Source: Minisyncoccia bacterium
GTDB lineage: Bacteria > Patescibacteriota > Minisyncoccia > Phycocordibacterales > UBA9973
Assembly: GCA_049317285.1 (NCBI GenBank)
Contig: JBMOIO010000002.1
Location: forward strand, 15,312-79,311
Length of the DNA: 64,000 nucleotides
Direction of reading: 5' to 3'
Shown: piece by piece, positions 1 to 64,000 of the stretch
Numbering within the stretch: position 1 is the stretch's first letter
Layout: each line of letters starts with the position of its first letter
The notes under the pieces: generated by a model
What the model saw: only the letters and a program-made list of their open reading frames with translations
Told to the model about the DNA's origin: nothing
Databases searched by the model: none
Made by a program: the position numbers and the translations under genes

Positions 1-59
1 TAATAGCAACAGTATAGCATTTAATAACAAAGACCGGCATGGCCGGTCTTTGTTGTGTA

Positions 60-2201
60 CTATTTGCGAGACTCGATGATTGTTGTCGCAACGTTTTGCG
101 GAACAATGTCGTAGCGGAGGAATTCCATCGTAAACGATGCTCGTCCTTCTGTCATGGAGCGAAGGGTTGTCATATATCCGAACATTTCTGAAAGAGGAAC
201 AATCGCGTTGACCACCTGGTTCATACCGCGTGATTCCATTCCTTCGATGATTCCACGGCGAGAAGACATAGAGCCAGTCACATCACCAAAGAATTTTTCA
301 GGAGTTACCACTTCTACCTTCATCATCGGTTCGAGGATCACCGGCTTTGCAGCGTTTGCAGCGTCCGTGATTGCCATTGAAGCTGCGATTTTGAAGGCCA
401 TTTCGTTTGAGTCGACTTCGTGGTAGCTACCGTCGTAGAGTTCAACAGAAACATTTTCCATTTTGAAGCCGGCCAAAATACCGCGGTCCAAGCCTTCCTT
501 GAATCCTTTTTCAATTGGTGGAATGTATTCGCCAGGGATTGCTCCACCTTTAATGGTGTTCACGATTTCAAGCGTACCAATGCGCTTCACATTTTTTGGA
601 AGGTCTTTTGGATCTACTGACTGATCAAGCGGCTTGATCTTGATTTTTACGTGTCCGTAGTTACCCTTACCACCAGACTGTTTGATGTACTTCCCTTCAG
701 CCTGTGCTTCTGCAGTAATCGTTTCGCGGTATGCCACCTGTGGCTTCCCTACGTTTGCTTCCACATTGAACTCGCGCTTCATGCGGTCAACGATGATTTC
801 AAGGTGAAGTTCGCCCATACCGGCGATGATTGTTTCTTCTGTTTCAGGATCGGTCGACACTTTGAAGGTCGGGTCTTCCTGAGCAAGACGGTTGAGCGCA
901 AGGCCCATTTTTTCCTGGTCGGCCTTTGTCTTTGGCTCGATGCGAAGGTTGATCACCGGTTCTGGGAAGGTGATGCGGTCGAGGAGGATTGGTGTCTTTT
1001 CGTCACAGAGCGTGTCGGAAGTGTTTGTTTCCTTCAGACCTACTGCAGCAGCGATTTCTCCTGCAAACACTTTCTTCACTTCTTCGCGCTGATCAGCCTG
1101 CATGCGAACAATACGGCTCATGCGCTCTTTGTTTCCTGTGCGCGGGTTGTATACATACGAGCCTGCTTCAAGCGTCCCTGAGTACACACGGAAGAACACG
1201 AGCTGTCCGACGAACGGGTCAGACATGGACTTAAACGCAAGTGCTGCAAACGGCGCCTTGTCGTCGGCCGGGCAGAGCACTTCTTCGTCAGTGTCAGGAT
1301 TAGTTGCAGACACCGCTTTGATATCGGTAGGGGCTGGAAGGTAGTCAACAACAGCGTCGAGGACAAGCTGAACGCCTTTGTTTTTGAGTGCTGAACCTGC
1401 GTAGACTGGGAAGATATCGTTTGCGATCACCGCTTTGCGGAGAAGCTTCTTGAGTTCTTCGTATGAAGGTTCGTTTCCTTCGAGGTATGCATTCATCATT
1501 GCTTCGTCGTTCTCCACGATGCGCTCAACAAATTCTGCATGGTACTTCTTTGCATCCTCCATCATGTTTTCAGGGATGTCTTTTTCAATCACCTTATTTC
1601 CCATTTCACCTTCGAAGTAAAATGCTTTCATTTTCAAAAGGTCCACTACCCCTTCGTGGTTTTCTTCGAGACCAATCGGAAGCTGTGCGCGCACCGCTTT
1701 CTTTGAAAGACGGTCAAGAATCGTTTTGTATGAGTGCTCAAATGAGGCCCCAGTACGGTCAAGCTTGTTCACAAAACAAATACGAGGAACGTTGGCTTCG
1801 TCAGCATAGCGCCAGTTGGTTTCAGATTGCGGTTCTACACCAGCAACACCGTCAAAGACCACAACAGCGCCGTCGAGTACGCGAAGTGAGCGCTTTACTT
1901 CAACAGTAAAGTCGATGTGTCCTGGAGTATCAATAACATTGAATCGGAAACGAGCGTCTTTTGAGCCGTTTGCGTAGGTAGGGATCCAAGTACAAGACAC
2001 TGCAGCTGCAGTAATAGTGATACCGCGCTCGCGTTCTTGCTCCATCCAGTCAGTAGTGGTTTCACCGTCGTGCACTTCCCCAATCTTGTGGCTCTGCCCT
2101 GTATAGTAGAGCACGCGTTCTGAAGTCGTGGTTTTGCCGGCATCAATGTGTGCGATGATACCGAAGTTTCTTGTTTTTTCGAGTGAATATTCTCGTTCCA
2201 T
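60..2201 (-). CDS. fusA: translation elongation factor G
   Basis: 713 aa; N-terminal GTPase motifs AHIDAGKTT and DTPGH with full-length EF-G-like sequence; lies downstream of rpsL-rpsG. Confidence 0.95.
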   Translation of the reverse strand: MEREYSLEKTRNFGIIAHIDAGKTTTSERVLYYTGQSHKIGEVHDGETTTDWMEQERERGITITAAAVSCTWIPTYANGSKDARFRFNVIDTPGHIDFTVEVKRSLRVLDGAVVVFDGVAGVEPQSETNWRYADEANVPRICFVNKLDRTGASFEHSYKTILDRLSKKAVRAQLPIGLEENHEGVVDLLKMKAFYFEGEMGNKVIEKDIPENMMEDAKKYHAEFVERIVENDEAMMNAYLEGNEPSYEELKKLLRKAVIANDIFPVYAGSALKNKGVQLVLDAVVDYLPAPTDIKAVSATNPDTDEEVLCPADDKAPFAALAFKSMSDPFVGQLVFFRVYSGTLEAGSYVYNPRTGNKERMSRIVRMQADQREEVKKVFAGEIAAAVGLKETNTSDTLCDEKTPILLDRITFPEPVINLRIEPKTKADQEKMGLALNRLAQEDPTFKVSTDPETEETIIAGMGELHLEIIVDRMKREFNVEANVGKPQVAYRETITAEAQAEGKYIKQSGGKGNYGHVKIKIKPLDQSVDPKDLPKNVKRIGTLEIVNTIKGGAIPGEYIPPIEKGFKEGLDRGILAGFKMENVSVELYDGSYHEVDSNEMAFKIAASMAITDAANAAKPVILEPMMKVEVVTPEKFFGDVTGSMSSRRGIIEGMESRGMNQVVNAIVPLSEMFGYMTTLRSMTEGRASFTMEFLRYDIVPQNVATTIIESRK

Positions 2202-2311
2202 ATATATTGTGTGTATTTGTTGTGCTAATGCTTACTTATCCCGATAAATAGAGTGTGCATACTATACCGAGAGATGGCTTTTTTCGCAATAGCAAAGACA
2301 TAATTTACCGA

Positions 2312-2350
2312 AAACAAAAAAACCCACCTGCAATCACTGCTGGTGGGTTT
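2312..2350 (-). terminator. rho-independent terminator/attenuator-like hairpin ~110 nt upstream of fusA
   Basis: plus strand aaaaaaa + acccacctgcaatcactgctggtgggt; read on minus strand this is a GC stem followed by a T-run. Confidence 0.6.
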
Positions 2351-2555
2351 AGCATAAGTTGTACAACTAAAGAATGAGATAATCCCCTTGTTAACCTTTA
2401 ATTAAAACGAGGGCTAATCTTATTTTATTATACCATATATGAAATAAAAAAGCAACCATTTCTAGCTGCTTTTTGTTTTGAGTATAAAAGGATTACCAAG
2501 CAAAGTACGGATTCTCCACTATATAAATAAGACCTGCATACTCCATTTCGCAACT

Positions 2556-2590
2556 GGAAAAACAAAATCCCCTGACGGGGACTTGGTTTT
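2556..2590 (-). terminator. terminator-like hairpin immediately after rpsG stop
   Basis: aaatcccctgacggggactt stem-loop followed on minus strand by aTTTTGTTTTT; stem is short. Confidence 0.5.
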
Positions 2591-3060
2591 TACCAGGCGA
2601 AATGGGCAAATGCTTTGTTGGATTCTGCCATTTTGTGGGTGTCCTTTCGCTTTTTCACTGCATTTCCTTCACCTTTTGCAGCGAGCATGAGCTCGTCGGC
2701 GAGTGCAACCGCGGTCTTCACACCCTTGCGGGCTCTTGCTGAATCGATGATCCATCGCATTGCGAGAGCATTTCGGCGCTCAGTGCGAACTTCGCGAGGA
2801 ACCTGGTAGTTTGCTCCACCAATACGGCGTGAGCGAACTTCCACCAAGGGACCAGCATTTTTCATTGCTGTTTCAAAGGTTTCGAGTGGGTCTTCTACTG
2901 CCTCCTTTTCCTTGATGATAGCCATTGCGCCATAGACCACAGTGCGAGCCGTGTTTTTCTTGCCGTCTTGCATAATGCAGTTAATAAACTTCTCGAGTCT
3001 CTCTGAAGAGTACTTGATGTCAGGCTTTACGATATTTCGATTTGTTACTTTTCTTCGCAT
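2590..3060 (-). CDS. rpsG: 30S ribosomal protein S7
   Basis: 156 aa; matches the S7 family along its length (MRRKVTNRNIV..QDGKKNTA..ANYQVPREVR..WW). Confidence 0.95.
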   Translation of the reverse strand: MRRKVTNRNIVKPDIKYSSERLEKFINCIMQDGKKNTARTVVYGAMAIIKEKEAVEDPLETFETAMKNAGPLVEVRSRRIGGANYQVPREVRTERRNALAMRWIIDSARARKGVKTAVALADELMLAAKGEGNAVKKRKDTHKMAESNKAFAHFAW

Positions 3061-3069
3061 AATACTAGT

Positions 3070-3492
3070 TTATTTCTTTGCTGCCTTAGGAAGCTTGGTA
3101 CCATAGAGTGAGCGACTCTTTCGGCGCTTTTCAATACCCTGAGTGTCTAAGACACCGCGTACTACGTGATAGCGCACACCGATCAAGTCCTTTACGCGGC
3201 CTCCGCGAATCATCACCACTGAGTGTTCCTGAAGGTTGTGCCCTTCGCCGGGGATGTAACCGGTCACTTCCTGACCGTTCGTAAGGCGAATACGCGCAAT
3301 TTTTCGAATCGCAGAGTTCGGCTTCTTTGGAGTAGTAGTGGTCACTTTTGTACAAACCCCACGCTTAAACGGAGACGGATAAAATACCGGCTTGTTGTGG
3401 ATGTGGTTCATACCGCGCGACAAAGCAATCGCTTTTGGCTTGCGACGGACATTTACGCGGGGTCGTTTGATAAGTTGACTGATTCGAGCCAT
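3070..3492 (-). CDS. rpsL: 30S ribosomal protein S12
   Basis: 140 aa; [48 protein letters not shown]. Confidence 0.95.
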
Positions 3493-3531
3493 GTCCGAGC
3501 ATGGTACTACAGGTAGGAAAAAGAATCAAGC

Positions 3532-5496
3532 CTATACGCTGAAACGCTTTCGAAAGAGGCCTGCGCGGGCAGAAAATGGAGCTGTGACAGAACTCGCCCC
3601 CTGCCCCAAAGGTGCACCAGGGTCGGAAACAACTGCGTAAAATACCCCATCAGGCACTGTGAGATACGCTCGCCCAAAAACTGAAGAAAGTGCTTTGGTT
3701 ACTAGGGTATTTGTCTCCTTTTCAAATACAGCAATAAGCTTGCCCGCCACAGGGAGTTCGGCAGTTTTCTCTAAAAATACGCTTGCATAGGAACCAAACA
3801 CTCCTACCCCTCGAAGCACAGCAATAACAACATAGGTAGCACATACTACAAGAGAGAGAAGGCTTGGGAAGAAGATTACATACAACACTGAAGCTAACAA
3901 TCCTATACCAAAAATCAAAAAGGCTACATTGGTGAGCACTACCTCATGGTAGAGCAAGAATTCTTTGATAGGCGTTATACGAGGAGCTGTTACTGCGCCG
4001 CCTTGGACCGGAACATCAAAGGGTTGTGTCGGTTGGTTGTCGCGAATAAGCATCGGCTGACCACTATAGATACTCTCCGAGAGAAGCGGTGCTGCCGATA
4101 CAAGACCGAGCGTAGTATTTTGCGCATCAACCCGGATAGTATACGCACCGTCCGGAACTACTGCACTAAAAGATCCATCGCTTTGTGTGATAACCGTTGC
4201 TGCCACTGCACCGTATGCATTGACCAGTGTCACATGTCCGAGCGCAATCGGCTGATGGGTCACACTGTCATAAACTACTCCCCACGGCTTAACAGCAGGG
4301 GTAATCCCTAGCACAACAAGGAGATTCTGCCATAAGAGGTACGGGAAGAGTAATAACTCTTCTACCCCCGCAATAGGCACAAAAATAAACAAGAGGAGTG
4401 CAAGTGCGACAATAATAGTAAGTCCGACCACTGCAAGACTAAAAAGAATGTTTTGTATAAACGGATTTGTCATCAGTTCAGCAAGCGCGCGGTTCATTGT
4501 ATCGAAAAGCTCTTGCAACCATTGGATAACATGGCGCAAAAATTCAACTATTTGGTCGCGTGCTTCGGGGAGCTCTATCGTGACAATATCGGTAACGGTA
4601 TTGATAATTGGTGTAATAATAGGAATAACGACTGATTCTGGTGTGAAGTCTGGTTCTGATGGCTCAGATTGCCCAGTTTCTGGGGTAGGAGTAGCGGGTC
4701 TAGTAGGTCGTACTGTACCTGGAACTGCAGGAGTAGTAGGGGTTGTCGGTGTCACCGGCAGAGTCTCAAGAGGTGTTGGTACTACTGGCCAATCCTCGTA
4801 ACGATATTCTCCACTTCCTCCATAAATACATTGGGGGTCATCCCTATCAATAAAGCCATCTCCATCATCATCAATACCATTAGTACACTGTGTAAGTGTT
4901 TCGTCAGGATCATCATCGTCATCAGTACGATGGCGCGATGGAAGATAGTCTGTCTGTACGCAGTTTGCAAGAACAGTACAGTTAAACTCAATCCACCCAA
5001 AGTTCTCGCTCCATGCATAGCCGAGATCACCACCATTAACACCGCGGAAGTATCCATCCCCGTCAATTTGCACCTGCGGCACACTACTGTTATTAAATGG
5101 TCCGAAGTTAATCCAACCAGTATTTTCACCCCACGCATAGCCTGAGAGCGTACCTTCTCCTGAAATATCTACGCGAAAGTTTCCATTTGTGGAACTACAA
5201 CCACTTGATGTATCACTACAATTCATGACTATATACCCCGCGAGAGCACCCCATGCATACCCAGAGAGCCCTTCATCGGTAACTCGTATTCCATAGGCGT
5301 CTTGGGTCGTAAATTTTCCAAAGTTTATTCGAGTGTCGCTACTCGTACTCCCAACATCTGGCAAGTTGTAAAGATTAACCAAATAATTTCCACTGTTACG
5401 CGGATCAATCGTACCGTTTATATCTGATGCATAAGCACTCCATCCAATAAATAGTACTGAGAGAATTATAAAGGAGAATGCGAAGCGCAATTTCAT
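3532..5496 (-). CDS. large secreted/membrane surface protein with W-rich repeats, TSP3-like acidic Ca-binding loop, Pro/Thr linker, TM segments and a CarboxypepD_reg-like beta domain
   Basis: start reset to MKLRFAFSFIIL signal peptide (ORF track extends to 5547 and overlaps the M50 gene). Three G[YT]AW(G/S)ENxGWIxF repeats; DDDDDPDETLTQCTNGIDDDGDGFIDRDDPQC; PVTPTTPTTPAVPG linker; several hydrophobic helices; SDGSFSAVVPDGAYTIRVDA. Confidence 0.6.
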   Translation of the reverse strand: MKLRFAFSFIILSVLFIGWSAYASDINGTIDPRNSGNYLVNLYNLPDVGSTSSDTRINFGKFTTQDAYGIRVTDEGLSGYAWGALAGYIVMNCSDTSSGCSSTNGNFRVDISGEGTLSGYAWGENTGWINFGPFNNSSVPQVQIDGDGYFRGVNGGDLGYAWSENFGWIEFNCTVLANCVQTDYLPSRHRTDDDDDPDETLTQCTNGIDDDGDGFIDRDDPQCIYGGSGEYRYEDWPVVPTPLETLPVTPTTPTTPAVPGTVRPTRPATPTPETGQSEPSEPDFTPESVVIPIITPIINTVTDIVTIELPEARDQIVEFLRHVIQWLQELFDTMNRALAELMTNPFIQNILFSLAVVGLTIIVALALLLFIFVPIAGVEELLLFPYLLWQNLLVVLGITPAVKPWGVVYDSVTHQPIALGHVTLVNAYGAVAATVITQSDGSFSAVVPDGAYTIRVDAQNTTLGLVSAAPLLSESIYSGQPMLIRDNQPTQPFDVPVQGGAVTAPRITPIKEFLLYHEVVLTNVAFLIFGIGLLASVLYVIFFPSLLSLVVCATYVVIAVLRGVGVFGSYASVFLEKTAELPVAGKLIAVFEKETNTLVTKALSSVFGRAYLTVPDGVFYAVVSDPGAPLGQGASSVTAPFSARAGLFRKRFSV

Positions 5497-5503
5497 GCTC
5501 GTA

Positions 5504-6145
5504 TTATAACGCAATACCGGTAAGAAGTGAATACAGCGTAAAGGCAAATGGTACTACTAACTTCCATCCGAATAATATAAAGAGTATCAACAGGGGTAGA
5601 CTAAACTCTTCGAGCTTCTGCATGAACGGTTGTGTGCGCCATGGCAATACACAAGAAAGAAATCGAAAGCCGTCGAGTGGGGCAAGTGGAATACTATTAA
5701 AGAGTGCGAGAATAATATTAATAAGAACAATAATGCTCGCAACATCAATCACTGCAATCGAAGTGTATCCAGTGGCGAGCATCACGCGGATCAAAAGACC
5801 AAACACAATTGCAACCAATAAGTTCACAATGATTCCGGCAACTGAGACCTTTGCTTCACTCACGCGCCCCTCGCGAAGATTGTTTGCGTCATACGGCACC
5901 GGCTTTGCCCAGCCGACAACAAATCCAGCATTGGTAAGAATCAGTGCAAGCGGCAAAATCACTGAACCGAGCCAATCAATGTGCTTCAGCGGATTGAGTG
6001 TGATACGGCCCAAGAGGCGCGCGGTCGGGTCGCCTTCGCGCTCTGCCATAAGACCATGGGCGACTTCGTGCACGATAATACTTGCGATCAAAATAAGGAA
6101 GTAAAATATAGAAAGCGGGCCTTGCATGGCACCAGTATACATCAA
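5504..6145 (-). CDS. site-2 protease family (M50) zinc metalloprotease
   Basis: 213 aa polytopic membrane protein with HEVAHG (HExxH) in the first TM and NxxPxxxLDG-like LAPLDG. Confidence 0.8.
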   Translation of the reverse strand: MMYTGAMQGPLSIFYFLILIASIIVHEVAHGLMAEREGDPTARLLGRITLNPLKHIDWLGSVILPLALILTNAGFVVGWAKPVPYDANNLREGRVSEAKVSVAGIIVNLLVAIVFGLLIRVMLATGYTSIAVIDVASIIVLINIILALFNSIPLAPLDGFRFLSCVLPWRTQPFMQKLEEFSLPLLILFILFGWKLVVPFAFTLYSLLTGIAL

Positions 6146-6191
6146 AAGAGGAGTTGCATATCCCCATACCCTATGGTACTATCTCTCCACT

Positions 6192-6437
6192 ATGGCAAAA
6201 GAATGCATCATCACAGGCAAGAGCTCCCAGATGGGCGGAAAATACGCGAACCGCACTCGTGCGACCGTGTTTACCCCGACCGGCAACCACCGCAAGTATG
6301 CAAACCTCCAAAAGAAGCGTGTATACGTGCCTGAAATCGACAAGACCCTCACCCTTACTGTTTCTACTAAAGGCCTCCGTACAATCCAAAAAAACGGTGC
6401 ATACAACGCACTCAAAACAGCTGGAGTCCTCAAATAA
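6192..6437 (+). CDS. rpmB: 50S ribosomal protein L28
   Basis: start reset to MAKECIITGK; L28-like C.ITGK...G...R and L.VS.KG.R.I.K.G motifs. Confidence 0.8.
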   Translation: MAKECIITGKSSQMGGKYANRTRATVFTPTGNHRKYANLQKKRVYVPEIDKTLTLTVSTKGLRTIQKNGAYNALKTAGVLK

Positions 6438-6456
6438 TTGAAGAAGTAGCACAACA

Positions 6457-6490
6457 AAAGACCGCGATTAACGCGGTCTTTTCCATTTTG
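6457..6490 (+). terminator. rho-independent terminator after rpmB
   Basis: aaagaccgcg-attaa-cgcggtcttt 10-bp stem followed by TTCCATTTT. Confidence 0.8.
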
Positions 6491-6956
6491 CCTTTTCTAT
6501 TATATTTTTTTCCATCCACGAGAATTAGGGTGTCTGATTTTATCCGTAGAAAACTGTACGCCGTACAATTTCGCGGAAGGAGTGATTTCTCCGTCAGCAT
6601 TCGTTGCAAATAATTTTCTCCGATGTGAGTTGGTGGAGAACTTTTGTCTTGATTTTCCGTTCATAACCGTAGTATTTTTTTGAAATTATACCCCCAGTAG
6701 TTGATTTGTCAACGAAGAGAAGTCGTGATAGAGTGGGAGCAAATCCCAGACAGTATGAAAATAAAAATTACCCCCTGGAGAGTATTCCTTTCTTCTACAG
6801 TCGTCTCATTTGTTATTGCTTGCTTTACTGTTAAAAAGAAAGAGGTAAGTGTATCGGAACGGTACGTGATTCATCCTATGGGTAACCATGAGGAACCTCA
6901 TACCGAGAGCATGTTCATTTAAGCCTACTCCTTCTCACTAAGGGAAGGAGTGCTTT

Positions 6957-7820
6957 TTATTTCTGCCCCCATTTTATTCCATCAGTCATAAGTGTCACGG
7001 TCCCCTTCTCCTGAGTGCTTATAAAAGGGATGCCAAATTGCTTCAATCGATCTGTTACTTCTTTTGCGGGGTGCCCATAGCGATTAGCAACTCCGGCTGA
7101 AACAAGCCCAAGAATAGGACTTGTCGCCTTAAGAAATTCTGCACTCGTTGAAGTTTTTGAGCCGTGATGCCCAAGCTTCAAAATATCAACATCTACTGAC
7201 GCTTTGTCTCCGACCGAAAGAAAGTGTTCAATGGAGGCAGGAGCATCTCCTGTCAACAGCATACTTGTATTCCCCATCTGCAGTCTCCCGACAATCGATG
7301 CGCTGTTCGTCTCCCAAAAGGTTGTAGCTCTATCGGGAAAGAGTATCTCAAATGATGTCTGTACGCTTGAGTCATTATCAAGCGCGATAGTCATACCCCG
7401 ACGAGCGTAATATGCCGGAATATTTCTTTTTTCCAATTCTGAAAAAAGGGCGCGAAACTGGTCCGTATCGGTCAAAACATTGGAAGTAAGAAACACTCCG
7501 ACACTGTACCGAGAAAGCACGAGCGGAAGTCCTCCAATATGGTCGGCATCAGGGTGAGTCGCAATGACAACATCAATAGTTCTATCCCCCTTCGGCATCA
7601 CGCGCGCAAGCTCTGAGAGGACACTCGCGTCCTTGCCTCCATCAACGAGTATCTGCTTGCCGTTTTTTGCTTGTATCAAAAAACTGTCGCCCTGCCCTAC
7701 ATTGAGCATATACACCTTTGCTAATCCATCGCCCTTTTTCGGAAGTATAAGAATACAATAAAGACCTATGCCCAAAGTGATCAGTGTCATTAGGAGAAGA
7801 GTCTGAGATTTGCGGTCCAT
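6957..7820 (-). CDS. ComEC/Rec2 C-terminal metallo-beta-lactamase domain protein (stand-alone, N-terminal TM anchor)
   Basis: 287 aa; N-terminal TM; MBL motifs HPDADHIGG, LTGD, HHGS. Confidence 0.8.
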   Translation of the reverse strand: MDRKSQTLLLMTLITLGIGLYCILILPKKGDGLAKVYMLNVGQGDSFLIQAKNGKQILVDGGKDASVLSELARVMPKGDRTIDVVIATHPDADHIGGLPLVLSRYSVGVFLTSNVLTDTDQFRALFSELEKRNIPAYYARRGMTIALDNDSSVQTSFEILFPDRATTFWETNSASIVGRLQMGNTSMLLTGDAPASIEHFLSVGDKASVDVDILKLGHHGSKTSTSAEFLKATSPILGLVSAGVANRYGHPAKEVTDRLKQFGIPFISTQEKGTVTLMTDGIKWGQK

Positions 7821-7865
7821 ACTCCATCAGTATAGTATGTATACATAAAATAATTTTTAATCTTT

Positions 7866-8447
7866 ATGTATACAGAACAGACATTTACTACCCCCTCTTT
7901 TGCAAGCCTTACTTCAAACACAATCGAAGAGCACAAGAAGCTCTATGCGGGCTATGTAAAAAACGCAAACCTTGTCCTTGAAAAATTACACTCCTATAAA
8001 GGTGATGAATCAAAGGCGTATGAGACCGCTGAGCTGTACCGTCAATTTTCGTTTGAATTCAATGGCATGCGAAACCACGAATGCTATTTCAAACTACTTG
8101 AAGGTAAAAGTGAGCTCGCTTCTGATAGTGCACTTCTCAACGCCATCAGCGCTCAGTGGGGAGATATGCAGGCATTTAAGGACACATTCCTCACTCTCGC
8201 GCTTACTCGCGGTATCGGCTGGGCAATGCTCTCATACGATAAAACGGCAAAAAATTTGGTACTGCACTGGGTGGATGAACAACACCTTGGACAACTCCAG
8301 GGTACGACAGCGATCATCGCACTTGATATGTGGGAGCACTCCTATGTTGCCGACTATCAACCATCCGGGAAAAAGCAGTATATAGCAGACTTCATTGAGA
8401 ATATGAACTGGGCTCTGGCCGAAGCGTTTTTTTCACACGCGCAATAA
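7866..8447 (+). CDS. Fe/Mn-family superoxide dismutase
   Basis: 193 aa; C-terminal DMWEHSYVADYQ (the D-x-WEH-x-Y metal-ligand motif), N-terminal His in EEHKKLYAGYV, and NHECYF. Confidence 0.75.
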   Translation: MYTEQTFTTPSFASLTSNTIEEHKKLYAGYVKNANLVLEKLHSYKGDESKAYETAELYRQFSFEFNGMRNHECYFKLLEGKSELASDSALLNAISAQWGDMQAFKDTFLTLALTRGIGWAMLSYDKTAKNLVLHWVDEQHLGQLQGTTAIIALDMWEHSYVADYQPSGKKQYIADFIENMNWALAEAFFSHAQ

Positions 8448-9858
8448 ATTCTGCAACCTCTCTCTTAAAGAGCAGGGCGAAAAAAATGATATATATCGCT
8501 ACAACACCCCATGCCGGAAGGCCCGGGGTGTTGTACGTTGGAAGTGCTGAGAGTAATTCGAGCGCTCGAATAACGATTGTTCCTAAAAACGAAAGTACCG
8601 CACCCAGCACACTTGCAAGAGGGCCCAAAAAGGAACTAATAAGAACCATGCTCCCAAACAGCATGACAGCAGGCGTCGCAACGCCAAGGAGAATATTTGC
8701 CGGCACCGCCGAAAGTGGGGCTGTGCCTGCAAAATACATGAGGTAGGGCAACATGAACACCGGCATCAAGACTGCGAGCATCGTAAGTTCGCGAACATTT
8801 ATATACAGAGTTTTTGGAATAAAGAAAAACAGTGTTTCAACTTTTGGTATGACAGTAATCATACACAGCGTTGCAAGAAATGAGAGATGAAAGCCAGGGT
8901 CATAAAAGAGTGTCGTCGGCGACCAAAAGAAAAATACAATAAAGCTAATAAAAAGGGCGCGAAATGCATTGTATTGTTGCAGTGACAGTGTTGCCAACAG
9001 TGCAATAGACCCCATCACTCCTGCCCGAATTGATGCGACCCCCGCCCCACTAACAAGCACAAGAAAAACGATTGCAAAAAATATCAGTACCATGCGCAAG
9101 CGATTTGGGACACCGCGAAGCATCGCTCCGACACACCCCGCCAAGAGGGTGATGTTGTACCCCGAAAGCACGAGGACATGAAGCACTCCTGTCGTGCGGA
9201 ATAGTTCTTCTGTTTCTTTTGGAATACCACCTTGGTATCCAAGGAGCATCCCTGCTGTTATACCGTCTATAGGAAATGAAACGAAACGCGTAAACACCTC
9301 AGCCAAAACATATCGAGTCTGCGTTGCAAATCGTTCTATACTAAAACTTCCACTCCACACAAGGGTGACATCACTTTTATACGTCACCGCCATAATACCT
9401 TTGCTTTCCAGATACTTTTTATACTCAAAAAGCCGACCCGTGTCAGTGACAAAATCTTCAGGGTGCTCCACAATACCTTTGATGCTCACTGTATCCCCCG
9501 GCAAGAGCAAGAGTGTTTCGTACACGGTGACCTGTATTCGCTTGTTAAACAATTCATCGCGCACCACTACACTGGTGCGGTCGAGTTCTTTATTAATTGA
9601 AAGCACGGTTGCTTCAACTACGCGACTTCCGAACATCTCTGGTTGCACCACCGCTTGCCGGCTCCATACCACCAATGCTCCAGTGACACAGAACACTATC
9701 ACTGCGCTTCCTGCAACCACCCCTCTTTTATTTAATACCCAGCACCACACGCACAACCCAAGAACCATACTGACAAGTACTGTATGAAAAAGTGAAAGTC
9801 CCAACACATGGAACACTACTGCACCAATAGTAATAAAACATACGGCGAGCTCTACCAT
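8392..9858 (-). CDS. comEC: ComEC/Rec2 competence protein, polytopic membrane (competence) domain
   Basis: 488 aa; many TM helices; GVLHVLVLSGYNITLLAG resembles the ComEC GxSHLLAISGLH region; N-terminal OB/DUF4131-like part. Confidence 0.8.
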   Translation of the reverse strand: MVELAVCFITIGAVVFHVLGLSLFHTVLVSMVLGLCVWCWVLNKRGVVAGSAVIVFCVTGALVVWSRQAVVQPEMFGSRVVEATVLSINKELDRTSVVVRDELFNKRIQVTVYETLLLLPGDTVSIKGIVEHPEDFVTDTGRLFEYKKYLESKGIMAVTYKSDVTLVWSGSFSIERFATQTRYVLAEVFTRFVSFPIDGITAGMLLGYQGGIPKETEELFRTTGVLHVLVLSGYNITLLAGCVGAMLRGVPNRLRMVLIFFAIVFLVLVSGAGVASIRAGVMGSIALLATLSLQQYNAFRALFISFIVFFFWSPTTLFYDPGFHLSFLATLCMITVIPKVETLFFFIPKTLYINVRELTMLAVLMPVFMLPYLMYFAGTAPLSAVPANILLGVATPAVMLFGSMVLISSFLGPLASVLGAVLSFLGTIVIRALELLSALPTYNTPGLPAWGVVAIYIIFFALLFKREVAEFIARVKKTLRPEPSSYSQ

Positions 9859-9897
9859 AGGTTCACCGTACCAAAATCGATATTAAATTTTCCTCAA

Positions 9898-10629
9898 CTA
9901 GAGAAGGCTTGCAAGTGTATAGTCTTGAATGAGACCAGTCTCCTCGCCTTTTGAAAACACCTTTTTATACTTGGCGCCTTTTTTTCCTTTGACACGAGCT
10001 TCGCACTCGGCCCATGTTTTGTCCGCATATACCTTTCCACCAACAGAAGAGACGTACGAATACGCGGGACCTGTCTCTTTTTTTGTCCCCGGTTTTTTTG
10101 CAGGCTTTTGCACTGACTTTGGCGGAGTATCCATAAGTTGCTGTTCGTATGCTTTCAGAGTTCCGCTAAAAATCGTATGACTGTTTTTCAGTGCGGCTGC
10201 AACTGCAAGCTCGTCGCACCGGTCATTGTATTGGTGCCCGCTATGCCCTTCCACTTTTATAAGTTCAAGTTTTTTTCCAAAGTGATCACGAAGCTCCAAT
10301 AGCGCCTGCCACTGACTTTTGTTTTCAACCGGTTTTTTAGTGGCAGTGAGCCAGCCATTTCTTTTCCATCCGTCGAGCCAACTCTTGAGACCCTTCAAGA
10401 CATAGGTTGAGTCGGCATGCACCAACACTGTCGCATCGGGAAAGTGCTTCTGTACATATTCCAACCCTTTCTCAACTGCCATCAATTCCATTTGGTTATT
10501 GGTCGCAGGGGTAACATTGCCAGCAAGTTCAACCGCCTTTGTATCAGTCATCACTATTGCCGCCCACCCGCCTGGCCCTGGGTTTCCGCGCGACGCGCCG
10601 TCAGTATAAATCGTTACCGTGTTTTTCAT
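9898..10629 (-). CDS. rnhA: ribonuclease HI with C-terminal hybrid-binding (Cauli_VI-like) domain
   Basis: RNase H fold motifs IYTDGAS, ELMAV, VHADS, EGHSGHQYNDRCDELA; C-terminal YSYVSSVGGKVYADKTWAECEARVKGKKGAKYKKVF matches the RNase H1 HBD consensus. Confidence 0.85.
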   Translation of the reverse strand: MKNTVTIYTDGASRGNPGPGGWAAIVMTDTKAVELAGNVTPATNNQMELMAVEKGLEYVQKHFPDATVLVHADSTYVLKGLKSWLDGWKRNGWLTATKKPVENKSQWQALLELRDHFGKKLELIKVEGHSGHQYNDRCDELAVAAALKNSHTIFSGTLKAYEQQLMDTPPKSVQKPAKKPGTKKETGPAYSYVSSVGGKVYADKTWAECEARVKGKKGAKYKKVFSKGEETGLIQDYTLASLL

Positions 10630-10673
10630 GCCTGTAGTATAGCAAATAAAAAAGGCAGACTTACTGCCTTAAT

Positions 10674-11039
10674 TTAAACTTTCATTCCGAAAAAACTCTG
10701 AAGTCTTTTCTTCCTCGCATAGAGATATCCTAGAACATTATATTCTCCAGGATATGATTTAGGACCCGATTTTTCATCACAATAAAGCTGGTATGAAGTC
10801 ACCCCCTCTTCATCAGATGAAACTTCTATAGAATTCTGCATACCGGGGCCAAATTTTCTACTGATCCTAATTTTTTCAATTTTTCCCGTTTCTTCGCATT
10901 GTTCAATAATTTCAAAATGATTCAATTCAGTAAAAGATACAATATCTCTAATATCTTCAGCAATTAATTTTATAAGCTTATTTTGCTTATAAATTACACT
11001 ACTAACGATACCTACTGTATTACTAAGTTCATCTATCAT
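10674..11039 (-). CDS. hypothetical protein (AT-rich island)
   Basis: 121-aa ORF in a segment visibly more AT-rich than its flanks; no recognisable domain. Confidence 0.4.
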   Translation of the reverse strand: MIDELSNTVGIVSSVIYKQNKLIKLIAEDIRDIVSFTELNHFEIIEQCEETGKIEKIRISRKFGPGMQNSIEVSSDEEGVTSYQLYCDEKSGPKSYPGEYNVLGYLYARKKRLQSFFGMKV

Positions 11040-11091
11040 AAGAGCTATAATTAAAAGGTTTAATTTCTCCCTTTATAGCACAAAGTTTACT

Positions 11092-12732
11092 CTAGAGCAC
11101 TTCTCTAATACGAAGTCGCACTCCGCTTCGGAAACCGGGTTCGAGGGTTGCGGTGAAAGAAATAATTTCGCCCGCGGCACACTGTGCACACAATTCATCG
11201 CTCGCAAAAAAGGTAAATGCTGTCATGTTCGCTGTAGCATCCTTCACCACGCATTCCAAATGCTCGCGGGTTTTGCCAAACTTCTTCGCGCTGACAATCG
11301 TTACATCTTTAAACAAAAACAGTGGCTCTGGGTTCCCTACGCCAAACGGCGCGAAGCGCCGAATCACCTGATGGTGGCGAGTAGTCGCAACAGCAAGCGG
11401 CACTTCTATTGGCGTATGCGCAATCACTGCTTTTTCGGTGTCCCCAACTTTAGCGATAGCAAGATTTAGGGATTCTTCCAAAAAGTGCACCTGGTCTTTA
11501 CTCACAGAAAACCCGCCCGCTGCCTGGTGCCCTCCCGCGTGGAGAATCGCGCCTTCAGGAAGCGCTTGAAACAAATACGCTGCGTGGTGGACTGCGATCA
11601 TCCGGCACGAACCCTTCAGCATTCCATCTCCTGCTTCACCCCACACAAAAAAGCTTCGCTCGTATGTTTCTTGAAGTTTATTTGCAACCAACCCTAAGAC
11701 TGCCGGGCGCCACGATGGGTCCCCTATTACTACAATAGCGGGTAGCTCGCGCGTCGAAAGCCGTGCATGCGCTTCTTTTACAATGCGCGCCACCAATAGC
11801 TTTCTTTCGTTGTTTATCTTGTCGAGTTCAGTAACGATAGTCATCGCCTCTGCTCGGTCCTCAGTTGCAAGCAAATTGAATGCGAGCATCGGGCTTCGCA
11901 TACGAGATGCAGCGTTCAGTCTCGGCGCGACAGTAAAGGTCAGATCTGTTTCTGAAAGCGTATCCATCATCAGTCCATTGTTTGCAAAAAGTGTTTTCAA
12001 GCCCACACGGCGGGTCTTCTTCATCACCATCATGCCGTAGGCGACGAGCAATCGGTTTTCAGCAGTCAACGGCACCATGTCCGAAAGTGTTGCAAAACCC
12101 ACCATGTCGAGGAGCCATTTTTCCCAGCCAGCCACTATGCCGTGGTCCTTTCCATATTTTTCTAAAAATGCGCGGACGAGCGTAAAGGCAACTCCGGCAC
12201 CGCAAAGGTCTTGATTTTCATAACTCCCTTTTGCCGGGTGCACCACCGCGTACGCTGCCGGATATTCTGGAAGCGGTGCATGGTGATCAGTCAGGATGAC
12301 ATCTATCCCACGACTCTGCGCGTCGGCAACTTCAGCGAGTGCGGTGATGCCGACATCCACCGTGAGCATCAATGTCACCCGCTGTTTTTGCAGTTCGTTG
12401 ATACCGAGCACACTCACACCATATCCTTCATCATGGCGGTCCGGAATATAGACGCGCACATAGTCTCCCACTCCAAGCGCTTTGAAAAAGTCCAGCAAAA
12501 TTACTGCAGCCGGAATACCATCGCAGTCATAGTCCGCATAAATGCCGATGAATTCTTTCGCATCCACAGCAGTCTTGATGCGCTTAACCGCACGTTCCAT
12601 ATCCTCAAATTTCCACACGTCGCCAAGGGTATATTCAGGAAAAAGAAAAGCTTGCTCCGCTTCTTTAGTAAGACCCATACGGGTAAGTAACATCGCCTGG
12701 AGTTCGTCCGGCGTGGGAGTAGTGGGTTCCAT
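11092..12732 (-). CDS. recJ: single-stranded-DNA-specific exonuclease RecJ
   Basis: 546 aa; DHH family motifs YADYDCDG, TDHH; DHHA1-like C-terminal region. Confidence 0.85.
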   Translation of the reverse strand: MEPTTPTPDELQAMLLTRMGLTKEAEQAFLFPEYTLGDVWKFEDMERAVKRIKTAVDAKEFIGIYADYDCDGIPAAVILLDFFKALGVGDYVRVYIPDRHDEGYGVSVLGINELQKQRVTLMLTVDVGITALAEVADAQSRGIDVILTDHHAPLPEYPAAYAVVHPAKGSYENQDLCGAGVAFTLVRAFLEKYGKDHGIVAGWEKWLLDMVGFATLSDMVPLTAENRLLVAYGMMVMKKTRRVGLKTLFANNGLMMDTLSETDLTFTVAPRLNAASRMRSPMLAFNLLATEDRAEAMTIVTELDKINNERKLLVARIVKEAHARLSTRELPAIVVIGDPSWRPAVLGLVANKLQETYERSFFVWGEAGDGMLKGSCRMIAVHHAAYLFQALPEGAILHAGGHQAAGGFSVSKDQVHFLEESLNLAIAKVGDTEKAVIAHTPIEVPLAVATTRHHQVIRRFAPFGVGNPEPLFLFKDVTIVSAKKFGKTREHLECVVKDATANMTAFTFFASDELCAQCAAGEIISFTATLEPGFRSGVRLRIREVL

Positions 12733-12911
12733 AGAGCCATTATACCACGCTCTATTTTACCAACATCCTGAAGAAAAATACCAATAGTCCTTGAGAACCG
12801 ACTAACGGAGGCTGTCTGAGCCGAGTTGGAACAAAAAATCAGCAGATTTTTATGTGTGCGGTTCGAGAGGAGCTATTGGTATTTTTTGAACAGGAACCCT
12901 ATAATAAAAGC

Positions 12912-13304
12912 ATGAACGACACTATATTTGGCAAAATTATCCGCGGAGAGATACCGGCGACAAAAGTCTACGAAGATGCCGACTGTTTGGCATTTATGGA
13001 TATCAACCCCGTTGCGAAAGGCCATGTACTGTTAATACCAAAAGCGCATTTCGTCTGGATGCAGGATGTTCCCGATGAGATTCTTGCACCCCTCTTTGTG
13101 CAAGCAAAGCGATTAATGACCGCTATGAAAGAATCTTTGGAGTGCGACTATGTACAAGTATCGGTCGTCGGAAAAGATGTTCCGCATTTTCATATCCACC
13201 TCATTCCTCGCTATATGGATGATGAATTGCACGGATGGCGCACCGGCACCTATGAAGAAGGAGAGGTAAACCACTTTGCAGAAAAAATAGCCACTGCACT
13301 GTAA
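12912..13304 (+). CDS. HIT family protein
   Basis: start reset to MNDTIFGKII; histidine triad HFHIHLIP. Confidence 0.85.
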   Translation: MNDTIFGKIIRGEIPATKVYEDADCLAFMDINPVAKGHVLLIPKAHFVWMQDVPDEILAPLFVQAKRLMTAMKESLECDYVQVSVVGKDVPHFHIHLIPRYMDDELHGWRTGTYEEGEVNHFAEKIATAL

Positions 13305-13340
13305 AATAAAAATTCCCAAGGTTTAAAAGCTTGGGAATTT

Positions 13341-14480
13341 TTATTTTAGCGCCTCTATGCCAGGAAGGGTTCCGTTTGCGAGATAGTCGAGGGTTGCTCC
13401 TCCGCCTGTTGAGACAAAGATTCGTTTTGAGGTAGTGTCAGTGAGAATTTTCTCGAGTGCAGCTCCGGTATCCCCGCCCCCAATGACTGCAGTCGCTTTT
13501 GAAGCAACAATTGCTTCAGCGAGAGAAACAGTTCCTTTCGTAAACCCTTTTTCATACCAGCCAGTCGGGCCGTTCCATACGACAAGCTTTGCCTTTTCTA
13601 TTTTTTCTGCAATGAGTGCAATACTCTGGGGACCGATATCAGCAATAATGTCGCCCGCTTCCACTTCGTCCGGTGTCAGCGTTACCTTTTTTGTACCTCG
13701 AGCGACAATAACATCAATTGGTAATAATAGTTTTGGATTACCTAAGAGCGGTTTAATCGCTTTGTCATATCCTTCTTCTACTACTGACTTCCCTACAAGA
13801 AATCCTGCTGTCTTGTAGAAATTATTTAAAATTGCTCCACCAATAACAACATTGTCCGCTGTTTCAGCAAAGCGTTTCAGAAGTGGAATTTTTGTACTGA
13901 ATTTTGCACCACCGAGAATAAAAAGAAAGGGGTGTTTTGGATTTTTGACCACCGAAGAAAGCGCTGTCACTTCGACTTGCAACTGCATTCCAGCATACGC
14001 TGTAAGGATTTTAGGGATACCAACGATTGACGCATGCTTTCGATGAGACACCGAGAACGCATCGTTTACATACGCGTCGCCATATGAGGCAAGCACTTTT
14101 GCAAAAGCCTGTTGAACCTTTTTGTCGCCAGTCTCTTCCCCCTCATACCGTCGAATATTTTCAAAAAGAATCACTGTCCCTTTTGGAACTTCTGCCACTA
14201 TTTCATGCGTTCGCTTGTCCGCAAGGTCGCTTGTAATAAACACTACTCTGTAGCGCTTTGAAAGAACTCTTGCGATAGGGCGCAAGCTTTCTGTACCGTC
14301 GCCTAAGTGCGCAAGAAGAATCGGAGCCCCTCCTTTTTTCAATACTGTATCAATAGTACGATACGACGCTTCTATACGGCGGGTGTCGGCAACTTTTCCG
14401 TTTTTTAGAGGAACATTAAAGTCCACACGAATCAGTACTCGCTTGTTTTTTATATTGGAAATTTTTTGCACTGAAATCAT
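13341..14480 (-). CDS. pgk: phosphoglycerate kinase
   Basis: start reset to MISVQKISNIKNKRVLIRVDFNVP; PGK N- and C-domain motifs. Confidence 0.9.
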   Translation of the reverse strand: MISVQKISNIKNKRVLIRVDFNVPLKNGKVADTRRIEASYRTIDTVLKKGGAPILLAHLGDGTESLRPIARVLSKRYRVVFITSDLADKRTHEIVAEVPKGTVILFENIRRYEGEETGDKKVQQAFAKVLASYGDAYVNDAFSVSHRKHASIVGIPKILTAYAGMQLQVEVTALSSVVKNPKHPFLFILGGAKFSTKIPLLKRFAETADNVVIGGAILNNFYKTAGFLVGKSVVEEGYDKAIKPLLGNPKLLLPIDVIVARGTKKVTLTPDEVEAGDIIADIGPQSIALIAEKIEKAKLVVWNGPTGWYEKGFTKGTVSLAEAIVASKATAVIGGGDTGAALEKILTDTTSKRIFVSTGGGATLDYLANGTLPGIEALK

Positions 14481-14493
14481 ATGTATTAAAAAG

Positions 14494-15246
14494 TTACTGC
14501 AGAGATTTTGCGAGTATGCCAAAGCGCTTTGCGTCGAGGCTCACCCGCCCCACCAAGAGCCCCTGCACGGTGCCTTCAACAACAAACTGTTTTGCATTGT
14601 GTTCGTTGACTGATCCGCCGTATAAAATGGTGATACCTGCTGCAAATTTTTCTCCATGAACATCGCGAATAAGTTTACGAATATAAATCACCATCTCTCG
14701 GCATTCGGCCGGTGTTGCTTCGCGCTTTGCATTTTTACCAATCGCCCAAATAGGCTCATACGCAATAACAATAGTCTTAAATGCAGCCTTTGATACACTT
14801 GAAAGGAGGAGGTCGAGCTGGTCTTTCACTATACTCAAATACCACCCCTGTGCATCGCGCTCGCGCTCTCCAATGCAAACGATCGGGGTGATTTTTTTCT
14901 CCAATAACCGCACTACCTGCGCCTGTACTATCTCGTTGGTTTCTCCGCGCTCCCGACTCTCGGAATGCCCGACAATGCAGTACTCGGCTCCTACCCCCTT
15001 TAGTTGAGCTGCACTGACCAAACCAGTATGAGGAGCTTCAGTTTCAACAGAAACACTCTGCGCTCCAACCATAAGCGGTACATGCGCAAGCTTGAGCACT
15101 GGGGCTAAGTGTACAAATGAAGGGCACACCACTACTTTCACCCCTTTTTTATAGGTGCGCGCAAAGAGTGCTGTTTTTTTTGCCAGTTCGAGTGCTTGTG
15201 CGAGCTTTTCGGGGGCCATTTTCCAGTTTCCGACCAGTAGTATCAT
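14494..15246 (-). CDS. tpiA: triosephosphate isomerase
   Basis: 250 aa; VGNWKM, GHSERR-like GHSESRE, IVCIGE, AYEPIWAIG, GGSV. Confidence 0.9.
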   Translation of the reverse strand: MILLVGNWKMAPEKLAQALELAKKTALFARTYKKGVKVVVCPSFVHLAPVLKLAHVPLMVGAQSVSVETEAPHTGLVSAAQLKGVGAEYCIVGHSESRERGETNEIVQAQVVRLLEKKITPIVCIGERERDAQGWYLSIVKDQLDLLLSSVSKAAFKTIVIAYEPIWAIGKNAKREATPAECREMVIYIRKLIRDVHGEKFAAGITILYGGSVNEHNAKQFVVEGTVQGLLVGRVSLDAKRFGILAKSLQ

Positions 15247-15267
15247 GAGCGTAGTATAGCAGATTTT

Positions 15268-17043
15268 CTATATCTCTTTCCATGTCTCAATATTCCATGA
15301 CCCGCTCGGACCGCTTGAAAAATTCATATTGGCAAGCCCTGATTCATAGGTGACTGTTGTTGAACCGCTGAGTGTAATAGATCTGCCCGTTGCCTGTTTT
15401 GCTCGAGCGCTCCCACTAAAGGAAACAGTGCCGTTTTGTGCGACAAGAACAACCGCTCCTGCACTCCCACTAATATCGATTGCTCTTGCACCGCCACACG
15501 AAGAACTGATCGGGCAATCTGAAAGAGAGATGACTAAAATATAACTTCCCGCTGTCCCAGATCCGCTTACCGGCGAACTTCCAGCGATGGTCACAGTACC
15601 GTCCACAATGATAACTCCACTCGACGAGCCATAGGCGCTTGAAAGTCGTAAGATTCCTGAACCGTTCACTACCAAGTTTCCAGTGACCCATAGTGTACCA
15701 GTGACGTTGAGGATTCCACTCCCTCCAACCGTCAAGTTTCCATTGATTTTTTTAGGACCAATACTTTGTGTTGAAGAACCGCCAACAGAAACACTTGAAG
15801 AAGTCCCTCCGAGCAGTGCCTCTTCTTGCCACGCTTCAATATTACCGTCTGATACCGGCCACGCAGAGGGCGCAGGCACGGCTTGTGTGGTGTTGCAGGC
15901 TTTATTGTTCCCCGTACCGCTTTGGCAATACAAGGTACCAGGAGCAGTCACGTTATCAATAGTTTGCGCACTGGCGTTTCCGGTGCCACTTGTACCGATA
16001 CGCAGCCGATTGAACTGACTGTCGCCATAAATGCGCGATGTTTGTCCTCCGACATAAAGGGAAAAATAACTATCGAGTGTACTTGGCGTAGTGGCGGACC
16101 ATGTTGCGCCGTAGCGACCTATCTTTGTACTACCATTTGCATAGCCGTTCGTATTTGCACCCACTGTATAGTAGTTGGTTGAAGAATTGGCCGCATCGAT
16201 CACGAGCCAATAGGTGGTGCCGGGAGTAAGGCTTGGATTACTTGCGAACTGCACGTTTACCCACCCATACGCAGTTGTGACCAGGGACGCAGAAAGTGCA
16301 CCAGAAGCAATCGTAGTAGCTCCGGGAGACCCGGCTGTCTCTGAGACAATGCGAACCGTTGCATTTGCGGGAACACCAGTCTTTTTTATGTAAAACTGTA
16401 CCTTACTGATAGGAGTGTCAGTAGCAACTGTAAAACTTTGTGCGAGGTCTTGCGTAGCGGTCGCATTCCCAAAAATAATAGAAGACGGGGGTGTGCCAGT
16501 AGAGCCATTTGACTGCTCTGCAGTAAGCGCTTCCCCATTTGCGGCATATACAGAACCTGTCACAAAGGTGCTGGAAGTTCCGTACACATCTCCGTTTGAA
16601 TAAATACTACCGTTGATACCAGAACTCCCCGACATTGAAATCCCTCCAAGACCGACTTGTAAGCCATAGTTAAATGCAGCCCCAACGCCCTGTGAGACAA
16701 CCATGGACACTGTACGATTTCTGTCGCGTGCGTCCCCGACAGATTCAATCTGTTTCTGCCCACCCGAAAGATCCGTGACACTTGTTGTTGTTTCGCTTGT
16801 TCCGAGCACCAGCGTATCACTGCTTGAAACCTGCATTCCGCTTCGCAGACGGTACAGCACATCCTCTACACCGCTCTCTGCAATAAAATAACTCTGCTTG
16901 GACTGGAGCGAGTCTTCCGCAATGCGATTTGCGTGGAGTACTGGCACAACGAGACCAAGTGCAATAGAGAGCGAGAGTGCAACAAAAAGCACCATGGTAA
17001 TAATCAGAACACTTCCTTGTTTGTTGGAGATTGTTTTTTTCAT
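15268..17043 (-). CDS. PilX-like type IV pilus assembly / pilus-tip protein, large S/T/G-rich ectodomain
   Basis: N-terminus KQGSVLIITMVLFVALSLSIALG...ANRIAEDSL resembles PilX_N; followed by ~550 aa Ser/Thr/Gly/Asn-rich beta-type sequence. Confidence 0.55.
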   Translation of the reverse strand: MKKTISNKQGSVLIITMVLFVALSLSIALGLVVPVLHANRIAEDSLQSKQSYFIAESGVEDVLYRLRSGMQVSSSDTLVLGTSETTTSVTDLSGGQKQIESVGDARDRNRTVSMVVSQGVGAAFNYGLQVGLGGISMSGSSGINGSIYSNGDVYGTSSTFVTGSVYAANGEALTAEQSNGSTGTPPSSIIFGNATATQDLAQSFTVATDTPISKVQFYIKKTGVPANATVRIVSETAGSPGATTIASGALSASLVTTAYGWVNVQFASNPSLTPGTTYWLVIDAANSSTNYYTVGANTNGYANGSTKIGRYGATWSATTPSTLDSYFSLYVGGQTSRIYGDSQFNRLRIGTSGTGNASAQTIDNVTAPGTLYCQSGTGNNKACNTTQAVPAPSAWPVSDGNIEAWQEEALLGGTSSSVSVGGSSTQSIGPKKINGNLTVGGSGILNVTGTLWVTGNLVVNGSGILRLSSAYGSSSGVIIVDGTVTIAGSSPVSGSGTAGSYILVISLSDCPISSSCGGARAIDISGSAGAVVLVAQNGTVSFSGSARAKQATGRSITLSGSTTVTYESGLANMNFSSGPSGSWNIETWKEI

Positions 17044-17044
17044 A

Positions 17045-17593
17045 TTATTGACTACGCAACAGCACGGTTGAATAAAATGACGCTGTTCTCACTACTCCGC
17101 CAGTTGTTGCGAGCGTGAGCTCTACTTTTACCCCCTCTCCGGCCGGTGTCGTAATTCGGCGGAACACCATAGCTGAGACAGTCACTTGGTTTGTCGAAAG
17201 AATACCAGTAGTACTGTTTTCGGTTATAGTTACTGCGCCATTAGAAACACCAAATACGACCGGTGTTCCAGCATTGAGAAGAGTAATAGCCCCGGGGTGC
17301 TGGCCAAATGTTCCACTCGAAATACTCTCGGCGTCGCGCACTTCGCGAGTAATTCGCTCAATAATGAGTTCTCCGTTGTTCTGTAGGCGCCGAAAGCTCG
17401 CGGCATTTGCATAGGTTCGCATCAGCACCACAAGCGAATGGACTAGTAGTACAGAAATCATCGCAAAGAGCGCAATATAAATCAGCAATTCAAGCAATGA
17501 GTACCCCGCAGCCCCCCTTCCTGAAAGGCGAGAGAGTTCATTGTTTTTTTTCCAGAAGGCGGACAACCCTTTGTTATTATGTCTATGCTTCAT
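17045..17593 (-). CDS. type IV prepilin-like minor pilin
   Basis: class III signal ...GAAG/YSLLELLIYIALFAM. Confidence 0.65.
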   Translation of the reverse strand: MKHRHNNKGLSAFWKKNNELSRLSGRGAAGYSLLELLIYIALFAMISVLLVHSLVVLMRTYANAASFRRLQNNGELIIERITREVRDAESISSGTFGQHPGAITLLNAGTPVVFGVSNGAVTITENSTTGILSTNQVTVSAMVFRRITTPAGEGVKVELTLATTGGVVRTASFYSTVLLRSQ

Positions 17594-17594
17594 A

Positions 17595-18128
17595 CTATTC
17601 TCTGATATTGCTTATATAAAATGCCAATGCCTTTGTCTGTGTTCCGGAAGATGCCGACCAGGAAACAGTGACTGTCACAAGCTTTGTCCCGGAGTCCAAG
17701 GTTCCGGTTGCAGAAATATCATCAGAGGCATCACGAGAAACAGCGGAGAGAACAACCGTGCGCGTAAAGCGGTCGACTACACCCGGAGTTTCCGTAAGTG
17801 TCCATACAGTCCCATTGTATGACAAATAGTAAGGAGTGCCTGGGGTAAGGGCGGCAATACTACTCCAGGACGCGTCACGAATCGATTTTGTTGCCTCGGC
17901 TCCCTCTTCAAGTAAGTACGACACTTGCGTACGCTCAAGTGCACGCTTCGAGACTTCAACCGTGTTTTGTATAGAGCCGATAAGGAGAATCAGCACCACC
18001 GCGATAATAGACGAGGCTATAATTACTTCTATAAGAAAAAATCCCGCCTTCGCCGCGCCATAGCCCGAAAGGGCGGAGGCGGGCTTTGTTCGGCTTCGGC
18101 GCGGCAAGCCGCGTGGATAAAAATTCAT
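17595..18128 (-). CDS. type IV prepilin-like minor pilin
   Basis: KAG/FFLIEVIIASSIIAVVL prepilin N-terminus. Confidence 0.65.
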   Translation of the reverse strand: MNFYPRGLPRRSRTKPASALSGYGAAKAGFFLIEVIIASSIIAVVLILLIGSIQNTVEVSKRALERTQVSYLLEEGAEATKSIRDASWSSIAALTPGTPYYLSYNGTVWTLTETPGVVDRFTRTVVLSAVSRDASDDISATGTLDSGTKLVTVTVSWSASSGTQTKALAFYISNIRE

Positions 18129-18136
18129 AAATCAAT

Positions 18137-18589
18137 TTAGTTTCTCGCAACAGTTCCGTTAGCAGTAACGGTAATAGTGCGGGTCGTGCTGCTTGGTAAT
18201 TGCAATTGCAGTGTACCATGCTGTGCAGTTGTTCCTCGCAATCGATCAAATGTTATTTCGGAGCCGCCACCAAAAAGCGCAACAGTTCCGAGTACTACTG
18301 GAGACTCGTAAAGAAAAATTTGATTCGTGCCGGACGTACTTTGATATGTTGATCCTTGAAAGAGGATTGCACGATCCGACTCGAAACGCACACCGTAGTT
18401 GGTGTTGTTAGTTCCTGCAAGTGTCTTTGCACGCGCTTCATTGATTACGGTGAGCACTGCATTGGTCGTATTTTGGAGCGCTTGTTCGCGTCTGAAACGG
18501 ATAACAGGGAGACTTATAACACCCACCAATACTGCGAGAATGGTCAGGACAATCAAAAGCTCGATAATAGTAAAACCTTTTGTGCTCAT
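18137..18589 (-). CDS. type IV pilin (prepilin N-methylation-type N-terminus)
   Basis: MSTKG/FTIIELLIVLTILAVL. Confidence 0.75.
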   Translation of the reverse strand: MSTKGFTIIELLIVLTILAVLVGVISLPVIRFRREQALQNTTNAVLTVINEARAKTLAGTNNTNYGVRFESDRAILFQGSTYQSTSGTNQIFLYESPVVLGTVALFGGGSEITFDRLRGTTAQHGTLQLQLPSSTTRTITVTANGTVARN

Positions 18590-18590
18590 A

Positions 18591-19796
18591 TTATTGAATA
18601 CTATCCATTAGCGAATACATTGGGGAGAGCATCGAGATTGCAAAAAATCCCACTGCCCCTCCGATAAAGATCATCAGTACCGGTTCAATAATAGTTGAAA
18701 GGTCTTTTGTTTTTGCATCAACTTCGGCTTCGTAAAATACAGCAATATCGAGAAGCATACTTGCAAGCTTCCCTGTTTCTTCCCCGACCGCCACCATCTC
18801 GCCGACCATCACCGGATAGAGATTCGTGTGCCGCTGCAGTACACTCGACATTGTTTCTCCCTTTTCGACCTGACTCTCAATTTCCGCAAGCACGGCCTTA
18901 TAGTAACTGTTTTGCAGCACATCCTTCGTAATACCGAGGGCCCGAGAAATACTCACTCCTGCAATCAGTAGGGATGAAAGGGTGCGGGCAGTGCGGGCGG
19001 CATTTACTTCCTGCACTAATACTCCCACAACTGGAATGCGAGTACTACTATAGTCTAAAAAGGTGCGAACTGCTGGGCGTTTCAGTGCGAAATACCCACC
19101 AGTCACTATCAGGGAAATACCAAGGAGGAGAAGGCCGATATGATTTGATATCATATCTGATACCCATACCACAATACGAGTTGAAGTAGGCAGATCCACA
19201 TTCAACTCCTTAAAGGTCTTTGTCAGTACAGGAACAATATAAATAAACATCAGTATGCCAATAATAAATATCGCGACAATAATAATTGCCGGATACATGA
19301 GTGCACTTTTGACCTTGCGGTTGAGATTGTAGCTCTTTTCAAGGTTCCCGCCGACCTCCATCAATGCTTCAGGTAATCCTCCTGACTCTTCTCCTGCCTT
19401 TACCATCGCAATAAAAAGACTTGAGAAAGTATTGGGGAACTTTGAAAGTGCGCTTGAAAAAGTCTCTCCATTATCAATACTTGCAATCAATGATTCAAAA
19501 ATTGTTTTAAAATAGCTGTTAGTGGTCTGTTTTTTCAAGACAACCAATGCTCGGGCAAGTGGAAGTCCTGCACGAAGCATGCCTGCGAGATTCTTTGTAA
19601 AAATAATCTTCTCACTGAGCTTAACCCGCTTCATCATACCGTCAAGCGTAAATGTTTTCTTCTTTTTTTCTACAACAGTGATAGGTGTAAGCCCCATCTC
19701 GCGCAGTGTAATTATCGCCTCGGTTTTACTGGACTCTTCTATCACCCCTTCGGTCATTGCGCCGGTTGCATTTCGAGCCGTATAAGAAAATACCAT
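18591..19796 (-). CDS. pilC: type IV pilus assembly platform protein PilC (GspF family)
   Basis: 401 aa; two GspF repeats; three TM segments. Confidence 0.85.
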   Translation of the reverse strand: MVFSYTARNATGAMTEGVIEESSKTEAIITLREMGLTPITVVEKKKKTFTLDGMMKRVKLSEKIIFTKNLAGMLRAGLPLARALVVLKKQTTNSYFKTIFESLIASIDNGETFSSALSKFPNTFSSLFIAMVKAGEESGGLPEALMEVGGNLEKSYNLNRKVKSALMYPAIIIVAIFIIGILMFIYIVPVLTKTFKELNVDLPTSTRIVVWVSDMISNHIGLLLLGISLIVTGGYFALKRPAVRTFLDYSSTRIPVVGVLVQEVNAARTARTLSSLLIAGVSISRALGITKDVLQNSYYKAVLAEIESQVEKGETMSSVLQRHTNLYPVMVGEMVAVGEETGKLASMLLDIAVFYEAEVDAKTKDLSTIIEPVLMIFIGGAVGFFAISMLSPMYSLMDSIQ

Positions 19797-19839
19797 ACAG
19801 TCAGTGTAACAAGGAGTGGGGTACTATGCTACCAGAGTA

Positions 19840-21585
19840 CTACTCGCTGACAACACGCAACACATCATCAATCGTTGTTTTTCCATGAACCGCTTGGAAT
19901 ATGCCGTCTTCGAGCATGGTCATCATCCCCTCTTTTTTTGCTTGTGCTTCCACTTCGTCGGCGGTACCATTGCGCAAAATGATTTCCTTAATGGCGGGCG
20001 TCACTTTCATTGCTTCGTGAATACCAATACGCCCTTTGTAGCCGTCTTCACTTTCTTCTGAAGGTTTTGGTTTATAAAAAGGAATCTTCTCCCATGGCGT
20101 TCCCTTTTCAATAACATTCTCGGATTCGAGAAACCCTCGCATTCGGTCGAGATCGAGAACATGCGTGAGTGAGGCTATTTCAGACGCTGAAAGAAAATAC
20201 TGCTCTTTAGCGGTAGTAAGTCGGCGCACTAACCGCTGGGCCAAAATTGCTTTTGCGGTCGAGACGATGAGAAACGGCTCAACACCCATATCAATCAAGC
20301 GCGGAATAGCGCCTGCGGCCGAATTGGTGTGGATAGTCGAGAGCACTAAGTGTCCGGTCAGAGCTGCGTTTACAGCAAGGTCTGCCGTTTCGCCGTCTCG
20401 CACCTCACCAACCATAATAATATTCGGATCCTGACGAAGTAGTGCGCGCAAACCGTTTGCAAACGTCATACCAATATCTGCCTTTACTTGCGTTTGATTG
20501 ATGCGTGGCATTTGGTATTCGATTGGGTCTTCGACTGTAGAAATATTTACTTCGGGGGTATTTAAAATATCCAACAATGTATAGAGTGTTGTTGTCTTAC
20601 CGCTCCCTGTCGGACCGGAAGCCAAAATGATGCCTGAGTGCTGACGCAATGCTTCATGAATCGCTTCAAGTCCGCTTCCATGAAAGCCAAGTCCCTCGAG
20701 CGTGAATCCGTGTGTACTCTCGCGCAAAATACGAATAACAGCTTTTTCACCATAGTAGGTAGGGATAGTGGACACGCGAAACGATACAGGCGCCTCGTCG
20801 AGCACTATTTTAAAGCGCCCATCCTGGGGCAAGCGCTTTTCATCGAGCTTGAGGTTTGAAAGCACTTTGATGCGCGCAGTAATCGCGGGCGCCGCCCCTT
20901 TCGGAAGCGTCATTGCATCGTGCAAGATACCGTCGATGCGGTAGCGGATAATCATTTCATTCTCCCCGGGCTCCATATGAATGTCCGATGCGCCTTGCAT
21001 GATTGCATGAGAAATAAGCGAGTCAACAATTTTGATTACCGGCAAGTCTTCTGCAAGCGCCTTGAGGTCTCCTTCAGATGCGTCAGCTTTTGCTTCAGGA
21101 ACAGCGTTCAGTGAAAGCGCTTCCTTTTGAATAATAGCCCCGAACTCCGCCTGCAGGCTTTTTCGGTACTGCTGCAAAACTGCCTTGATGGTCTCAGTGT
21201 CGGTGAGACGCGGCAAGATACGCAGCCCCGTTTTCTTTTTTATAAAGTCGATTACCGGCAGGTTGTCGATATCGAGGACCGCAATCTCCAAGTCGCTCCC
21301 CGACTTTTTGTACGCGACAATGTTATATCTACGCGCAATGGACTCCGGAATAAGCGCGAGAATGTCCGGGTCGAGACGCTCTTTCGTAAGCCCGATAAAC
21401 GGAATACCGAGTACATACGCTTCAAGGCGCTTGATTTCACTCTCCTTCACCTTTCCTTCGGTCAAAAGAAAATCTGAAAGCGATTGTGCGGTATTTTTCC
21501 GACGGTCATACGCTTCGATGTCGCCGAGGCTTGCAATGTTTGCATCGAGCACTAAATTGCGGAGTTTTGCTTGGTCGATTACCAT
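19840..21585 (-). CDS. pilB: type IV pilus assembly ATPase PilB (GspE family)
   Basis: 581 aa; Walker A GPTGSGKTTTLY, Asp box, Walker B, His box; N-terminal GspII_E domain. Confidence 0.9.
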   Translation of the reverse strand: MVIDQAKLRNLVLDANIASLGDIEAYDRRKNTAQSLSDFLLTEGKVKESEIKRLEAYVLGIPFIGLTKERLDPDILALIPESIARRYNIVAYKKSGSDLEIAVLDIDNLPVIDFIKKKTGLRILPRLTDTETIKAVLQQYRKSLQAEFGAIIQKEALSLNAVPEAKADASEGDLKALAEDLPVIKIVDSLISHAIMQGASDIHMEPGENEMIIRYRIDGILHDAMTLPKGAAPAITARIKVLSNLKLDEKRLPQDGRFKIVLDEAPVSFRVSTIPTYYGEKAVIRILRESTHGFTLEGLGFHGSGLEAIHEALRQHSGIILASGPTGSGKTTTLYTLLDILNTPEVNISTVEDPIEYQMPRINQTQVKADIGMTFANGLRALLRQDPNIIMVGEVRDGETADLAVNAALTGHLVLSTIHTNSAAGAIPRLIDMGVEPFLIVSTAKAILAQRLVRRLTTAKEQYFLSASEIASLTHVLDLDRMRGFLESENVIEKGTPWEKIPFYKPKPSEESEDGYKGRIGIHEAMKVTPAIKEIILRNGTADEVEAQAKKEGMMTMLEDGIFQAVHGKTTIDDVLRVVSE

Positions 21586-21671
21586 TCCTTACAGTATAGC
21601 AACAACAGTGGTTGTATGCGCAATAAAAAATTGCTTCTTATATAAATATAAGAAGCAATTTAAAAAAAATA

Positions 21672-22085
21672 CTATTTACCGAATGTTGCGCGTGCCCTTG
21701 TAGCGGCAGTGAGGACCATCGAGGTTTCAGTCAGTGTGGTGACATCATAGACATCCGGACTATCAACATCAACATCGATTTGTGTTTCATTGGCCATAAA
21801 CTTCCATTTACGATTTTTGACTGTTGCACCCTTTGCTATAGTAAGTGCTCCGCCCGTTTTGAACGTCCATACTTCGGCTGTGCCGAAATTATAATTAACC
21901 CATACACCATTCGAAAATTCTTCAACCTTGAGCAGTTTCCATGGCGTTGGGATAATGAGCTCGGTTTTTGTTTTTACAACAGGGGTCGTAGTATCCGGCT
22001 TTGTCGTATTGTCTTTACCACATGAAGCAATACCAACAAACAGTGCGATAAGGATGATCCATCCTTTGTTTAAAAGAGCTTTCAT
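21672..22085 (-). CDS. putative lipoprotein
   Basis: signal peptide with lipobox VGIASCG; 137 aa beta-rich. Confidence 0.5.
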   Translation of the reverse strand: MKALLNKGWIILIALFVGIASCGKDNTTKPDTTTPVVKTKTELIIPTPWKLLKVEEFSNGVWVNYNFGTAEVWTFKTGGALTIAKGATVKNRKWKFMANETQIDVDVDSPDVYDVTTLTETSMVLTAATRARATFGK

Positions 22086-22214
22086 ATTTATTTGTTTAAG
22101 TGTGAGAAATTAACGTTTTTTGAAGTCTAATAGAGATTCACCTATTTGTCAAGATTTTTTTGACTTTCTTCCAGCAATCAAAAACACCCCTGCTCGGGGT
22201 GTTTTTATATAGCA

Positions 22215-23474
22215 CTAGTCCTGAAAAATAATAAGGTTTGTCGCACTGTTGATATGGAAGTAGACGTATTCATCAGTTGCACCTCCGAAAGTGCGCTCTC
22301 GTGCTGCCCGCCCCTTAATCTTCCCATAAAACTCAATTGTGTCCCCTACATTTAGCGTTCGGCCATATGACTGATAGCTCACACTATAGGGCATTGTCGT
22401 ATACGGATCATCTTTTGCATCACGCCCGAAAGTCCAATTCCAATTACCCTCCTTGCAGGTATAGTTTGCCCAAGAGTATCCAGGAAAAGGATTATTATAT
22501 CCACCCTCATTACATTCTGTAAAGAAGTATGATCCTGCATTTGCCGTATCAAAATCCCCTTCCCACGCTACGCCCGATGGAAATTGAATAGGATCAGGAA
22601 GCGGATTAAAGGTTCCATTACTCTTATAGTCCCCCGGAGTAGGGAGCTTTGTTTCAACGCCGTTGATGTTTACATAAAAATCTACCCAGATACTAAACCG
22701 AGTGCGCTCAGTATCGCGAACAGTCAATTGTCCAGAGGAAGAAAAGTTAATATTGTATACACCCGCCTCTGTTACAGTCAGTACTTTACCACTCGCTCCT
22801 GGAGAAAGAGAGGTTGGGTGATAGGTTGAAATAGTACTACAGGTAGGACTAAGCATGCTTAAAGAAAACTTCATCAGGTTTGGATTGTAATTTTTGGTGG
22901 TGGGGAGTTCCCAAATCGCATTTGCAATATTGTGTGTCAACAGACATCTATTCCCTACAACTTGTTCTGTACAGTTCCCTGTCTTTATATTGCGCACATG
23001 CCCAAAAGGAACTGTTTCTTGGTTACCCGAAATGTTTCTGCACATATCTGGTACACAGAGGTTTATCACCCCATTAGCATCAGCACATAGCGCCTTGTTA
23101 CTGTCATTTGCCACGCGCTGATTTTGAATATAGCTATTTGCCAAAATATTTCCACTTACCGCAATGTTTCCCACTACACCACCAGCAGTACTTCCTACAG
23201 CAACAGTTGAATTAGTGTCTACAGGAGTACCTCCGCGCACCACACCTTGAAGCGAAAGCGTTTGCTCAAAAGAACTGTTTTGAGAAACAAGAAAATCTTG
23301 CACAGAAAGTCCACCGCTTTTTATCTGTGCAGGACCAACATGAACAGGGAGCGATTTATTTCCCGCATACAGATCAGCCGATGGAGCTGCCCACTGAGCA
23401 GTAACAGAAACACCAAAGGCAAATACGAGTCCGAAGGCGATATATTTAAGATTGGTGAGAAGTGTTTTTTTCAT
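22215..23474 (-). CDS. secreted G/S/T/N-rich surface protein, paralog 3 of a tandem family
   Basis: Sec signal MKKTLLTNLKYIAFGLVFAFG; shares the N-terminal region and the C(A)D..G...LC cysteine motif with the two upstream genes. Confidence 0.55.
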   Translation of the reverse strand: MKKTLLTNLKYIAFGLVFAFGVSVTAQWAAPSADLYAGNKSLPVHVGPAQIKSGGLSVQDFLVSQNSSFEQTLSLQGVVRGGTPVDTNSTVAVGSTAGGVVGNIAVSGNILANSYIQNQRVANDSNKALCADANGVINLCVPDMCRNISGNQETVPFGHVRNIKTGNCTEQVVGNRCLLTHNIANAIWELPTTKNYNPNLMKFSLSMLSPTCSTISTYHPTSLSPGASGKVLTVTEAGVYNINFSSSGQLTVRDTERTRFSIWVDFYVNINGVETKLPTPGDYKSNGTFNPLPDPIQFPSGVAWEGDFDTANAGSYFFTECNEGGYNNPFPGYSWANYTCKEGNWNWTFGRDAKDDPYTTMPYSVSYQSYGRTLNVGDTIEFYGKIKGRAARERTFGGATDEYVYFHINSATNLIIFQD

Positions 23475-23477
23475 AAA

Positions 23478-24233
23478 TTATTGGCAGCTGTTAAAGGTGA
23501 TGATAAACGATGGACTATCTTCGCTAAGTCCAAAGGCAGTCGCATTGTCGGAGAACGGGATTGGTGTTCCTGTATCTAAACACATCCAATTCATTGCAGT
23601 AATAGTATAACTTCCCAACGATACAACTGTCGGAACTGTGGTGTTGTTCACTGTATAGATTTGACCAGTAGCATTGTTTCGAATAGTAACAGCATCTCCT
23701 ACTTGGTTTGGTCTAAAAGAAATCAATACAGATCCCATTGGTTCTAGTGCTCCTGTCTCTGTAGTCCACACTGCAGGATCACACAACACAAGCGTTCCTG
23801 TTTCGTCGGCACATACTGCACCATCAGTAGGATTTGCGAGCGGATTGCTTTGCACCGTGTAATTAGTATTTGCCACGCCTCCTGAAACGGCAACATGTGT
23901 TGGCACTTCGACATTAGGACCTCCAAAACGAACAGTTCCTACTGTCGTACCAGGTGCACCCCCACGAAGCCCTCCTGTGAAGAAGGTTGTTCCATCAATC
24001 TGTGCGTTTGCAAGCGCGATAAACCATTCACCTATCGAAAGCGAGCCTGCCTTCACCTGATCAGTACTATTCACGTACACTGGTGTTGAGGCGTTATTGT
24101 TGGGGAATGAAGCACTCGGGCCGGAATAGGAATTGGTGAGCCCACCCCATGACGCATGTGCATAGCTTGCCCCCATAGCAAGAACAAGACCGAGAGCGAT
24201 GAATTTTAAATTAGTGAGAAGTGTTTTTTTCAT
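23478..24233 (-). CDS. secreted surface protein, paralog 2 of the tandem family
   Basis: MKKTLLTNLKFIALGLVLAMG signal; GGLRGGAPG; VCADETGTLVLC; C-terminal ITFNSCQ. Confidence 0.55.
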   Translation of the reverse strand: MKKTLLTNLKFIALGLVLAMGASYAHASWGGLTNSYSGPSASFPNNNASTPVYVNSTDQVKAGSLSIGEWFIALANAQIDGTTFFTGGLRGGAPGTTVGTVRFGGPNVEVPTHVAVSGGVANTNYTVQSNPLANPTDGAVCADETGTLVLCDPAVWTTETGALEPMGSVLISFRPNQVGDAVTIRNNATGQIYTVNNTTVPTVVSLGSYTITAMNWMCLDTGTPIPFSDNATAFGLSEDSPSFIITFNSCQ

Positions 24234-24242
24234 AAAAATAAT

Positions 24243-24986
24243 TTAACAGCTAAAGTTAAAGGTGATGGTGTATGAATCTCCGTCATTGAGAACAAAATCT
24301 GTTCCTCCTCCCCGGGTCATAACAGGGTCGTTTGTAGTGGTACACACTATATCCGTATTGGTGATGGTATAACTACCAATCGGCACCACTTTTCCAGTTG
24401 AAATGCCCATAGTGAATCCTGGAGCCATATCAAGTCTGTGCAACGATCCATCATTATTATTATTCACCATCACAAACGTACCAGTCTGCTGGGAGCCCTC
24501 AATATAAAAGTCTAGAGAGGCGCTTGGGGTTGCAGCCACAGGTGCCGGTGCAGCGGGGGCAGTAGAAGGAGAAGTGCAAAGGAAAAATGTTCCGTCTGCA
24601 TTAGCGCACACCGGTTTTTTCCCACCACCACTGACAAGAGAGTTTGACTGTATTGTTCCAAGAGTGCTGATAGAGCCGTTTATAGTAGTATTCACCCCGT
24701 AGCTACTGTTACCAATCGCAACCGTGTTTGATCCATCGCTCTGAATGTTGCCCCCTGTCACAACTCCTCCAGCAAATGTTTCTTGACTGAACAAAGCGTT
24801 TCCTCGAGCCTGAAATGTTGTTGTAGAAAATCCTCCTGCTTTATCTTGACTAAGCGCGCTCGTATTGATTGGTGCATCAGTGTTTGCGCCAAATGCTCCT
24901 GTTGTTGGAGGAGTGTAGGCTGAAACAGCGCCGGCAATGCCGAGAGCGAGACCAAGAGCGATAAGGCGGTAATGGATGAGTTTCAT
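24243..24986 (-). CDS. secreted surface protein, paralog 1 of the tandem family
   Basis: Sec signal; VCANADGTFFLC; C-terminal ITFNFSC; 10-nt spacing to next gene. Confidence 0.55.
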   Translation of the reverse strand: MKLIHYRLIALGLALGIAGAVSAYTPPTTGAFGANTDAPINTSALSQDKAGGFSTTTFQARGNALFSQETFAGGVVTGGNIQSDGSNTVAIGNSSYGVNTTINGSISTLGTIQSNSLVSGGGKKPVCANADGTFFLCTSPSTAPAAPAPVAATPSASLDFYIEGSQQTGTFVMVNNNNDGSLHRLDMAPGFTMGISTGKVVPIGSYTITNTDIVCTTTNDPVMTRGGGTDFVLNDGDSYTITFNFSC

Positions 24987-24987
24987 A

Positions 24988-25323
24988 TTAGTTATTTAAA
25001 CTGTTAAGCATTTGTAGTCGATCGCTGGGCGTTGTTTTTGTCGGAGACGAAGTTGCTCCGAGTACGCTCCCTTGAGCAAAGACCTGCTCAGGAGTCTTGT
25101 TCACCGGAAGAGAAGACTCAGAAAGTGAGCGAAGTGCCTCTTCAGGACTGAGTGCCTTATCCTTTTGTTCCATGAAATACCATACCGCTAACCCAACAAC
25201 AATAACGATACATATAATAGCCACTGCTGTGCGTTGTTTTTTCTGTTCATAACCACTGAGAACCGCATGTTCTTCAAGAACGCGTGGATTGTAGTTATTG
25301 TTTTGTACTGCGGTAGATTCCAT
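24988..25323 (-). CDS. small single-pass membrane protein
   Basis: 111 aa; one TM (VAIICIVIVVGLAVWYF). Confidence 0.4.
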   Translation of the reverse strand: MESTAVQNNNYNPRVLEEHAVLSGYEQKKQRTAVAIICIVIVVGLAVWYFMEQKDKALSPEEALRSLSESSLPVNKTPEQVFAQGSVLGATSSPTKTTPSDRLQMLNSLNN

Positions 25324-25336
25324 GACAATAAGTATA

Positions 25337-26605
25337 CTAAAATTCTATGAATATCGGCTTTTTTACCGCTACGCATGCACCCTGTGGGTTAACTGTCATA
25401 TTAGTAGGGATGCTAAGTTGTACATCCGCAATATTTGGACACCAGTCCGTAGTAAGGTCAGGGTAACCAATCGGCACGCATTGACTGCTTTCGTTTATCG
25501 TATATCCAGCTGGTGCTGCAAGTTGTACACCAATAATATTCGGGCAGACATCACCGACCCCTCCATCGCCCGGAGGGGTGCCGCCTCCTCCAGTACCATT
25601 AGGACAGCTGTTGTTTACTGGTGTCGCTCCGTCTGGGCAACGCTTAGTAATCTGAGTACAAGAAGAGTCTGTACAGTCTGGGCAAATACCGTTAGAAGGT
25701 TTTGGTGCACCATTTGGACAGAAGAGATTTTTCTGTGTTGGGGTACAGTTACCAGTTACCAGGTCAATGACCAGTGTCGAAGGAAGGTTGTTTCTGAAAT
25801 ACGCCTGATACGGTGGCTGACAGGCTGCACCTAGTCCACCTGGTGGAACACATTGCCCATTGGTGTCTATTGTATAACTAGGAGGAAGTGCATTTTTCTT
25901 TATGTGAGTGTATGGACTGTTAGGACAATACTGTGTTGCAAGAAGACAGTTTCCGTCAGTGTCCCGAGTGAGCCCTTGTTGGGTGAGGTATGCTTGGTCT
26001 TGATTCCCTGCAATATCAAGACAGAGGTCCACAGTCGGTGTTGTCGTTATCTTTGCATCACCTTGAACCGCGATCCAGCCAAGCACCTCAGAGCCCCAAA
26101 TGGAGCCATTAATACTGCGCGTTGTTCCGTTGAGTGCCCCAAGAGTGAGTCCGTATCCGCTTCCGGAGAGCGAAAGGAACCCATCCCAGCCTCCTAAATA
26201 AGCATTATCCGCCAGAGCACCACTGCAACCAGAAGCAAAAACAGAGCAGGCGCGTGCCCATCCCTCGACAGTAGAGGTCACAGTATTAAGGCGTGCTCCC
26301 GCTGTACATCCGCTTGTCGGACAACCAGCATCGTTAAATGTAATCCAGCCAATATTGGAAGACCACGCAGTACCAGAAACTGTTCCTGTTATCGGATCAA
26401 TCGTTACGCCATAGGTATACCCTGTACAAGTATTAGAGTCCGCTGCGTCAGTACAGTTGTTGAGCGATATCCACCCGGTATTTGAAGACCACATGCTTCC
26501 GCTTGCATTATTATTGGTACCCGCGCGCAAAGAAGACGCAGTGAACAATACAATGGCGGTTACAACAGTGAGTGCAATGAAAAGTACTTTAGTGCGAGTC
26601 TTCAT
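25337..26605 (-). CDS. secreted Cys-rich protein with W-rich repeats and C-terminal KKPIFIEF tail
   Basis: signal peptide; four xWSSNxGWIxxN-type repeats; Cys-rich C-terminal half; terminal ...VCPNIIGVQLAAPAGYTI...KKPIFIEF. Confidence 0.6.
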   Translation of the reverse strand: MKTRTKVLFIALTVVTAIVLFTASSLRAGTNNNASGSMWSSNTGWISLNNCTDAADSNTCTGYTYGVTIDPITGTVSGTAWSSNIGWITFNDAGCPTSGCTAGARLNTVTSTVEGWARACSVFASGCSGALADNAYLGGWDGFLSLSGSGYGLTLGALNGTTRSINGSIWGSEVLGWIAVQGDAKITTTPTVDLCLDIAGNQDQAYLTQQGLTRDTDGNCLLATQYCPNSPYTHIKKNALPPSYTIDTNGQCVPPGGLGAACQPPYQAYFRNNLPSTLVIDLVTGNCTPTQKNLFCPNGAPKPSNGICPDCTDSSCTQITKRCPDGATPVNNSCPNGTGGGGTPPGDGGVGDVCPNIIGVQLAAPAGYTINESSQCVPIGYPDLTTDWCPNIADVQLSIPTNMTVNPQGACVAVKKPIFIEF

Positions 26606-26685
26606 GAATACATAGAGTATAGTGCACATGCGACAACACGCGCAAGGAGTTATCCCGTGTTATGTAAAGAAAAATTGAAAGAACA

Positions 26686-27582
26686 TTAAAACTCAGTAAA
26701 GATCGGTTTCTTTTTATTGAAAATAAAACTCGAATAAGAACTACCGTTACATGCAGCCTGTCCTCCTGTTACTGTGCCAGGTACAATAATATCAGTCGCT
26801 ACTTCCCATGTATCCCCTCCGCGAGGAACTAGTGTTACTGTTTTTGTACTTGCGCCCCATGTGACAGTACATGTTCCACTACCACCAATATGAGTGATGA
26901 CAATTCGTTTTGTTGATCCGCTCGGAGCGGTTGGTGGAGTACCAGGGTCGACAGGAATAGCCGGGTCATACGGCGGATCTACATGTAGCACTGTTGTCTG
27001 AATACAATTTCCTCCTGAAAATGAGTACCCTGCAGGAATCGCTGTTTGTGTGCCAGAAAGATTAGGACATACATCTGTTACTGGAGGACACGCAGCGGTA
27101 CTGCATGCTTGAGATTCAACTGCACTTCCCACACACGGAGCACCTCCGTTTAATGGTGGAGTACAGGTGCGAGTACGAGTCTGCGTGCCTGTTTGTCCGC
27201 AGGCGTTTACACTGCAATCACTCCATGGCCCCCATGGGCCCCAGAAACCATCAACAGGAGTCAATGGGCACGCAGCGGTACTGCATGGTTGAGACTCAAC
27301 CGAGTCTCCCACACAAGGAGCACCTCCGTTTAATGGTGGAGTACAGGTGCGAGTACGAGTCTGCGTGCCTGTTTGTCCGCATGCACTTACACTACAGTCA
27401 CTCCATGGTCCCCATGGACCCCATGATCCGTCGACAGGAGTTGGCGGAACAACAGTGTATTCGATCGAGAAATTAAAATACTCCCACGCCGCATTAGCGC
27501 GCTCTGGAATTGCAAACGAACAAACTGCAATGAGTACAAGAGTGGTAAAAAAGAGTGCGAGTTTTTGTTTCATAATATGCAT
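26686..27582 (-). CDS. secreted protein with two tandem thrombospondin type-1 (TSP1) repeats and C-terminal KKPIFTEF tail
   Basis: signal peptide; twice WGPWGPWSDCSVxACGQTGTQTRTRTCTPPLNGGAPCVG..VESQxCSTAAC, matching the TSR layout WxxWxxW / CSxxCG / RxRxC / GGxxC / 6 Cys; terminal NKKKPIFTEF. Confidence 0.75.
   Translation of the reverse strand: MHIMKQKLALFFTTLVLIAVCSFAIPERANAAWEYFNFSIEYTVVPPTPVDGSWGPWGPWSDCSVSACGQTGTQTRTRTCTPPLNGGAPCVGDSVESQPCSTAACPLTPVDGFWGPWGPWSDCSVNACGQTGTQTRTRTCTPPLNGGAPCVGSAVESQACSTAACPPVTDVCPNLSGTQTAIPAGYSFSGGNCIQTTVLHVDPPYDPAIPVDPGTPPTAPSGSTKRIVITHIGGSGTCTVTWGASTKTVTLVPRGGDTWEVATDIIVPGTVTGGQAACNGSSYSSFIFNKKKPIFTEF
27082..27441 (-). repeat. 2 x 180-bp near-identical tandem repeat encoding the two TSP1 modules
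   Basis: copies begin at 27089 and 27269 on the plus strand; ~90% identical with a ~66-nt perfect core; antisense ORF 27105..27476 echoes it. Confidence 0.85.
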
Positions 27583-27589
27583 AGTTCTA

Positions 27590-29563
27590 TTAACATCTAA
27601 ATTGCGGCCAAACCTCAACTTCAGTTGAAGTTGTTGAAAAGCACTGCGAATCTATATTCGGAGGAAACAACCCGGCGTAAGGTGTTGACGGTCCGTACTC
27701 TTCTATACAGCTTTCACCTGCAGGAATAGTGACCTCTTTTGTTTCAAAACCAATAAATGAAGCATAGAACCTCCATCGCGCCGTAAATGTTACAGGGTTC
27801 GGGAGAGTGTATGTCTGTGGCGGATATGGGTCCCCAATATTCCACTCTTGTGCAAGACAGATACGAATAAGTCTTTTATAGTTACCCCAAAATCCACATG
27901 AACCCGGAATACATCCAAATGAGGATCCAACAGGGTCATGGGTGTACACCATCCCTGAGGCAGGTATCTTTTGTACGGCGTCTTGTACCTTTATCCCTCC
28001 CTTAAAGCTCGCTGAAAAGACCCCTGCAGAGGCTTGCGCTGTACCAATCGTTGCTGTCCCAAAAAGACTTCCACCGGAAGAAATACTGTTTTCACCTATA
28101 ATCGAAACTAGTGCTCCATTTACACCTCCTTCAAGCGAAGCAGTGTCGACATTCGTTGATTCTGATTGAATCGATGTCGTAACAGAAATGGTTTCATTTT
28201 GCTGATACGAGCTTTTGTTGGTATTTATTGTGAAATGAAGCGGGCCGTTTGCCGAACCCTGAATCGTATACGTTGCCGCAGAAGCAGTAGAAGTAATTCC
28301 CCAAGCAAATAAGAAGAGGAGAAGAGCAATGGTATTTACTGTCGCACTATTATTAGCAGCCTGCTTTTTCTTGATATACCACAGTACTGCACCCAAGAGT
28401 GCAAGTACTCCAAGAACCAATAGTGCGATAGTGCCCCATTTTACGGGACGCTTCACTGAAGTAGTCTCAAATACAACAGACATATCATCAAATACTTCCC
28501 CTGTTGCGTCCTTCAATACAAGTGTCACTTCTGGATTGTAACAAGCATTAAGAATAGGAATCTCTATTGTAGAAAAGACGCTTCCTTCATCAAGTACAAG
28601 CAGAGATTCATATGCCGCAGCACAGCTTCGCCCTGTATCGCTCTTTATTACTACATTCGCCACTATTTCCTTTGTAGTAGCAGACCACAAAAGAGAAAGT
28701 CGCGCGGTTTCATTTTTAATATAAAAATCCTTATCAAGAGTCATATTGGCAATCTTTGCGGTCGGACCAGCAACAGTGTATGGAAAAGATATCATGCCAG
28801 ACGCACCATCAAGCGTGACAGTAAGGTTATATAACCCCGCTTTCTCGCTACGAGGAAGCGTAAGGATGAGCGGCTGTTCTGGCTGTTCAGAGAGTGCAAT
28901 TGCTCCAGTATCTCCTCCTACAACTGCAATCTCTTCACCAAATGCACTCCCTTCGCGGGTTATATAGCGAGGAGTAACAGAAAGGGGGGCTCCTGTCGGG
29001 TTTTTTATTACGCACAAAAGCCGAAACGATTCTTCTGGCAAAAGAATAACGTTTGCGTGGGGTATATACCCCGTCGCAGTGACAGGTTTCACTTCAGTTC
29101 TGCAAGAGAGAGGGTCGATGGAGACGCCGTTTTCTGATGCAACAAGCGTTACTTCTCCTGCAACTGTTATTCCGAACAGAAAACCGCTTTGGTTTCGGGC
29201 GCGCACGAGAACCGTATAGGATCCATCGAGGGTTGTGGGTACATCATAAATAACTTCGCGTGAAAGAGAGCTATTCGGGGCAAGTGTCAAAATTTCTTCA
29301 TATATTTTCTCGTCAACAAGGGTCTGCTTACCCCCTTCATTACTCACTAAGCTCACGCTATAGCGAACATCGGACTGCATCCCTTCACCGTTGTTGAGCT
29401 CAAACCCGACCGTAATCTCTCCTCCTTCATACGAGAGTACTCGCGCGTTTTGAATATTAACCGAGGCAACCTTGACCGGTCCATTTTCTGATACTTGCGC
29501 ACTTGCCACTATAGGGAAGAGCGCGAGTGCAGCGAGAAGAAATGAAAATAGATAGCGATTCAT
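27590..29563 (-). CDS. large surface protein, two extracytoplasmic domains separated by a TM hairpin
   Basis: start reset to MNRYLFSFLLAALALFPIVASA; central WGTIALLVLGVLALLGAVLWYIKKKQ and IALLLFLFAWGITSTASA hydrophobic segments. Confidence 0.5.
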   Translation of the reverse strand: MNRYLFSFLLAALALFPIVASAQVSENGPVKVASVNIQNARVLSYEGGEITVGFELNNGEGMQSDVRYSVSLVSNEGGKQTLVDEKIYEEILTLAPNSSLSREVIYDVPTTLDGSYTVLVRARNQSGFLFGITVAGEVTLVASENGVSIDPLSCRTEVKPVTATGYIPHANVILLPEESFRLLCVIKNPTGAPLSVTPRYITREGSAFGEEIAVVGGDTGAIALSEQPEQPLILTLPRSEKAGLYNLTVTLDGASGMISFPYTVAGPTAKIANMTLDKDFYIKNETARLSLLWSATTKEIVANVVIKSDTGRSCAAAYESLLVLDEGSVFSTIEIPILNACYNPEVTLVLKDATGEVFDDMSVVFETTSVKRPVKWGTIALLVLGVLALLGAVLWYIKKKQAANNSATVNTIALLLFLFAWGITSTASAATYTIQGSANGPLHFTINTNKSSYQQNETISVTTSIQSESTNVDTASLEGGVNGALVSIIGENSISSGGSLFGTATIGTAQASAGVFSASFKGGIKVQDAVQKIPASGMVYTHDPVGSSFGCIPGSCGFWGNYKRLIRICLAQEWNIGDPYPPQTYTLPNPVTFTARWRFYASFIGFETKEVTIPAGESCIEEYGPSTPYAGLFPPNIDSQCFSTTSTEVEVWPQFRC

Positions 29564-29674
29564 AAAAATAAAAATTGTATTACAATTCAGTATACCTAAC
29601 TTAATCCTACTATAACAACAAGTTATACCCATATATAAAAAACCTCTTTGCTATAAAGCAAAGAGGTTGGAGGA

Positions 29675-30418
29675 TTATGGTACAGGAATAAGCACTCGCT
29701 GATCTCTATATGTCCATATACCAACTCCTGGAGTACCCTGTGCCGGTCGCTCAAGGAGGAGTGTTTCATTAGAAAATGAAGCGCTGTACTCCACTCCCTC
29801 AATCCAAAGCAGAAACTTACCTTCGTGATTTCGAAATTTCCAGGGAGTGGTCCCTATTGGAATTTCAGAACATGCCGGATTTGGTGAACGGCTTCGGTGG
29901 TACCGTTTATCAAGATAAAAAGTTCGGACCATTCCCCATTCGCAGCTAGTTGATGCTGTAATGGCAATTTTTTGCTCAGATCCACCAGCAGTCTCAACTT
30001 TCCAGTAGTATTCGGCAGTGGTTTTCCAGGAAGCGGCGTCTTTATTTCTCAACAACAGCAACATGTTTTGATCAGGCAATGCAACTGAAACCTTTACAGT
30101 GCTAGTAGTGGTACCTCCGGGACCGGTTGCAGAAAATACTATGCTGGTATCGCGCTTCAGAGCACGCAACATGAATGAGCCACTAACCTTTCCAATATCC
30201 TCACTGGCACGTCCTGGCCAGGACACACTGATTCCGTCTGAAATAAACGAAACTTTTGTGCTATCGCCGTACCCTACCATTGAAGGCTCGACTGAGACTG
30301 TCATGCTTGGTTTTGGAAGGACAGGAGGAGGGGGAGCAACAGGATTAACCGGTTCAATATGCTCGGGTTTACAACTCATAACGACTATCACTACGAGAAG
30401 CAAGTACTTTTTTTTCAT
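29675..30418 (-). CDS. putative lipoprotein
   Basis: MKKKYLLLVVIVVMSCK signal/lipobox-like, Pro-rich linker. Confidence 0.45.
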   Translation of the reverse strand: MKKKYLLLVVIVVMSCKPEHIEPVNPVAPPPPVLPKPSMTVSVEPSMVGYGDSTKVSFISDGISVSWPGRASEDIGKVSGSFMLRALKRDTSIVFSATGPGGTTTSTVKVSVALPDQNMLLLLRNKDAASWKTTAEYYWKVETAGGSEQKIAITASTSCEWGMVRTFYLDKRYHRSRSPNPACSEIPIGTTPWKFRNHEGKFLLWIEGVEYSASFSNETLLLERPAQGTPGVGIWTYRDQRVLIPVP

Positions 30419-30638
30419 CGTTATATGATTTTAATGACTTTTTTTCAGTATGTCACACCTTTTTAAAAAAGCAATAGTTTTTCCCTCCTATAGCAACAAG
30501 AAGAAGGTTTCTTAAAAATTGTTTTTAATTTCTTGCGTCCTCAGGACAGTATGCTATACATATATATGTACATGTCCCGAGCGCACCTTTGTGGCATTTT
30601 TAGTAACAATTAAATAACCAACTAAATAAAATAGACAT
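30419..30638. promoter_or_regulatory. divergent promoter region (lipoprotein gene / nusA)
   Basis: 220-bp AT-rich intergenic stretch between divergent genes with several TATA-like boxes; no motif assigned. Confidence 0.3.
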
Positions 30639-31946
30639 ATGTTAGACATCAAAGCATTGAAACTGGCACTAGAACAACTAGAAACCGAACGCCGCATCGG
30701 GCGCGACAAGCTTGTCGACGCAATCGAGCAGTCACTCGCAGCAGCCTATAAAAAGGAATATGGCAAAAAAGGACAGGTCATCCGCGCGATGATCGACCTT
30801 GACGCGGGAGCTGTATCGTTTGAACAGGTAAAAACTGTTGTAGACGACACACTCGTGCGCTTTTTGGCTGAAGACGAAGAAATCGCCGAAGACGACACTG
30901 ATATGCGCGAGCGCTTCAATGAAGAGAAGCACATCCTTCTTGACGACGCACAGATGATCAAGGCCGGCGCCACTATCGGCGACGAATTGGTCTTCACCCT
31001 TGAACCAAAGGACGACTTTGGCCGCATTGCAGCGCAAACTGCAAAGCAGGTGATCATGCAGCGTATCCGCGAAGCAGAACGCACTAGTATCATGGAAGAG
31101 TTTGGTGGAAAAGAGGGCGACATCATCTCAGGCTATATTCAAAAGGTTGACCGAGGAAGTGTGTTTGTCGACTTTAACCGTGCGACCGGTATTATCCCAA
31201 TCAGTGAACAAATTCCCGGTGAGCGCTATGTTCGTGGTGCTCGCATCCGCGCGTATTTGTACCATGTCGAAGACACTCCTCGCGGAATCACCCTTCGCCT
31301 CTCTCGCACTCATCCTAAATTCCTCGAAAAGCTTTTTGCGCTTGAAAGCCCAGAAGTTGCAAGTGGTGTTGTTGAAATCAAAGCAATCGCTCGTGAACCA
31401 GGCAGTCGATCAAAAATCGCTGTATGGACAGAGGATGCAAACATTGATCCAGTCGGGTCATGTGTAGGCCAAAAAGGCGTGCGCGTATCGACCGTGATGA
31501 ATGAGCTCGGTGGCGAAAAAATCGATATTATCGAATGGTCTCCTGAGACAGCAGAGTTTGTACAAAAGTCCCTCTCTCCAGCGCGCGTACTTGACCTTGA
31601 GCTCAACGACGAAGAGCATAAAGTGAGCGTAGAGGTAACTCCCGACCAGCTCTCTCTCGCAATCGGAAAAGGTGGACAAAATGTACGCCTTGCAGCAAAG
31701 CTTACTGGCTGGAAGATTGATATCAAAGGCTCTGAAGCAGAGGTAGCAGAAGAAAACGAGAGTACTGAGGGTGACGACTTTGTTTCATTGAAAGACCTCG
31801 CTGGAACAACTTCAGAAGAATCTTCTCCCGTCTCCGACGAGGCACAGGAAGAAGCTGTGGAAGATACTGCAGTAGAAACTGAAACAGTTGAAGAAACCGC
31901 TACCGAAGAAGTTCCTGAAGTAACAGAAGAAGAATCAAAAGAATAG
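30639..31946 (+). CDS. nusA: transcription termination/antitermination factor NusA with acidic C-terminal tail
   Basis: NusA N-terminal domain, S1 and KH (GSCVGQKGVRV) domains; Glu-rich tail. Confidence 0.9.
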   Translation: MLDIKALKLALEQLETERRIGRDKLVDAIEQSLAAAYKKEYGKKGQVIRAMIDLDAGAVSFEQVKTVVDDTLVRFLAEDEEIAEDDTDMRERFNEEKHILLDDAQMIKAGATIGDELVFTLEPKDDFGRIAAQTAKQVIMQRIREAERTSIMEEFGGKEGDIISGYIQKVDRGSVFVDFNRATGIIPISEQIPGERYVRGARIRAYLYHVEDTPRGITLRLSRTHPKFLEKLFALESPEVASGVVEIKAIAREPGSRSKIAVWTEDANIDPVGSCVGQKGVRVSTVMNELGGEKIDIIEWSPETAEFVQKSLSPARVLDLELNDEEHKVSVEVTPDQLSLAIGKGGQNVRLAAKLTGWKIDIKGSEAEVAEENESTEGDDFVSLKDLAGTTSEESSPVSDEAQEEAVEDTAVETETVEETATEEVPEVTEEESKE

Positions 31947-31947
31947 T

Positions 31948-32478
31948 ATGAATTTACTTCACGAAATTACTGCCGGAAACAATGTGCCTGACATTATCAA
32001 TTGTATAATTGAAATTCCAAAAGGCTCAAAAAACAAATACGAAATCGACAAGGAAACCGGCCTCATCATGCTCGACCGTGCAATGCACACTTCACAAGAC
32101 TATCCGTTTGACTACGGCTTCATGCCACAGAGTCACTGGGAAGATGGCGACCCGCTTGATGTAGTCGTCCTTACTACCTACCCGCTTGCGCCCGGCATCT
32201 TGGTAAAAGTTCGCCCGGTCGGCATCGTCAACATGATCGACGACGGCGACTCTGACGCAAAAATTATTGCCGTACCAGAGAAAGACCCGCGATGGGACGA
32301 TGTGCAAGACCTCAGTGATGTAAACAAACACACCGTCAAAGAAATCGAACACTTCTTCCTGACCTATAAACAAATTCAAAAGAAGGCCGTTTCAATCGAT
32401 AGTATTGGAAACAAAGCCGACGCTCAGGCTGCAATCCTCAAGAGCCAAGAACTCTACAAAGAAAAGTTTCAGAAATAA
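31948..32478 (+). CDS. ppa: inorganic pyrophosphatase (family I)
   Basis: DPLDVVVL, DDGDSDAKIIAV. Confidence 0.9.
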   Translation: MNLLHEITAGNNVPDIINCIIEIPKGSKNKYEIDKETGLIMLDRAMHTSQDYPFDYGFMPQSHWEDGDPLDVVVLTTYPLAPGILVKVRPVGIVNMIDDGDSDAKIIAVPEKDPRWDDVQDLSDVNKHTVKEIEHFFLTYKQIQKKAVSIDSIGNKADAQAAILKSQELYKEKFQK

Positions 32479-32493
32479 TCGAAAAAATATACT

Positions 32494-32529
32494 GTAGCAA
32501 AAAACTCCCGAAAGGGATTTTTTTGCTAC
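32494..32529. terminator. bidirectional terminator between ppa and the DGR RT
   Basis: gtagcaaaaaa..ctcccgaaaggg..ttttttgctac nested hairpin with T/A runs on both sides. Confidence 0.6.
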
Positions 32530-32541
32530 CAATCCATATTA

Positions 32542-33513
32542 TTAGATTCGCATTCTTTGTCTGATTTCATACGTATCACCATGCATCAACAATCCGCGAT
32601 ACGAGTTAACCGTTTCCGACTTAGGATATCCCTTAAGCTTTTTGAATATCTTTCTCTTTGTGGTGGTTCGTATTTGACGATGATAGGGAAAATGTATCCA
32701 CCCAAGAAAATCGACACCTGTTGCGAATGTCTTGATGTACACTTTGTGCTCGTGCATTTGAAGCTTTAACTTTTCATTCAAGAAAGCATGGATTTTTTGA
32801 AGAATGCCTTCCAAGTATTCCTTTGTACTGGACAGTATGACAAAATCATCCGCATAGCGGATATAGTATGTTACTCGAAGCCCCTGCTTCATGAACATAT
32901 CAAATTCATGCATGTATACATTTACCAACAATTGAGAAGTAAGGTTTCCGAGCGGTAACCCCACTCCTTCTCTCGTCGTATGAAAACTTGAGGTAACTTC
33001 CCGGATGAGCCACAACAGTTCTTCATCCTCAACATGACGCTTCAAAATTAAAACAAGTATTTCATGATCGATACTTGCAAAGAATTTCTTGATGTCACAC
33101 TTGAGTACATAACATGTCCTCGTATTGTTCTTTGAAACCCTCAGGGCAAATTCCTGAAAACGATCAATTGCTCTGTGAGTTCCCTTGTTCACACGACATG
33201 AAAACGAGTCATGAATGAATCTCTGTTCAAAATAAGGATAAAGCGTCTTATATATTAAATGATGTAACAGTCTGTCTCGGACAATCGCCTTGTGGATATT
33301 CCGAGGCTTTGGGTCAGAGATATTAAAAGCCCAGTATGGCGCATGAGTGTACGTCCGACGGTGAAGCAAGGTGTGCAAGTCGACCAGGTTGTCCGAAAGT
33401 TTCGCCTGGTATTGTATGACATCTTTTTTATGTCGCTTTCCACGAAGAAAACGCTCCCAGGTAACAAGGAGGTTTTCCATCGATATGATATCTTTGTATT
33501 TATGAATCAGCAT
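32542..33513 (-). CDS. diversity-generating retroelement reverse transcriptase
   Basis: 323 aa; RT motifs 1-7 including YIRYADDFVIL and the DGR-specific LPLGNLTSQL (I/LGxxxSQ) in place of the group II QGxxxSP. Confidence 0.9.
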   Translation of the reverse strand: MLIHKYKDIISMENLLVTWERFLRGKRHKKDVIQYQAKLSDNLVDLHTLLHRRTYTHAPYWAFNISDPKPRNIHKAIVRDRLLHHLIYKTLYPYFEQRFIHDSFSCRVNKGTHRAIDRFQEFALRVSKNNTRTCYVLKCDIKKFFASIDHEILVLILKRHVEDEELLWLIREVTSSFHTTREGVGLPLGNLTSQLLVNVYMHEFDMFMKQGLRVTYYIRYADDFVILSSTKEYLEGILQKIHAFLNEKLKLQMHEHKVYIKTFATGVDFLGWIHFPYHRQIRTTTKRKIFKKLKGYPKSETVNSYRGLLMHGDTYEIRQRMRI

Positions 33514-33531
33514 ACATCAACCAATATCACA

Positions 33532-33544
33532 CCCCCCCCCCCCC
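33532..33544. repeat. C13/G13 homopolymeric tract
   Basis: 13 consecutive C on plus strand, 19 nt upstream of the RT start codon and inside the 5' region of the Avd-like frame. Confidence 0.9.
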
Positions 33545-33560
33545 GACACAAACTCCTCTT

Positions 33561-33908
33561 GTCCTTGTCAGAGCGAAGGAAAGTTATGAAGTTTGGCATA
33601 AGCACTTAGTAAACATAAACCGTGTAGACAGATACACCATCGGTGCAAAAATTGACGAGGTATTTCTTTCCTTGCTTGAAAATATTTTTAGAGGTATCTA
33701 TGCTCACGACAAATTTGAGAAGTTATCTGTGGTATCACAGTCACTCGGGAAAAATGATTTATTGAAATTCTTCTTGCAGATCGGTTGGGAACAAAAAGTT
33801 GTTGACCATAAAATCTATGGTGCTTTAATCCTTAAACTTGATGAAGTAGGACGAATGCTCAACGGCTGGAAGAAAAATCTTCAAGAAAAAACTCCCACTA
33901 ACAAGTAG
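33561..33908 (+). CDS. Avd-like four-helix-bundle protein (23S rRNA IVS-protein / bAvd family); start codon uncertain
   Basis: frame continuous from ~33546 to 33908 (..ESYEVWHKHLVNINRVDRY..IGWEQKVVDHKIYGALILKLDEVGRMLNGWKKNLQ); ORF track gives only 33672..33908 from a TTG; no in-frame ATG; opposite strand to RT, TR and target. Confidence 0.45.
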   Translation, partial: VLVRAKESYEVWHKHLVNINRVDRYTIGAKIDEVFLSLLENIFRGIYAHDKFEKLSVVSQSLGKNDLLKFFLQIGWEQKVVDHKIYGALILKLDEVGRMLNGWKKNLQEKTPTNK

Positions 33909-33928
33909 TGAGAGAAATCAAATAAGTA

Positions 33929-34046
33929 GCAGAAGCAAAGGATGCAGTTGTCAGAATTCCAAGTCTTGGAGAAGTTCCCGAGGTTGAAGTTCCAGTCACC
34001 GTCCGAGTTGCGGTTCACGTTAGGCACCCTGTGGTTGCCATCCGAG
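33929..34046 (-). repeat. DGR template repeat (TR)
   Basis: ~118 bp homologous to the 3' end of the target gene; minus-strand sense is AAC-codon rich (..GNH..PNVNRNS..WNFNLGNFS..WNSDNC..). Confidence 0.85.
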
Positions 34047-34298
34047 TACACGCAAGCAGTGTACGATGGGTCATCCGTCCCACCGAAACCAGCGCGTGCC
34101 AATTTCTGCATTTTACTTGGAGCAACAATAGTTCTATCGAGCTCACGGACGCATCGCACCGACTAATTTGTTTTTTCATAAGAGGAGGTACCGAACTGCA
34201 AAGACATACCCGACAGTTTCTCACGAATACCCCTTACGAGATTTCGATGCCATGAAGCCGTAACCACATGATCGTATCTACTATCCTTGTGCAGTATA

Positions 34299-34331
34299 AA
34301 TAAAAAAGGGCCTTTGCAAAAGCAAAGGCCC
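34299..34331 (-). terminator. strong hairpin + T-run downstream of the DGR target gene (terminator and/or DGR target-proximal hairpin)
   Basis: gggcctttgc-aaaa-gcaaaggccc 10-bp GC stem; minus strand is followed by TTTTTTATTTAT; lies ~60 nt 3' of VR. Confidence 0.75.
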
Positions 34332-34384
34332 AGTAAAGGTTCAAAGGAACAAATAACATGTTTATGTGGCAAATGACCAAAGGT

Positions 34385-35107
34385 CTATTTGTCGCAGAAG
34401 CAAAGGATGCAGTCGCCAGAACCCCAAGGCCCGGAGAAGTACCCGAGGCCGAAGCCCCAGCCACCGCCCGAGCCGCGGTACACGTCAGGCACCCTGTGGT
34501 CGCCAACCGAGTCGCTCCATAATGTGTCTTTTTCATCGAAGGAAACCGTCCATTTTTCTACCGGAAATTCATCCGCCTTAAGGTCTTGTGCCAGAGTTAA
34601 ACCCTGACCGCCGACCAGAATGGCGCGCTGTTTTTTCAGGAAGTTCATGCAGTCTTCGCTCGATACCGTTTCCAGAACAGGGAAGATTTTTACAAGATAG
34701 GTTTTTCCGGGCTCCAGTTTGTTCGTAGCGTTCTCATAATTCGAACTTTTTAATGCATCATTGTAATGATAAGTCGTTTTCAGCTTTTTTGTCTTTTTAC
34801 CGAACTGGTCGATCTGTTTGTCATCATCATAATCCATTGGAACGGTCAGATCGAATTCAACAAGAGCCGGACCAAACCGTTGATCGATAACGGCAAGCTT
34901 TTTGAGCTTTCCGATAACAAATTCTTTGAAGCCGTTTTGCAGCAAGTCACCTTTTTCAATGATTTCCTGCGCTTCTTCTTTTGAAAAGTTGAAGGTTTCG
35001 AGATCAATGGCGCTTATGCCATCTTCGAGGAAACGTCTAAGGAAACGTCTAATTTGTTTGCGTTGTCCATCTGTCATTAATTCCGGGTGCGTGATCTGGT
35101 TAGTCAT
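34385..35107 (-). CDS. DGR target protein with C-terminal variable region
   Basis: 240 aa; the C-terminal 40 aa (..GDHRVPDVYRGSGGGWGFGLGYFSGPWGSGDCILCFCDK) correspond to TR with substitutions only at template A positions. Confidence 0.85.
   Translation of the reverse strand: MTNQITHPELMTDGQRKQIRRFLRRFLEDGISAIDLETFNFSKEEAQEIIEKGDLLQNGFKEFVIGKLKKLAVIDQRFGPALVEFDLTVPMDYDDDKQIDQFGKKTKKLKTTYHYNDALKSSNYENATNKLEPGKTYLVKIFPVLETVSSEDCMNFLKKQRAILVGGQGLTLAQDLKADEFPVEKWTVSFDEKDTLWSDSVGDHRVPDVYRGSGGGWGFGLGYFSGPWGSGDCILCFCDK
34394..34512 (-). repeat. DGR variable repeat (VR)
   Basis: ~21 mismatches to TR over ~118 bp, every one at a plus-strand T of TR (A in sense orientation); 19-nt invariant 3' end. 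Confidence 0.85.
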
Positions 35108-35305
35108 CGCGATAGTGTTTTAAATGAGCTAGTCGGTTTATCTGCCGAAACAGGAATAAGTATCCCTTATCTGAATATATGATAACATATATATTAATAA
35201 TGTCAATAATTGTTAAATGGGGTATATTACATAACAATTCCGGGGCTTTGCAAGTAATACCCTTCCCTTTGGGTCGTCTCTATGCTATAAATACGTATAT
35301 ATAGT

Positions 35306-35767
35306 ATGAAATACCTTATTACTACATTCGCGCTCGTTATTGGCCTTATGGCACCTACTGCCGTAAGTCTCGCGCAAACAACCCAAAGTGCACCTGCGCC
35401 GACGCTTTTTGATGTCAATGCAAACGCACCTCTTTCAGTTCGCAAGACCTTTGTCGAGACCAACCTCCGCGACCTTTTGGCACAACTGAGCGATATTCAT
35501 GCGCGTGTGCAAACTGCAAGCAACCGTCTTGCAAAAAACGATATCGACGTAAACGCTTCGAATACAAGTCTCACGATGGCTCACGCCGCTCTTTTGACTG
35601 CAAAAACAAACCTCGACATTTTTGCACAAACCCCTCTCACTGAGAGCCCTACTACTGTCGCAACCCTTCGCGCACAAGCAAAAGCTGCTGAAGACTCTCT
35701 TAAAACCGCTCGCGCAAGCCTGATTGAAAGCATTGCTGCACTTAAGCTTACGCTTAACTCACAATAA
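35306..35767 (+). CDS. secreted alpha-helical hypothetical protein
   Basis: signal peptide MKYLITTFALVIGLMAPTAVSLA; Ala/Leu-rich. Confidence 0.4.
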   Translation: MKYLITTFALVIGLMAPTAVSLAQTTQSAPAPTLFDVNANAPLSVRKTFVETNLRDLLAQLSDIHARVQTASNRLAKNDIDVNASNTSLTMAHAALLTAKTNLDIFAQTPLTESPTTVATLRAQAKAAEDSLKTARASLIESIAALKLTLNSQ

Positions 35768-35783
35768 GGTATACTGAGAGAAC

Positions 35784-36065
35784 ATGGATAATACAACTCT
35801 CGGACAAACCTCTTTCGAACATATCCCGCAAGAACTCTTGCACCCAAAACGCAAAACAAATCGCCTATGGACCTTGGTGCTTATTCTTGTCGTTCTCGCT
35901 CTCTTTGGCACCTTTTGGTACATCAAACGGGGCGAAATCATGGCAAGTCCCGCAACTATTGTTTCTGTCAGTACTCCTACACCAGCACAGCCACCAGTGA
36001 GCATGAACGACCTTGAGAGTGACCTAGTCAACACCGCTATTCCAGAATTTCACGAAGTGTTCTAG
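35784..36065 (+). CDS. small single-pass membrane protein
   Basis: 93 aa; one TM (LWTLVLILVVLALFGTFWYI). Confidence 0.35.
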   Translation: MDNTTLGQTSFEHIPQELLHPKRKTNRLWTLVLILVVLALFGTFWYIKRGEIMASPATIVSVSTPTPAQPPVSMNDLESDLVNTAIPEFHEVF

Positions 36066-36118
36066 CAAACTTTCCTTCACTCGTCAGAGCGGGGTGCTTG
36101 TGTTAGAATGCCCCCACT

Positions 36119-37171
36119 ATGGCAAACAATATAGAGAAACAATACACAATCGAAACAACCAAACTTCCTGGCAGTCTTGTAGAAATGAAAGGCGAGCTGT
36201 CGTGGGAAGCTTTTTCAGCATTTGAAACAAAGACCTTTACTGATATCTCAAACAATCTCGCGGTGGACGGATTCCGCAAAGGAAATGTTCCTGAAGCGGT
36301 AGCAAAGAAGCATATCGACGACGACATGCTGTTGGCTGAAATGGCTCAGCGCGCTATGGAGCACTACTATCCTGAAATCGTAAAAGAGCAAAAGCTCGAC
36401 CTTATCGGCCGCCCTGATCTTTCTATCACCAAGCTCGCTCGCGGAAATGCATTAGGTTTTACGATTCGCGCAGCAGTACTCCCCGACATCACGCTTCCTG
36501 ACTACAAGGCGCTTGCAAAAAAAGCGTCTGCAGTTGAAACAGTTGAAGCGACTGAAGAAGATATCGACAAAGTTGTTGAAGACCTTCGCCATATGCGCGC
36601 ATACGGACATGTACACAAAGGAGAAGATGCGAGCGCTCATGGACACACCGAAGAGCTCCCTGAAGTAAACGATGAATTTGCAAAATCATTTGGAAGCTTT
36701 GAAACTGTTGCATCCATGCGCGAAAAGATTCGCGAAAACATCACCCGAGAAAAAGGACAAGAAGCGCAAGACAAGCGCCGTATCGCTATCATGGAGAGCA
36801 TCATTGCCGAGACTTCGTTTGATGTTCCTGACCTCGTATTAAAAAGCGAACAAGAGAAGATGCTTGCACAGATTGAAGCGGATGTAGCACGAGCCGGCTT
36901 TACCCTCGACGCATACCTTACGCAAAGCCAGAAAACAAAAGAAGGATTACTCGACGAGTTCAAGCCTGAAGCCCAGAAGCGGGCGCGCTTCCAGCTCGTA
37001 ATCAATGCAATCGCTCGCGACGCAAAGATTATGCCAACTGATGAAGAAGTAGAAAAAGAAGCGGACCGCATGATAGCGACCTACCCCGGTGCCGACAAGG
37101 CGCGCGCCATGGCGTATGCCGACATGTTGCTTACCAACGAGCAGACACTCTCCCTTTTAGAGAAGCAATAA
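36119..37171 (+). CDS. tig: trigger factor (short form, PPIase domain apparently absent)
   Basis: N-terminal ribosome-binding signature GFRKGNVP; followed by clpP as in tig-clpP operons; 350 aa versus ~430 typical. Confidence 0.75.
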   Translation: MANNIEKQYTIETTKLPGSLVEMKGELSWEAFSAFETKTFTDISNNLAVDGFRKGNVPEAVAKKHIDDDMLLAEMAQRAMEHYYPEIVKEQKLDLIGRPDLSITKLARGNALGFTIRAAVLPDITLPDYKALAKKASAVETVEATEEDIDKVVEDLRHMRAYGHVHKGEDASAHGHTEELPEVNDEFAKSFGSFETVASMREKIRENITREKGQEAQDKRRIAIMESIIAETSFDVPDLVLKSEQEKMLAQIEADVARAGFTLDAYLTQSQKTKEGLLDEFKPEAQKRARFQLVINAIARDAKIMPTDEEVEKEADRMIATYPGADKARAMAYADMLLTNEQTLSLLEKQ

Positions 37172-37173
37172 AG

Positions 37174-37203
37174 AAATCCCCGCATAGAGCGGGGATTTTT
37201 GTT
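37174..37203. terminator. bidirectional rho-independent terminator
   Basis: aaatccccgc-ataga-gcggggattt 10-bp stem flanked by A/T runs, between convergent tig and 37202..37459. Confidence 0.85.
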
Positions 37204-37459
37204 AACTGATTTCAATAACAGCAGTACTTTCAAATACCAAGTGCTTGGTATTTTTCCGAACTTCCTCAAAAAATTCAGCAAATTTAATTCCGTGTGGATA
37301 ATCTTTTTCTCGTAACTTCGTAGCAATTTCTTTTGTTGAAACAATAAAATTTCCTTTCTTTTTTTGGGCAACAACCTTGAGATTATTAAGCCAAGAAAAA
37401 GGGAGCGGTGGCCCAACAACATTCGTAGGGCGACCGTCGGTTTTAATTTGAATGTTCAT
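37202..37459 (-). CDS. hypothetical protein
   Basis: 85-aa ORF; no recognised motif. Confidence 0.35.
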   Translation of the reverse strand: MNIQIKTDGRPTNVVGPPLPFSWLNNLKVVAQKKKGNFIVSTKEIATKLREKDYPHGIKFAEFFEEVRKNTKHLVFESTAVIEIS

Positions 37460-37600
37460 GGTGCGAGTTTTTTCAACTATACCACCATCAATCTTTTAGT
37501 CAATATGGCTTCCGATTTTTCATAAAACTCGGTATAGTGTCAGTATCAGCATTCAGTCATTGTCGTATTCCCTTTTTAAGCTTTAATTTATTTTTACATT

Positions 37601-38191
37601 ATGTTAATCCCCACCGTTATCGAAAAAACAGTCGGCGGCGAGCGTGCCTACGACATTTACTCCCGTCTTTTAAAAGACCGTATCATTTTCCTCGGAGGAC
37701 CTATTGACGACCATGTCGCAAACCTCGTCATTGCCCAACTCCTCTTCCTTACCAACGAAGACCCGAAAAAAGATATCTATTTATATATCAACTCTCCAGG
37801 CGGTGTTATCACCTCTGGTATGGCAATCTATGACACCATGCAATTCATCAAGCCGGATGTCGCGACCATCTGTATCGGCATGGCTGCATCAATGGGGGCG
37901 TTTCTTCTTGCGGGCGGAGCAAAAGGTAAGCGCTTTGCACTTCCTAATTCTGAAATCATGATCCACCAACCGTCCGGCGGCGCAGAGGGCCAGGCAACAG
38001 ACATTGAAATCAGCGCGAAGCGTATTCTTAAAATGCGTTCAAAACTCAACGAGATCATGGCAAAGAACACCGGGCAAAAAATCAGCAAGATTGAGCTTGA
38101 TGTTGAGCGCGACTTCTTCATGGAAGCTGATGAGGCAGTTACCTACGGTATTGTTGACTCTGTCATTACAAAACCAAGCCAGATAGCATAA
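37601..38191 (+). CDS. clpP: ATP-dependent Clp protease proteolytic subunit
   Basis: [14 protein letters not shown], catalytic Ser in [17 protein letters not shown]. Confidence 0.95.
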
Positions 38192-38203
38192 AGCAATCCT
38201 CCT

Positions 38204-39691
38204 ATGGATACCGTATTTATAGCGCTCGGCATGTTTCTTGCCGGAGGACTGTTGGGGTACATGCTCCGCACCGTACTATTGGTGATTACTAAAAATACGC
38301 TAGAGCGCACTGTTTCAGAAAAACTCTTGCAGGCACGGGAAAGTGCGCAAAGCATTCTCGATGAAGCGCACGCAAAAAGCGAACATATTGCCGAGCATGC
38401 ACGAGCACTCGAAGAGCGGCTCGCGGGGCGGGAAATTCTTTTGGATACCCGAACACTTGAACTTGATGAGCGCACTCGTGTACTTGAAGAAAAATCAGAA
38501 GAACTTGCAGAAGACCAAGCGACAGTGAGCGCTCTTATTGAAGAGCAGCAAGAAGAACTCTCTACTATTGCAGACATGACTCCTCTACAAGCACGCGAAG
38601 CATTGCTCCGCGATATCGAAGAGATGCATCAGCACGACCTATCAGTGCGCATGCACAAGCTCGACTATATCCTCAGCGACACACTTGCCGAGCGAGCAAA
38701 AAATATTCTCACCACAGCAATCCAACGTCTTGCCGTACCGACAACAACCGCACTCCTCTCTTCAAACGTAAAAGTTGAAAACGATGAAATCAAAGGAAAA
38801 ATTATCGGAAAGGAAGGGCGGAACATCAAAGCGTTTGAGCGAGCAAGCGGAGTAGAGCTCTTGGTCGACGATATGCCCGGCGCAATTATTGTCTCCTGCT
38901 TTGACCCGGTGCGCCGAGCGATTGCAGTAGACGCGCTCGAAACACTTCTCAAAGATGGTCGCATCCAACCCGCGCGCATTGAAGAAGAAATAGAAGCTGC
39001 GAAACATCGGATTCACGACAGTATTAAAAATCGTGGAGCAGAAGCAGTGTACGAGCTCGGCATCGCGAGCTTTGATCCGCGACTGGTCGCAATTATCGGG
39101 CGTCTTCATTTTCGCACGAGCTACGGACAAAATGTATTACAGCACTCAATCGAGATGGCACACCTCGCCTCCATGTTGGCTGCTGAAATTGGTGCCGACC
39201 CGTACATCGCAAAAGCAGCTGCGCTCGTGCACGATATCGGAAAAGCACTTGATCATGAATTCGAAGGAACACATGTAGAGATCGGCATCAAAGTACTGCG
39301 CAGGTTCAATACCGATGAGCGCATTATTACCGCTATGAAAAGCCATCACGACGACACCCCACACGAAACCCTCGAAGCAGTGATCGTGCAAACCGCTGAC
39401 ATGATTTCTGGTTCACGCCCCGGCGCACGCCGCGACACAGCCGAAGCCTATCTAAAACGTCTGAGCGAACTTGAAGGACTTGCGGGGCGATTTGAAGGAG
39501 TAGAAAAAGTCTATGCGCTCCAAGCCGGGCGCGAAATCCGCATCTTTGTGCACCCTGAGAATGTTTCAGACCTTGCCGCAAAGCGCCTTGCACGCGATAT
39601 TGCGTTTACTATCGAAACCGAACTCCGATACCCGGGCACTATCAAAGTCACCATCATTCGCGAAACCCGCATCACCGACTACGCGAGATAA
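38204..39691 (+). CDS. rny: ribonuclease Y
   Basis: N-terminal TM, coiled coil, KH domain (IGKEGRNIKAFE), HD domain (HDIGKA...). Confidence 0.9.
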   Translation: MDTVFIALGMFLAGGLLGYMLRTVLLVITKNTLERTVSEKLLQARESAQSILDEAHAKSEHIAEHARALEERLAGREILLDTRTLELDERTRVLEEKSEELAEDQATVSALIEEQQEELSTIADMTPLQAREALLRDIEEMHQHDLSVRMHKLDYILSDTLAERAKNILTTAIQRLAVPTTTALLSSNVKVENDEIKGKIIGKEGRNIKAFERASGVELLVDDMPGAIIVSCFDPVRRAIAVDALETLLKDGRIQPARIEEEIEAAKHRIHDSIKNRGAEAVYELGIASFDPRLVAIIGRLHFRTSYGQNVLQHSIEMAHLASMLAAEIGADPYIAKAAALVHDIGKALDHEFEGTHVEIGIKVLRRFNTDERIITAMKSHHDDTPHETLEAVIVQTADMISGSRPGARRDTAEAYLKRLSELEGLAGRFEGVEKVYALQAGREIRIFVHPENVSDLAAKRLARDIAFTIETELRYPGTIKVTIIRETRITDYAR

Positions 39692-39823
39692 GTGTTACAC
39701 ACAGCATAAAGCCACTATCGTTACACAAATGATAGTGGTTTTATCTTTTCTTTAGAATTTCTTCATGAAACCTTCATCTCACAACAGATACGAACACTAA
39801 GAATGGAGGCGATTTAAGAGAAG

Positions 39824-42562
39824 GTGCGGTACAATATACGCATGCCTCCACACGGAAACGATACAGAAAAGTTCACTACCCCTTCAGCTGAACTTGCGCA
39901 CCTCAGTGACCGCGCTCACAAAGAGTACATTCTCCAAAATGAAGCGCACAAAACACTTGAGGATGCTGCACGCGCTTCAGTCGAGTCTTATGCTCGCGCT
40001 GAAGCGCGCGACTTTTTACACGAAACAACTGTTCTTCCAAAACACGAAACAGAAAGTCTTGTGCTCAAACTCAAGCCCGAAGCTCATGACACAAAAATGG
40101 AAGAGCTCTTTGGCATCATGCTCTCCAAAGGAGTAAAGAATGCGCTCGACGTGGTAAAACAGATGAACGACTCACATCTCGAAGACGACTTCCATCGATT
40201 CTTGGTGCAGTATCTCCACACGATCGGCGCATTGCCCGGAATAAAAGAATCCTCTTCACTCTACAAAGAACTCGAACACTCACTCTTCACTGTCACTCTT
40301 CCACCGCGAACCGACACTGCTGACTTCAAATCATTCATCCAGGCGATGAAGCAATTTTATGCTGGCATGCTTGCCTTGTGCGAAAATTCAAAATCATACT
40401 ACACGCTCGAACTTGCCGTACAAAACCATGGGCGCGATATTGCACTCTATGCTTCTGTTCCTCGCGTACACGAACAGACATTTGAAAAACTCGTGAGCTC
40501 CTACTACCCTGGAGCGAGTATTGAAGAAGTAGTCGACGACTACAATATTTTCACCATCGAAGGAAACGGTATTGCGGCTTCAACTGCGCAGTTGAGCGAG
40601 CCCGCGATTTTTCCGCTCGCAAGCGATGAGTCATTTTCTCATGACCCCCTTGTCGCACTCATCGGCTCACTTTCAAAACTAGAACAACAAGGCGAAGGCG
40701 CAGCTATTCAGGTCACTATCGCGGCAGACACAGCAAACAGCAACCGCCTCTATACTTCCATCATTGACGCGGCACAACAGGGCGATGTTGAAGTAAAAAA
40801 ACAGTACAAAGAACTGACCGAAGGAATGCTCACCAGTCTCGGCAAAGGAGTGCTTTCATTTTTCACTACAGATACTCCAAAAGAATCAGACTCAACAAAA
40901 GAAAAAGTTGTCGATACCCGAGGTATTGAACTTGCGCGGATAAAAAATCAAAGCCAATCCTTGAAAGCGGGCATCCGCATTATTACCGCCGCGCCGACAC
41001 TTCTTCGCGCACAAGCGATGCTTTCTTCAATAAAAACATCGTTTGCACAATATGCATTGGTTGAGAGTAATTCAATCAAATGGAACGACATTGCAACAGC
41101 CCGCATTCATGCTGTTGCACGCGACTTTTCATTCCGCACCATCAATGATGCTGAGCTGATGACACTTTCAGTCAACGAACTCGCGACACTCTTTCACTTC
41201 CCTGTCGGCCTTACTGCCGCAAGCGAATTGAAAGAAGTCACAACCGCAAGCGCACCCGCTCCAAGTACTATGCAAAATAGCGGCGGCGTCTACCTCGGCA
41301 CCAACACTTATCGCGGCACCACTACCGATATTTTTCTTTCAAAAGAAGACCGGGTCCGCCACTGCTATGTCGTCGGTCAGACCGGTACCGGTAAGACCAC
41401 CATTTTAAAAAACATGGTGATACAGGATATTAAAAACGGCAACGGCGTGTGCTTCATCGACCCGCACGGAAGCGACCTGCAAGATATTCTTGCAAACATC
41501 CCCCCTGAGCGACTCGACGATGTCATCTACTTTGACCCGGCATACACCGAGCGCCCGATGGGGCTCAATATGCTCGAATACGATGTGCGCTTCCCTGAGC
41601 AAAAGATTTTTGTTATCAACGAACTGATGGGTATCTTCAACAAGCTCTTTGACATGAAAACAGCGGGCGGCCCGATGTTTGAGCAGTACTTCAGAAACTC
41701 GGCCGGACTTGTCATGGAAGACCCCGAAAGCGGTTCCACCCTCCTTGAAATCGGGCGCGTCCTTTCCAATAAAGCATTCCGGGAAATGAAACTTTCGAAA
41801 TGCAAAAACCCGATTATCAAACAGTTCTGGGAAAATGCAGAGAAAACCACCGGCGAAGCATCCTTGGCAAACTTTGTGCCCTACATCACCAACAAGTTCG
41901 ACGTCTTTATTTCAAACGACATCATGCGCCCAGTGATTGCACAGCAACACAGTGTGTTGAACTTCCGTGACATCATGGACAACAAAAAAATTCTTTTGGT
42001 AAATCTCTCCAAAGGGCGCCTGGGCGACATCAACTCGCACCTCATCGGTCTCGTCCTCGTCGGCAAGCTCACGATGGCAGCACTCTCCCGTGTGGACATG
42101 GTCGGCCGCGGACCGATCAACGACTTCTACCTCTACATCGATGAGTTCCAAAATGTGACCACTGACTCGATTGCGACCATTCTCTCTGAAGCCCGCAAAT
42201 ACCGCCTCGCGCTCACTGTCGCTCACCAGTACATTGAACAGCTCGAAGAAAACATCAAAGACGCAGTGTTCGGAAATGTGGGCTCTATGATCATCTACCG
42301 TGTCTCCCCTGAAAATGCGGCAATGTTTGAAAAGCAATTGTCGCCGACATTTACACCAAACGATATCCTCACCCTCCAAAACTTTAATGCTATCGCAAAA
42401 ATATTGGTAAATGGTGTTCCGGAAAAGCCGTTCAACCTCCGCATTCCTCCCCCACCAGTCGGAAACATGGAGATCACCGAAAAGGTCAAACAACTCTCAT
42501 ACCTCAAATACGGCCGCCCTCGCGCCGAAGTCGAAGCCGAAATCTTCGCACGGTATAAATAG
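39824..42562 (+). CDS. soluble P-loop ATPase with TraD/VirD4/TraG-type (T4SS coupling-protein-like) C-terminal half and a ~500-aa unknown N-terminal domain
   Basis: Walker A VVGQTGTGKTT; Walker B/TraG-D_C-like FYLYIDEFQNV...ARKYRLALTVAHQYIEQL...GSMIIYRVSPENA; no TM segments. Confidence 0.6.
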   Translation: MRYNIRMPPHGNDTEKFTTPSAELAHLSDRAHKEYILQNEAHKTLEDAARASVESYARAEARDFLHETTVLPKHETESLVLKLKPEAHDTKMEELFGIMLSKGVKNALDVVKQMNDSHLEDDFHRFLVQYLHTIGALPGIKESSSLYKELEHSLFTVTLPPRTDTADFKSFIQAMKQFYAGMLALCENSKSYYTLELAVQNHGRDIALYASVPRVHEQTFEKLVSSYYPGASIEEVVDDYNIFTIEGNGIAASTAQLSEPAIFPLASDESFSHDPLVALIGSLSKLEQQGEGAAIQVTIAADTANSNRLYTSIIDAAQQGDVEVKKQYKELTEGMLTSLGKGVLSFFTTDTPKESDSTKEKVVDTRGIELARIKNQSQSLKAGIRIITAAPTLLRAQAMLSSIKTSFAQYALVESNSIKWNDIATARIHAVARDFSFRTINDAELMTLSVNELATLFHFPVGLTAASELKEVTTASAPAPSTMQNSGGVYLGTNTYRGTTTDIFLSKEDRVRHCYVVGQTGTGKTTILKNMVIQDIKNGNGVCFIDPHGSDLQDILANIPPERLDDVIYFDPAYTERPMGLNMLEYDVRFPEQKIFVINELMGIFNKLFDMKTAGGPMFEQYFRNSAGLVMEDPESGSTLLEIGRVLSNKAFREMKLSKCKNPIIKQFWENAEKTTGEASLANFVPYITNKFDVFISNDIMRPVIAQQHSVLNFRDIMDNKKILLVNLSKGRLGDINSHLIGLVLVGKLTMAALSRVDMVGRGPINDFYLYIDEFQNVTTDSIATILSEARKYRLALTVAHQYIEQLEENIKDAVFGNVGSMIIYRVSPENAAMFEKQLSPTFTPNDILTLQNFNAIAKILVNGVPEKPFNLRIPPPPVGNMEITEKVKQLSYLKYGRPRAEVEAEIFARYK

Positions 42563-42604
42563 AAAACAAAAAGAGTCCTCCTGCAAGGGCTCTTTTTGTT
42601 TTAG

Positions 42605-43354
42605 GTGCGCTATACTATCACTATGAATATATTTGAAGGATTTTTTGGCTCAAAAAAAGAGCGTGTTTCAGAAGAAAACGAAGTAGCGACAGCAGTAGAA
42701 GAAACTGCTTCCGCACCAAAAACACTTGAATCAATACAAGAGGCAAAAGAGTCCCTTGCCGAGCTTTCCGAGAAGCGCCAAGAAGTCCTTGAAAAACACC
42801 GCGACACTACAGAACAACTCGCATCCCTAGGAGTTCGTGAAATCGAAAAAGATGGCCACGCACGGACCGAAACCTATAACGAAATGCTTAACCCTATCGA
42901 AGCAGAGCTCGCCGCCATCAGTGCCGAGATTGGCGAAAAGCGCGCGGAGTTTGATCTGGAGCCTTCCCGAGCGACAATGCTCGAAGACCGTATGCGCCGA
43001 TTGGAAGAGTTGAAAGTCCAAGAAGAAGCGCAATTTGCCGAGACTGAGGTTTCGAAACAAATCGCCACATATAATAAAGAAATTGATGCGCTCACTGAAG
43101 AAATCGCGACACTGGGCAATAAAAGAATCAGTGGTGACCTTAGGATAACAGAGGCGGAACTGCTCCAAAAAAAGGAGATTGAACGAAATGACATAGACCA
43201 GAAAAAATCAGATCTCTATCGTGATGACAAAATAGCCAACGCTCATACTGAGCGCCTGCAGAAAATTCAGGAATTGAGTACTATCACCTATTTTACCAAG
43301 AAAAACGCCGAAGATGCCTCGTACGACGAAAACGGGCAAATGAGAATTAAGTAA
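42605..43354 (+). CDS. coiled-coil hypothetical protein
   Basis: 249 aa, Glu/Lys/Ala-rich heptad-like sequence. Confidence 0.4.
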   Translation: MRYTITMNIFEGFFGSKKERVSEENEVATAVEETASAPKTLESIQEAKESLAELSEKRQEVLEKHRDTTEQLASLGVREIEKDGHARTETYNEMLNPIEAELAAISAEIGEKRAEFDLEPSRATMLEDRMRRLEELKVQEEAQFAETEVSKQIATYNKEIDALTEEIATLGNKRISGDLRITEAELLQKKEIERNDIDQKKSDLYRDDKIANAHTERLQKIQELSTITYFTKKNAEDASYDENGQMRIK

Positions 43355-43360
43355 TAAAAG

Positions 43361-43390
43361 AAACCGCAACGAATATCGTTGCGGTTTTTA
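43361..43390. terminator. bidirectional rho-independent terminator
   Basis: ccgcaacg-aatat-cgttgcgg followed by TTTTT; between convergent genes. Confidence 0.8.
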
Positions 43391-43403
43391 GTTGAGTTCG
43401 GTG

Positions 43404-43886
43404 TTAATTTAATTGAAGGTCCATGATAAATCCATTAGGCTTTGCCTTAGTAAGAAATGTGGTGTTTATTTTTTCCCAATCATTCTTCTCGGCTTTATTG
43501 TGTATCACCCAGCACTGCAGATCATGGCGATCAATCCGCTCAATCATAAGACCCTGGATCCTGGATCGTAATAGTTCCTCCGCACTGACCGGGCCGATAG
43601 CAATTGTTTCAATGCCCAATTTTTCCATCAAATTGTAGAGTTTTCGAGGACTGATGCCGTACTCCATCAATTCGGTAATGCGAGTTGCTATTATATGCGC
43701 GAGGTATTCGTGATTCGAGTGCTTTACAAGCTCGCTCATTCCTTTCTTGAATACATACCGCTCAATCTCCAAATCTTTCATTGCCTGAAGTTTCATTTTT
43801 TCTCTCTTGGAGGCTATGCGAGAGATGGCATAGATAATTCCCATAGCACCAGCTATAGAAATTATGATTGTTATTAGCGACATCAA
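43404..43886 (-). CDS. membrane-anchored hypothetical protein
   Basis: N-terminal TM MMSLITIIISIAGAMGIIYAI; 160 aa. Confidence 0.4.
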   Translation of the reverse strand: MMSLITIIISIAGAMGIIYAISRIASKREKMKLQAMKDLEIERYVFKKGMSELVKHSNHEYLAHIIATRITELMEYGISPRKLYNLMEKLGIETIAIGPVSAEELLRSRIQGLMIERIDRHDLQCWVIHNKAEKNDWEKINTTFLTKAKPNGFIMDLQLN

Positions 43887-44046
43887 TGTACTTTTCTTAT
43901 ATATATTATAGCAAATTATATATAAAATGTCAAGGTTTGCACTGAAAATCCCTTGCTATATAATGGTGGAAGCTTAAAGCCTTGGCTTTTGGCGCACTGA
44001 TGAATTTAGCAGCAGCACATTTAAAGGAGTAATCCTCGTACATACT

Positions 44047-44319
44047 ATGAACAAACAAGCCCTCGTTGAACTCATTCACGGCAAAATCGGCGGTACGAAA
44101 GTACAGGCTGAAGAAGTTGTGGAGAGTCTGATCGACGCAATCGTAAGTACATTGAAGAAAGGTGACGAAGTTTCTATTGCAGGACTCGGTATCTTCTCAG
44201 TGAAGCCTCGTGCAGCTCGCACTGCTCGCAACCCAAAGACAGGCGAACCAGTGAAAGTTGCCGCTACACGCGTACCAAAATTCCGCGCAGCAAAGGCACT
44301 GAAAGACGCAGTGAAATAA
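44047..44319 (+). CDS. hup: DNA-binding protein HU
   Basis: 90 aa; GLGIFSVKPRAARTARNPKTGEPVKVAATRVPKFRAAKALK. Confidence 0.9.
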   Translation: MNKQALVELIHGKIGGTKVQAEEVVESLIDAIVSTLKKGDEVSIAGLGIFSVKPRAARTARNPKTGEPVKVAATRVPKFRAAKALKDAVK

Positions 44320-44458
44320 GCTCTTCTTTTTTCACACACTGTTCCCACTTACAAAAAGCACCACAGTTATGTGGTGCTTTTTGCGTGAGGCCTTACAGGT
44401 ATTGACTATTTAAAGGAGAGGAGTAGGATAGGGAGAAATTTAAAACTAAATAAACTAT

Positions 44459-44833
44459 ATGAAAGTTCTGTTCTTAAACCCTGAGGCCCTGCCACCGAAG
44501 CAGGCAGATTTTCGTCACGCAATGGTTGGACAATTTAAAGCCACCTGCTCTCTCCAATTCCTTCAAGGAAAAGACTACACCCCCGACAAGGTAATCACTA
44601 CTTTGAAAGAGAAAAAGTGTGGGGAAATAGTATTTTTCAAAAGCCCTCAACAAAAAGCAGAAGAACTGCTACCAATGTTGCAAAAGAAGTTTACTACAAA
44701 GAAGTTTACTTTTTCAGAAAGAATTGTTGAATGGGAAAGAAAAAACATTCCCTGTGTTTCATTAATGATTAGCGAAAAACCAAAAAAGGAAGAAGTTTCC
44801 CAGAACGAAGAGTCGAAGCTCGTAGTGGCCTAA
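44459..44833 (+). CDS. hypothetical protein
   Basis: 124-aa ORF, Lys-rich; no recognised domain. Confidence 0.35.
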   Translation: MKVLFLNPEALPPKQADFRHAMVGQFKATCSLQFLQGKDYTPDKVITTLKEKKCGEIVFFKSPQQKAEELLPMLQKKFTTKKFTFSERIVEWERKNIPCVSLMISEKPKKEEVSQNEESKLVVA

Positions 44834-44844
44834 GGCCCAGAAAA

Positions 44845-44878
44845 CGGATATGCAGTATATGCATATCCGGTTTTTTTA
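44845..44878 (+). terminator. rho-independent terminator
   Basis: cggatatgca-gtata-tgcatatccg 10-bp stem + TTTTTTT. Confidence 0.8.
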
Positions 44879-44881
44879 TTT

Positions 44882-44899
44882 GTGCGGGATAAGGGAGTT
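44882..44899. repeat. 18-nt direct repeat identical to the 3' end of tRNA-Gly(TCC) (45088..45105)
   Basis: tgtgcgggataagggagt occurs at 44882 and again at 45088 as the T-arm/acceptor 3' strand of the tRNA. Confidence 0.8.
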
Positions 44900-45086
44900 G
44901 GTCACAAATCACTAAGCATAATTCTTCGCTCCGCTCGAATTCTGCAAAGTGTTCGCGACCCCGGCTCGCTTGCCTAAAGGCATAGCTCCGCCTTTCTCCT
45001 CCCCCGAAAGCCACGCAGGTGGCTTTCTTTAAATCCCTGCATTACATAAAAAGACCAGGAAACAAATCCTGGTCTTTTTATGTATG

Positions 45087-45157
45087 TGCGGGATAAGGGA
45101 GTCGAACCCTTCACCTCAGTTTGGAAAACTGATATTTTACCGATAAACTAATCCCGC
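45087..45157 (-). tRNA. tRNA-Gly (anticodon TCC)
   Basis: cloverleaf: acceptor gcgggat/atcccgc, anticodon loop ttTCCaa, T-loop ttcgact; no encoded CCA. Confidence 0.85.
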
Positions 45158-45234
45158 TTTGTTTTACTATCCTATCAGATTGGCCTCATACAATCAATAA
45201 ACCCCCTATCACGATAGTTCGCGAGGGGGTTTTA

Positions 45235-45471
45235 TCATTTCATAGCAATAAGATACTGCTCTCCGCTTTTTGAAGCGACTAGTCCAAGAATCAATGGTTC
45301 TGAGGAGTTCTTGCGACTCTCTGCTTCCTCTGTACCATCTTTTACAATGACCAAGCAAAAGGGTCCGTTCTCATAAGAAGAGACATTTAAAGACTCCTGT
45401 TCCATCAATTCGATGCGAGCCTGCACTTGTGTTTCCTGGTCGGGTGATAAAGTAAATAGTTGAGTAAGCAT
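45235..45471 (-). CDS. hypothetical protein
   Basis: 78-aa ORF; no recognised motif. Confidence 0.3.
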   Translation of the reverse strand: MLTQLFTLSPDQETQVQARIELMEQESLNVSSYENGPFCLVIVKDGTEEAESRKNSSEPLILGLVASKSGEQYLIAMK

Positions 45472-45644
45472 ATAAAAGTTCTAAATTCTTAATTATTATA
45501 TAGTTTTTTCAGTATTTGTCAAATACTCTTCGTACTGTTTTCTCATTTCTTTGAGGTAAACCGTATCGTTAGGTAAAATCTTTCGCACCTCTACGCCATT
45601 CTCCATCTCATATGAGGCATAGATTTCATTCTCTGTTTCATCAG

Positions 45645-46181
45645 TCATATATGACGGTGATAAATCTTCATCTGATGCATTTTTTGTACAAAAACTTCAA
45701 GCTTGTTGAAAAACTCTGTTGCATTAAAGTCAGCTGGCAACCTGTCTCTATTAGGGAGCGCTTCTTCAACTGTACAACCATTAATGTATTCCATTACAAT
45801 AACATGGTCTTTCACAAGCGCTCGCTTCCCTCCCTCCATTTTCACTTTCATAGGAGAGACGATGGTTGCAAACGCCTTTGGTACACGAACTTCCGTTCCA
45901 TTATTTTGGAGGGCAGCAAGATACTCAATTTCAACATCGATATCATTATTTCCCGGGAGCATATTATGAACATGCTTAAAGCAAAGCCCTGTAGTTTCGT
46001 CAGGATACTTGTACACTTCCGCCGTCTTACCAAAGCCAACCTTGTTTTCTTCGGTAAAGATTCTTTCTGCAAAAGCACACAAGGTTTCCTTATAGGCTTC
46101 CTCTTCAAGGGTTGGGAAGGCACGGTCGAGTTCTTCTTTATTATAAACTTCAATGTCTCCCTTAAAGGATTCCATAGTCAT
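45645..46181 (-). CDS. protein-kinase-fold-like protein, apparently truncated after the catalytic-loop region
   Basis: start reset to MTMESF (ORF track start overlaps tRNA-Pro); kinase N-lobe-like features, hinge VMEYINGCTVEE, ends at IYHRHI. Confidence 0.35.
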   Translation of the reverse strand: MTMESFKGDIEVYNKEELDRAFPTLEEEAYKETLCAFAERIFTEENKVGFGKTAEVYKYPDETTGLCFKHVHNMLPGNNDIDVEIEYLAALQNNGTEVRVPKAFATIVSPMKVKMEGGKRALVKDHVIVMEYINGCTVEEALPNRDRLPADFNATEFFNKLEVFVQKMHQMKIYHRHI

Positions 46182-46185
46182 AGTG

Positions 46186-46258
46186 TCGGGATGCAGGGAT
46201 TCGAACCCTGAGTCACCTCTTCCCAAAAGAGGCATGTTAGCCGTTACACCACATCCCG
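46186..46258 (-). tRNA. tRNA-Pro (anticodon TGG)
   Basis: acceptor cgggatg/catcccg, anticodon stem cctct/agagg with loop ttTGGga, T-arm cagggttcgaatccctg. Confidence 0.8.
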
Positions 46259-46301
46259 ATGCGTTTTGTATAGTAGCAGAAAGTCCTCTGTAAATAAAGG
46301 G

Positions 46302-46721
46302 TCAGGTAACATCCAAGAACTCTATCTGCACTTCCCCACCCTCTTGGATAGGAAGCTTCACGATCAATGCCTTGGCTCTGTATTCTTTAATCGTATTCAT
46401 CAGGCAATAATACTCCACTGATATCAGAAATTTTCTAATCTTGGCATTTGTCATATTCTCGGCCGGATTGAACCAGCTCCCAAGCCGGGCAGTTTTTACC
46501 TCATAAAAGTAATAGATCCCCCTCTTTTTTGCGACAATATCAATCTCGCCGTATTTATTCGCTCTATTGCGCTCAACAATGCTAAATCCTTGTTTTATAA
46601 GATATGCCACCGCACTACTCTCACCCCTTTCCCCTATTTTTTGTGTTTTTGAGGTAAATTGCCTGATCATTACACTATCAGCATATACCTCCGTACATAA
46701 AGAAAGTATCAAATCGGACAA
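46302..46721 (-). CDS. YraN/UPF0102 family endonuclease
   Basis: GERGESSAVAYLIKQGFSIVERNRANKYGEIDIVA...EVK; PD-(D/E)xK-like. Confidence 0.8.
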   Translation of the reverse strand: MSDLILSLCTEVYADSVMIRQFTSKTQKIGERGESSAVAYLIKQGFSIVERNRANKYGEIDIVAKKRGIYYFYEVKTARLGSWFNPAENMTNAKIRKFLISVEYYCLMNTIKEYRAKALIVKLPIQEGGEVQIEFLDVT

Positions 46722-46898
46722 CTAACAGCCACCGTATCGGCCGTCCGTTATCCCACTTGTGCACACACTTATCCACAGTTCTGTCAAAAAATGAGTGTTT
46801 TCAGTCCGTTTCTGACAATAAAAGACTGAAATTGTCTAAAGGACCGATATGAATCGGGTAAAACAAAAAGACTCCTTCCTGGAGTCTTTTTGTTTTTG

Positions 46899-46969
46899 TG
46901 CGGCTACAGGGAATCGAACCCTGGTCTCGTCCTTGGCAAGGACGCATTCTACCACTAAACCATAACCGC
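46899..46969 (-). tRNA. tRNA-Gly (anticodon GCC)
   Basis: acceptor gcggtta/tagccgc, anticodon arm cgtcc-ttGCCaa-ggacg, T-arm cagggttcgattccctg. Confidence 0.85.
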
Positions 46970-47010
46970 GTACGGAAATCAGTATACATGAAATATAGTG
47001 ATTTCCAATG

Positions 47011-47082
47011 TGCACCTGCCAGGATTCGAACCTGGAACAACTGCTTCGAAGGCAGGCATGATATCCATTTCACTACAAGTGC
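47011..47082 (-). tRNA. tRNA-Arg (anticodon TCG)
   Basis: acceptor gcacttg/caggtgc, anticodon loop ctTCGaa, T-arm ccaggttcgaatcctgg. Confidence 0.75.
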
Positions 47083-47097
47083 AACAAGCTATTTATA

Positions 47098-47769
47098 CTA
47101 TATTTTTACCGTCTTTACCATAGACTCTTTCCACGCCAGCACGGTATGTAAATGATGGATACCATTTACATACATTCTCAAACACCCTTTATATGTAGGG
47201 TTTTTCTTTATTTGATGAACTGTCGGCTTATAGATAGTTTTTTGAAACTGATTTGAATCTATACCCAATTGCTGTACCCAAAAAGCTTCCAGATTTTCTT
47301 CTTTATAGCAGTCGTGTATAAAAAGTCTTATTCTTATTGACTCTTTTGGCACTTGTAGATATTTTTGCATCCACTGATACATAAGCACAATCATTTCTGT
47401 ATCTGAATTAATAAAACTGAATATACCGTCACGTTTTGACCCTTCTGCCCAATACAGACAAAGCCCCATCATGAAATCTATCTTACCTGAATGCTGATTA
47501 TATGAATCATACGCCCTATCTTTTATAACGATGTCTCGTGCTAATCGCTTGCTTCTGTTTACTTCTGCCCCCTTTGCCCTCCCAACCCCTTGGCGAATAC
47601 TTATTTTTTCATATAGTACTTTTTCTTGTTCAGTAGTAAGCTCAAGACGCTTTAGCCATCCTGACAGCGTTCCTTTTGCTACAGGAACTTCTTTCATAAT
47701 TTCAGAGTATGAAAACCCCTGCATTCTTAGTTGTATAGCCCTTGCTTTATTTTGAACGTTCGATTTCAT
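47098..47769 (-). CDS. HTH-domain protein with possible LAGLIDADG-like motif (homing-endonuclease-like?)
   Basis: N-terminal transposase-type HTH (RAIQLRMQGFSYSEIMKEV..GTLSGWLK); MMGLCLYWAEGSKRDG weakly resembles a LAGLIDADG block; abuts the tRNA cluster. Confidence 0.35.
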   Translation of the reverse strand: MKSNVQNKARAIQLRMQGFSYSEIMKEVPVAKGTLSGWLKRLELTTEQEKVLYEKISIRQGVGRAKGAEVNRSKRLARDIVIKDRAYDSYNQHSGKIDFMMGLCLYWAEGSKRDGIFSFINSDTEMIVLMYQWMQKYLQVPKESIRIRLFIHDCYKEENLEAFWVQQLGIDSNQFQKTIYKPTVHQIKKNPTYKGCLRMYVNGIHHLHTVLAWKESMVKTVKI

Positions 47770-47818
47770 GTATGTAACAATTGTATACTCTTTTGCAAGT
47801 AGGTGCTACTATAAAAAC

Positions 47819-49351
47819 ATGAGTCCGACAGAAACAATTCCCCCGTTTGTTTCATATGTAACACAAACCCTCCAAAAAGCGGGTTTTGAGGCGTACCTGG
47901 TCGGTGGATGCGTCCGCGACCGACTTATGGGTAAAACCCCTAAAGACTGGGATATCACCACCAACGCTCGCCCCGAACAGGTCCAAGAAGTGTTTATTTC
48001 CTATAAAACAGTGTATGAAAACGACTTTGGCACGGTGACAGTGTTAAACATGGCCGTAAATGCAGAAGATCGTGTTACATATGAAACACCTGTGTCCAGC
48101 GAAGCCTTGGCGAAGTTGGAGGACTTAGATAACCAGGTACAAGTCACCACTTACCGATCTGAAGGAAACTATGGCGATAATCGCCATCCTGACAGTGTTA
48201 CCTATGAAACAGAGCTCTTAAAAGACCTCGAACGCCGAGACTTTACTATGAACGCTATTGCTTGGGACCCTATAAAGGACACAATAATTGACCCTTATAA
48301 AGGACAAAACGATATAAAAGACAAAATTGTCAGATGTGTCCTTAATGCCACTACTCGCTTTGAAGAAGACGCGCTTCGCATGATGCGAGCAGTACGGTTT
48401 TCCACAGTCCTCGACTTTGCTATTGCGAGCGACACAATGACCGCTCTCACTGCCCAATCAGAGCGCATCGAGGCTGTTTCCGAGGAGCGTATCCGAGACG
48501 AATTCATTAAAATTATCCTTTCCGAACGCCCAGCTCTTGGCGTGGACTTGCTTGAAAAAACAAGACTTTTAAAGCATTTTCTCCCTGAAATGATTGAAGG
48601 AATTGGGTGTGAGCAAAAAGGTGCCCATATCTATGATGTCTACAATCACCTTCTCCACGCCCTACAGCACGCTGCCGATAAGGGTTTTCCACTAGAAATT
48701 CGCCTTGCAGCCTTGTTTCACGATATCGGCAAGCCTGCCACTCGCCGTTTCGACCCAAAAAAGGATAAATATACGTTTTTTGGCCATGAAGTGGTGGGTG
48801 CGCGCATGACAAAGAAGATCCTGGAGCGCTTTAACTTTTCACGTGTAACAATCAACCTGGTCGTTTCACTCATTCGAAACCATATGTTCTTCTCGGATAC
48901 CGAGCAAATCACCCTCTCTGCGGTACGCCGGATTATCCAAAAAGTGACTCCTGAGCATATTTGGGACCTGATGAGGACCCGTGAATGCGACCGTGTGGGG
49001 ATGAAAAAGGCGGAAGCTCCATACCGTCTGCGCAAATACCATGCCATGATTGATGAAGTGCTCCACGACCCTATTTCAGTAGCTCAGCTTGCCATTAACG
49101 GCGAATACCTGATATCTGTGTTACACATGAAACCAGGTCCTCGTATGGGCTGGATATTGCACGCCTTACTGGAAGAAGTCCTCGAAAACCCAGAACTCAA
49201 TACTGTGGACCTCCTCACCGAACGAGTTCTCGACCTGGGCGAACAAGACGACACTACCCTCAAAGCCCTCGGCGAGAAAGGGAAAGAAAAAAAGGATGAA
49301 CTCGAGCAGGAAGAAATTAAGATACTTCGCACAAAACACCGAGTGAAATAG
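47819..49351 (+). CDS. cca: CCA-adding tRNA nucleotidyltransferase with HD domain
   Basis: start reset to MSPTE; head-domain GGCVRDRLMGKTPKDWDITT, RRDFTMNAIA; HD motif LFHDIGKP; ~30-aa insertion in the head domain. Confidence 0.85.
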   Translation: MSPTETIPPFVSYVTQTLQKAGFEAYLVGGCVRDRLMGKTPKDWDITTNARPEQVQEVFISYKTVYENDFGTVTVLNMAVNAEDRVTYETPVSSEALAKLEDLDNQVQVTTYRSEGNYGDNRHPDSVTYETELLKDLERRDFTMNAIAWDPIKDTIIDPYKGQNDIKDKIVRCVLNATTRFEEDALRMMRAVRFSTVLDFAIASDTMTALTAQSERIEAVSEERIRDEFIKIILSERPALGVDLLEKTRLLKHFLPEMIEGIGCEQKGAHIYDVYNHLLHALQHAADKGFPLEIRLAALFHDIGKPATRRFDPKKDKYTFFGHEVVGARMTKKILERFNFSRVTINLVVSLIRNHMFFSDTEQITLSAVRRIIQKVTPEHIWDLMRTRECDRVGMKKAEAPYRLRKYHAMIDEVLHDPISVAQLAINGEYLISVLHMKPGPRMGWILHALLEEVLENPELNTVDLLTERVLDLGEQDDTTLKALGEKGKEKKDELEQEEIKILRTKHRVK

Positions 49352-49508
49352 CGTTACATACCTGTCCAGCGGAGCGATAGCGAAGTCGGGTGAAACACAA
49401 CGTCAAAAAATACCCTAGAATAAGGCTATTTTTTGATTGGAAATGATCAGTGTTTCATGTGTACCAATTCCCCTTGCAGTACTTTACACTTTACTGTAAA
49501 GTGTAACT

Positions 49509-49829
49509 ATGGAAAAGGCGGCGTACTATGAGATAGCAACATACTTGAAATATGCTGACAGAGCTGTTTCACCGCATGAGCTCTCCGTCATTCTCGGCAA
49601 AAGCCGGGTTACCATCCAAGCATCCCTCAAGCGACTCCTGAAAAATGGTTGGGTGGTAAAAGAAGGTTCGTCACCCCATACCTTCTATAGAGGAGTAGAA
49701 ATACACCCTATGCCGAAAACCGGACAAGAAGGGGAAATAACAATCGAAGATATTCGGGGGGTATGTAAAATAGGTCTGATCGAGGACTTTGTACTGAGGA
49801 CTAATAAAATACGGCAAAACCCTTTGTAG
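49509..49829 (+). CDS. winged-helix DNA-binding protein (putative transcriptional regulator)
   Basis: 106 aa; HELSVILGKSRVTIQASLKRLLKNGWV wHTH. Confidence 0.5.
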   Translation: MEKAAYYEIATYLKYADRAVSPHELSVILGKSRVTIQASLKRLLKNGWVVKEGSSPHTFYRGVEIHPMPKTGQEGEITIEDIRGVCKIGLIEDFVLRTNKIRQNPL

Positions 49830-50056
49830 TTTGCAAAACAAGGGGTTTTTGTGTACGCTTGAGAAAATACATGTAAACCCATCTCTATGTTTAAGGATTC
49901 TAAAAGTTCTGCAAAATTTGCGGCGGCAAATCTTGTGGCGCCAAGCGCTACAAAAAAACAAAAAGAAAAACTGGTAAAACGTCGGTTTGGGAAGAGAAAT
50001 TGTGGGTAAAGAATTACAAACAGGCAAAAAGTCGTGGAACATTCCACGGCTTTTTA

Positions 50057-50824
50057 TTATAGTTCTATACCAAGCAGAAGAGGGCAGTGGTCGCTTCCGT
50101 AGTACTCCTTGAGCGTTTGCACCTCCTTCACACTACTTTTCAATACCGAAGAGACAAAGAAGTAGTCAATGCGCCAGCCGACATTGCGCTCGCGTGATGC
50201 GGTCTTTTGGTCCCAGTAGGTATAGACATCTTTCATTTCTGGATAAAGGAGGCGGAAGGTATCAATCCAGCCGTGATCTGTCAGCTTGTCCATCCACGCG
50301 CGCTCAATAGGGAGGAAGCCTGTATTCATAACGTTTTGTGCCGGGCGAGCAAGGTCGATTTCATTGTGCGCCGTATTTATATCCCCACAAAAAATCACCG
50401 GCTTCTTTTTCTGCAAACCTTCACTATACAAAAGGAATTGATCATAAAAACGGAGCTTGTAGTCCAACCGCTCCGGACCCCCTCCGCCGTTGGGGAAGTA
50501 GCAGGTTATCAAATAGAATGTTTCGTACTCAGCGGTGATACACCGCCCCTCGTCGTCGAGCCCTAGAAGCCCAATACCATAGACGACATTCAGAGGTGTT
50601 TGCTTGGTATAAATGGCGACACCACTGTAGCCCTTTTTTACGGTAGGCCAGGCAAAGTATGCATCATAGCCGAAGACATGCAGTACTTCGTCAGGGAGCT
50701 GTTCCGGAGTGGCCTTTGTCTCCTGTAGGCACACAATGTCTGGATCAAGGTCGGCAAATAGGGGGTCAAAAAAACCTTGTTTGTAAGTGGCACGAATGCC
50801 GTTGGTATTCCACGAGATGATTTT
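50057..50824 (-). CDS. xth: exodeoxyribonuclease III (AP endonuclease)
   Basis: start reset to MKIISWNTNG; LQETK, WRIDY, GSDHCP. Confidence 0.9.
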   Translation of the reverse strand, partial: KIISWNTNGIRATYKQGFFDPLFADLDPDIVCLQETKATPEQLPDEVLHVFGYDAYFAWPTVKKGYSGVAIYTKQTPLNVVYGIGLLGLDDEGRCITAEYETFYLITCYFPNGGGGPERLDYKLRFYDQFLLYSEGLQKKKPVIFCGDINTAHNEIDLARPAQNVMNTGFLPIERAWMDKLTDHGWIDTFRLLYPEMKDVYTYWDQKTASRERNVGWRIDYFFVSSVLKSSVKEVQTLKEYYGSDHCPLLLGIEL

Positions 50825-51363
50825 CATAAAGAGAGTATAGCATCCGCCTACGCTATGCTCTGGCGAGACAAGAAAAAAAGCCACTTTGGGAAAAAGCAGC
50901 TTTTTGAATATCGTAAAATGTGCGAAAAGAAAGTATCTATGAATATATAATTCGAATGAATGAGGGCAGGAGGTGACTCCTGGAAGAGGGTACTATTGAT
51001 ATGTCAAAGACCGTATGAGTACATAATACTCCTGATACGAAATGCTCGCAAGGGGATAACTCTCAAAAAGAAGTGAGGGCTTGACATATTCTCTCAAAAG
51101 AGGAGAATGCACTAAAACAACCTTCGGGTAAAAATTGAAAAAATGAAAAAGAATAAACGAAAAATCCTTCGTATCCTTGTAGGGGGTATGCGAAAATTCG
51201 GGGGAATGGTATCGTTTCGAGTGGTTCAACCCACTATTCCAATTAAAAAAAGTAGAGGAAACGATAAAAAAGAGAAAGCTCTCAGTATAGAGAGTATTGT
51301 GATAGGCGCCAAAGCGGGGATGCTTACCAATACACAATAGAGACGAGGAGGGTTGTGAGAAGG

Positions 51364-51397
51364 AAGGCCATGAGCAAATGCTCATGGCCTTATTTTA
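51364..51397 (+). terminator. rho-independent terminator-like hairpin in noncoding gap
   Basis: aggccatgagc-aaat-gctcatggcct + TATTTTATTTATT. Confidence 0.6.
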
Positions 51398-51498
51398 TTT
51401 ATTGCTATTTTACCGTTTGTTTACCTTTTGCTATGAACCCCATAGCAAAATCCGATACCAAATGCAGAAGGGATTTTGCAACGGGGCAAGACTTTTTG

Positions 51499-52404
51499 TT
51501 ATCTCTTGGTGTGAAATTTCTTATGTACTTCTCTTAATTGCTGATCTGTCACATGGGTATAGACCTGTGTTGTCGAAATATTGGCGTGCCCGAGCATCAT
51601 CTGTACGCTTCGAATATCCGCACCGTTTGAAAGCAAGTCGGTAGCAAAGGAGTGGCGCAATACATGGGGCGTTACTTTTTTTGAAATACCAGCCTTGGTG
51701 GCGCACTCGCGGACAATACGCTCGATAGAGCGCGGAGTGAGGCGTGCCGCCGGGGAATTTCTGGCAATATTGATAAACATCGCGTCCTCCATGTCTTTGC
51801 GCGCTTTCAAGTACGCTCGTATTGCATCCTTTGCTTCATTCGAAAGAAAGACCACGCGAATTTTTTCACCTTTTCCGCGGATAGAAAACTCGTCTTTTGC
51901 GAGATCTAGGTCGCGGTTGAGCGAACAGAGTTCTGCTAGACGAAGTCCAGTCGAGAAAAAAAGTTCGAGTAGTGCGCGATCTCGAAGCCCTTTGGTGGTG
52001 GCAAGGTCGGGAGATTTGATGAGACGGTTCAGCTCATCAACTGAAATGAGGTCGAGGTGCCGGGCACCTACTTTGGCGAGCTCAATTGCGTCAGGAGTCA
52101 GTGCATCGATACCGCGCTTTCTGCAGTATTTGAGAAATGAGCGAAGCGCAATAAGGTGGTAGTTTTGGGTATTTTTCTTCATCGTACCGGGAGTTTGGCC
52201 TTTTATTTTTGCTCCCGCTGCACGGTTCAGCGTCAGACGAAATTCCCGCAAGCGGTCTTCGGTGATATCGCTCACATTTTTCGCCTTCATTTCCTTAAAT
52301 GCGCGCTCTAAATACTGCTCATAGTTGCGTACTGTGAGCAAACTACGGCCTTTTTCTATTTCGATATATTCGAGAAACTGCCGTTTGGCGGTGTGTATAT
52401 CCAT
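51499..52404 (-). CDS. tyrosine recombinase XerC/XerD family
   Basis: start reset to MDIHTAKRQFLEYIEIEKGRS; C-terminal catalytic RHSFAT...GH..I..TQ.YTH. Confidence 0.85.
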   Translation of the reverse strand: MDIHTAKRQFLEYIEIEKGRSLLTVRNYEQYLERAFKEMKAKNVSDITEDRLREFRLTLNRAAGAKIKGQTPGTMKKNTQNYHLIALRSFLKYCRKRGIDALTPDAIELAKVGARHLDLISVDELNRLIKSPDLATTKGLRDRALLELFFSTGLRLAELCSLNRDLDLAKDEFSIRGKGEKIRVVFLSNEAKDAIRAYLKARKDMEDAMFINIARNSPAARLTPRSIERIVRECATKAGISKKVTPHVLRHSFATDLLSNGADIRSVQMMLGHANISTTQVYTHVTDQQLREVHKKFHTKR

Positions 52405-52554
52405 TACCTGTACAGTATAGCTCAGAACTTGAAATGACCCCTTCCTCTGTGATACCATTGGGACAGGGAGAAAAACTATTACCGCAAGTGGTCGCTCCGA
52501 GGTATTCTCGGAGGCCACTTGCTTTTTTAAAAACCCTGTGCTATAGTAAAAGCC

Positions 52555-52815
52555 ATGTTAACGTCAAAGAAAAAACAAGCAGTAATCAAAAAACACCAAG
52601 TGCACGCAACCGACACTGGGAGCAAGATTGTGCAGGTGGGCATGCTTTCAAAGCGTATTGATGTTCTCGCTGACCATTTGAAGAAGCACAAGGGTGACAA
52701 CCACTCTCGTCGCGGACTCATCAAGATGGTTGCAGACCGTCGCGGACACCTCAAGGTGCTCGAAAAGAGTAACCCAGGCCAACACCAAGAGGCTCTCAAG
52801 ATCGTAAAAGGCTAA
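52555..52815 (+). CDS. rpsO: 30S ribosomal protein S15
   Basis: HKGDNHSRRGLIKMVADRRGHLKVL. Confidence 0.85.
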   Translation: MLTSKKKQAVIKKHQVHATDTGSKIVQVGMLSKRIDVLADHLKKHKGDNHSRRGLIKMVADRRGHLKVLEKSNPGQHQEALKIVKG

Positions 52816-52878
52816 CCCCTACCATCGTCCCTACAAAATACCGCGTACTACGCGGTATTTTGTTATATACTTACCACT

Positions 52879-53385
52879 ATGGCAATCATAAAACAAAAAG
52901 ATCAGCGCGTTGGGGTATTTATTGATACACAAAACCTCTACCACACCGCGAAACACATTTATAAACGAAAAGTAAACTTTGCCAATGTTGTGAAGGATGT
53001 TGTGGCCGGTCGCACGCTAGTGCGAAGCATTGCCTACGTGATCACCACTGAAAACGAAGACGAAAAAGCATTTTTAAACGCACTGACAAAAGCGGGGATA
53101 GAAACAAAATCAAAAGACCTCCAAATTTTCTATGATGGCAGCAAGAAAGCGGACTGGGATACAGGACTTGCGATCGATGTTGTTTCCATGGCGGCAAAGC
53201 TCGATGTCGTGATTATTCTCTCCGGTGACGGAGACTTTGCACCCTTGTGCGAATACTTGCGCTTCCACGGCGTACAGGTTGAAGCGGCAACGTTTGGGCA
53301 GTCTGCTTCAGCTATGCTCAAAGAAGTAGTTGACGACTTCTACGACCTCTCCAGCAATTCAAAAAAATACTTGCTCGGCTATTAA
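52879..53385 (+). CDS. NYN-domain (LabA/DUF88) putative ribonuclease
   Basis: RVGVFIDTQNLY...ILSGDGDF acidic-residue pattern. Confidence 0.7.
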   Translation: MAIIKQKDQRVGVFIDTQNLYHTAKHIYKRKVNFANVVKDVVAGRTLVRSIAYVITTENEDEKAFLNALTKAGIETKSKDLQIFYDGSKKADWDTGLAIDVVSMAAKLDVVIILSGDGDFAPLCEYLRFHGVQVEAATFGQSASAMLKEVVDDFYDLSSNSKKYLLGY

Positions 53386-53396
53386 CACGCAATTGA

Positions 53397-54398
53397 ATGG
53401 AAGAAGAACATAAACAATCGACCCCAAACACCGCCCCAGTGGATCCTGTTATACCAACAGGTGTTTCTCCTGTGCCTCTCGCTGAACAACCAGTAGTAGC
53501 TCCAGCAGTAACTACAGCTATCGAACCTGGCGTACCAGAAGTGCCACCAGAACCTCTTGTTCCAATCCCTGAACACCAAGTGCTTGTACATACCTACGAA
53601 GACGACCTTGCGCGATCAATGAATGTTTCAGATGCAAAGGTGGTGCAAGAACTTCTCACTTCAGCGCGAGAACGCGAAGGTGTATTGAAAGAAGAAGTGC
53701 AAAAGCGAAAGGCGAGGGGGTGGTATACCACTGGTGCGATTATTCTTATCCTTGCCGCCCTTGCATCAGCAGGGTACGGCGTGTATCACTACCTGCGCCT
53801 CACTGTACCAGTACAACAGAGCGTATCGATTGGAGTATTCCCAAGCACAGCTCCAGTAGATGCAAGCACGACAACAATTGAAGCAGTTATTGCGGCGTTT
53901 GAGGCAGATACAACTCTCATTGATGACAAGCCGTATCTTGTAGACCTTGTTAGTGACGAAAAAGCACAGGTACTCTTGAACAATGCTCAATTATTTTCTT
54001 TTATCGGAGCCGCTCCGACTGAGCCGTTTGCAACTTCTCTTGGTGTTATCCGCCTAGGCGTGATGAATACAGCAAACGGTACGGTGCCGTTTCTTATTGC
54101 GTCGCTTCCAAACCCGGAGATTGCGAACAAAGAGTTTCTTATTGCCGAAACAAAACTCCTTTTTATGTTTTCCAAAGCATTAAATATTAGCACTGCGACA
54201 ATAGCACCGGAAACAAGCCAGGAATTTGTCGGCGAATACCGCTACAACCTCCCGGTCCGAGTACTCTATACGGCTAATACCGTAGGTGTTCGAGGTCTTA
54301 CAATGCTCTACGGCTCTGCGACCGACAACATTGTTGTTATTACCACAACCCCTGAAATCCTCAAGGCCATTTACGACACTATCATCCGCCAGCAATAA
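53397..54398 (+). CDS. membrane-anchored hypothetical protein with Pro-rich N-terminus
   Basis: single TM (WYTTGAIILILAALASAGYGVYHYL); 333 aa. Confidence 0.4.
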   Translation: MEEEHKQSTPNTAPVDPVIPTGVSPVPLAEQPVVAPAVTTAIEPGVPEVPPEPLVPIPEHQVLVHTYEDDLARSMNVSDAKVVQELLTSAREREGVLKEEVQKRKARGWYTTGAIILILAALASAGYGVYHYLRLTVPVQQSVSIGVFPSTAPVDASTTTIEAVIAAFEADTTLIDDKPYLVDLVSDEKAQVLLNNAQLFSFIGAAPTEPFATSLGVIRLGVMNTANGTVPFLIASLPNPEIANKEFLIAETKLLFMFSKALNISTATIAPETSQEFVGEYRYNLPVRVLYTANTVGVRGLTMLYGSATDNIVVITTTPEILKAIYDTIIRQQ

Positions 54399-54447
54399 GG
54401 GGATACTGCTCCTTGTACTTTCGCACCATCGTGCTAGTATACGAAGT

Positions 54448-54804
54448 ATGAAAAATACCGACCATTACAAAACAGTCCTTTTGGCCGAAAAGCAGACCCT
54501 CGAAGAGGAGCTTGGCGGTATTGCGCTTTTTAATACTGAAACCAACATTTGGGAAGCGACTCCTGACCAAGAGCTCATGGGGGAGATCGATGACAATGAT
54601 GCAGCTGACCGATTCGAAGACTTTGAAGGCCGAAGCGGTATGGTAACAACACTTCAGACCCGCCTCACTGACGTGAACAATGCGCTCGAAAAAATCGAGA
54701 ACGGAACATTCGGCACCTGCGAAGTCTCTGGCGAAAAGATCGAAGAAGACCGCCTCAATGCAAACCCAGCTGCGCGCACCAGCAAGGCGCACATGAACAA
54801 CTAA
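54448..54804 (+). CDS. DksA/TraR-family C4 zinc-finger protein
   Basis: start reset to MKNTDHYK (ORF track start 54286 overlaps the previous gene); GTFGTCEVSGEKIEEDRLNANPAA. Confidence 0.7.
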   Translation: MKNTDHYKTVLLAEKQTLEEELGGIALFNTETNIWEATPDQELMGEIDDNDAADRFEDFEGRSGMVTTLQTRLTDVNNALEKIENGTFGTCEVSGEKIEEDRLNANPAARTSKAHMNN

Positions 54805-54956
54805 TAAATCTGTCACTGAAAATCCCCAGATACTATCTGGGGATTTTCAGTACCCAATACTCAAAATAAGCGATAGCATATTTTTGAGTATTGTTTTTTT
54901 GATTACTAGTACACTTTCTTCATTTTTATTTCATACGCGCTCTCTATACTGTAGTA

Positions 54957-56462
54957 ATGGCATTTGCTTCCATTCAAAGCGCGCAGATCACCGGGCTTGG
55001 CGCACAAGGAGTCATTGTTGAAGTCGACATTAGCAGAGGGTTGTACCTCTTTCAAATTGTGGGCCTGCCCGACAAGGCGGTAGAAGAGAGCCGCGAGCGA
55101 GTGATCAGTGCGCTACGAAACAATCTTGAAAAAAACCCCAAGAGCGAAAACCACAAAGTTATCGTTTCCTTGTCACCAGCAGAACTCAAAAAAGAAGGGG
55201 CGTACTTCGACCTTGCGATTGCTGTTGGCTACCTTGTTGCAACCGAACATATAACAGCTGACACTGCGGACAAGCTCTTTATGGGAGAGCTTTCACTCAG
55301 TGGTGAGGTCCGGCCAGTACGAGGACTTCTTTCGATTGCACTATGGGCGAAAAACAGTGGCATTACAGAATTATTTATACCACAAGCAAATGAAAGCGAA
55401 GCGGCATTGATTGAAGGACTTACCTTTTATCTCGTACCGACCATCAAGGCGCTTGTATTTCATCTCGCGGGCGAGCAGCAACTTTCAACCGTAGTGTTTG
55501 ATACAACACGAGCTACCACCAATACAGTGCGAACAGATTTTGGCGATGTGCGCGGACAGCCGGGTGCAAAGCGCGCACTGACGATTGCAGCAGCGGGAGG
55601 GCACAATATCGTCTTGTATGGCCCACCAGGAACCGGCAAGACAATGCTCGCAAAAGCATTTCACGGCATTATGCCAGACCTTACCAACGAACACTTTTTA
55701 GAAGTTGCCATGATCTATTCTTCTGTCGGACTAGTTGGCGACGCACTCCACGGGAGACCTCCTCTGCGTGCACCGCACCATAGCGCAAGCCATGTTGCGA
55801 TTATCGGCGGTGGTTCAACAATCCGCCCAGGAGATATCACGATGGCTCACCGAGGACTCTTGTATCTTGATGAATTCCCGGAATTTGATAGGCGGGTGAT
55901 TGAAGCACTGCGCGAACCATTGGAAGAGGGAAGTATCACTGTTGCTCGAGCCAAAGGCTCGGTACGGTATCCCGCAAAATTTATCCTGCTTGCCGCCATG
56001 AATCCGTGCCCGTGCGGATACCGCGGAAGCGGCGTCAAACCGTGTTCGTGCAGTGGTGTTGAGATAGCGCGCTATAAAAAGAAATTGTCAGGGCCGATTA
56101 TCGACCGCATAGATCTCTGGGTCCCCGTTCATCATGTCGAATACGAAACATTGCACGAGAGTAATACGCTTTCCGAGAGTGAAACTATTAAAAAGACTAT
56201 TGAAGCACTTCGCGCCAAACAATATACCCGTCTTAATAAACTCAACTGCGACCTTTCGACTACTGAGGTGCAATCGAAAAGCAATTTGTCAGCCGAAGCA
56301 AAAACGATTCTTCAGCGTTCTGCTGAAACGCTCAAGCTCTCACCACGCGTGTATTTGCGCACCATCAAAGTAGCACGCACGATAGCGGATATGGAGAGGA
56401 GCAACACTATCGAACCGCCCCACATCCTCGAAGCCCTGCAATACCGCCCGAAGTTTGAGTAA
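54957..56462 (+). CDS. YifB/ComM family Mg-chelatase-like AAA+ ATPase
   Basis: N-terminal Lon-like domain; Walker A YGPPGTGKTMLA; Cys-rich segment CPCGYRGSGVKPCSC. Confidence 0.85.
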   Translation: MAFASIQSAQITGLGAQGVIVEVDISRGLYLFQIVGLPDKAVEESRERVISALRNNLEKNPKSENHKVIVSLSPAELKKEGAYFDLAIAVGYLVATEHITADTADKLFMGELSLSGEVRPVRGLLSIALWAKNSGITELFIPQANESEAALIEGLTFYLVPTIKALVFHLAGEQQLSTVVFDTTRATTNTVRTDFGDVRGQPGAKRALTIAAAGGHNIVLYGPPGTGKTMLAKAFHGIMPDLTNEHFLEVAMIYSSVGLVGDALHGRPPLRAPHHSASHVAIIGGGSTIRPGDITMAHRGLLYLDEFPEFDRRVIEALREPLEEGSITVARAKGSVRYPAKFILLAAMNPCPCGYRGSGVKPCSCSGVEIARYKKKLSGPIIDRIDLWVPVHHVEYETLHESNTLSESETIKKTIEALRAKQYTRLNKLNCDLSTTEVQSKSNLSAEAKTILQRSAETLKLSPRVYLRTIKVARTIADMERSNTIEPPHILEALQYRPKFE

Positions 56463-56504
56463 CAAGAACTAAAAAACCCGAGCATGTGCTCGGATTTTTA
56501 TGTA

Positions 56505-57554
56505 CTAGAAATGAGTGCCGACTTTGTATTTTGTAAACGGGTTTGTTGCCCCGCGAACTTCAAAGTGTAAGTGCGGTCCGGTACTGCGACCAGTGTTTCC
56601 GCTTTTACCAATAACCTCGCCTGTATTCACTTCATCACCAACAGAGACACTTACTTTTGAGAGGTGGGCATAGAGCGTTTGAGTGCCGTTTGAGTGCTTG
56701 ATAACAATATAATTACCGTATCCACCATTGTACGCCCCGTTCCCCCTTGCAATAATCACTTCACCCTTCATTGAAGCTACTACAGTTGTTCCGATTGGAG
56801 CACCAAAGTCAACCGAGTTCGCACCGTGAAATCCTTGGGTGAGGACACTGCCCGGAATAGGAAGCTTGTATGCTGAGGAGGAAGTTGTTGTCGTCTTCTT
56901 GTCGTCATTCTTTCCGGCAGTATTTTTTGCGACTGCCTTTACTGCAGCCTTTGCCTCGGTTTTAGTAGGAGCTGTTGCAATTGGCTCGCCGTTCGGAATG
57001 ATGATATCCATACCGACCTTCAAATCACTTGCTTCTTCAATGCCGTTATAGTCGAGAATTTCACGAGTATCCGCGTCGTACTTCTTTGCAATACCACTCG
57101 CTGTGTCGCCCTTTTTCACTTTGTACTGCACGCCGGTGACAGGCAGAATAGTGAGCTTGTCACCTACCTTAATAGTGCCTTTAGTGCCGAGATTGTTTGC
57201 CCAGCGAATAGTGTTAACCGAAACGCGGAACTCTTCTGCAATACCGCCAATAGTGTCTCCACTTTTTACCGTATAGACAATAATAGGGTGGCTGTCGTCG
57301 GGAAGCTTTTCATCAAGAGGGGCGAGCGGGGTCGCGTCTTCATTGATTCCGCCAATATTCTCTAAAGAAACACTCTCGTCTTTTACTTGTGTAAATACGG
57401 AAGCACTGACAGAGCTGATAATCTGACTGGAGAGGCTGTGTGCCATCCCTGCATTTACTGCAAGGAGGAGTATGAGTGATAGGGTGCGCTTGCGCGATCT
57501 ACCGATGGGGTCGTCTAACAACATATGGTTATGAGAGAAATGATAGCAGGCCAA
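56505..57554 (-). CDS. LysM-domain M23 family peptidase
   Basis: two LysM repeats (YTVKSGDTIGGIA; YKVKKGDTASGIA); M23 motifs HxxxD-like GANSVDF and SGNTGRSTGPHLHFE; alternative start MLLDDP at 57524. Confidence 0.85.
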   Translation of the reverse strand: MACYHFSHNHMLLDDPIGRSRKRTLSLILLLAVNAGMAHSLSSQIISSVSASVFTQVKDESVSLENIGGINEDATPLAPLDEKLPDDSHPIIVYTVKSGDTIGGIAEEFRVSVNTIRWANNLGTKGTIKVGDKLTILPVTGVQYKVKKGDTASGIAKKYDADTREILDYNGIEEASDLKVGMDIIIPNGEPIATAPTKTEAKAAVKAVAKNTAGKNDDKKTTTTSSSAYKLPIPGSVLTQGFHGANSVDFGAPIGTTVVASMKGEVIIARGNGAYNGGYGNYIVIKHSNGTQTLYAHLSKVSVSVGDEVNTGEVIGKSGNTGRSTGPHLHFEVRGATNPFTKYKVGTHF

Positions 57555-57730
57555 AAGAGCGGTTTTTGATTAGATAATTTAATTCTCTTTGTGTCAACTA
57601 TTTTATCCAAAAAAACCCTTGTTTTAAGGCATAATTGACAATTTCTCTGAATCAAAGCACTGTAAAACAACGCAAAAACCATTGAAAATACTAGGTATTC
57701 TCTCCACCTAAAGAGAGATTTTTACCCGCA

Positions 57731-59689
57731 ATGGTTTCGAAGAAAACACGGCGGGTCTGTTACACTAAGGGAACTATGGATTTCACTGAAGGGCTCAATG
57801 ATTCGCAAAAGCGCGCAGTGCTTACAACAGAGGGGCCGCTTTTGATTGTTGCAGGAGCGGGGGCGGGGAAAACCAAAACAGTGGTTCACCGCATTTGCCA
57901 CATCATCACAACAGGGGTCGCACCTTCATCAGTGTTGGCGGTGACATTCACCAACAAGGCGGCAAAAGAAATGCGCGAGCGCGTCCACTCTCTTATCCAA
58001 GAAGTGCCGTTTATTGTCCGTGGAGAAGGGTTGCCGTTTGTGAGCACCTTTCACTCCCTTGGCGTATTTCTTCTGCGCAAATTCGGCGCGTATGACGGAC
58101 AAATCAAACGCTTCACCATTTTAGACGACGGCGACACCAACACACTTATTAAAGAGTGCCTTTCATACTTCGGACTTGACCCTAAAATGCACGACCCGCG
58201 CGGGATTAAAAACACTATCAGCCGAAGTGCGAATGCGCTCTTGGACCCCGATCAATTAATTAACAGCAGCAACCCGAATCACCGAATGGCAGGGCAGATA
58301 TGGAAACGCTACAAAGCGCAGAAGCGCGAACAAAAAGTATTGGACTTCGATGACCTCCTTTTGGAGAGCGTAAAACTTCTGGAAGAAAACAAGGAGGCGC
58401 GTTCCTGGTGCCATGAAACCTGGAGCCATATTCATGTCGACGAGTACCAAGACACCAACGAAGTGCAGTACCGGATTGCGACAGCACTTGCGGCAGATAA
58501 AAAAAATATCTGCGTTGTCGGCGACAGCGACCAGAGTATTTATTCATGGCGCGGAGCAAACATTAAAAATATTTTGGAATTTGAGCGCGACTATCCAGAA
58601 GCAACCACTGTACTTCTAGAAGAAAACTACCGCTCCACCAAAACAGTGATTGCAGTAGCAAACGAAATGATCAATAAAAATACCTACCGCACAGCAAAAA
58701 CGCTTTTCACTAACAATGCAGAAGGTGAGAAGATTTCTCTCTATGGTGCGTATGATGAAAACGACGAAGCGCAGTTTATTGTGGAGCGCGCAGTGGAAGA
58801 AATGGACAAGGGAGTTCCCGCGCAAGACATTGCCGTACTGTTTCGCACCAACTTCCAATCGCGTATTTTGGAAGAAGCATTTCTTTCTATGGGCATCCCG
58901 TATCAAGTGCTCGGTGTTCGCTTTTTTGAACGCAAAGAAGTGAAAGATGTGTTGTCGTATTTGCGCGCAGCACTCAACCCCGAGAGCCTCCTTGATATCA
59001 AGCGCACGATCAATACGCCTGCACGCGGTATCGGAAAAGTGACTGTTGCAAAAATCTTCTCGGGCGAGCGCGACACACTCTCGGGAAAAGTGCGCCTCTC
59101 TGTCGACAACTTTTTCAAACTGTTGGAATCTATTCGCAAATACATTGAGCTTCACAGTGTTTCAGAAACAATTCGCTACATTATTAATGAAAGCGGTATG
59201 GTCGCATCATATAAGGGCGAAGCTGATGGGGAAGAGCGCCTAGAAAACCTCGAAGAGCTGGTAACACTCGGCCTTCGTTATGATTCTTTCGGTGCAGAAG
59301 AGGGATTGGAAAAGCTCTTGGAGGACGCAACACTGATGAGCGACCAAGATAACCTCGAGGCGGCGAAAGGGGTGAAGCTCATGACCATTCACGCAGCGAA
59401 GGGACTGGAATTCAATGTGGTCTTTGTGACCGGACTTGAGTTCGGTTTGTTTCCCCATGAGCGCGACCAAAAACTCACTGGAAGCGACGCCGAAGAAGAG
59501 CGCCGGCTCATGTATGTAGCGCTCACCCGAGCGCGCGCAAAGCTCTACTTAACCTATGCAAGCATGCGCACTATCTATGGTATGCGCGATGTCAGGCTTC
59601 CGAGTGAATTCATCAGCGACATTCCGGACGAATTCATCGAACGCGAGAGCCGGAGCGGGGAAGCCGGGTTTACAACAGTGTATCTGTAG
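57731..59689 (+). CDS. UvrD/PcrA/Rep-family ATP-dependent DNA helicase
   Basis: Walker A AGAGAGKTKT; helicase motifs; possible alternative start MDFTEGLN at 57776. Confidence 0.9.
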   Translation: MVSKKTRRVCYTKGTMDFTEGLNDSQKRAVLTTEGPLLIVAGAGAGKTKTVVHRICHIITTGVAPSSVLAVTFTNKAAKEMRERVHSLIQEVPFIVRGEGLPFVSTFHSLGVFLLRKFGAYDGQIKRFTILDDGDTNTLIKECLSYFGLDPKMHDPRGIKNTISRSANALLDPDQLINSSNPNHRMAGQIWKRYKAQKREQKVLDFDDLLLESVKLLEENKEARSWCHETWSHIHVDEYQDTNEVQYRIATALAADKKNICVVGDSDQSIYSWRGANIKNILEFERDYPEATTVLLEENYRSTKTVIAVANEMINKNTYRTAKTLFTNNAEGEKISLYGAYDENDEAQFIVERAVEEMDKGVPAQDIAVLFRTNFQSRILEEAFLSMGIPYQVLGVRFFERKEVKDVLSYLRAALNPESLLDIKRTINTPARGIGKVTVAKIFSGERDTLSGKVRLSVDNFFKLLESIRKYIELHSVSETIRYIINESGMVASYKGEADGEERLENLEELVTLGLRYDSFGAEEGLEKLLEDATLMSDQDNLEAAKGVKLMTIHAAKGLEFNVVFVTGLEFGLFPHERDQKLTGSDAEEERRLMYVALTRARAKLYLTYASMRTIYGMRDVRLPSEFISDIPDEFIERESRSGEAGFTTVYL

Positions 59690-59786
59690 TAAAAAGTTTT
59701 CCACTCTCTACACTCCTTGCTTGACATTGACAAAATGGTGTAGTTTGGTATACTTAGTATAGAAACAAACATTAATAAAAAAATAT

Positions 59787-60260
59787 ATGGAAAAATTAGT
59801 TACTCGTATTTTTTCTGTGCAAGGCCCAGTAAAATACACTATTGCTATGCTTATTCTCTTGTTGGTTTCCAACATTTCTTATTCACAACCAATGCTTGCT
59901 AGCGCTGTTGAAGCAGTAACTGTTTCAACAAAAACAACCAAAGCGCCTGGTATTTATGGGGAAGAACTATATGTCACTGAAAGTGGTGTAGAAATTAAGA
60001 AAGGGCAGGAAGTGAAATTGATTAAGGCATCGTTAGGATGGGGCTTTAAATCAATTGCAAATTATGACATTATCTTTAAAAAACCGGCCGACAAGAGTCA
60101 TTTACTGGCTAAGTATGAAGACTACAAAGCTGTGATTGAAGATATTAAAGAATACAAATCTGCTCCTGGAATTGCCTATGCAAAAATACGAATAAATAGT
60201 TTACAGTATGTTATTCGAATTGAAATGGCTCTCCGTGAAAAAGAAGTTGAATTTCTTTAA
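59787..60260 (+). CDS. secreted hypothetical protein
   Basis: N-terminal hydrophobic signal-like segment; locally AT-rich. Confidence 0.35.
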   Translation: MEKLVTRIFSVQGPVKYTIAMLILLLVSNISYSQPMLASAVEAVTVSTKTTKAPGIYGEELYVTESGVEIKKGQEVKLIKASLGWGFKSIANYDIIFKKPADKSHLLAKYEDYKAVIEDIKEYKSAPGIAYAKIRINSLQYVIRIEMALREKEVEFL

Positions 60261-60338
60261 AATTCTCAAAAATCTACTAATTACCTCTTATTGCATTGCA
60301 ATAAGAGGTTTTTTATTTGCTTGCTGTATACTTTGCGC

Positions 60339-61202
60339 ATGAAAGCAAAGAAGTCCCTTGGTCAACATTTCCTCAAATCCGAAAAGGCGTTGTCCCAAAT
60401 AGTCGATGCAAGTGACCCAGCTGCGAATGACATTATTTTAGAAATCGGCCCCGGCCACGGCGTCCTTACAGAGCGCCTATTATCTTTTGCAGGAAAAGTC
60501 ATAGCGGTTGAAAAAGACAAAGACCTTATTCCAGTATTAGAAGAACGATTTGCCGATGCAATCGCAAAGGGGAAGCTTGAGATACTCCATAAGGATATTT
60601 TAGAATTTGATCCGGAGCTTTTTTCGTTTTATAAAGACCACCCATATAAGCTCGTTGCCAATATTCCATACTATATAACGGGCGCCATTATCGAGAAATT
60701 TTTAAGCACACCGTATCTGCCGGAGCGTATGGTTCTTTTGATGCAGAAAGAGGTTGCCGAGCGCATCATTGCCCGCCAGCCCTCCGGGAGCGGGCAAGCC
60801 CGCGATAAAAAAGAAAGTATTCTCTCTATTGCAGTGAAGGCCTATGGTATACCAAAGATAGTGGGGAAGGTCGCACCCGGATCTTTTGTGCCCCCACCTA
60901 CTGTGGACTCTGCTATTCTTTTAATAGAAAATATTTCTCGAGACTTTTTTATCGACCCGACAACAAAATCGGTGCTGTGCAACGAAGCGCTGTTTTTCAA
61001 AGTACTCAAAGGAGTATTTGGAAAAAAGAGAAAACAAATCGGCGGATCGCTTGCAGAACTCTTTAATGATAAAGAACTTGCACTGCGCGCCTTAGAGGAT
61101 TCATCTATCGACTCAAAGACTCGCCCAGAGGATATCGCGCTTGCAACATGGAAAATACTCACTCAAGCACTAGAGAAAAGAGGGTGTGGCGTTGTACAAT
61201 AG
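60339..61202 (+). CDS. rsmA: 16S rRNA (adenine1518/1519-N6)-dimethyltransferase
   Basis: start reset to MKAKKSLGQHFL; SAM motif LEIGPGHGVLT. Confidence 0.9.
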   Translation: MKAKKSLGQHFLKSEKALSQIVDASDPAANDIILEIGPGHGVLTERLLSFAGKVIAVEKDKDLIPVLEERFADAIAKGKLEILHKDILEFDPELFSFYKDHPYKLVANIPYYITGAIIEKFLSTPYLPERMVLLMQKEVAERIIARQPSGSGQARDKKESILSIAVKAYGIPKIVGKVAPGSFVPPPTVDSAILLIENISRDFFIDPTTKSVLCNEALFFKVLKGVFGKKRKQIGGSLAELFNDKELALRALEDSSIDSKTRPEDIALATWKILTQALEKRGCGVVQ

Positions 61203-61208
61203 TACATA

Positions 61209-62096
61209 GTGAATACACCCTCTCTTCCAAGCAAGCAATTTTTAATCCGGGGCGGCATTGCCACAGGTATTGTTGTAATTATTTTAGTAGTGCAGACTAA
61301 CTGGTTCCAAGGCCTATTCAATAGAAAGGGGACACTTAGTGTAACTGATATAACAATAGGAGACTTGGTTGCTCAAGACTCCAATCAAAACGGCATTCCC
61401 GACTGGGAAGAAAAGCTTTGGGGGCTTGACCCGACAGAGCTCTACACAGGCGACATGTCCAACAGGGAAATCATCGACAATAAAAAGAGAGCGCTCGGAC
61501 TCACCGTCCAAGAGGATGCCGAGCTCAACGAAACTGACCGCCTGGCACGAGAACTCTTTAGTATTACAGCGGCAATAGGGAATTCGGGGCAATCGAGTAC
61601 TGAAGCCTTAAGTACTACCGCAGCCCAGCTCGGCGCTTCTGTTGACCGAAAAGATATCATTGACCCGTATACCCTTCGAAGCATCAAAACAATCCCGACC
61701 TCTCGACAATCCCTTGTTACCTATAAAAATACTGCTGAGAAAATTTTGGATACGTACTCCGTGGAGCAGGCTGACTTTCGCGTAGTGGTCGAAGGCCTCG
61801 AAACAGGAGACTTTACCCGGCTTCCTGAACTTGAAGCAACAGCCGTCTCCTATAAACAGCTTGCAAAAGAGATGGCAGGGATTTCAGCGCCGATTGGCGT
61901 GGCTCAGCACCACCTCGATATAGTCAACAGCTTTGCGGGCATTGCAAACTCCTTTATATACCTTAAAGAGATGGATTCCAACAGTATTGAAGGATTCAAG
62001 GGAATTGCGCTCTATAAAAACAATGCACTTCGACTTGAAAGCGCGGCCGAAGATTTGAACCTTTATTTGACAGAATACGGTATACTACAGCCATAA
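61209..62096 (+). CDS. membrane-anchored hypothetical protein
   Basis: single N-terminal TM (GIATGIVVIILVVQ); 295 aa. Confidence 0.4.
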   Translation: MNTPSLPSKQFLIRGGIATGIVVIILVVQTNWFQGLFNRKGTLSVTDITIGDLVAQDSNQNGIPDWEEKLWGLDPTELYTGDMSNREIIDNKKRALGLTVQEDAELNETDRLARELFSITAAIGNSGQSSTEALSTTAAQLGASVDRKDIIDPYTLRSIKTIPTSRQSLVTYKNTAEKILDTYSVEQADFRVVVEGLETGDFTRLPELEATAVSYKQLAKEMAGISAPIGVAQHHLDIVNSFAGIANSFIYLKEMDSNSIEGFKGIALYKNNALRLESAAEDLNLYLTEYGILQP

Positions 62097-62100
62097 CTTT

Positions 62101-64000
62101 ATGCGAAAACATTTTCTCCTTTTTAGCATCATTCTTTCATTTGCACTTCCGCCAGTGCTTGCTCAAGCGCAAGCAAACTGTAGTATTATTTCGCCCGAGA
62201 ACTATCAGCAATGCTGTATCGATATCCAACCTATTGATACAACACAATGCGATGCATCGATTGGTCTTGATAACCCAGACAATAACCCTATTCTAGTTGT
62301 CCCAACCAAACCAACAGCGACACAGGCGCTCTATCGCTATAACCCTTCAATAAGTATTGGGATTGGGGACAGTTCATTTAATGGTGTGCGCTTTACTGGG
62401 GTGGGTGCAGCAGTATTAAGTTGTGCACTGGGAAGTAATGCTATTCGAGGTATTATTAATAACACCATTAATAACACAATAAGTAGTGTTGCTGATGCAA
62501 AAATCCCTGTTGTTTCTAGTATTGCAAGCTTTTTTAGAGGAGCAAAGGCTACTATTGAAGGAGAGCAAGCTGGGCAGCCTGTCAGTGATGCTACAGCTCG
62601 AGCGCGTTTAAAAACCCTTGAAACAAAAGAGCAGTGTTGGGACAAACTTGCCCGTGCCGCCGCACAGCAGGCAGTACAACAAATGACAGTAAAGACGATG
62701 AACTGGGTGAACACCGGCTTTGACGGCAATCCGCTCTATGTCCGCGACATCGACTCCTACCTCAAGTCTATTCGCAACCAGCAGCTTGTTACCTATTTTC
62801 AACAAGCACAGGGGAGCGATCCAATATTCGGAAATGCACTTCGATCAATCATCACCCAACAAGTCACTGGTAGGGGTGGCGTGAATGAGCGCGTTTGTGT
62901 CGAGTACTCAAACCAAGGACCGGTAGGGAGTGGGAACGGAGCAGGGTTAACAGGACAATCAACCTGTATACGCTATGGCACCACCGCCGGATTTGGCGGG
63001 AGCTCGATGAATACTCCGCAAGCCCGCGCATACAACGACTTTTTAGGAGACTTTACCCAAGGCGGATGGAGCGCGATGCTCAATACGAGCAATAATCCGC
63101 TTTCAGCACTCTTTAGTGCGACCGACAGACTCAGTACTACCATCAGAACACAGCAGGAAAACATCAAGAGTGAACTCCAGCGCAACAGTGGCTATTTGGA
63201 TATAAAGAGATGTGTAGAATGGCTAAACCAAGCACAAGTAACCAGTGGGAATGGTACAGGACTTTCAAAAGAACCAGTGTGTGGCCGATACGAAACCACA
63301 ACACCGGGTTCAACTATTGCGCAACAAGTGAGCACAGTGACTAGCTCTCCAATCCGACAAGCCGAACTTGCAGACGAATTAAACGAAGCAGTGGGAGCAT
63401 TCTTTGACTCACTTCTTAATAGACTCTTCTCGCGCGACAGTGGTCTTGCCGGCTTGAAAGGCGGAGCGATGAATGGCTTAGGGGGGACAAACCTGGGAAG
63501 CAATGTCGTACTCGACTACAACGGTGACCCTTTTTCGACAACAGGCACCAATGCCTTTGACCTTCCAGGATTCTTAACTGGAGTGGACACCAATTTTGAT
63601 ATTAGTCGCCCTCAACAACTGCGTGCAATTCTTCAAGCACAGCACACCTTCCTTAACCGAAGTAAAGATGTTGCTGTTGTTGCAGCACGGGGGCTTCCTG
63701 TCCTCGGGAGACTTGACTACTGTGTCCCTGGACCAAACCCTGCGTGGCGAAACGGGTTCGGTGAAAACCTAACACTCTTTACTGGTGCATTTAAATTTGT
63801 CGGTATCTCAAAGTACGATGTTGTTGCCCGCTCGTATGTTGCAACAGATCCTATTTCTGAAGAACAAAAAACAATTTATGGAACAGGGGTGTTCAGTCGA
63901 CAAATTGATACACGCGCAGCGCGCGATGAAAATGAAAACTACTCCGGCATTGGCTTTGATTTTCTTGGAGAGCCGACAGACAACGACATTGTTCAGTATT
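62101..64000 (+). CDS. large secreted hypothetical protein (3'-partial; runs off window end)
   Basis: not in the supplied ORF track; ATG at 62101 followed by >630 stop-free codons; signal peptide MRKHFLLFSIILSFALPPVLAQA; G/S/T/N/Q-rich. Confidence 0.6.
   Translation, partial: MRKHFLLFSIILSFALPPVLAQAQANCSIISPENYQQCCIDIQPIDTTQCDASIGLDNPDNNPILVVPTKPTATQALYRYNPSISIGIGDSSFNGVRFTGVGAAVLSCALGSNAIRGIINNTINNTISSVADAKIPVVSSIASFFRGAKATIEGEQAGQPVSDATARARLKTLETKEQCWDKLARAAAQQAVQQMTVKTMNWVNTGFDGNPLYVRDIDSYLKSIRNQQLVTYFQQAQGSDPIFGNALRSIITQQVTGRGGVNERVCVEYSNQGPVGSGNGAGLTGQSTCIRYGTTAGFGGSSMNTPQARAYNDFLGDFTQGGWSAMLNTSNNPLSALFSATDRLSTTIRTQQENIKSELQRNSGYLDIKRCVEWLNQAQVTSGNGTGLSKEPVCGRYETTTPGSTIAQQVSTVTSSPIRQAELADELNEAVGAFFDSLLNRLFSRDSGLAGLKGGAMNGLGGTNLGSNVVLDYNGDPFSTTGTNAFDLPGFLTGVDTNFDISRPQQLRAILQAQHTFLNRSKDVAVVAARGLPVLGRLDYCVPGPNPAWRNGFGENLTLFTGAFKFVGISKYDVVARSYVATDPISEEQKTIYGTGVFSRQIDTRAARDENENYSGIGFDFLGEPTDNDIVQY

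What the first reader, a model, noticed from the sequence alone, without database searches (positions are those of the whole stretch)
25337..27582. Two adjacent secreted Cys-rich proteins share a conserved C-terminal tail KKPIF[IT]EF-COOH and a preceding VCPN..G.Q.A.PAGY module
The gene 25337..26605 ends ..KKPIFIEF and the gene 26686..27582 ends ..NKKKPIFTEF. Both have ..DVCPNxxGxQxAxPAGY(T/S).. about 70-80 aa upstream. A basic-plus-hydrophobic extreme C-terminus shared by neighbouring surface proteins could be an undescribed sorting, anchoring or partner-recognition tag. Other secreted proteins in the cluster end differently (FNSCQ, FNFSC, QFRC).
Basis: seen in the sequence. Interest (0 to 1): 0.65.

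Follow-up and report, generated by a model that had tools for sequence, protein, structure and literature searches.

The report
Conserved C-terminal docking tag near pilus genes
Two neighbouring secreted proteins of a Paceibacterota (candidate phyla radiation) bacterium end in the same short tail (K-P-I-F-x-E-F); this tail proves to be a widespread, undescribed C-terminal motif on variable surface proteins encoded beside type IV pilus genes, and most likely plugs them onto a partner such as the pilus tip.

Summary
Both genes are on the minus strand and end in KKPIF[I/T]EF, but are otherwise unrelated apart from one small Cys module.

The tail is not a leftover of a local duplication:
- 74 of 120 homologues of gene A end in aromatic-x-Glu-x. 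Pro at -6 occurs in 65 of those 74 and Glu at -2 in all 74.
- 70 of 111 further representatives of a roughly 4000-cluster family carry the short form or longer variants (..P-x-W-x-E-I-x-P-F, sometimes followed by a ~20-residue helix).
- Background is 1 in 680 unrelated ORFs.
- In a partial scan of 185,579 genomes, all 7 in-frame K-P-I-F-x-E-F-stop matches on long ORFs were in Patescibacteria.
- Tail codons differ at synonymous sites, so selection acts on the peptide.
- AlphaFold leaves the tail free rather than packed against its own protein.

The genes lie within 4 kb of a pilB-pilC-minor-pilin operon in 8 of 11 loci. That operon's PilK-like pilin ends in a similar W-K-E-I strand.

Best reading (about 0.4): a PilY1-like C-terminal strand that docks interchangeable adhesins onto the pilus tip complex. 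Rivals are docking to a cassette partner, or a membrane-anchoring or sorting signal. No Pfam or NCBIfam model or paper describes the tail.

The parts
25337..26605 (-). Gene A: secreted Cys-rich modular protein of 422 aa, made of signal sequence, conserved N-terminal domain, Cys-rich modules and tail.
   Evidence: ORF and translation. It has 228 homologues in Paceibacterota, Nomurabacteria and related groups. No Pfam, NCBIfam or PHROG hit.
25340..25363 (-). Tail of A: K-K-P-I-F-I-E-F, followed by stop TAG at 25337-25339.
   Evidence: In the AF2 model it has no secondary structure, and pLDDT falls from 65 to 40.
26036..26518 (-). Conserved N-terminal domain of A (about residues 30-190) with repeated W-S-S-N-x-G-W-I motifs. 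It defines a large family found in candidate phyla radiation bacteria.
   Evidence: AF2 pLDDT about 90. Exhaustive phmmer found 4039 cluster representatives at E <= 1e-3. No PDB match by fold (best E = 0.45) or by sequence profile.
25478..25546 (-). Cys-bounded CPN-x2-G-x-Q...P-x-G-Y module in A.
26686..27582 (-). Gene B: secreted 298-aa protein made of signal sequence, two TSP1 repeats, the CPN module, a beta-rich domain and the tail.
   Evidence: Its C-terminal 139 residues have no homologue in the 5.8-billion-protein search.
26689..26712 (-). Tail of B: K-K-P-I-F-T-E-F, followed by stop TAA at 26686-26688.
   Evidence: Its codons differ from A's tail at synonymous sites.
27268..27420 (-). 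First thrombospondin type 1 repeat of B (residues 55-105).
   Evidence: Pfam TSP1_spondin best stretch 55-105 and TSP_1 with 2 stretches.
27088..27240 (-). Second thrombospondin type 1 repeat of B (residues 115-165).
   Evidence: Pfam PF00090, E = 1.4e-24, best stretch 115-165.
27004..27069 (-). CPN module in B.
26647..30530 (.). Strain-variable 3.9-kb block (gene B, the 680-aa gene 27590..29632 and the 247-aa lipoprotein-like gene 29675..30418) lying between nusA and gene A.
   Evidence: In relative L152 (89-92% nucleotide identity) nusA joins directly to the region upstream of A, and the block is absent.
24988..25323 (-). Small single-pass membrane protein (111 aa) starting 14 nt after A's stop. 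It is a conserved partner gene of A-family genes.
   Evidence: Found next to A-family genes in L033, L066, L076, L115, L120, L121, L145, L146 and L152. Similar small TM genes occur in L143, L144, L147 and L150.
22215..24986 (-). Three paralogous secreted proteins (247, 251 and 419 aa). They share an N-terminal region of about 140 aa, have variable C-terminal parts, and two of the three carry a Cys within the last three residues.
   Evidence: Relatives elsewhere carry Peptidase_S74, Shufflon_N or Hint modules.
15268..21585 (-). Type IV pilus operon: PilB ATPase 19840..21585, PilC platform 18591..19796, three Glu5 pilins (18137..18589 GspH-like, 17595..18128 GspI/ComGE-like, 17045..17593), and a 591-aa PilK-like pilin 15268..17043.
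   Evidence: Pfam T2SSF and N_methyl. T2SSE on the PilB orthologue. NCBIfam. N-termini: the three pilins have Glu5; the 591-aa protein (QG|SVLIIT) lacks it.
15271..15288 (-). C-terminal strand of the PilK-like pilin, E-T-W-K-E-I. It has the same aromatic-x-Glu-hydrophobic core as the A and B tails.
   Evidence: The family consensus is ..S-W-K-E-T-[EQ] or W-K-E-[ILV] across 120 homologues. AF2 predicts strand 583-590 at pLDDT 77-86, after a low-confidence loop at 577-581.

Best explanation
The tail is a short linear C-terminal docking peptide. Its core is Pro-[I/V]-[F/Y/W]-x-Glu-[hydrophobic], usually preceded by Lys residues. It marks a large set of secreted, highly variable surface or adhesin proteins of Parcubacteria-type candidate phyla radiation bacteria.

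Shown:
- The motif is conserved lineage-wide and selected at the protein level.
- It occurs on proteins with unrelated bodies.
- It is not packed against its own protein in the monomer model.
- Its genes sit beside the operon for the type IV pilus motor and its GspH/I/J/K-like minor-pilin (tip-complex) set.
- The PilK-like pilin of that operon ends in a strand with the same aromatic-x-Glu-hydrophobic core.

Inferred: after Sec export, the tail forms a beta-strand that adds in trans to a groove or sheet of the pilus tip complex. The last ~10 residues of PilC/PilY1 do this with PilK-family pilins. Interchangeable adhesin bodies would thereby be tethered to the pilus that these episymbionts use to reach host cells. 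Examples of such bodies are gene A, the strain-specific TSP1-repeat protein B, and Ig- or PKD-repeat proteins elsewhere.
For: Conservation:
- 74 of 120 A homologues end aromatic-x-E-x. Pro at -6 occurs in 65 of 74, I/V at -5 in 58 of 74, Glu at -2 in 74 of 74 and Phe at -1 in 43 of 74. Another 13 carry P-x-W-x-E-[IVT]-x-P, with or without a helix.
- Of 111 further 50%-identity representatives found with the N-domain alone, 43 have the short form, 17 the mid form and 10 the long form.
- Background is 1 in 680.

Specificity: in the genome scan for K-P-I-F-x-E-F-TAR, 119 matches were returned. The 7 that terminate long ORFs are all in Patescibacteria. The other 112 lie in ORFs of 72 codons or fewer in other taxa.

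Independence from protein body: the tail occurs on B, on L069 5617..6873 and on L147 8417..9901, which lack A's N-domain, and on L100, whose N-terminus is cut off. B sits in a 3.9-kb block absent from a relative with 89-92% nucleotide identity.

Peptide-level selection: Pro, Ile, Phe, Glu and Phe codons vary synonymously between loci.

Free tail: the AF2 model of A gives the N-domain pLDDT about 90, while the tail is coil with pLDDT 65 falling to 40.

Pilus linkage:
- A pilB-pilC-minor-pilin operon lies within 4 kb in the window, L120, L143, L145, L146, L147 and L150.
- In L144 the gene sits inside the pilus cluster, directly upstream of three minor pilins and a 120-aa Glu5-less PilX_N pilin that has no C-terminal W-K-E strand.
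- B-like tail genes abut pilB in L069 and L075.

Shared motif: the Glu5-less 591-aa PilK-like pilin ends W-K-E-I, and the family consensus is S-W-K-E-T-[EQ]. AF2 makes this a confident terminal strand.

Precedent: PMC12918778 shows genetically and biochemically that a 6-12 residue C-terminal strand supplies beta-strand complementation in type IV filament tip complexes. PilC/PilY1 (and, by modelling only, MshQ) supply it in trans; GspK, CpaL and ComGG supply it in cis.
Against: - No complex could be modelled, so no physical contact between the tail and any pilin has been shown.
- In this lineage the PilK-like pilin already carries its own cis strand. In the published scheme, such systems (GspK, CpaL) need no trans partner. 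The tail would have to displace that strand or bind elsewhere.
- I could not verify from coordinates that the cis strand packs on the pilin domain.
- The A cassette occurs without an adjacent pilus operon in L121 and L151.
- Its most constant neighbours are the small membrane protein and the three fibre-like secreted proteins, not the pilins.
- A has no sequence or fold similarity to PilY1.
- Two tail-bearing proteins in one locus would compete for a single site.
- The long variants continue past the motif into a helix, which fits poorly with deep burial of a free C-terminus.
- E. coli GspK's terminal strand (IYRRTLQLY) shares no motif with the tail, so the analogy is structural only.
Confidence: 0.4

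Rival explanations
1. The tail docks to a partner encoded in its own cassette rather than to the pilus. The partner could be the conserved N-terminal domain of A-family proteins (head-to-tail chaining, with B-type proteins plugging onto A). It could also be the small membrane protein translated right after A (a membrane anchor supplied in trans), or the three fibre-like secreted paralogues. Together these would form a separate surface fibre or adhesin complex.
For: The tail is tightly associated with the N-domain family: 63-73% of members carry it. A-family genes are almost always followed within 7-45 nt by a 100-125-aa single-pass membrane protein and by one to three secreted paralogues, even where no pilus operon is adjacent, as in L121. 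B and the L147 494-aa tail protein lie directly upstream of an A-family gene. Relatives of the secreted paralogues carry tail-fibre chaperone (Peptidase_S74) and PilV-like (Shufflon_N, E = 3.9e-22) modules, so they are probably fibres.
Against: AF2 did not dock A's tail onto its own N-domain. B-like tail genes in L069 and L075 sit directly upstream of pilB with no A, membrane-protein or paralogue cassette in between. This reading does not explain why the PilK-like pilin shares the aromatic-x-Glu-hydrophobic ending.
Confidence: 0.25
2. The tail is an anchoring or sorting element. Either it is a basic-aromatic interfacial membrane anchor, or it is the motif part of a cleavable C-terminal sorting signal handled by an unidentified enzyme. 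In the second case the short form would be a minimal or pre-matured version.
For: In other lineages the same core motif is followed by x-P-[F/R], or by x-P-x-x-W plus an amphipathic or hydrophobic helix of 17-22 residues (for example LPEWKEIPPTSWLDKFLAVISGIFRI). That layout resembles motif-plus-helix sorting signals and in-plane membrane anchors. Lys residues precede the hydrophobic residues in the short form. In L144 a signal peptidase I gene lies directly upstream of the A-family gene.
Against: The short tail has only 5-6 residues, includes an invariant Glu and has no helix, which is too little for membrane anchoring. The long-form helix lacks the terminal basic cluster of LPXTG or PEP-CTERM-type signals. 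No NCBIfam sorting-signal model matches. None of the window ORFs scanned is a sortase, exosortase, rhombosortase or archaeosortase. No candidate enzyme recurs in the 11 loci examined.
Confidence: 0.2
3. The shared tail has no function of its own. It is the retained end of a local duplication or recombination between A and B, or a by-product of a DNA or RNA element (ribosome-binding site, translational coupling, terminator) at the gene end.
For: A and B are adjacent. The gene after A starts only 14 nt downstream of A's stop.
Against: A and B share no similarity outside one 22-residue module and the tail. The tail is conserved across hundreds of divergent homologues and on unrelated proteins. 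Codons vary at synonymous sites, and the downstream sequence differs between A (coupled gene) and B (80-nt spacer). B lies in an indel block absent from a close relative that keeps A's tail.
Confidence: 0.03

Closest known systems
C-terminal beta-strand of PilC/PilY1 tip adhesins (trans complementation of PilK-family minor pilins). The cis equivalents are in GspK, CpaL/TadG and ComGG. Source: Ellison et al. 2026 preprint, PMC12918778.
   Same: A very short (6-12 residue) extreme C-terminal peptide on a Sec-exported, non-pilin, adhesin-like protein encoded beside minor-pilin genes. A Glu5-less PilK-like pilin in the same operon ends in a similar strand.
   Different: There is no homology to PilY1: no PilY1 or Neisseria_PilC Pfam hit and no fold match. 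The conserved domain is N-terminal rather than a C-terminal propeller. Several different proteins per locus carry the tag. The local PilK-like pilin has its own cis strand. The sequence motif (P-I-F-x-E-F) is not shared with E. coli GspK. The interaction is untested.
Tripartite C-terminal sorting signals (LPXTG/sortase; PEP-CTERM, PEF-CTERM, PGF-CTERM and GlyGly-CTERM with exosortase, archaeosortase or rhombosortase)
   Same: A short conserved motif at the C-terminus of many otherwise unrelated secreted proteins within one lineage. The long variants add a hydrophobic or amphipathic helix after the motif.
   Different: The short tail ends two residues after the Glu, with no helix and no basic cluster. 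The long helix has no basic tail. No NCBIfam signal model matches, and none of the window ORFs or called locus genes examined is a cognate sorting enzyme.
Donor-strand or strand-exchange tails of non-type-IV fibres (type V pili of Bacteroidota, chaperone-usher pili, TasA, archaeal bundling pili)
   Same: A terminal strand of one secreted subunit completes a fold in another subunit. This is compatible with the cassette of fibre-like secreted paralogues (recalled from established knowledge; not tested here).
   Different: No homology to any of those subunits. Here the strand would be only about 5-6 residues. No polymerising Ig-like subunit was identified.
Saccharibacteria PilX1/PilX2 minor pilins with expanded C-terminal adhesin domains (PMC12206443)
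   Same: These are type IV pilus-associated adhesin candidates in candidate phyla radiation bacteria. The window's 591-aa PilX_N-type pilin is of this kind.
   Different: Those are pilins carrying the adhesin domain in cis. A and B are non-pilin Sec proteins that would need to attach in trans.

Membership tests
PilC/PilY1 tip adhesin family | Conserved C-terminal PilY1 or Neisseria_PilC beta-propeller domain. | tested here: not met
   No Pfam family for A at E <= 0.1. The AF2 model has no PDB fold match (best E = 0.45). No PDB match by sequence profile.
PilC/PilY1 tip adhesin family | Extreme C-terminal ~10 residues form a strand that complements the PilK-family pilin. | not testable with these tools
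   Only monomer prediction was available. In the monomer model the tail is free, with pLDDT 65 falling to 40. That is compatible with the feature but does not demonstrate it.
PilC/PilY1 tip adhesin family | Non-pilin, Sec-exported protein encoded next to the minor-pilin genes of a type IV pilus. | tested here: met
   A and B have signal sequences without a prepilin G|FxxxE site. A pilus operon lies within 4 kb in 8 of 11 loci, and in L144 the gene sits directly upstream of the minor pilins.
Sortase substrates (LPXTG-type cell-wall sorting signal) | LPXTG-like motif, then a hydrophobic helix, then a basic tail at the C-terminus. | tested here: not met
   The tail ends ..KKPIFIEF with nothing after it. 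No Gram_pos_anchor or NCBIfam hit for A or B. No sortase among the window ORFs scanned.
PEP-CTERM / PEF-CTERM / PGF-CTERM / GlyGly-CTERM sorting domains | Signature motif followed by a transmembrane helix and an Arg/Lys cluster. A cognate exosortase, archaeosortase or rhombosortase is present in the genome. | tested here: not met
   No NCBIfam model hit on A, B or on the long and short variants P0120, P0087 and P0011. The short tail has no helix. The long-form helices lack a basic end. The cognate enzyme was not seen in the 64-kb window, but the whole genome is not available.
Thrombospondin type 1 repeat proteins (gene B only) | TSP1 repeat with the W-x-x-W / C-S-x-x-C-G pattern matching Pfam PF00090. 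| tested here: met
   PF00090 E = 1.4e-24, 86.5 bits against a cutoff of 21.6, two stretches.
Outer-membrane beta-barrel C-terminal beta-signal (terminal Phe) | Terminal Phe/Trp with alternating hydrophobic residues at -3, -5 and -7, on a beta-barrel protein. | tested here: not met
   Position -3 is variable (I, N, K, T, Q) while -2 is an invariant Glu. The AF2 model of A is not a barrel.
PilK/GspK-like apical minor pilin (the 591-aa neighbour 15268..17043) | Prepilin-type N-terminal helix lacking Glu5, last gene of an H-I-J-K-like minor pilin set, with a C-terminal strand returning to the pilin domain. | tested here: inconclusive
   Lacks Glu5 (QG|SVLIIT), while the three upstream pilins have it. 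Gene order is GspH-like, GspI/ComGE-like, pilin, then this gene. AF2 gives helix 9-67, a four-strand sheet at 75-118 and a confident last strand at 583-590.

The most novel reading that the evidence does not exclude
Parcubacteria-type candidate phyla radiation bacteria use a universal plug-in tag. Any secreted adhesin body that ends in P-[IV]-[FYW]-x-E-hydrophobic could be loaded onto the type IV pilus tip complex, or onto a so far unknown fibre built from the adjacent cassette. It would do so by strand insertion, possibly by displacing the PilK-like pilin's own look-alike cis strand. Strains could then change host-binding specificity simply by acquiring a new tagged gene, such as the 3.9-kb block carrying the TSP1-repeat protein B.
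Probability: 0.25. Interest if true: 0.8.

Novelty: new variant of a known kind. Interest (0 to 1): 0.62.

Why it matters
Candidate phyla radiation bacteria live attached to other cells. Type IV pili are the one appendage shown experimentally to mediate host binding in cultured relatives (PMC12206443). How the very variable surface proteins of uncultured Parcubacteria are displayed is unknown.

A short, easily searchable C-terminal tag gives three things:
- a simple rule for listing candidate host-interaction proteins in thousands of metagenome-assembled genomes. The tag is shared by most of the 231 members examined of a family with about 4000 clusters at 50% identity, and by unrelated proteins;
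- a concrete, testable docking hypothesis that extends the newly described PilY1 strand-complementation principle to a non-homologous protein set in monoderm ultrasmall bacteria;
- a handle (tag peptide versus candidate receptors) for biochemical work that needs no cultivation.

If the tag turns out to be a sorting or anchoring signal instead, it would be a new signal class for this phylum.

Tried and rejected
- Local duplication of A and B: rejected. BLASTP shows only a 22-residue shared module.
- Known sorting signal: no NCBIfam or Pfam model on A, B or the long variants.
- Homologues of B's C-terminal 139 residues: none at E <= 0.01, so orthologue conservation of B itself could not be assessed. 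A close relative lacks the whole block.
- Metagenome scan for K-x-K-P-I-F-x-E-F-TAR gave only 21 matches. Two were A-family proteins and one was a probable chance hit (L133, a 282-aa protein with no signal peptide).
- Foldseek of the PilK-like model against the PDB gave only partial phage-fibre matches and a weak whole-length ComZ match, with no GspK match.
- Foldseek of A against the PDB found nothing.
- PHROGs found nothing for any window protein of the cluster.
- E. coli K-12 GspK's terminal strand was compared and shares no motif.
- Covariation between tail class and PilK architecture was sought across loci. Only L144 has a PilK-like pilin without the cis strand, so there is no systematic pattern.
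- Outer-membrane beta-signal reading: rejected.
- DNA or RNA element reading: rejected because of synonymous codon variation.
Full report
**1. What is in the sequence**

The two ORFs are on the minus strand.
- Gene A (25337..26605, 422 aa) ends ..ACVAVKKPIFIEF-TAG.
- Gene B (26686..27582, 298 aa) ends ..FIFNKKKPIFTEF-TAA.

Both begin with Sec-type signal sequences and are Cys-rich, with 22 and 17 Cys.

BLASTP between them finds only one significant segment. This is the 22-residue module DVCPN..G.Q.A.PAGY, with 13/22 identities. The stretch between that module and the tail is unrelated in the two proteins.

The module lies 69 residues from the end in A and 127 residues from the end in B. It occurs in only 12 of 231 family members. 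A degenerate copy lies in the tail-less neighbour 22215..23474. It is therefore an independent small disulfide module, not part of the tag.

B additionally has two thrombospondin type 1 repeats (Pfam PF00090, E = 1.4e-24). A has no Pfam, NCBIfam or PHROG hit.

**2. The tail is conserved far beyond these two genes**

A search with A found 228 homologues, named by their sources as Paceibacterota, Nomurabacteria, Nealsonbacteria, Campbellbacteria and Vogelbacteria. Most share only the N-terminal ~180 residues with A, and their middle parts differ.

Among the 120 listed homologues:
- 74 end in aromatic-x-Glu-x.
- Of those 74, Pro is at -6 in 65, Ile/Val at -5 in 58, Phe/Tyr at -4 in 72, Glu at -2 in 74 and Phe at -1 in 43. 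Lys is common at -7 and -9.
- Position -3 is variable.
- Thirteen more carry the same core inside a longer ending, P-x-W-x-E-[IVT]-x-P. This either stops after 1-3 residues or continues into an amphipathic or hydrophobic helix of about 20 residues.

An exhaustive phmmer search with A's N-terminal 200 residues found 4039 cluster representatives at E <= 1e-3. Of 111 new representatives, 43 have the short tail, 17 the mid form and 10 the long form.

The background rate is 1 in 680 long ORFs from unrelated genomes, and none of those has Pro at -6.

**3. Specificity and independence from the protein body**

I scanned one genome per species (185,579 species) for K-P-I-F-x-E-F followed by TAA or TAG.

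Reading each match in frame:
- 112 lie in ORFs of 72 codons or fewer, scattered over unrelated phyla. These are chance matches.
- 7 terminate long ORFs, and all 7 are in Patescibacteria (L033, L066, L069, L075, L076, L100, L115).

Four of the seven are A-family proteins. The L069 protein (5617..6873) has a different body. After its signal peptide it starts FWVFNDLDITYNV, which resembles B's AWEYFNFSIEYTV. The truncated L075 gene has an L069-like C-terminal region, and L100 is a repeat protein whose N-terminus is cut off. L147 holds another non-A protein ending LPVYQEF.

Tail codons differ at synonymous positions between loci and between A and B: CCG/CCA/CCT, ATA/ATC/ATT, TTC/TTT and GAA/GAG. 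The downstream DNA is also unrelated. Selection therefore acts on the peptide, not on a nucleic-acid element.

A relative with 89-92% nucleotide identity (L152) keeps A and its tail but lacks the 3.9-kb block 26647..30530 that contains B. B is thus a strain-variable gene that nevertheless carries the tag.

**4. Structure**

The AlphaFold2 model of A, built from 72 sequences, gives a confident N-terminal domain (residues ~30-190, pLDDT about 90). The Cys-rich modules have low confidence. The tail has no secondary structure and its pLDDT falls from 65 to 40.

The tail is therefore not predicted to pack against its own protein. The N-domain has no PDB match by fold or by sequence profile.

**5. 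Genomic company**

In the window, the minus-strand array upstream of nusA reads as follows:
- a 247-aa lipoprotein-like gene;
- a 680-aa gene;
- B;
- A;
- a 111-aa single-pass membrane protein, starting 14 nt after A's stop;
- three paralogous secreted proteins (247, 251 and 419 aa), with Cys within the last three residues in the first two;
- a 137-aa Lipocalin_4-like lipoprotein;
- PilB;
- PilC;
- three pilins;
- a 591-aa PilX_N-type pilin;
- TIM and PGK.

The three small pilins have Glu5 and resemble GspH and GspI/ComGE. The 591-aa protein (QG|SVLIIT) lacks Glu5, as PilK/GspK-type apical pilins do.

The sub-cassette of A-family gene, small membrane protein and secreted paralogues recurs in every locus examined.

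Position relative to the pilus genes:
- A pilB-pilC-minor-pilin operon lies within 4 kb in the window, L120, L143, L145, L146, L147 and L150.
- In L144 (Nealsonbacteria) the A-family gene, whose tail is ..SPTWRETPPPR, sits inside the pilus cluster. It follows the prepilin peptidase and signal peptidase I genes. It lies directly before three minor pilins and a 120-aa Glu5-less PilX_N pilin. By alignment with the window protein, that pilin ends where the pilin-domain sheet ends and has no extra C-terminal strand.
- In L069 and L075, B-like tail genes abut pilB directly.
- L121 and L151 show no pilus genes in the available flank. L148 is cut by a contig end.

None of the window ORFs scanned is a sortase, exosortase or rhombosortase.

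**6. A look-alike strand on the PilK-like pilin**

The 591-aa pilin ends ..SGSWNIETWKEI. Across 120 homologues the C-terminus is ..G-S-W-x-[VI]-x-S-W-K-E-T-[EQ], or W-K-E-[ILV] in the window's clade.

AlphaFold2 (pLDDT 84) predicts a pilin helix at 9-67, a four-strand sheet at 75-118, large inserted beta domains, and a confident last strand at 583-590 after a low-confidence loop at 577-581.

The core aromatic-[K/R/x]-Glu-hydrophobic is the same as in the A and B tails. It is nearly identical to the mid and long A-family form P-E-W-K-E-I.

**7. Comparison with what is known**

A 2026 preprint (PMC12918778) reports the following:
- The last ~10-12 residues of PilC/PilY1 form a strand that complements PilK-family minor pilins.
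- This strand is essential and partly sufficient for pilus initiation.
- GspK, ComGG and the ~600-residue CpaL/TadG supply the equivalent strand in cis.
- For CpaL, the authors' AlphaFold modelling predicts that a fusion of only the last six residues might suffice. The construct tested experimentally was a deletion of the middle ~470 residues.

The window's 591-aa pilin fits the CpaL or GspK pattern. This is an inference, because I could not inspect coordinates.

A and B resemble PilY1 only in logic. They are Sec-exported, non-pilin, adhesin-like, carry a conserved extreme C-terminal peptide, and are encoded beside the tip-complex genes. They fail the homology criterion, with no PilY1 domain and no fold match.

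Work on cultured Saccharibacteria identifies pilins with expanded C-terminal domains as adhesin candidates. The passages I retrieved from that paper describe no trans-attached proteins (PMC12206443).

No Pfam or NCBIfam model and no paper found in five literature searches describes the tail.

**8. Most likely mechanism and its rivals**

I take as shown that the tail is a functional, lineage-wide linear motif acting in trans, and that it is genomically tied to the type IV pilus tip-complex operon and to a small cassette of surface proteins.

Best reading (about 0.4). The tail is a docking strand that tethers interchangeable adhesin bodies to the pilus tip complex, in the manner of PilY1. Points against:
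- The PilK-like pilin's own cis strand would have to be displaced, or another site used.
- Some loci lack an adjacent pilus operon.
- Several tagged proteins occur per locus.
- The long variants continue into a helix.

Cassette-partner rival (about 0.25). The tail docks to the N-domain (head-to-tail), the small membrane protein or the fibre-like paralogues. This explains the tight N-domain-tail association. It does not explain the tagged genes that sit alone next to pilB, nor the look-alike strand on the pilin.

Anchoring or sorting rival (about 0.2). This is suggested mainly by the motif-plus-helix long forms. It is weak for the 6-residue short form with its invariant Glu.

No intrinsic function (0.03). 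A leftover of duplication or a nucleic-acid artefact is contradicted by the conservation and the codon data.

**9. Verdict**

The motif appears undescribed. The probable mechanism is a new variant of a recently recognised principle. Interest is moderately high (0.62). The motif gives a searchable marker for candidate host-interaction proteins across Parcubacteria and a directly testable docking hypothesis. The partner remains unproven.

Noticed in passing
window 32542-35107: A diversity-generating retroelement. The reverse transcriptase gene is 32542..33513 (-) (Pfam RVT_1, E = 6.9e-24). A 122-nt template-like repeat at 33926-34047 matches a variable copy at 34391-34512, which is the 3' end of ORF 34385..35107 (-), a 240-aa protein with no Pfam hit. 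The two copies are 83% identical, and nearly all mismatches fall at adenines of the template copy.
   Followed up: partly
window 26647-30530: This 3.9-kb block (B, the 680-aa gene and a 247-aa lipoprotein-like gene) is absent from a relative with 89-92% nucleotide identity, in which nusA abuts gene A (L152). The nusA-to-TIM/PGK interval appears to be a hot spot for variable surface-protein genes.
   Followed up: partly
window 27088-27420 (gene B): Two near-identical thrombospondin type 1 repeats (W-G-P-W-G-P-W-S-D-C-S-V-x-A-C-G..), a domain typical of animals and apicomplexans, occur in a candidate phyla radiation bacterial protein. One A-family homologue (P0116, Nomurabacteria) also has a PF00090 hit.
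   Followed up: no
window 22215-24986 and relatives in L120, L121, L143-L147, L150: A family of secreted proteins shares an N-terminal region of about 140 aa. In relatives it reads ..W-T-E-P-S..P-P-x-G-N..A-P-I-N-V-G...Q-x-K-x-G-x-L. Many members have a Cys within their last 3 residues (FNFSC, FNSCQ, ITLNC ..). The C-terminal modules are swapped between members: Peptidase_S74 tail-fibre chaperone, Shufflon_N/PilV-like (E = 3.9e-22), or Hint. These are probably surface fibres.
   Followed up: partly
window 27590-29632: The 680-aa ORF has an internal membrane helix followed by KKKQ (residues ~400-424; weak LPXTG-anchor-like hit, E = 0.0037). A second signal-peptide-like segment then follows (..LLLFLFAWGITSTASA). 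It may be two fused genes or a two-ectodomain membrane protein. A P680-like gene precedes the B-like tail gene in L069 as well.
   Followed up: no
gene B residues 32-45 (window about 27448-27489) and L069 5617..6873: The two tail-bearing proteins that lack A's N-domain start their mature part with a similar strand-like motif (AWEYFNFSIEYTV and FWVFNDLDITYNV). This may be a second terminal docking element.
   Followed up: no
L151 1396..1896: The small membrane protein upstream of the A-family gene in this locus itself ends ..KIILQEF, a hydrophobic-x-E-F ending. This is a single case.
   Followed up: no
window 21672-22085 and 29675-30418; L145 8246..9949: Lipoprotein-type signal sequences (..ASCGKD..MSCKPE), a Lipocalin_4-like protein between the cassette and pilB, and in L145 a protein with a weak Por_Secre_tail (type IX secretion-like) hit all occur in the same hot spot.
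   Followed up: no
window 51499-52518 and 8392-9858: A tyrosine recombinase or integrase (Phage_integrase, E = 8.5e-43) and a ComEC competence channel gene lie in the window. ComEC, RecJ and RNase H follow the pilus/TIM/PGK region, as they do in L121.
   Followed up: no

Follow-up and report, generated by a model that had tools for sequence, protein, structure and literature searches.

A length-unstable poly-C run in the avd gene of a Patescibacteria diversity-generating retroelement may act as a switch of its hypermutation machinery

The window, i.e., the whole stretch of 64,000 nucleotides that was analysed, stems from a Patescibacteria (Minisyncoccia) MAG and contains a cassette composed of a reverse transcriptase (RT) gene, an avd gene, a template repeat (TR), and a target gene that ends in a variable repeat (VR), together with several putative RNA and promoter elements (Table 1). 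On the minus strand, target gene with VR, hairpin, TR, and RT succeed one another in the order that a sequence-only reading of this DNA had given, and the same cassette order is found in about 22 of the 46 genomic loci that bear the target family. In DGRs, VR lies in a ligand-binding fold of the C-type lectin (or Ig) type at the end of the target protein. The putative C-type-lectin-like domain of the target protein comprises residues ~80–240, and a Foldseek search of the target against the PDB returned nothing significant. Directly after VR lie small CTTWG hairpins, whose registers vary among loci. The GC-rich hairpin is located 62 nt past the end of VR, has the look of a terminator owing to its T-run, and possesses a stem that covaries across loci (alignment columns 91–98 with 114–121); a GC-rich hairpin downstream of the IMH, which marks the 3' end of VR, directs retrohoming in DGRs, and repeats of this type were recorded by Wu et al. 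2018 (PMC5758913) for no more than 34% of the elements.

Table 1. Position of the genes and sequence features of the cassette within the window.
Feature	Coordinates	Strand	Remarks
DGR RT gene, 323 aa	32542..33513	minus	Pfam RVT_1 6.9e-24
avd start and leader codons MNQHTSTNIT	33502..33531	plus	ATG at 33502, ATG frame
Run of 13 C, read as poly-G on the RT strand	33532..33544	unstranded	between avd ATG and Avd body
Avd body frame to TAG stop	33545..33908	plus	Pfam bAvd 2e-10
Hairpin and U-run just 3' of TR, probable TR RNA terminator	33882..33914	minus	antisense in the last avd codons
TR (template repeat)	33929..34047	minus	119 nt, 29 adenines
Structured non-coding RNA domain, 7 helices	34061..34271	minus	immediately 5' of TR; covariation
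Promoter-like site for TR RNA, putative	34293..34320	minus	TTTGCA-16-TATACT, consensus scan
GC-rich hairpin (10 pairs) and T-run, probable intrinsic terminator	34298..34331	minus	downstream of target gene
Target (variable protein) gene, 240 aa	34385..35107	minus	helical N-terminal part and putative C-type-lectin-like domain
VR (variable repeat)	34394..34512	minus	final 40 codons of target gene
Promoter-like site upstream of target gene	35179..35206	minus	TTGACA-16-TATCAT, 11/12 matches, TG extension; pattern match only

The two repeats align without gaps over 119 bp at an offset of 465 and differ at 20 positions. Each of these mismatches is located at a T of the plus strand, which corresponds to an A in the minus-strand sense of TR: 20 of the 29 TR adenines are altered in VR, and none of the other bases is (hypergeometric p ~3e-17). 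The pairwise alignment, tabulated by TR base, thereby bears out the earlier claim that the copies differ only at TR adenines, and the repeat itself proved real, but the figures given for it required small corrections: the repeat is one base longer than the ~118 bp reported, the ~21 differences reduce to 20, since 33928/34393 is the first position beyond the repeat, and the invariant 3' end comprises 20 nt (33929..33948) and not 19, with homology stopping abruptly beyond it. Of the 29 TR adenines, 28 belong to codons that TR contains in full when read in the target frame, where they occupy the first, second, and third position 13, 15, and 0 times, respectively; TR holds eight AAC codons, and 18 codons are variable. 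No further VR for this TR was found in the 64-kb window. Judged by this substitution pattern, the locus is a genuine diversity-generating retroelement (DGR).

The RT points in the same direction. Both motifs that had been ascribed to it, YADD and the DGR-specific LGNLTSQ, are present, and the (I/L)GxxxSQ motif is a hallmark of DGR RTs. The best solved relative is 8ub7_A (328 aa; 2.2e-39 over residues 8–299), which we take to be the RT of the Bordetella phage, bRT; in the alignment, LPLGNLTSQ is matched with IPIGSLTSQ and YADD with YMDD. The RT protein has no exact match on record. The alternative of an RT of group II intron or retron type, next to a repeat that arose by chance or by duplication, has a practically negligible probability: the top NCBIfam model is indeed group_II_RT_mat (TIGR04416), but its 150.6 bits amount to half of the cut-off of 300, the retron St85 model reaches 67.2 bits at a cut-off of 235, group II intron RTs match at 5.5e-21 and are thus more distant than bRT, the protein lacks a maturase or endonuclease extension because it comprises only 323 aa, no Rfam intron or retron RNA family occurs in 32400..35300, and the confinement of the mismatches to adenines argues against a chance repeat. 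On these grounds a group II intron or retron identity is refuted, and the profile searches place the RT in the DGR type, as the sequence-only reading had held.

Immediately 5' of TR, an alignment of 13 loci (A4) revealed a conserved RNA fold of 58 pairs, in which 95.8% of the cells are paired compared with 38–50% when the partners are slid by 1–3 columns. Compensatory changes are seen in 37 pairs, as opposed to 8–13 in the slid controls, and none of 500 shuffles reached the observed values; of the 58 pairs, 55 are formed by the sequence of the window itself. Covariation thus provides strong support for a structured RNA of ~210 nt 5' of TR. The domain matches no Rfam family, and the only Rfam hits across the region, to suhB (on the terminator hairpin) and to the rimP leader (32458..32555, E 0.52), are weak and without meaning. 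At the upstream side, the TATA.T box of the promoter-like site is kept in 13 of 13 aligned loci. At the downstream side, the terminator-like site consists of nine pairs followed by TTTTTTCTTG; its hairpin is kept in the 13 loci, three of its pairs show compensatory changes, and its U-run is conserved. From these features we infer the ends of a TR RNA that would be produced as its own transcript of ~400 nt from ~34285 to ~33886, comprising the −10 box, the ~210-nt 5' domain, TR, and a terminator inside avd.

By component order and orientation, the element is a chromosomal Patescibacteria (CPR) DGR of architecture B3, in which target/VR and TR are followed by an inverted avd and the RT. This architecture, TR-(avd)-RT, has its avd in reverse orientation and is typical of CPR DGRs (Wu et al. 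2018, PMC5758913), and CPR B3 DGRs correspond to DGR clade 2 (Roux et al. 2021, PMC8144416). The locus resembles them in the order of its components, the inverted avd, the adenine-specific substitutions, the cellular chromosomal site in a MAG, and a target without known sequence family; because no architectural difference was found, it is a member of that group. The Avd-like gene does lie between TR and RT on the opposite strand, as had been described, which is not unusual but the published B3 layout. A scan of viral contigs with the Avd alignment returned no relatives and so provides no evidence for a phage-borne element. With the DGR of Bordetella phage BPP-1 (mtd-avd-TR-brt), the locus shares an RT with homology along almost the entire protein, a four-helix-bundle accessory protein Avd, a VR at the C-terminus of a (here putative) lectin-like fold, an AAC-rich TR, and an invariant 3' end of the repeat. 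The BPP-1 element, however, is phage-borne and has all components on one strand, whereas avd is inverted here and contains a homopolymer. Moreover, the cis-acting RNA elements of BPP-1 lie mainly 3' of TR, in the spacer Sp (10.1101/2023.10.23.563531), while the large conserved RNA structure of our locus is located 5' of TR and a terminator follows within 15 nt after TR. By analogy with the Bordetella phage system, diversification would begin with minus-strand transcription of TR; a complex of RT and Avd would then make cDNA from the TR RNA, misincorporating opposite adenines, and this cDNA would replace VR and with it the final 40 target codons, while TR stays intact. Up to 18 codons would be recoded in this manner, which translates into ~2.5e16 possible protein variants.

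The component that departs from this scheme is avd. Its product is recognized by Pfam bAvd with 41.5 bits (cut-off 40) and by NCBIfam DivGenRetAVD with 1.4e-12 and 47.9 bits, the latter below the cut-off of 80; a profile of its relatives had 4dwl (Bbp7, a phage Avd) as its sole match in the PDB, a weak one (E 0.68). The start segment of avd overlaps the start of the RT gene divergently by 12 nt, with the ATG at 33502 corresponding to RT codon 4 (CAT) on the opposite strand, and a −10-like TATGAT box lies upstream of this ATG (33484..33489); the avd transcript would start near 33497. This ATG, the only one nearby, is in another frame than the Avd body, from which it is separated by the 13 C; the Avd frame itself contains no ATG, GTG, or TTG before 33672. 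The NCBI annotation (P0121) lists a 130-aa ‘four helix bundle protein’ that begins at a non-canonical ATC at 33516. An in-frame arrangement would require one additional C or two fewer. In an independent Logan assembly the run is the same, again 13 nt, though both assemblies possibly derive from the same reads. The designation of the element as complete hence stands for RT, Avd body, and TR/VR, which are all found where they had been placed, but is overstated for avd, which lacks a canonical in-frame start in both assemblies because the poly-C intervenes between ATG and Avd body.

The run is no peculiarity of this genome. When 94 unique related loci were compared, 68 proved to have it, with a length of 7–15 nt and a mode of 10, and it is retained down to ~38% Avd identity. 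The 64-kb window contains no other G/C run of at least 8 nt, and the corresponding runs account for 63 of the 69 such runs in 743 kb of related loci. Strong conservation of the sequence flanking it was considered and dropped: only an A at −1 and AT-richness stand out. The segment between ATG and run is open in the ATG frame in 43 of 47 related run-bearing loci, while the other two frames contain stops in 42 and 39 of the 47. Relatives without the run use the same ATG and start with MSEHKETTKS..PLVLVR, and full-length MSEH...PPP...PLVLVR proteins are on record in the protein database. ATG and Avd body share one frame in 10 of the 61 run-bearing loci versus 19–23 of the 26 that lack the run (Fisher p 6e-7 to 2e-10); the in-frame share of 16% is a modest deficit relative to the 33% expected (p 0.0025), and the out-of-frame loci are split into phases of 29 and 22. 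Within run-bearing Avd clusters (at least 90% identity), the gene calls are a mixture of MSEH..PP(P)QAQAPL, VNI..PPP, and truncated versions, and the proline count varies between PPP, PPPP, and PPPPP. In three run-less clusters all members read through from the same MSEH start and none is truncated (gene calls of 132 aa in 17 of 23 cases, of 130 aa in 1, and longer, upstream-extended ones in 5). The closest comparison is provided by two relatives, L113 and L115, with 9 and 8 C, respectively, between identical flanks: over 2.3 kb they differ by this one C, one other substitution, and 11 substitutions in VR, all 11 at positions of TR adenines. As read from these VR differences between relatives, the DGR family is active.

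Homopolymers of this kind are familiar from simple-sequence contingency loci, in which poly-G/C tracts cause phase variation in Campylobacter, Neisseria, and Haemophilus; the genes concerned mostly encode surface structures or restriction-modification enzymes. The avd locus resembles them in having a G/C homopolymer of 8–15 nt in the 5' coding region with an effect on the reading frame, in the presence of three phases among close relatives, and in the coincidence of interrupted or lost runs with a locked in-frame gene; length polymorphism among near-identical genomes was found as well, in relatives only. It is unlike them in that the switched gene would be the cofactor of a targeted hypermutator. 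An example of such contingency loci is given in PMC5084427. The distribution of the run suggests that Avd is phase-variable: Slippage in the run would shift avd among three reading frames, the supply of Avd would consequently toggle in a stochastic manner, and adenine mutagenesis would toggle with it. The conserved but length-unstable poly-C run in avd may therefore be an on/off switch of the hypermutation machine, and the genome studied here, whose 13 C put avd in the phase without canonical start, is probably in an OFF or very low state. Several points speak against the on/off reading: in 41 of 68 run-bearing loci, though not in the window, a GTG or TTG that follows the run closely could start a slightly shorter Avd; the GTG within ATGAGTGAAC offers many relatives a start in a second frame; the annotated Avd of the window begins at a non-canonical ATC; and short-read assemblies can misjudge the length of homopolymers. 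Neither such a run in avd, nor a structured RNA 5' of TR, nor an avd-embedded terminator was found in the DGR papers that were read or searched, which do not include the principal study of CPR DGRs (Paul et al. 2017).

Instead of being a DNA switch, the run could also serve programmed recoding, in which RNA polymerase slippage or ribosomal frameshifting on CCC proline codons would continuously supply a constant small fraction of full-length Avd from an out-of-frame gene. The proportion of run-bearing loci that are out of frame, 51 of 61, lies above the two-thirds expected by chance and would fit this explanation, as would the fact that the run reads CCC in whichever frame, an ideal property for a slippery site. 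In avd sense, a stable hairpin follows the run immediately in ~37% of the run-bearing loci, compared with 11% at the equivalent site of the run-less ones; in the window, however, no convincing hairpin forms (−3.3 kcal/mol, z −0.4), and a universal frameshift-stimulating hairpin at this place was hence rejected. Programmed frameshifts usually hold one direction, whereas the offset varies between both out-of-frame phases and the in-frame one. Run lengths, moreover, differ at the level of the DNA among near-identical relatives. Avd is a pentamer per RT (10.1101/2023.10.23.563531), for which reason a permanently tiny supply seems ill-suited. We thus regard programmed recoding as unlikely.

Another explanation is that the run acts on the other strand, as poly-G in the promoter or 5' leader of the RT, for instance through promoter geometry or RNA structure, with Avd starting downstream of it and the effect on the avd frame being incidental. 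The run lies 9–25 nt upstream of the RT ATG and is often positioned after TTG and directly before a −10-like box (TATAAT, TAAAAT, TGTGATATT). The GTG or TTG just past the run in 41 of the 68 run-bearing loci would fit such a downstream start. The window and 26 other loci, on the other hand, have no canonical start past the run, and on inspection the −35/−10 spacing was not consistent across loci, so that the idea of a spacer function in a sigma-70 promoter of the RT was discarded. The constraint on the segment between ATG and run, which is specific to the ATG frame, the in-frame retention of the ATG in run-less relatives, and the recorded full-length proteins that span the prolines likewise argue against an incidental frame effect, and we consider the RT-strand explanation quite improbable.

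Finally, avd might be a decaying pseudogene and the DGR a fossil, with the variation in run length reflecting sequencing or assembly noise. In favor of this, avd of the window has no canonical in-frame start, homopolymers of at least 10 are error-prone in short-read data, and some contigs end at the run (e.g., L096). Yet the Avd body is intact, free of internal stops, and 55–80% identical to its relatives, the divergence of VR is clean and restricted to adenines, and the VRs of L113 and L115 differ in DGR manner too. Neither decay nor noise would be expected to preserve a run down to ~38% Avd identity, and length noise is entirely absent from the run-less clusters. Decay of the element is therefore highly improbable.

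The account that explains the locus best as a whole, and in which we place high confidence, is that of a CPR B3 DGR with an apparent TR RNA transcript of its own and a poly-C run that would toggle Avd. The broader proposition has about even chances of being correct: in most CPR DGRs, avd would be a contingency gene whose hypermutable poly-C gates adenine hypermutation, and the present genome would be in a start-less phase.

As a DGR, the locus is one further example among the thousands catalogued. The 5' RNA domain and the terminator after TR constitute a candidate minimal DGR RNA for the lineage; this candidate TR RNA is arranged unlike the only biochemically studied DGR RNA and could guide reconstitution. 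Annotation of DGRs could improve as well, because gene calls for avd are frequently wrong or stop short at the run. Little is understood about the cellular regulation of DGR mutagenesis and about how a useful variant, once found, is preserved. If the switch is real, one mutational switch would control another, and the variable protein would be diversified in bursts, after which a useful variant would be locked in. A run that gates the obligatory cofactor Avd across a deep lineage of the CPR, where chromosomal DGRs are most abundant, would then provide a concrete and testable answer to the question of regulation.

The template repeat (TR) and the variable repeat (VR) that ends the target gene form an ungapped alignment at an offset of 465 nt, and all 20 mismatches between them lie where the + strand of the TR carries a T, i.e., an A in the minus-strand sense: of the 29 TR adenines, 20 are altered, and all remaining bases agree (hypergeometric p ~3e-17). 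Pairwise alignment thus bears out the adenine-only substitution described in the sequence-only reading, with its dimensions amended from ~118 to 119 bp, from ~21 to 20 mismatches and, for the invariant 3′ end, from 19 to 20 nt. The similarity ends sharply at both edges, and no second VR for this TR was found within the 64-kb window. In the target frame, the adenines occupy codon positions 1, 2 and 3 in 13, 15 and 0 cases (28 of 29 lie inside complete codons); with 8 AAC codons and 18 recodable codons, the TR allows ~2.5e16 possible proteins.

Coordinates of the features of the retroelement in the window
Feature	Position	Strand	Remarks
RT ORF	33513..32542	minus	323 aa; Pfam RVT_1 6.9e-24
Poly-C run	33532..33544		13 C; between avd ATG and Avd body
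Hairpin + U-run	33914..33882	minus	14 nt past TR; kept in 13/13 loci (alignment A5)
TR	33929..34047	minus-strand sense	119 bp; ungapped alignment to VR
Structured RNA domain	34271..34061	minus	~210 nt, directly 5′ of TR; 7 helices, strong covariation (alignment A4)
Promoter-like site	34320..34293	minus	holds conserved TATA.T box; just upstream of structured domain
VR	34394..34512	minus-strand sense	119 bp; ungapped alignment to TR

The closest solved structure to the reverse transcriptase (RT) is 8ub7_A (328-aa chain; 2.2e-39 over residues 8–299), which from its sequence we take to be the Bordetella phage DGR RT, compared with 5.5e-21 for solved group II intron RTs and ~1e-20 for retron RTs. 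In the alignment to 8ub7_A, LPLGNLTSQ corresponds to IPIGSLTSQ and YADD to YMDD. A group II or retron type was rejected, with scores on both family models far under the cut-offs, and no intron or retron RNA was found at the locus; structure and family-model searches hence favour the DGR type originally proposed. The Avd frame (+ strand, ending at 33908) reaches 41.5 bits on Pfam bAvd, passing the cut-off of 40 in agreement with the Avd-like gene claimed earlier, and 47.9 bits on NCBIfam DivGenRetAVD, under its cut-off of 80. The 240-aa target protein has no family matches; its 136 homologues stem without exception from Patescibacteria and are conserved throughout save at positions encoded by TR adenines. 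Its AlphaFold model has a pLDDT above 90 for residues 80–240, and the exact protein is on record from an NCBI Minisyncoccia MAG.

When 185,579 species genomes were searched with the target alignment, 46 CPR loci emerged, and in ~22 of them the cassette is identical in composition and order. This arrangement corresponds to architecture B3, TR-(avd)-RT with avd on the reverse strand, which makes up 90% of the CPR set of Wu et al. 2018 (PMC5758913), so that the opposite-strand avd, correctly noted at this locus, is the lineage norm; Roux et al. 2021 (PMC8144416) describe a cellular DGR clade confined to Patescibacteria. The locus is a genuine DGR with every component, of an already described CPR type, and the first observation and its interpretation were both right. 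The epithet "complete" holds for the components; functional completeness is not demonstrable because avd, as assembled, has no canonical start codon in frame. The element is chromosomal, neighboured by genes for NusA, inorganic pyrophosphatase, trigger factor, ClpP and RNase Y, and viral contigs scanned with the Avd alignment contained no relatives. Two ORFs (680 and 247 aa; 27590–30418) without Pfam match lie upstream of nusA, and a 912-aa TraG/VirD4-like coupling-protein homologue (39824–42562) lies 5 kb from the DGR. In one related locus (L047), serine recombinase/resolvase genes and a ParB-methyltransferase-recombinase gene flank the cassette (1507–2914, 5535–6681), a hint that it can be carried by a mobile element. 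Roughly half of the genomic loci that encode a target homologue with the conserved CLLCFCD end have neither RT nor Avd within 6 kb (L002, L012, L013, L015–L017, L019, L021, L022, L032–L035, L037–L040, L042–L046), L017 and L043 being two copies on a single contig; such homologues may be diversified in trans or orphaned.

The 260 nt from the target terminator to the TR are non-coding and highly conserved. Over 13 loci, the consensus of the structured domain comprises 7 helices with 58 pairs, of which the window forms 55: 95.8% of cells are paired vs 38–50% with partners slid by 1–3 columns, compensatory changes occur in 37 pairs vs 8–13 in the slid controls, and none of 500 shuffles reached the observed values. 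UAUGAAAAAA and AGUCGGUG are invariant single-stranded motifs of the domain; its invariant motif AGTCGGTG recurs at the corresponding position in nearly all loci whose Avd identity is ~58% or more and is rare in more distant loci. No Rfam family covers the domain. The hairpin and U-run past the TR are antisense to the codons for QEKTPTNK, the conserved C-terminus of Avd; one stretch of DNA thus encodes this C-terminus and probably acts as terminator for the TR RNA. Given the conserved TATA.T box, the structured 5′ part and this probable terminator, the TR RNA is probably a separate ~400-nt transcript converging on avd. Most cis elements of the phage system are in the spacer on the 3′ side of the TR, whereas the large structured part here is on the 5′ side: This lineage's DGR RNA differs in layout from that of the model system. 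Just past the VR and the stop codon (34340–34393; start of alignment A3), there are short conserved inverted repeats centred on CTTWG, whose registers differ between loci and which might correspond to the retrohoming hairpin of the phage.

The avd start is defective in the window: The Avd frame contains no ATG, GTG or TTG before 33672, leaving this phase without a canonical start of any kind, and the sole nearby ATG (33502) lies in another frame, parted from the Avd body by the 13 C, and would join it with one C added or two removed. Read on the opposite strand, this ATG is RT codon 4, so that avd and RT diverge from start codons overlapping by 12 nt (ATGAATCAGCAT, within 33484–33513). A conserved TATGAT(AT) box ~12 nt upstream of the avd ATG, within RT codons, hints at a nearly leaderless avd mRNA. 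The NCBI annotation (P0121, 33516–33908) bridges the frame problem by beginning Avd at a non-canonical ATC at 33516, and elsewhere gene callers shorten Avd to 113–115 aa or choose an out-of-frame GTG; annotation of avd is accordingly inconsistent across CPR DGRs.

The run is the only G/C homopolymer of at least 8 nt in the window, an independent Logan assembly (sequencing run SRR30676221) likewise has 13 C, and the run recurs in relatives. Among genomic loci and 80 metagenomic loci found with the Avd alignment, 68 of 94 unique loci (L003–L127) have 7–15 C at the matching place (mode 10), down to ~38% Avd identity, and 63 of the 69 G/C runs of at least 8 nt in 743 kb of related loci are the avd run. 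The ATG frame is open up to the run in 43 of 47 run-bearing loci, the other two frames being interrupted by stops in 42 and 39; starting at this ATG, relatives without the run encode MSEHKETTKS..QxPLVLVR, and the protein database holds many full-length Avd with prolines at the run (e.g., MSEH...PPP.Q.PLVLVR), all of which is evidence that the run lies inside the avd coding region. Of 61 run-bearing loci, only 10 have the ATG in phase with the Avd body, a share under one third (p 0.0025), the other phases accounting for 29 and 22; among run-less loci, the ATG is in phase in 19–23 of 26 (Fisher p 6e-7 to 2e-10). Where the run is short or interrupted (L024, L058, L127), the ATG is in frame.

Run-bearing Avd clusters (at least 90% identity) mix several forms: One Nomurabacteria cluster holds MSEHMSKNSTPPQAQAPL, the same with PPP, a VNICLKIAPPP start in a second frame and truncated 115-aa calls, and further clusters differ as PPP vs PPPP or PPP vs PPPPP. 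In three run-less clusters, all members read through from the same MSEH start with none truncated (132 aa in 17 of 23, 130 aa in one, five longer by upstream extension). Over 2.3 kb, the related loci L113 and L115 differ only by 9 vs 8 C in the run, one other substitution and 11 VR substitutions, all at TR-adenine positions, which also shows the DGR family to be active. Many relatives have a GTG in a second frame, inside ATGAGTGAAC, and 41 of 68 run-bearing loci a GTG or TTG just past the run; these candidate starts bear on which phases would be ON. A stable 5–10-bp hairpin directly 3′ of the run (avd sense) is present in ~37% of run-bearing loci (including L008, L025, L051, L089, L110, L114, L119), its sequence differing among subclades; the window has none. 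Several metagenomic contigs (L096 (1–9), L087, L090) break off right at the run or a few bases away from it, as expected if length heterogeneity breaks assembly.

Sequence evidence for hypervariability of the run is good; a phenotypic switch by run length we only infer. We see about an even chance that the pattern marks a simple-sequence contingency locus, in which slippage would alter the run length and move avd among three phases. As Avd is required for the phage RT to be active (10.1101/2023.10.23.563531), such shifts would gate mutagenesis. Programmed transcriptional or ribosomal slippage at the run is an unlikely alternative, and an effect of the poly-G strand on RT expression is more doubtful still. 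Decay or assembly noise is very improbable. In the literature searched, which did not extend to Paul et al. 2017, we found no paper that connects homopolymers, phase variation or slippage with DGRs or avd. Besides the interest of this lineage's DGR RNA arrangement relative to the model system, the defective avd start has thus led to a conserved, length-unstable run that may be a switch on hypermutation.

Follow-up and report, generated by a model that had tools for sequence, protein, structure and literature searches.

A run of exactly 13 C (C13; positions 33532..33544 on the plus strand as read from the sequence, i.e., G13 on the strand that encodes the reverse transcriptase, RT) lies in the 5' coding part of avd in a diversity-generating retroelement (DGR) located within the 64-kb stretch of DNA analyzed here (hereafter, the window). 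The tract is placed between a conserved avd start codon and the Avd core, such that a change in its length alters the predicted reading frame. C13 probably belongs to a conserved class of hypermutable simple repeats that, by comparison of related loci, occupy the first roughly 15 codons of avd, and we lean, with modest confidence, towards the explanation that C13 is a slipped-strand contingency locus that would switch Avd, and with it DGR mutagenesis, between on and off states. An initial annotation of this DNA had offered a switch and an assembly error as equally likely. The comparative data reported here favor the switch-type reading, since a repeat is conserved at the site, is replaced by dinucleotide repeats in some loci, and is polymorphic in length, and since repeat-free relatives are in frame; the tract lengths that had been given for the ON state (12 or 15 C), on the other hand, were wrong.

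The DGR and the reading frames at C13

The window locus is a bona fide DGR that has been active in the past, as it combines an RT and an Avd homolog with a template repeat and a variable repeat (TR and VR) that mismatch solely at TR adenines (20 of 20 internal mismatches). The retroelement comprises the following features:

32542..33513, minus strand: DGR reverse transcriptase of 323 aa, start codon ATG 33513..33511 (RVT_1, E 6.9e-24)
33461..33489, plus strand: promoter-like site GTAACA-17-TATGAT, candidate avd promoter (consensus match only)
33892..33914, minus strand: terminator-like hairpin and T-run (consensus match only)
33926..34047, minus strand: TR, paired with VR as a 122-nt repeat, about 410 nt upstream of RT
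34391..34512, minus strand: VR, the other member of the 122-nt pair, at the 3' end of the target gene
34385..35107, minus strand: DGR target gene, 240 aa, the ORF that carries VR

The Avd frame matched the Pfam family bAvd (PF22296; E 3.1e-10, 40.9 bits versus a cutoff of 40), which was present in 293 Avd homologs, as well as the NCBIfam family DivGenRetAVD (E 1.8e-12, below the 80-bit cutoff of that family), with the profile match starting near codon PLVLV (about 33555). The target gene (34385..35107) had no Pfam or NCBIfam match. With regard to related sequences, a search of genome contigs found 576 relatives of the window RT, and the nearest relatives are Patescibacteria/Paceibacteria MAGs; exact-protein look-ups of the RT and of the annotated Avd protein P0001, as well as one metagenome scan (best RT identity, 77%), found no near-identical relative of the window. 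avd runs opposite to TR, RT, and the target gene, the 'B3' architecture that, according to Wu et al. 2018 (PMC5758913), 90% of CPR DGRs have. The promoter-like site at 33461..33489 falls within the coding sequence of RT and lies 12 nt before the avd ATG, and the hairpin at 33892..33914 directly follows TR and overlaps the avd stop codon; an Rfam scan of 32000..35500 gave a single sub-threshold match, which fell on this hairpin. The neighboring genes are ordinary housekeeping genes, with products that we take, from reading the translations by eye, to be NusA, pyrophosphatase, trigger factor, and ClpP.

C13 is the sole homopolymer of more than 8 nt, and the sole G/C run of at least 7 nt, within the 64-kb window, for which base composition gives a chance expectation of about 5e-4 runs of at least 13 nt. 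It is separated by 18 nt from the RT start codon, and the avd and RT start codons bracket a 12-nt overlap (33502..33513) in which ATGAATCAGCAT on the plus strand reads as the RT start ATGCTGATTCAT on the opposite strand. No stop codon interrupts the Avd-like frame of the plus strand between 33489 and a TAG at 33906..33908, and the earliest ATG, GTG, or TTG in this frame is the TTG at 33672. The run of 13 C, the absence of these start codons from the Avd frame before 33672, and the palindromic pairing of ATG 33502 with the RT start had all been described in the initial annotation, and sequence and frame translation agree with it on each. Explicit translation of every tract length from 9 to 17 C, by contrast, placed ATG 33502 in the Avd frame with 11, 14, and 17 C and out of frame with the other lengths, and not in frame at 12 or 15 C as had been proposed; the 13 C of the deposited sequence are one C too few, or two too many, for an in-frame ATG 33502. 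The features around the tract are as follows:

33502..33504, plus strand: ATG, predicted family-conserved avd start codon, out of frame with the Avd core at 13 C
33502..33609, plus strand: short ORF from the avd ATG at 13 C (MNQHTSTNITPPPPRHKLLLSLSERRKVMKFGIST, then stop), the predicted OFF product
33516..33518, plus strand: ATC codon in the Avd frame, apparent non-canonical start in the public annotation by comparison with P0001
33523..33528, minus strand: -10-like hexamer GATATT, preceded by TGT, candidate RT promoter element (read from the sequence)
33546..33908, plus strand: Avd core frame (TQTPLVLVRAKESYEVW...TPTNK, stop TAG 33906..33908), open back to 33489

The N-termini of homologous proteins point to the ATG that overlaps the RT start as the conserved avd start of the family. 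The best 120 Avd homologs mostly begin M[SN][EQ]H(K/T)...PPP[AT]Q[AT]PLVLVR, which is the pattern obtained when ATG 33502 is read with 14 C, i.e., a short variable peptide, a proline run, and the core. Furthermore, the codons for PLVLVR and [AT]Q[AT]P vary synonymously among related loci, indicating that the region right after the tract is translated; as there is no start codon between the tract and the translated PLVLVR region, ribosomes must cross the tract. Protein records from this family carry a variety of starts. P0001, a 130-aa 'four helix bundle protein' from a Minisyncoccia MAG at NCBI, is the translation of 33516..33905 with Met replacing the ATC-encoded residue; this identity to the Avd frame from ATC 33516 means that the deposited record evidently also has 13 C and that a non-canonical start was resorted to. 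Among the 120 Avd homologs, 27 are truncated calls that begin at (V)LVR, one Avd core is found with three different N-termini in the protein database (P0006, P0007, and P0047), and P0019 and P0093 are a similar pair that share the Avd core but differ in their N-termini.

Simple repeats at the avd start of related loci

The loci surveyed for repeats at the avd start consisted of 80 RT-homologous loci from species-representative genomes, 80 from metagenomes, and a few obtained via exact protein look-up; they represent one RT clade, with 56-77% identity to the window RT, and every sequence is an assembly consensus, in most cases from short reads. Poly-C of 6-15 nt (mode 10) occupied the orthologous position in 118 of 149 related Patescibacteria DGR loci with an Avd match, a dinucleotide repeat, i.e., (CT)8-16, (GA)8-17, or (CA)10-13, replaced poly-C in 17 loci, and 13 loci had neither. 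Orthologs lacking the homopolymer had been named in the initial annotation as an observation that would speak against a switch; comparison with related DGRs instead found a simple repeat kept at the avd start in about 90% of loci, and this repeat persists although the flanks diverge (Avd identity down to about 32%). G/C runs of at least 8 nt numbered 122 in the 911 kb of surveyed loci and were distributed across 119 loci, about one each, at the avd start. One of the few extra runs of this kind is a poly-C contig-end artefact.

The occurrence of four different repeat units at a single site indicates that the conserved property is a slippage-prone DNA repeat rather than a run of prolines in the protein, and points to selection for instability; we interpret the dinucleotide repeats at the avd start of some lineages as convergent replacement. 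Two other candidates for the conserved feature were ruled out, namely a poly-proline motif, as the dinucleotide repeats encode other peptides, and a G-quadruplex or other RNA structure, which would not be common to the (CT)n, (GA)n, and (CA)n forms.

With ON and OFF calls resting on canonical start codons, 29 of 121 unique repeat-bearing loci have an in-frame upstream ATG, 6 have only GTG or TTG upstream in frame, and 86 have no canonical in-frame start; in 81 of these 86 start-less loci the Avd frame is open through the tract, while a stop intervenes in 5. Repeat-free loci differ from this pattern, as 8 of 9 unique ones have an upstream ATG in frame, with N-termini such as MIKHALVLVK and MNTHEQIVSPTIPLVLVQ (in-frame start, repeat-bearing versus repeat-free loci, Fisher p = 1.7e-4). 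Frame scrambling is thus tied specifically to the repeat, and the upstream ATG appears to be the natural start. Relative to the Avd core, the closest ATG upstream of the repeat falls in frame 0 at 26 loci, in +1 at 36, and in +2 at 58, a non-uniform distribution (chi-square p = 0.0012); the window falls into the +1 class, and the commonest class (58 of 120 loci, and 19 of 30 among close relatives) requires a +1 shift. All three classes occur, so that the frame relation between the upstream ATG and the Avd core is not conserved in the way a programmed frameshift would entail.

Length differences between otherwise matching sequences were identified by clustering loci on identical 25-nt flanks, which brings together independent assemblies that differ in the repeat; some of these assembly pairs may come from overlapping sample sets, and L044/L122 and L051/L129, each of which looks like one contig deposited twice, were not counted as independent. 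L020 (C11) and L100 (C15) aligned over 5957 nt with 0 mismatches and one 4-nt gap; both are out of frame, each in a different frame. L052 and L127, with (CT)n repeats of 25 and 19 nt, aligned over 5963 nt with 0 mismatches and one 6-nt gap, a change that leaves the frame unaltered. Two of the four length-variable pairs toggle the predicted Avd between full length and truncated: L081, L083, L084, and L085 (C10) versus L082 (C9), with 3390 nt aligned, 0 mismatches, and one 1-nt gap, where the same ATG yields a predicted Avd of 28 aa in L081 and 130 aa in L082; and L017 and L095 (C8) versus L096 (C9), with 4263 nt aligned, 0 mismatches, and one 1-nt gap, where it yields 13 aa in L017 and L095 and 126 aa in L096. 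Repeat length was invariant in four other clusters (L034/115/118, L049/126, L061/137, and L033/113). C9 was present in all three of the contigs listed, of 11 that carry P0086 (a truncated Avd call), and the strain of P0006, a protein indexed in 62 blocks of the collection, has C10. Differences between L095 and L096 in VR were considered as evidence for DGR activity and dropped, because unrelated upstream sequence and a 78-nt perfect repeat confound the alignment; this 78-nt repeat possibly reflects assembly mixing of TR and VR.

A proposed slippage switch and alternative explanations

Under the explanation that we lean towards, replication slippage would alter the repeat length at the avd start, and each change in length could shift ATG 33502 into or out of frame with the four-helix-bundle core of Avd. 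In the Bordetella phage model, the DGR depends on Avd for cDNA synthesis and retrohoming, and repeat length would hence gate DGR mutagenesis, acting as a heritable and reversible on/off switch for targeted hypermutation; a lineage could thereby freeze a useful variant of its target protein and resume diversification later. The window consensus of 13 C would represent the OFF state, one insertion short of ON (14 C), in which at most trace amounts of Avd would be produced, either from the near-cognate ATC start or through slippage. Such a switch would be expected to operate at high frequency within populations, OFF alleles would lack functional Avd, DGR activity would track the state of the repeat, and the window strain itself may switch on and off, with consequences for expression of Avd or RT. 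Caution is called for by the observations that most consensus sequences are OFF and that some OFF alleles are stable across many samples, as the predominance of OFF alleles could instead mean that expression is independent of the frame in the DNA; in addition, the frame distribution is non-uniform, and the class in excess fits +1 slippage of tRNA-Pro on CCC_C.

These same observations form part of the case for an alternative that we regard as unlikely though worth serious consideration, namely that Avd is made at any DNA length through RNA polymerase slippage or a tRNA-Pro slip (+1 or -1) on CCC_C, so that the tract would function as an attenuator or rheostat. tRNA-Pro makes a +1 shift on CCC_C, which is exactly the shift that the commonest frame class (58/120, and 19/30 close relatives) requires; moreover, the Avd core is intact and conserved even though 86/121 consensus loci have no in-frame canonical start, the Avd frame is open through the tract in 81/121 loci, and OFF alleles can stay stable over many samples. 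On the other hand, a programmed frameshift site would be fixed in its frame relation, whereas all three relations occur, the length changes are observed directly in DNA, and the dinucleotide repeats found at the site in 17 loci are classic substrates for DNA slippage but not known slip sites for ribosomes or polymerase. Bacterial transcriptional slippage is documented mainly on A/T runs. An explanation by artefact or decay, in which assembly miscounted the homopolymer (13 C in place of a true 14) or avd is a frameshifted pseudogene, appears improbable to us. While 13-nt homopolymers are error-prone on most platforms, the addition of one C would restore avd, and the public annotation (P0001) needed an ATC start, a repeat of this kind is shared by about 90% of 149 related loci, whose sequences stem from many studies and were built with many assemblers. 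Gaps of 4 and 6 nt in otherwise identical sequences do not resemble typical read errors, and PCR stutter would favor n-1 states whereas the excess class observed is n+1; together, these two observations make sequencing stutter a poor fit. In addition, nusA, ppa, tig, and clpP in the window are intact despite A/T runs of 7-8 nt, the Avd core has no internal stops, and the VR/TR pair has the adenine-only pattern of an active system. A one-off error or a pseudogene could account for the exact number of 13, but not for the family-wide pattern.

An additional possibility, to which we assign a rather low probability, is that the tract acts chiefly on the RT strand, where its G run, placed in the RT 5'-UTR or in the RT promoter (spacer or upstream part), would tune RT transcription, with effects on the avd frame being secondary or coupled. 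Poly-G/C and TA tracts tune transcription in the porA, opc, fim, and hifA/B promoters. In the window, the tract ends 18 nt upstream of the RT ATG, and the hexamer GATATT (33523..33528), read along the RT strand, comes 3 nt past the G tract and leaves 9 nt to the RT ATG; if this hexamer is an RT promoter element, the tract would sit in the promoter spacer, and an arrangement of TTGTGT-17 nt-GATATT with an upstream TG, in which the tract fills the spacer, can be drawn. The terminator-like hairpin after TR (33914..33892), if it works, would mean that RT needs its own promoter near the tract, i.e., inside the 5' end of avd. Among related loci, TANNNT directly follows the G tract in 26/105, as compared with about 4/105 at other offsets, and the RT ATG is most often 13 nt past the tract, which is compatible with a leaderless mRNA. 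Against a chiefly promoter-based role, the motif survey of relatives found no -35 element conserved at a consistent distance, the promoter scan, by its own criteria, gave no minus-strand site at the tract, and the adjacent -10-like hexamer is absent from three quarters of loci. This alternative also leaves unexplained why repeat-free relatives are in frame while repeat-bearing relatives are scrambled, a pattern that shows the tract to be translated as part of avd. A role in the RT promoter and a role in the avd frame are mutually compatible. A broader form of the slippage-switch explanation combines them, in that the conserved and convergently evolved repeat of CPR/Patescibacteria DGRs would be a heritable stochastic switch for the whole retroelement, may link the Avd frame to the spacing within a leaderless RT promoter, and would leave most populations OFF, one slip from ON; we consider the chances of this broader form to fall a little short of even.

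Relation to known systems

Both the anatomy of simple-sequence-repeat (SSR) phase variation and the CPR-type DGR are known, while a repeat at the avd start and phase-variable control of a DGR are apparently undescribed; a full-text search of the DGR literature, with Paul et al. 2017 on CPR DGRs outside its coverage, found no description of either. The natural regulation of DGR mutagenesis is of interest because few control mechanisms are known and because nonstop diversification should destroy useful variants. If the slippage switch holds true, repeat-gated Avd would be a simple bet-hedging answer to this problem for the very large group of CPR DGRs, in which one localized hypermutation mechanism would gate another. 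It would also account for the many avd annotations in CPR that look frameshifted, truncated, or oddly started, and would make repeat length in reads a measurable marker that could be correlated with VR diversification in time-series metagenomes. Pipelines for DGR finding and annotation should be prepared for a break in the avd frame at the tract, rather than report the gene as absent or assign an ad hoc start.

In the DGR prototype from Bordetella phage BPP-1 (avd-TR-brt), avd is co-oriented with TR and brt and is not known to carry such a tract. The window DGR resembles the CPR 'B3' DGRs (PMC5758913) in its RT, its Avd, its adenine-specific TR/VR pair, and its inverted avd. With prfB, dnaX, IS elements, and endosymbiont poly-A rescue, the window locus shares a slippery homopolymer between a start codon and an out-of-frame main ORF; it differs from programmed frameshift and transcriptional slippage sites in that the frame relation of avd is not conserved, no stimulatory element is evident, and dinucleotide repeats can substitute for the homopolymer. 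Phase-variable divergent promoters, such as those with TA repeats in Haemophilus influenzae hifA/hifB, poly-C in Bordetella fim, and poly-G/C in Neisseria porA and opc, likewise have a repeat between divergent genes and beside a -10-like element, so that one tract could affect both genes. In contrast to these promoters, the avd tract is inside the coding sequence of one of the two partners, and its role on the RT side is suggested by motif enrichment only.

SSR contingency loci include poly-G/C tracts near the 5' ends of Neisseria and Campylobacter coding sequences, as well as the CT repeats that fall in the signal-peptide part of Helicobacter pylori oipA, and G/C tracts of about 7 or more are long enough for slipped-strand instability. 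The avd repeats resemble these loci in that they are G/C homopolymers (8-15 nt) or dinucleotide repeats within the first codons of a gene, that a change in their length is predicted to shift the frame and so to decide whether the product is full length or truncated, and that, among relatives of the window, length is polymorphic between otherwise identical genomes; in addition, their modal tract length of 9-10 resembles that of the poly-G loci of mismatch-repair-poor Campylobacter. They differ from SSR contingency loci in that the gene concerned encodes an accessory factor of a mutagenic retroelement rather than a surface antigen, a restriction-modification protein, or a glycosyltransferase, that the hosts are uncultured Patescibacteria, and that a whole deep clade, with Avd identity down to about 32%, retains the repeat at a single orthologous site.

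Annotated start of avd and reading frames among related loci

The deposited annotation of the avd gene preserves an uninterrupted reading frame by means of a non-canonical start, and no frameshift is flagged. P0001, a 130 aa NCBI protein from a Minisyncoccia MAG, is the exact translation of one stretch of the window, with Met as its first residue:

33516..33908, + strand: avd frame as publicly annotated, with ATC at 33516 as start and exact identity with P0001

Among the 121 unique related Patescibacteria DGR loci, the frame classes defined by the tract were unevenly filled, with the in-frame class being the rarest. Loci with one nucleotide too many, in which the Avd frame would be regained by a 1-nt deletion or by a +1 ribosomal shift, accounted for 58 of the 121 (48%), and for 63% in close relatives.

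Signals on the minus strand

On the RT strand, where the tract reads as a run of G, TANNNT (a -10-like hexamer) was found immediately 3' of the tract (offset 0) in 26 of 105 related loci, as compared to a level of about 4 in 105 for other offsets. The most common position of the RT ATG in related loci was 13 nt after the tract. Together, the enrichment at offset 0 and this ATG position provide a hint, from sequence, that the RT mRNA could be leaderless, with the repeat located within its promoter spacer. Three further minus-strand features were identified in the window:

33892..33914, - strand: terminator-like hairpin with T-run, directly after TR, overlapping the avd stop codon
34308..34331, - strand: terminator-like hairpin with T-run, the stronger of the two, after the target gene and overlapping the promoter-like site
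34320..34293, - strand: promoter-like site that could drive the TR transcript, overlapped by the stronger hairpin

Taken together, the two hairpins and the promoter-like site suggest a short TR RNA without read-through into antisense avd or RT.

Variation and invariance in individual related loci

The contigs L081, L083, and L084, which come from different JGI samples, showed 100% identity along a stretch of 3348 nt that takes in the target gene and its VR, and share a C10 allele that is out of frame with the avd ATG; these observations would fit a DGR that is inactive in this population, without proving it. L095 carries a 78-nt perfect direct repeat (1583..1660 and 2064..2141) upstream of its RT, and loci L095 and L096, with C8 and C9 tracts, differed by four G/A changes and by several blocks near the TR/VR region; these features may reflect either TR/VR mixing in assembly or genuine DGR-driven change.

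The entries for several MAGs with this Paceibacteria-type DGR (L007, L013, and many of the CAY*/CAZ* records) bear the title "uncultured Gammaproteobacteria" or "Candidatus Saccharibacteria"; these assignments are probably binning or labelling errors of automated MAG catalogues. The poly-C of 48 nt located at one end of contig L021 (1..48) is of a kind typical for two-colour sequencer artefacts and was left out of interpretation. Outside its avd site, L013 contains two additional G/C runs of 8-9 nt (7062..7069 and 5271..5279), one of which directly follows an ATG (ATGATAACCCCCCCCTAATG) and may represent a further phase-variable gene start within this genome.
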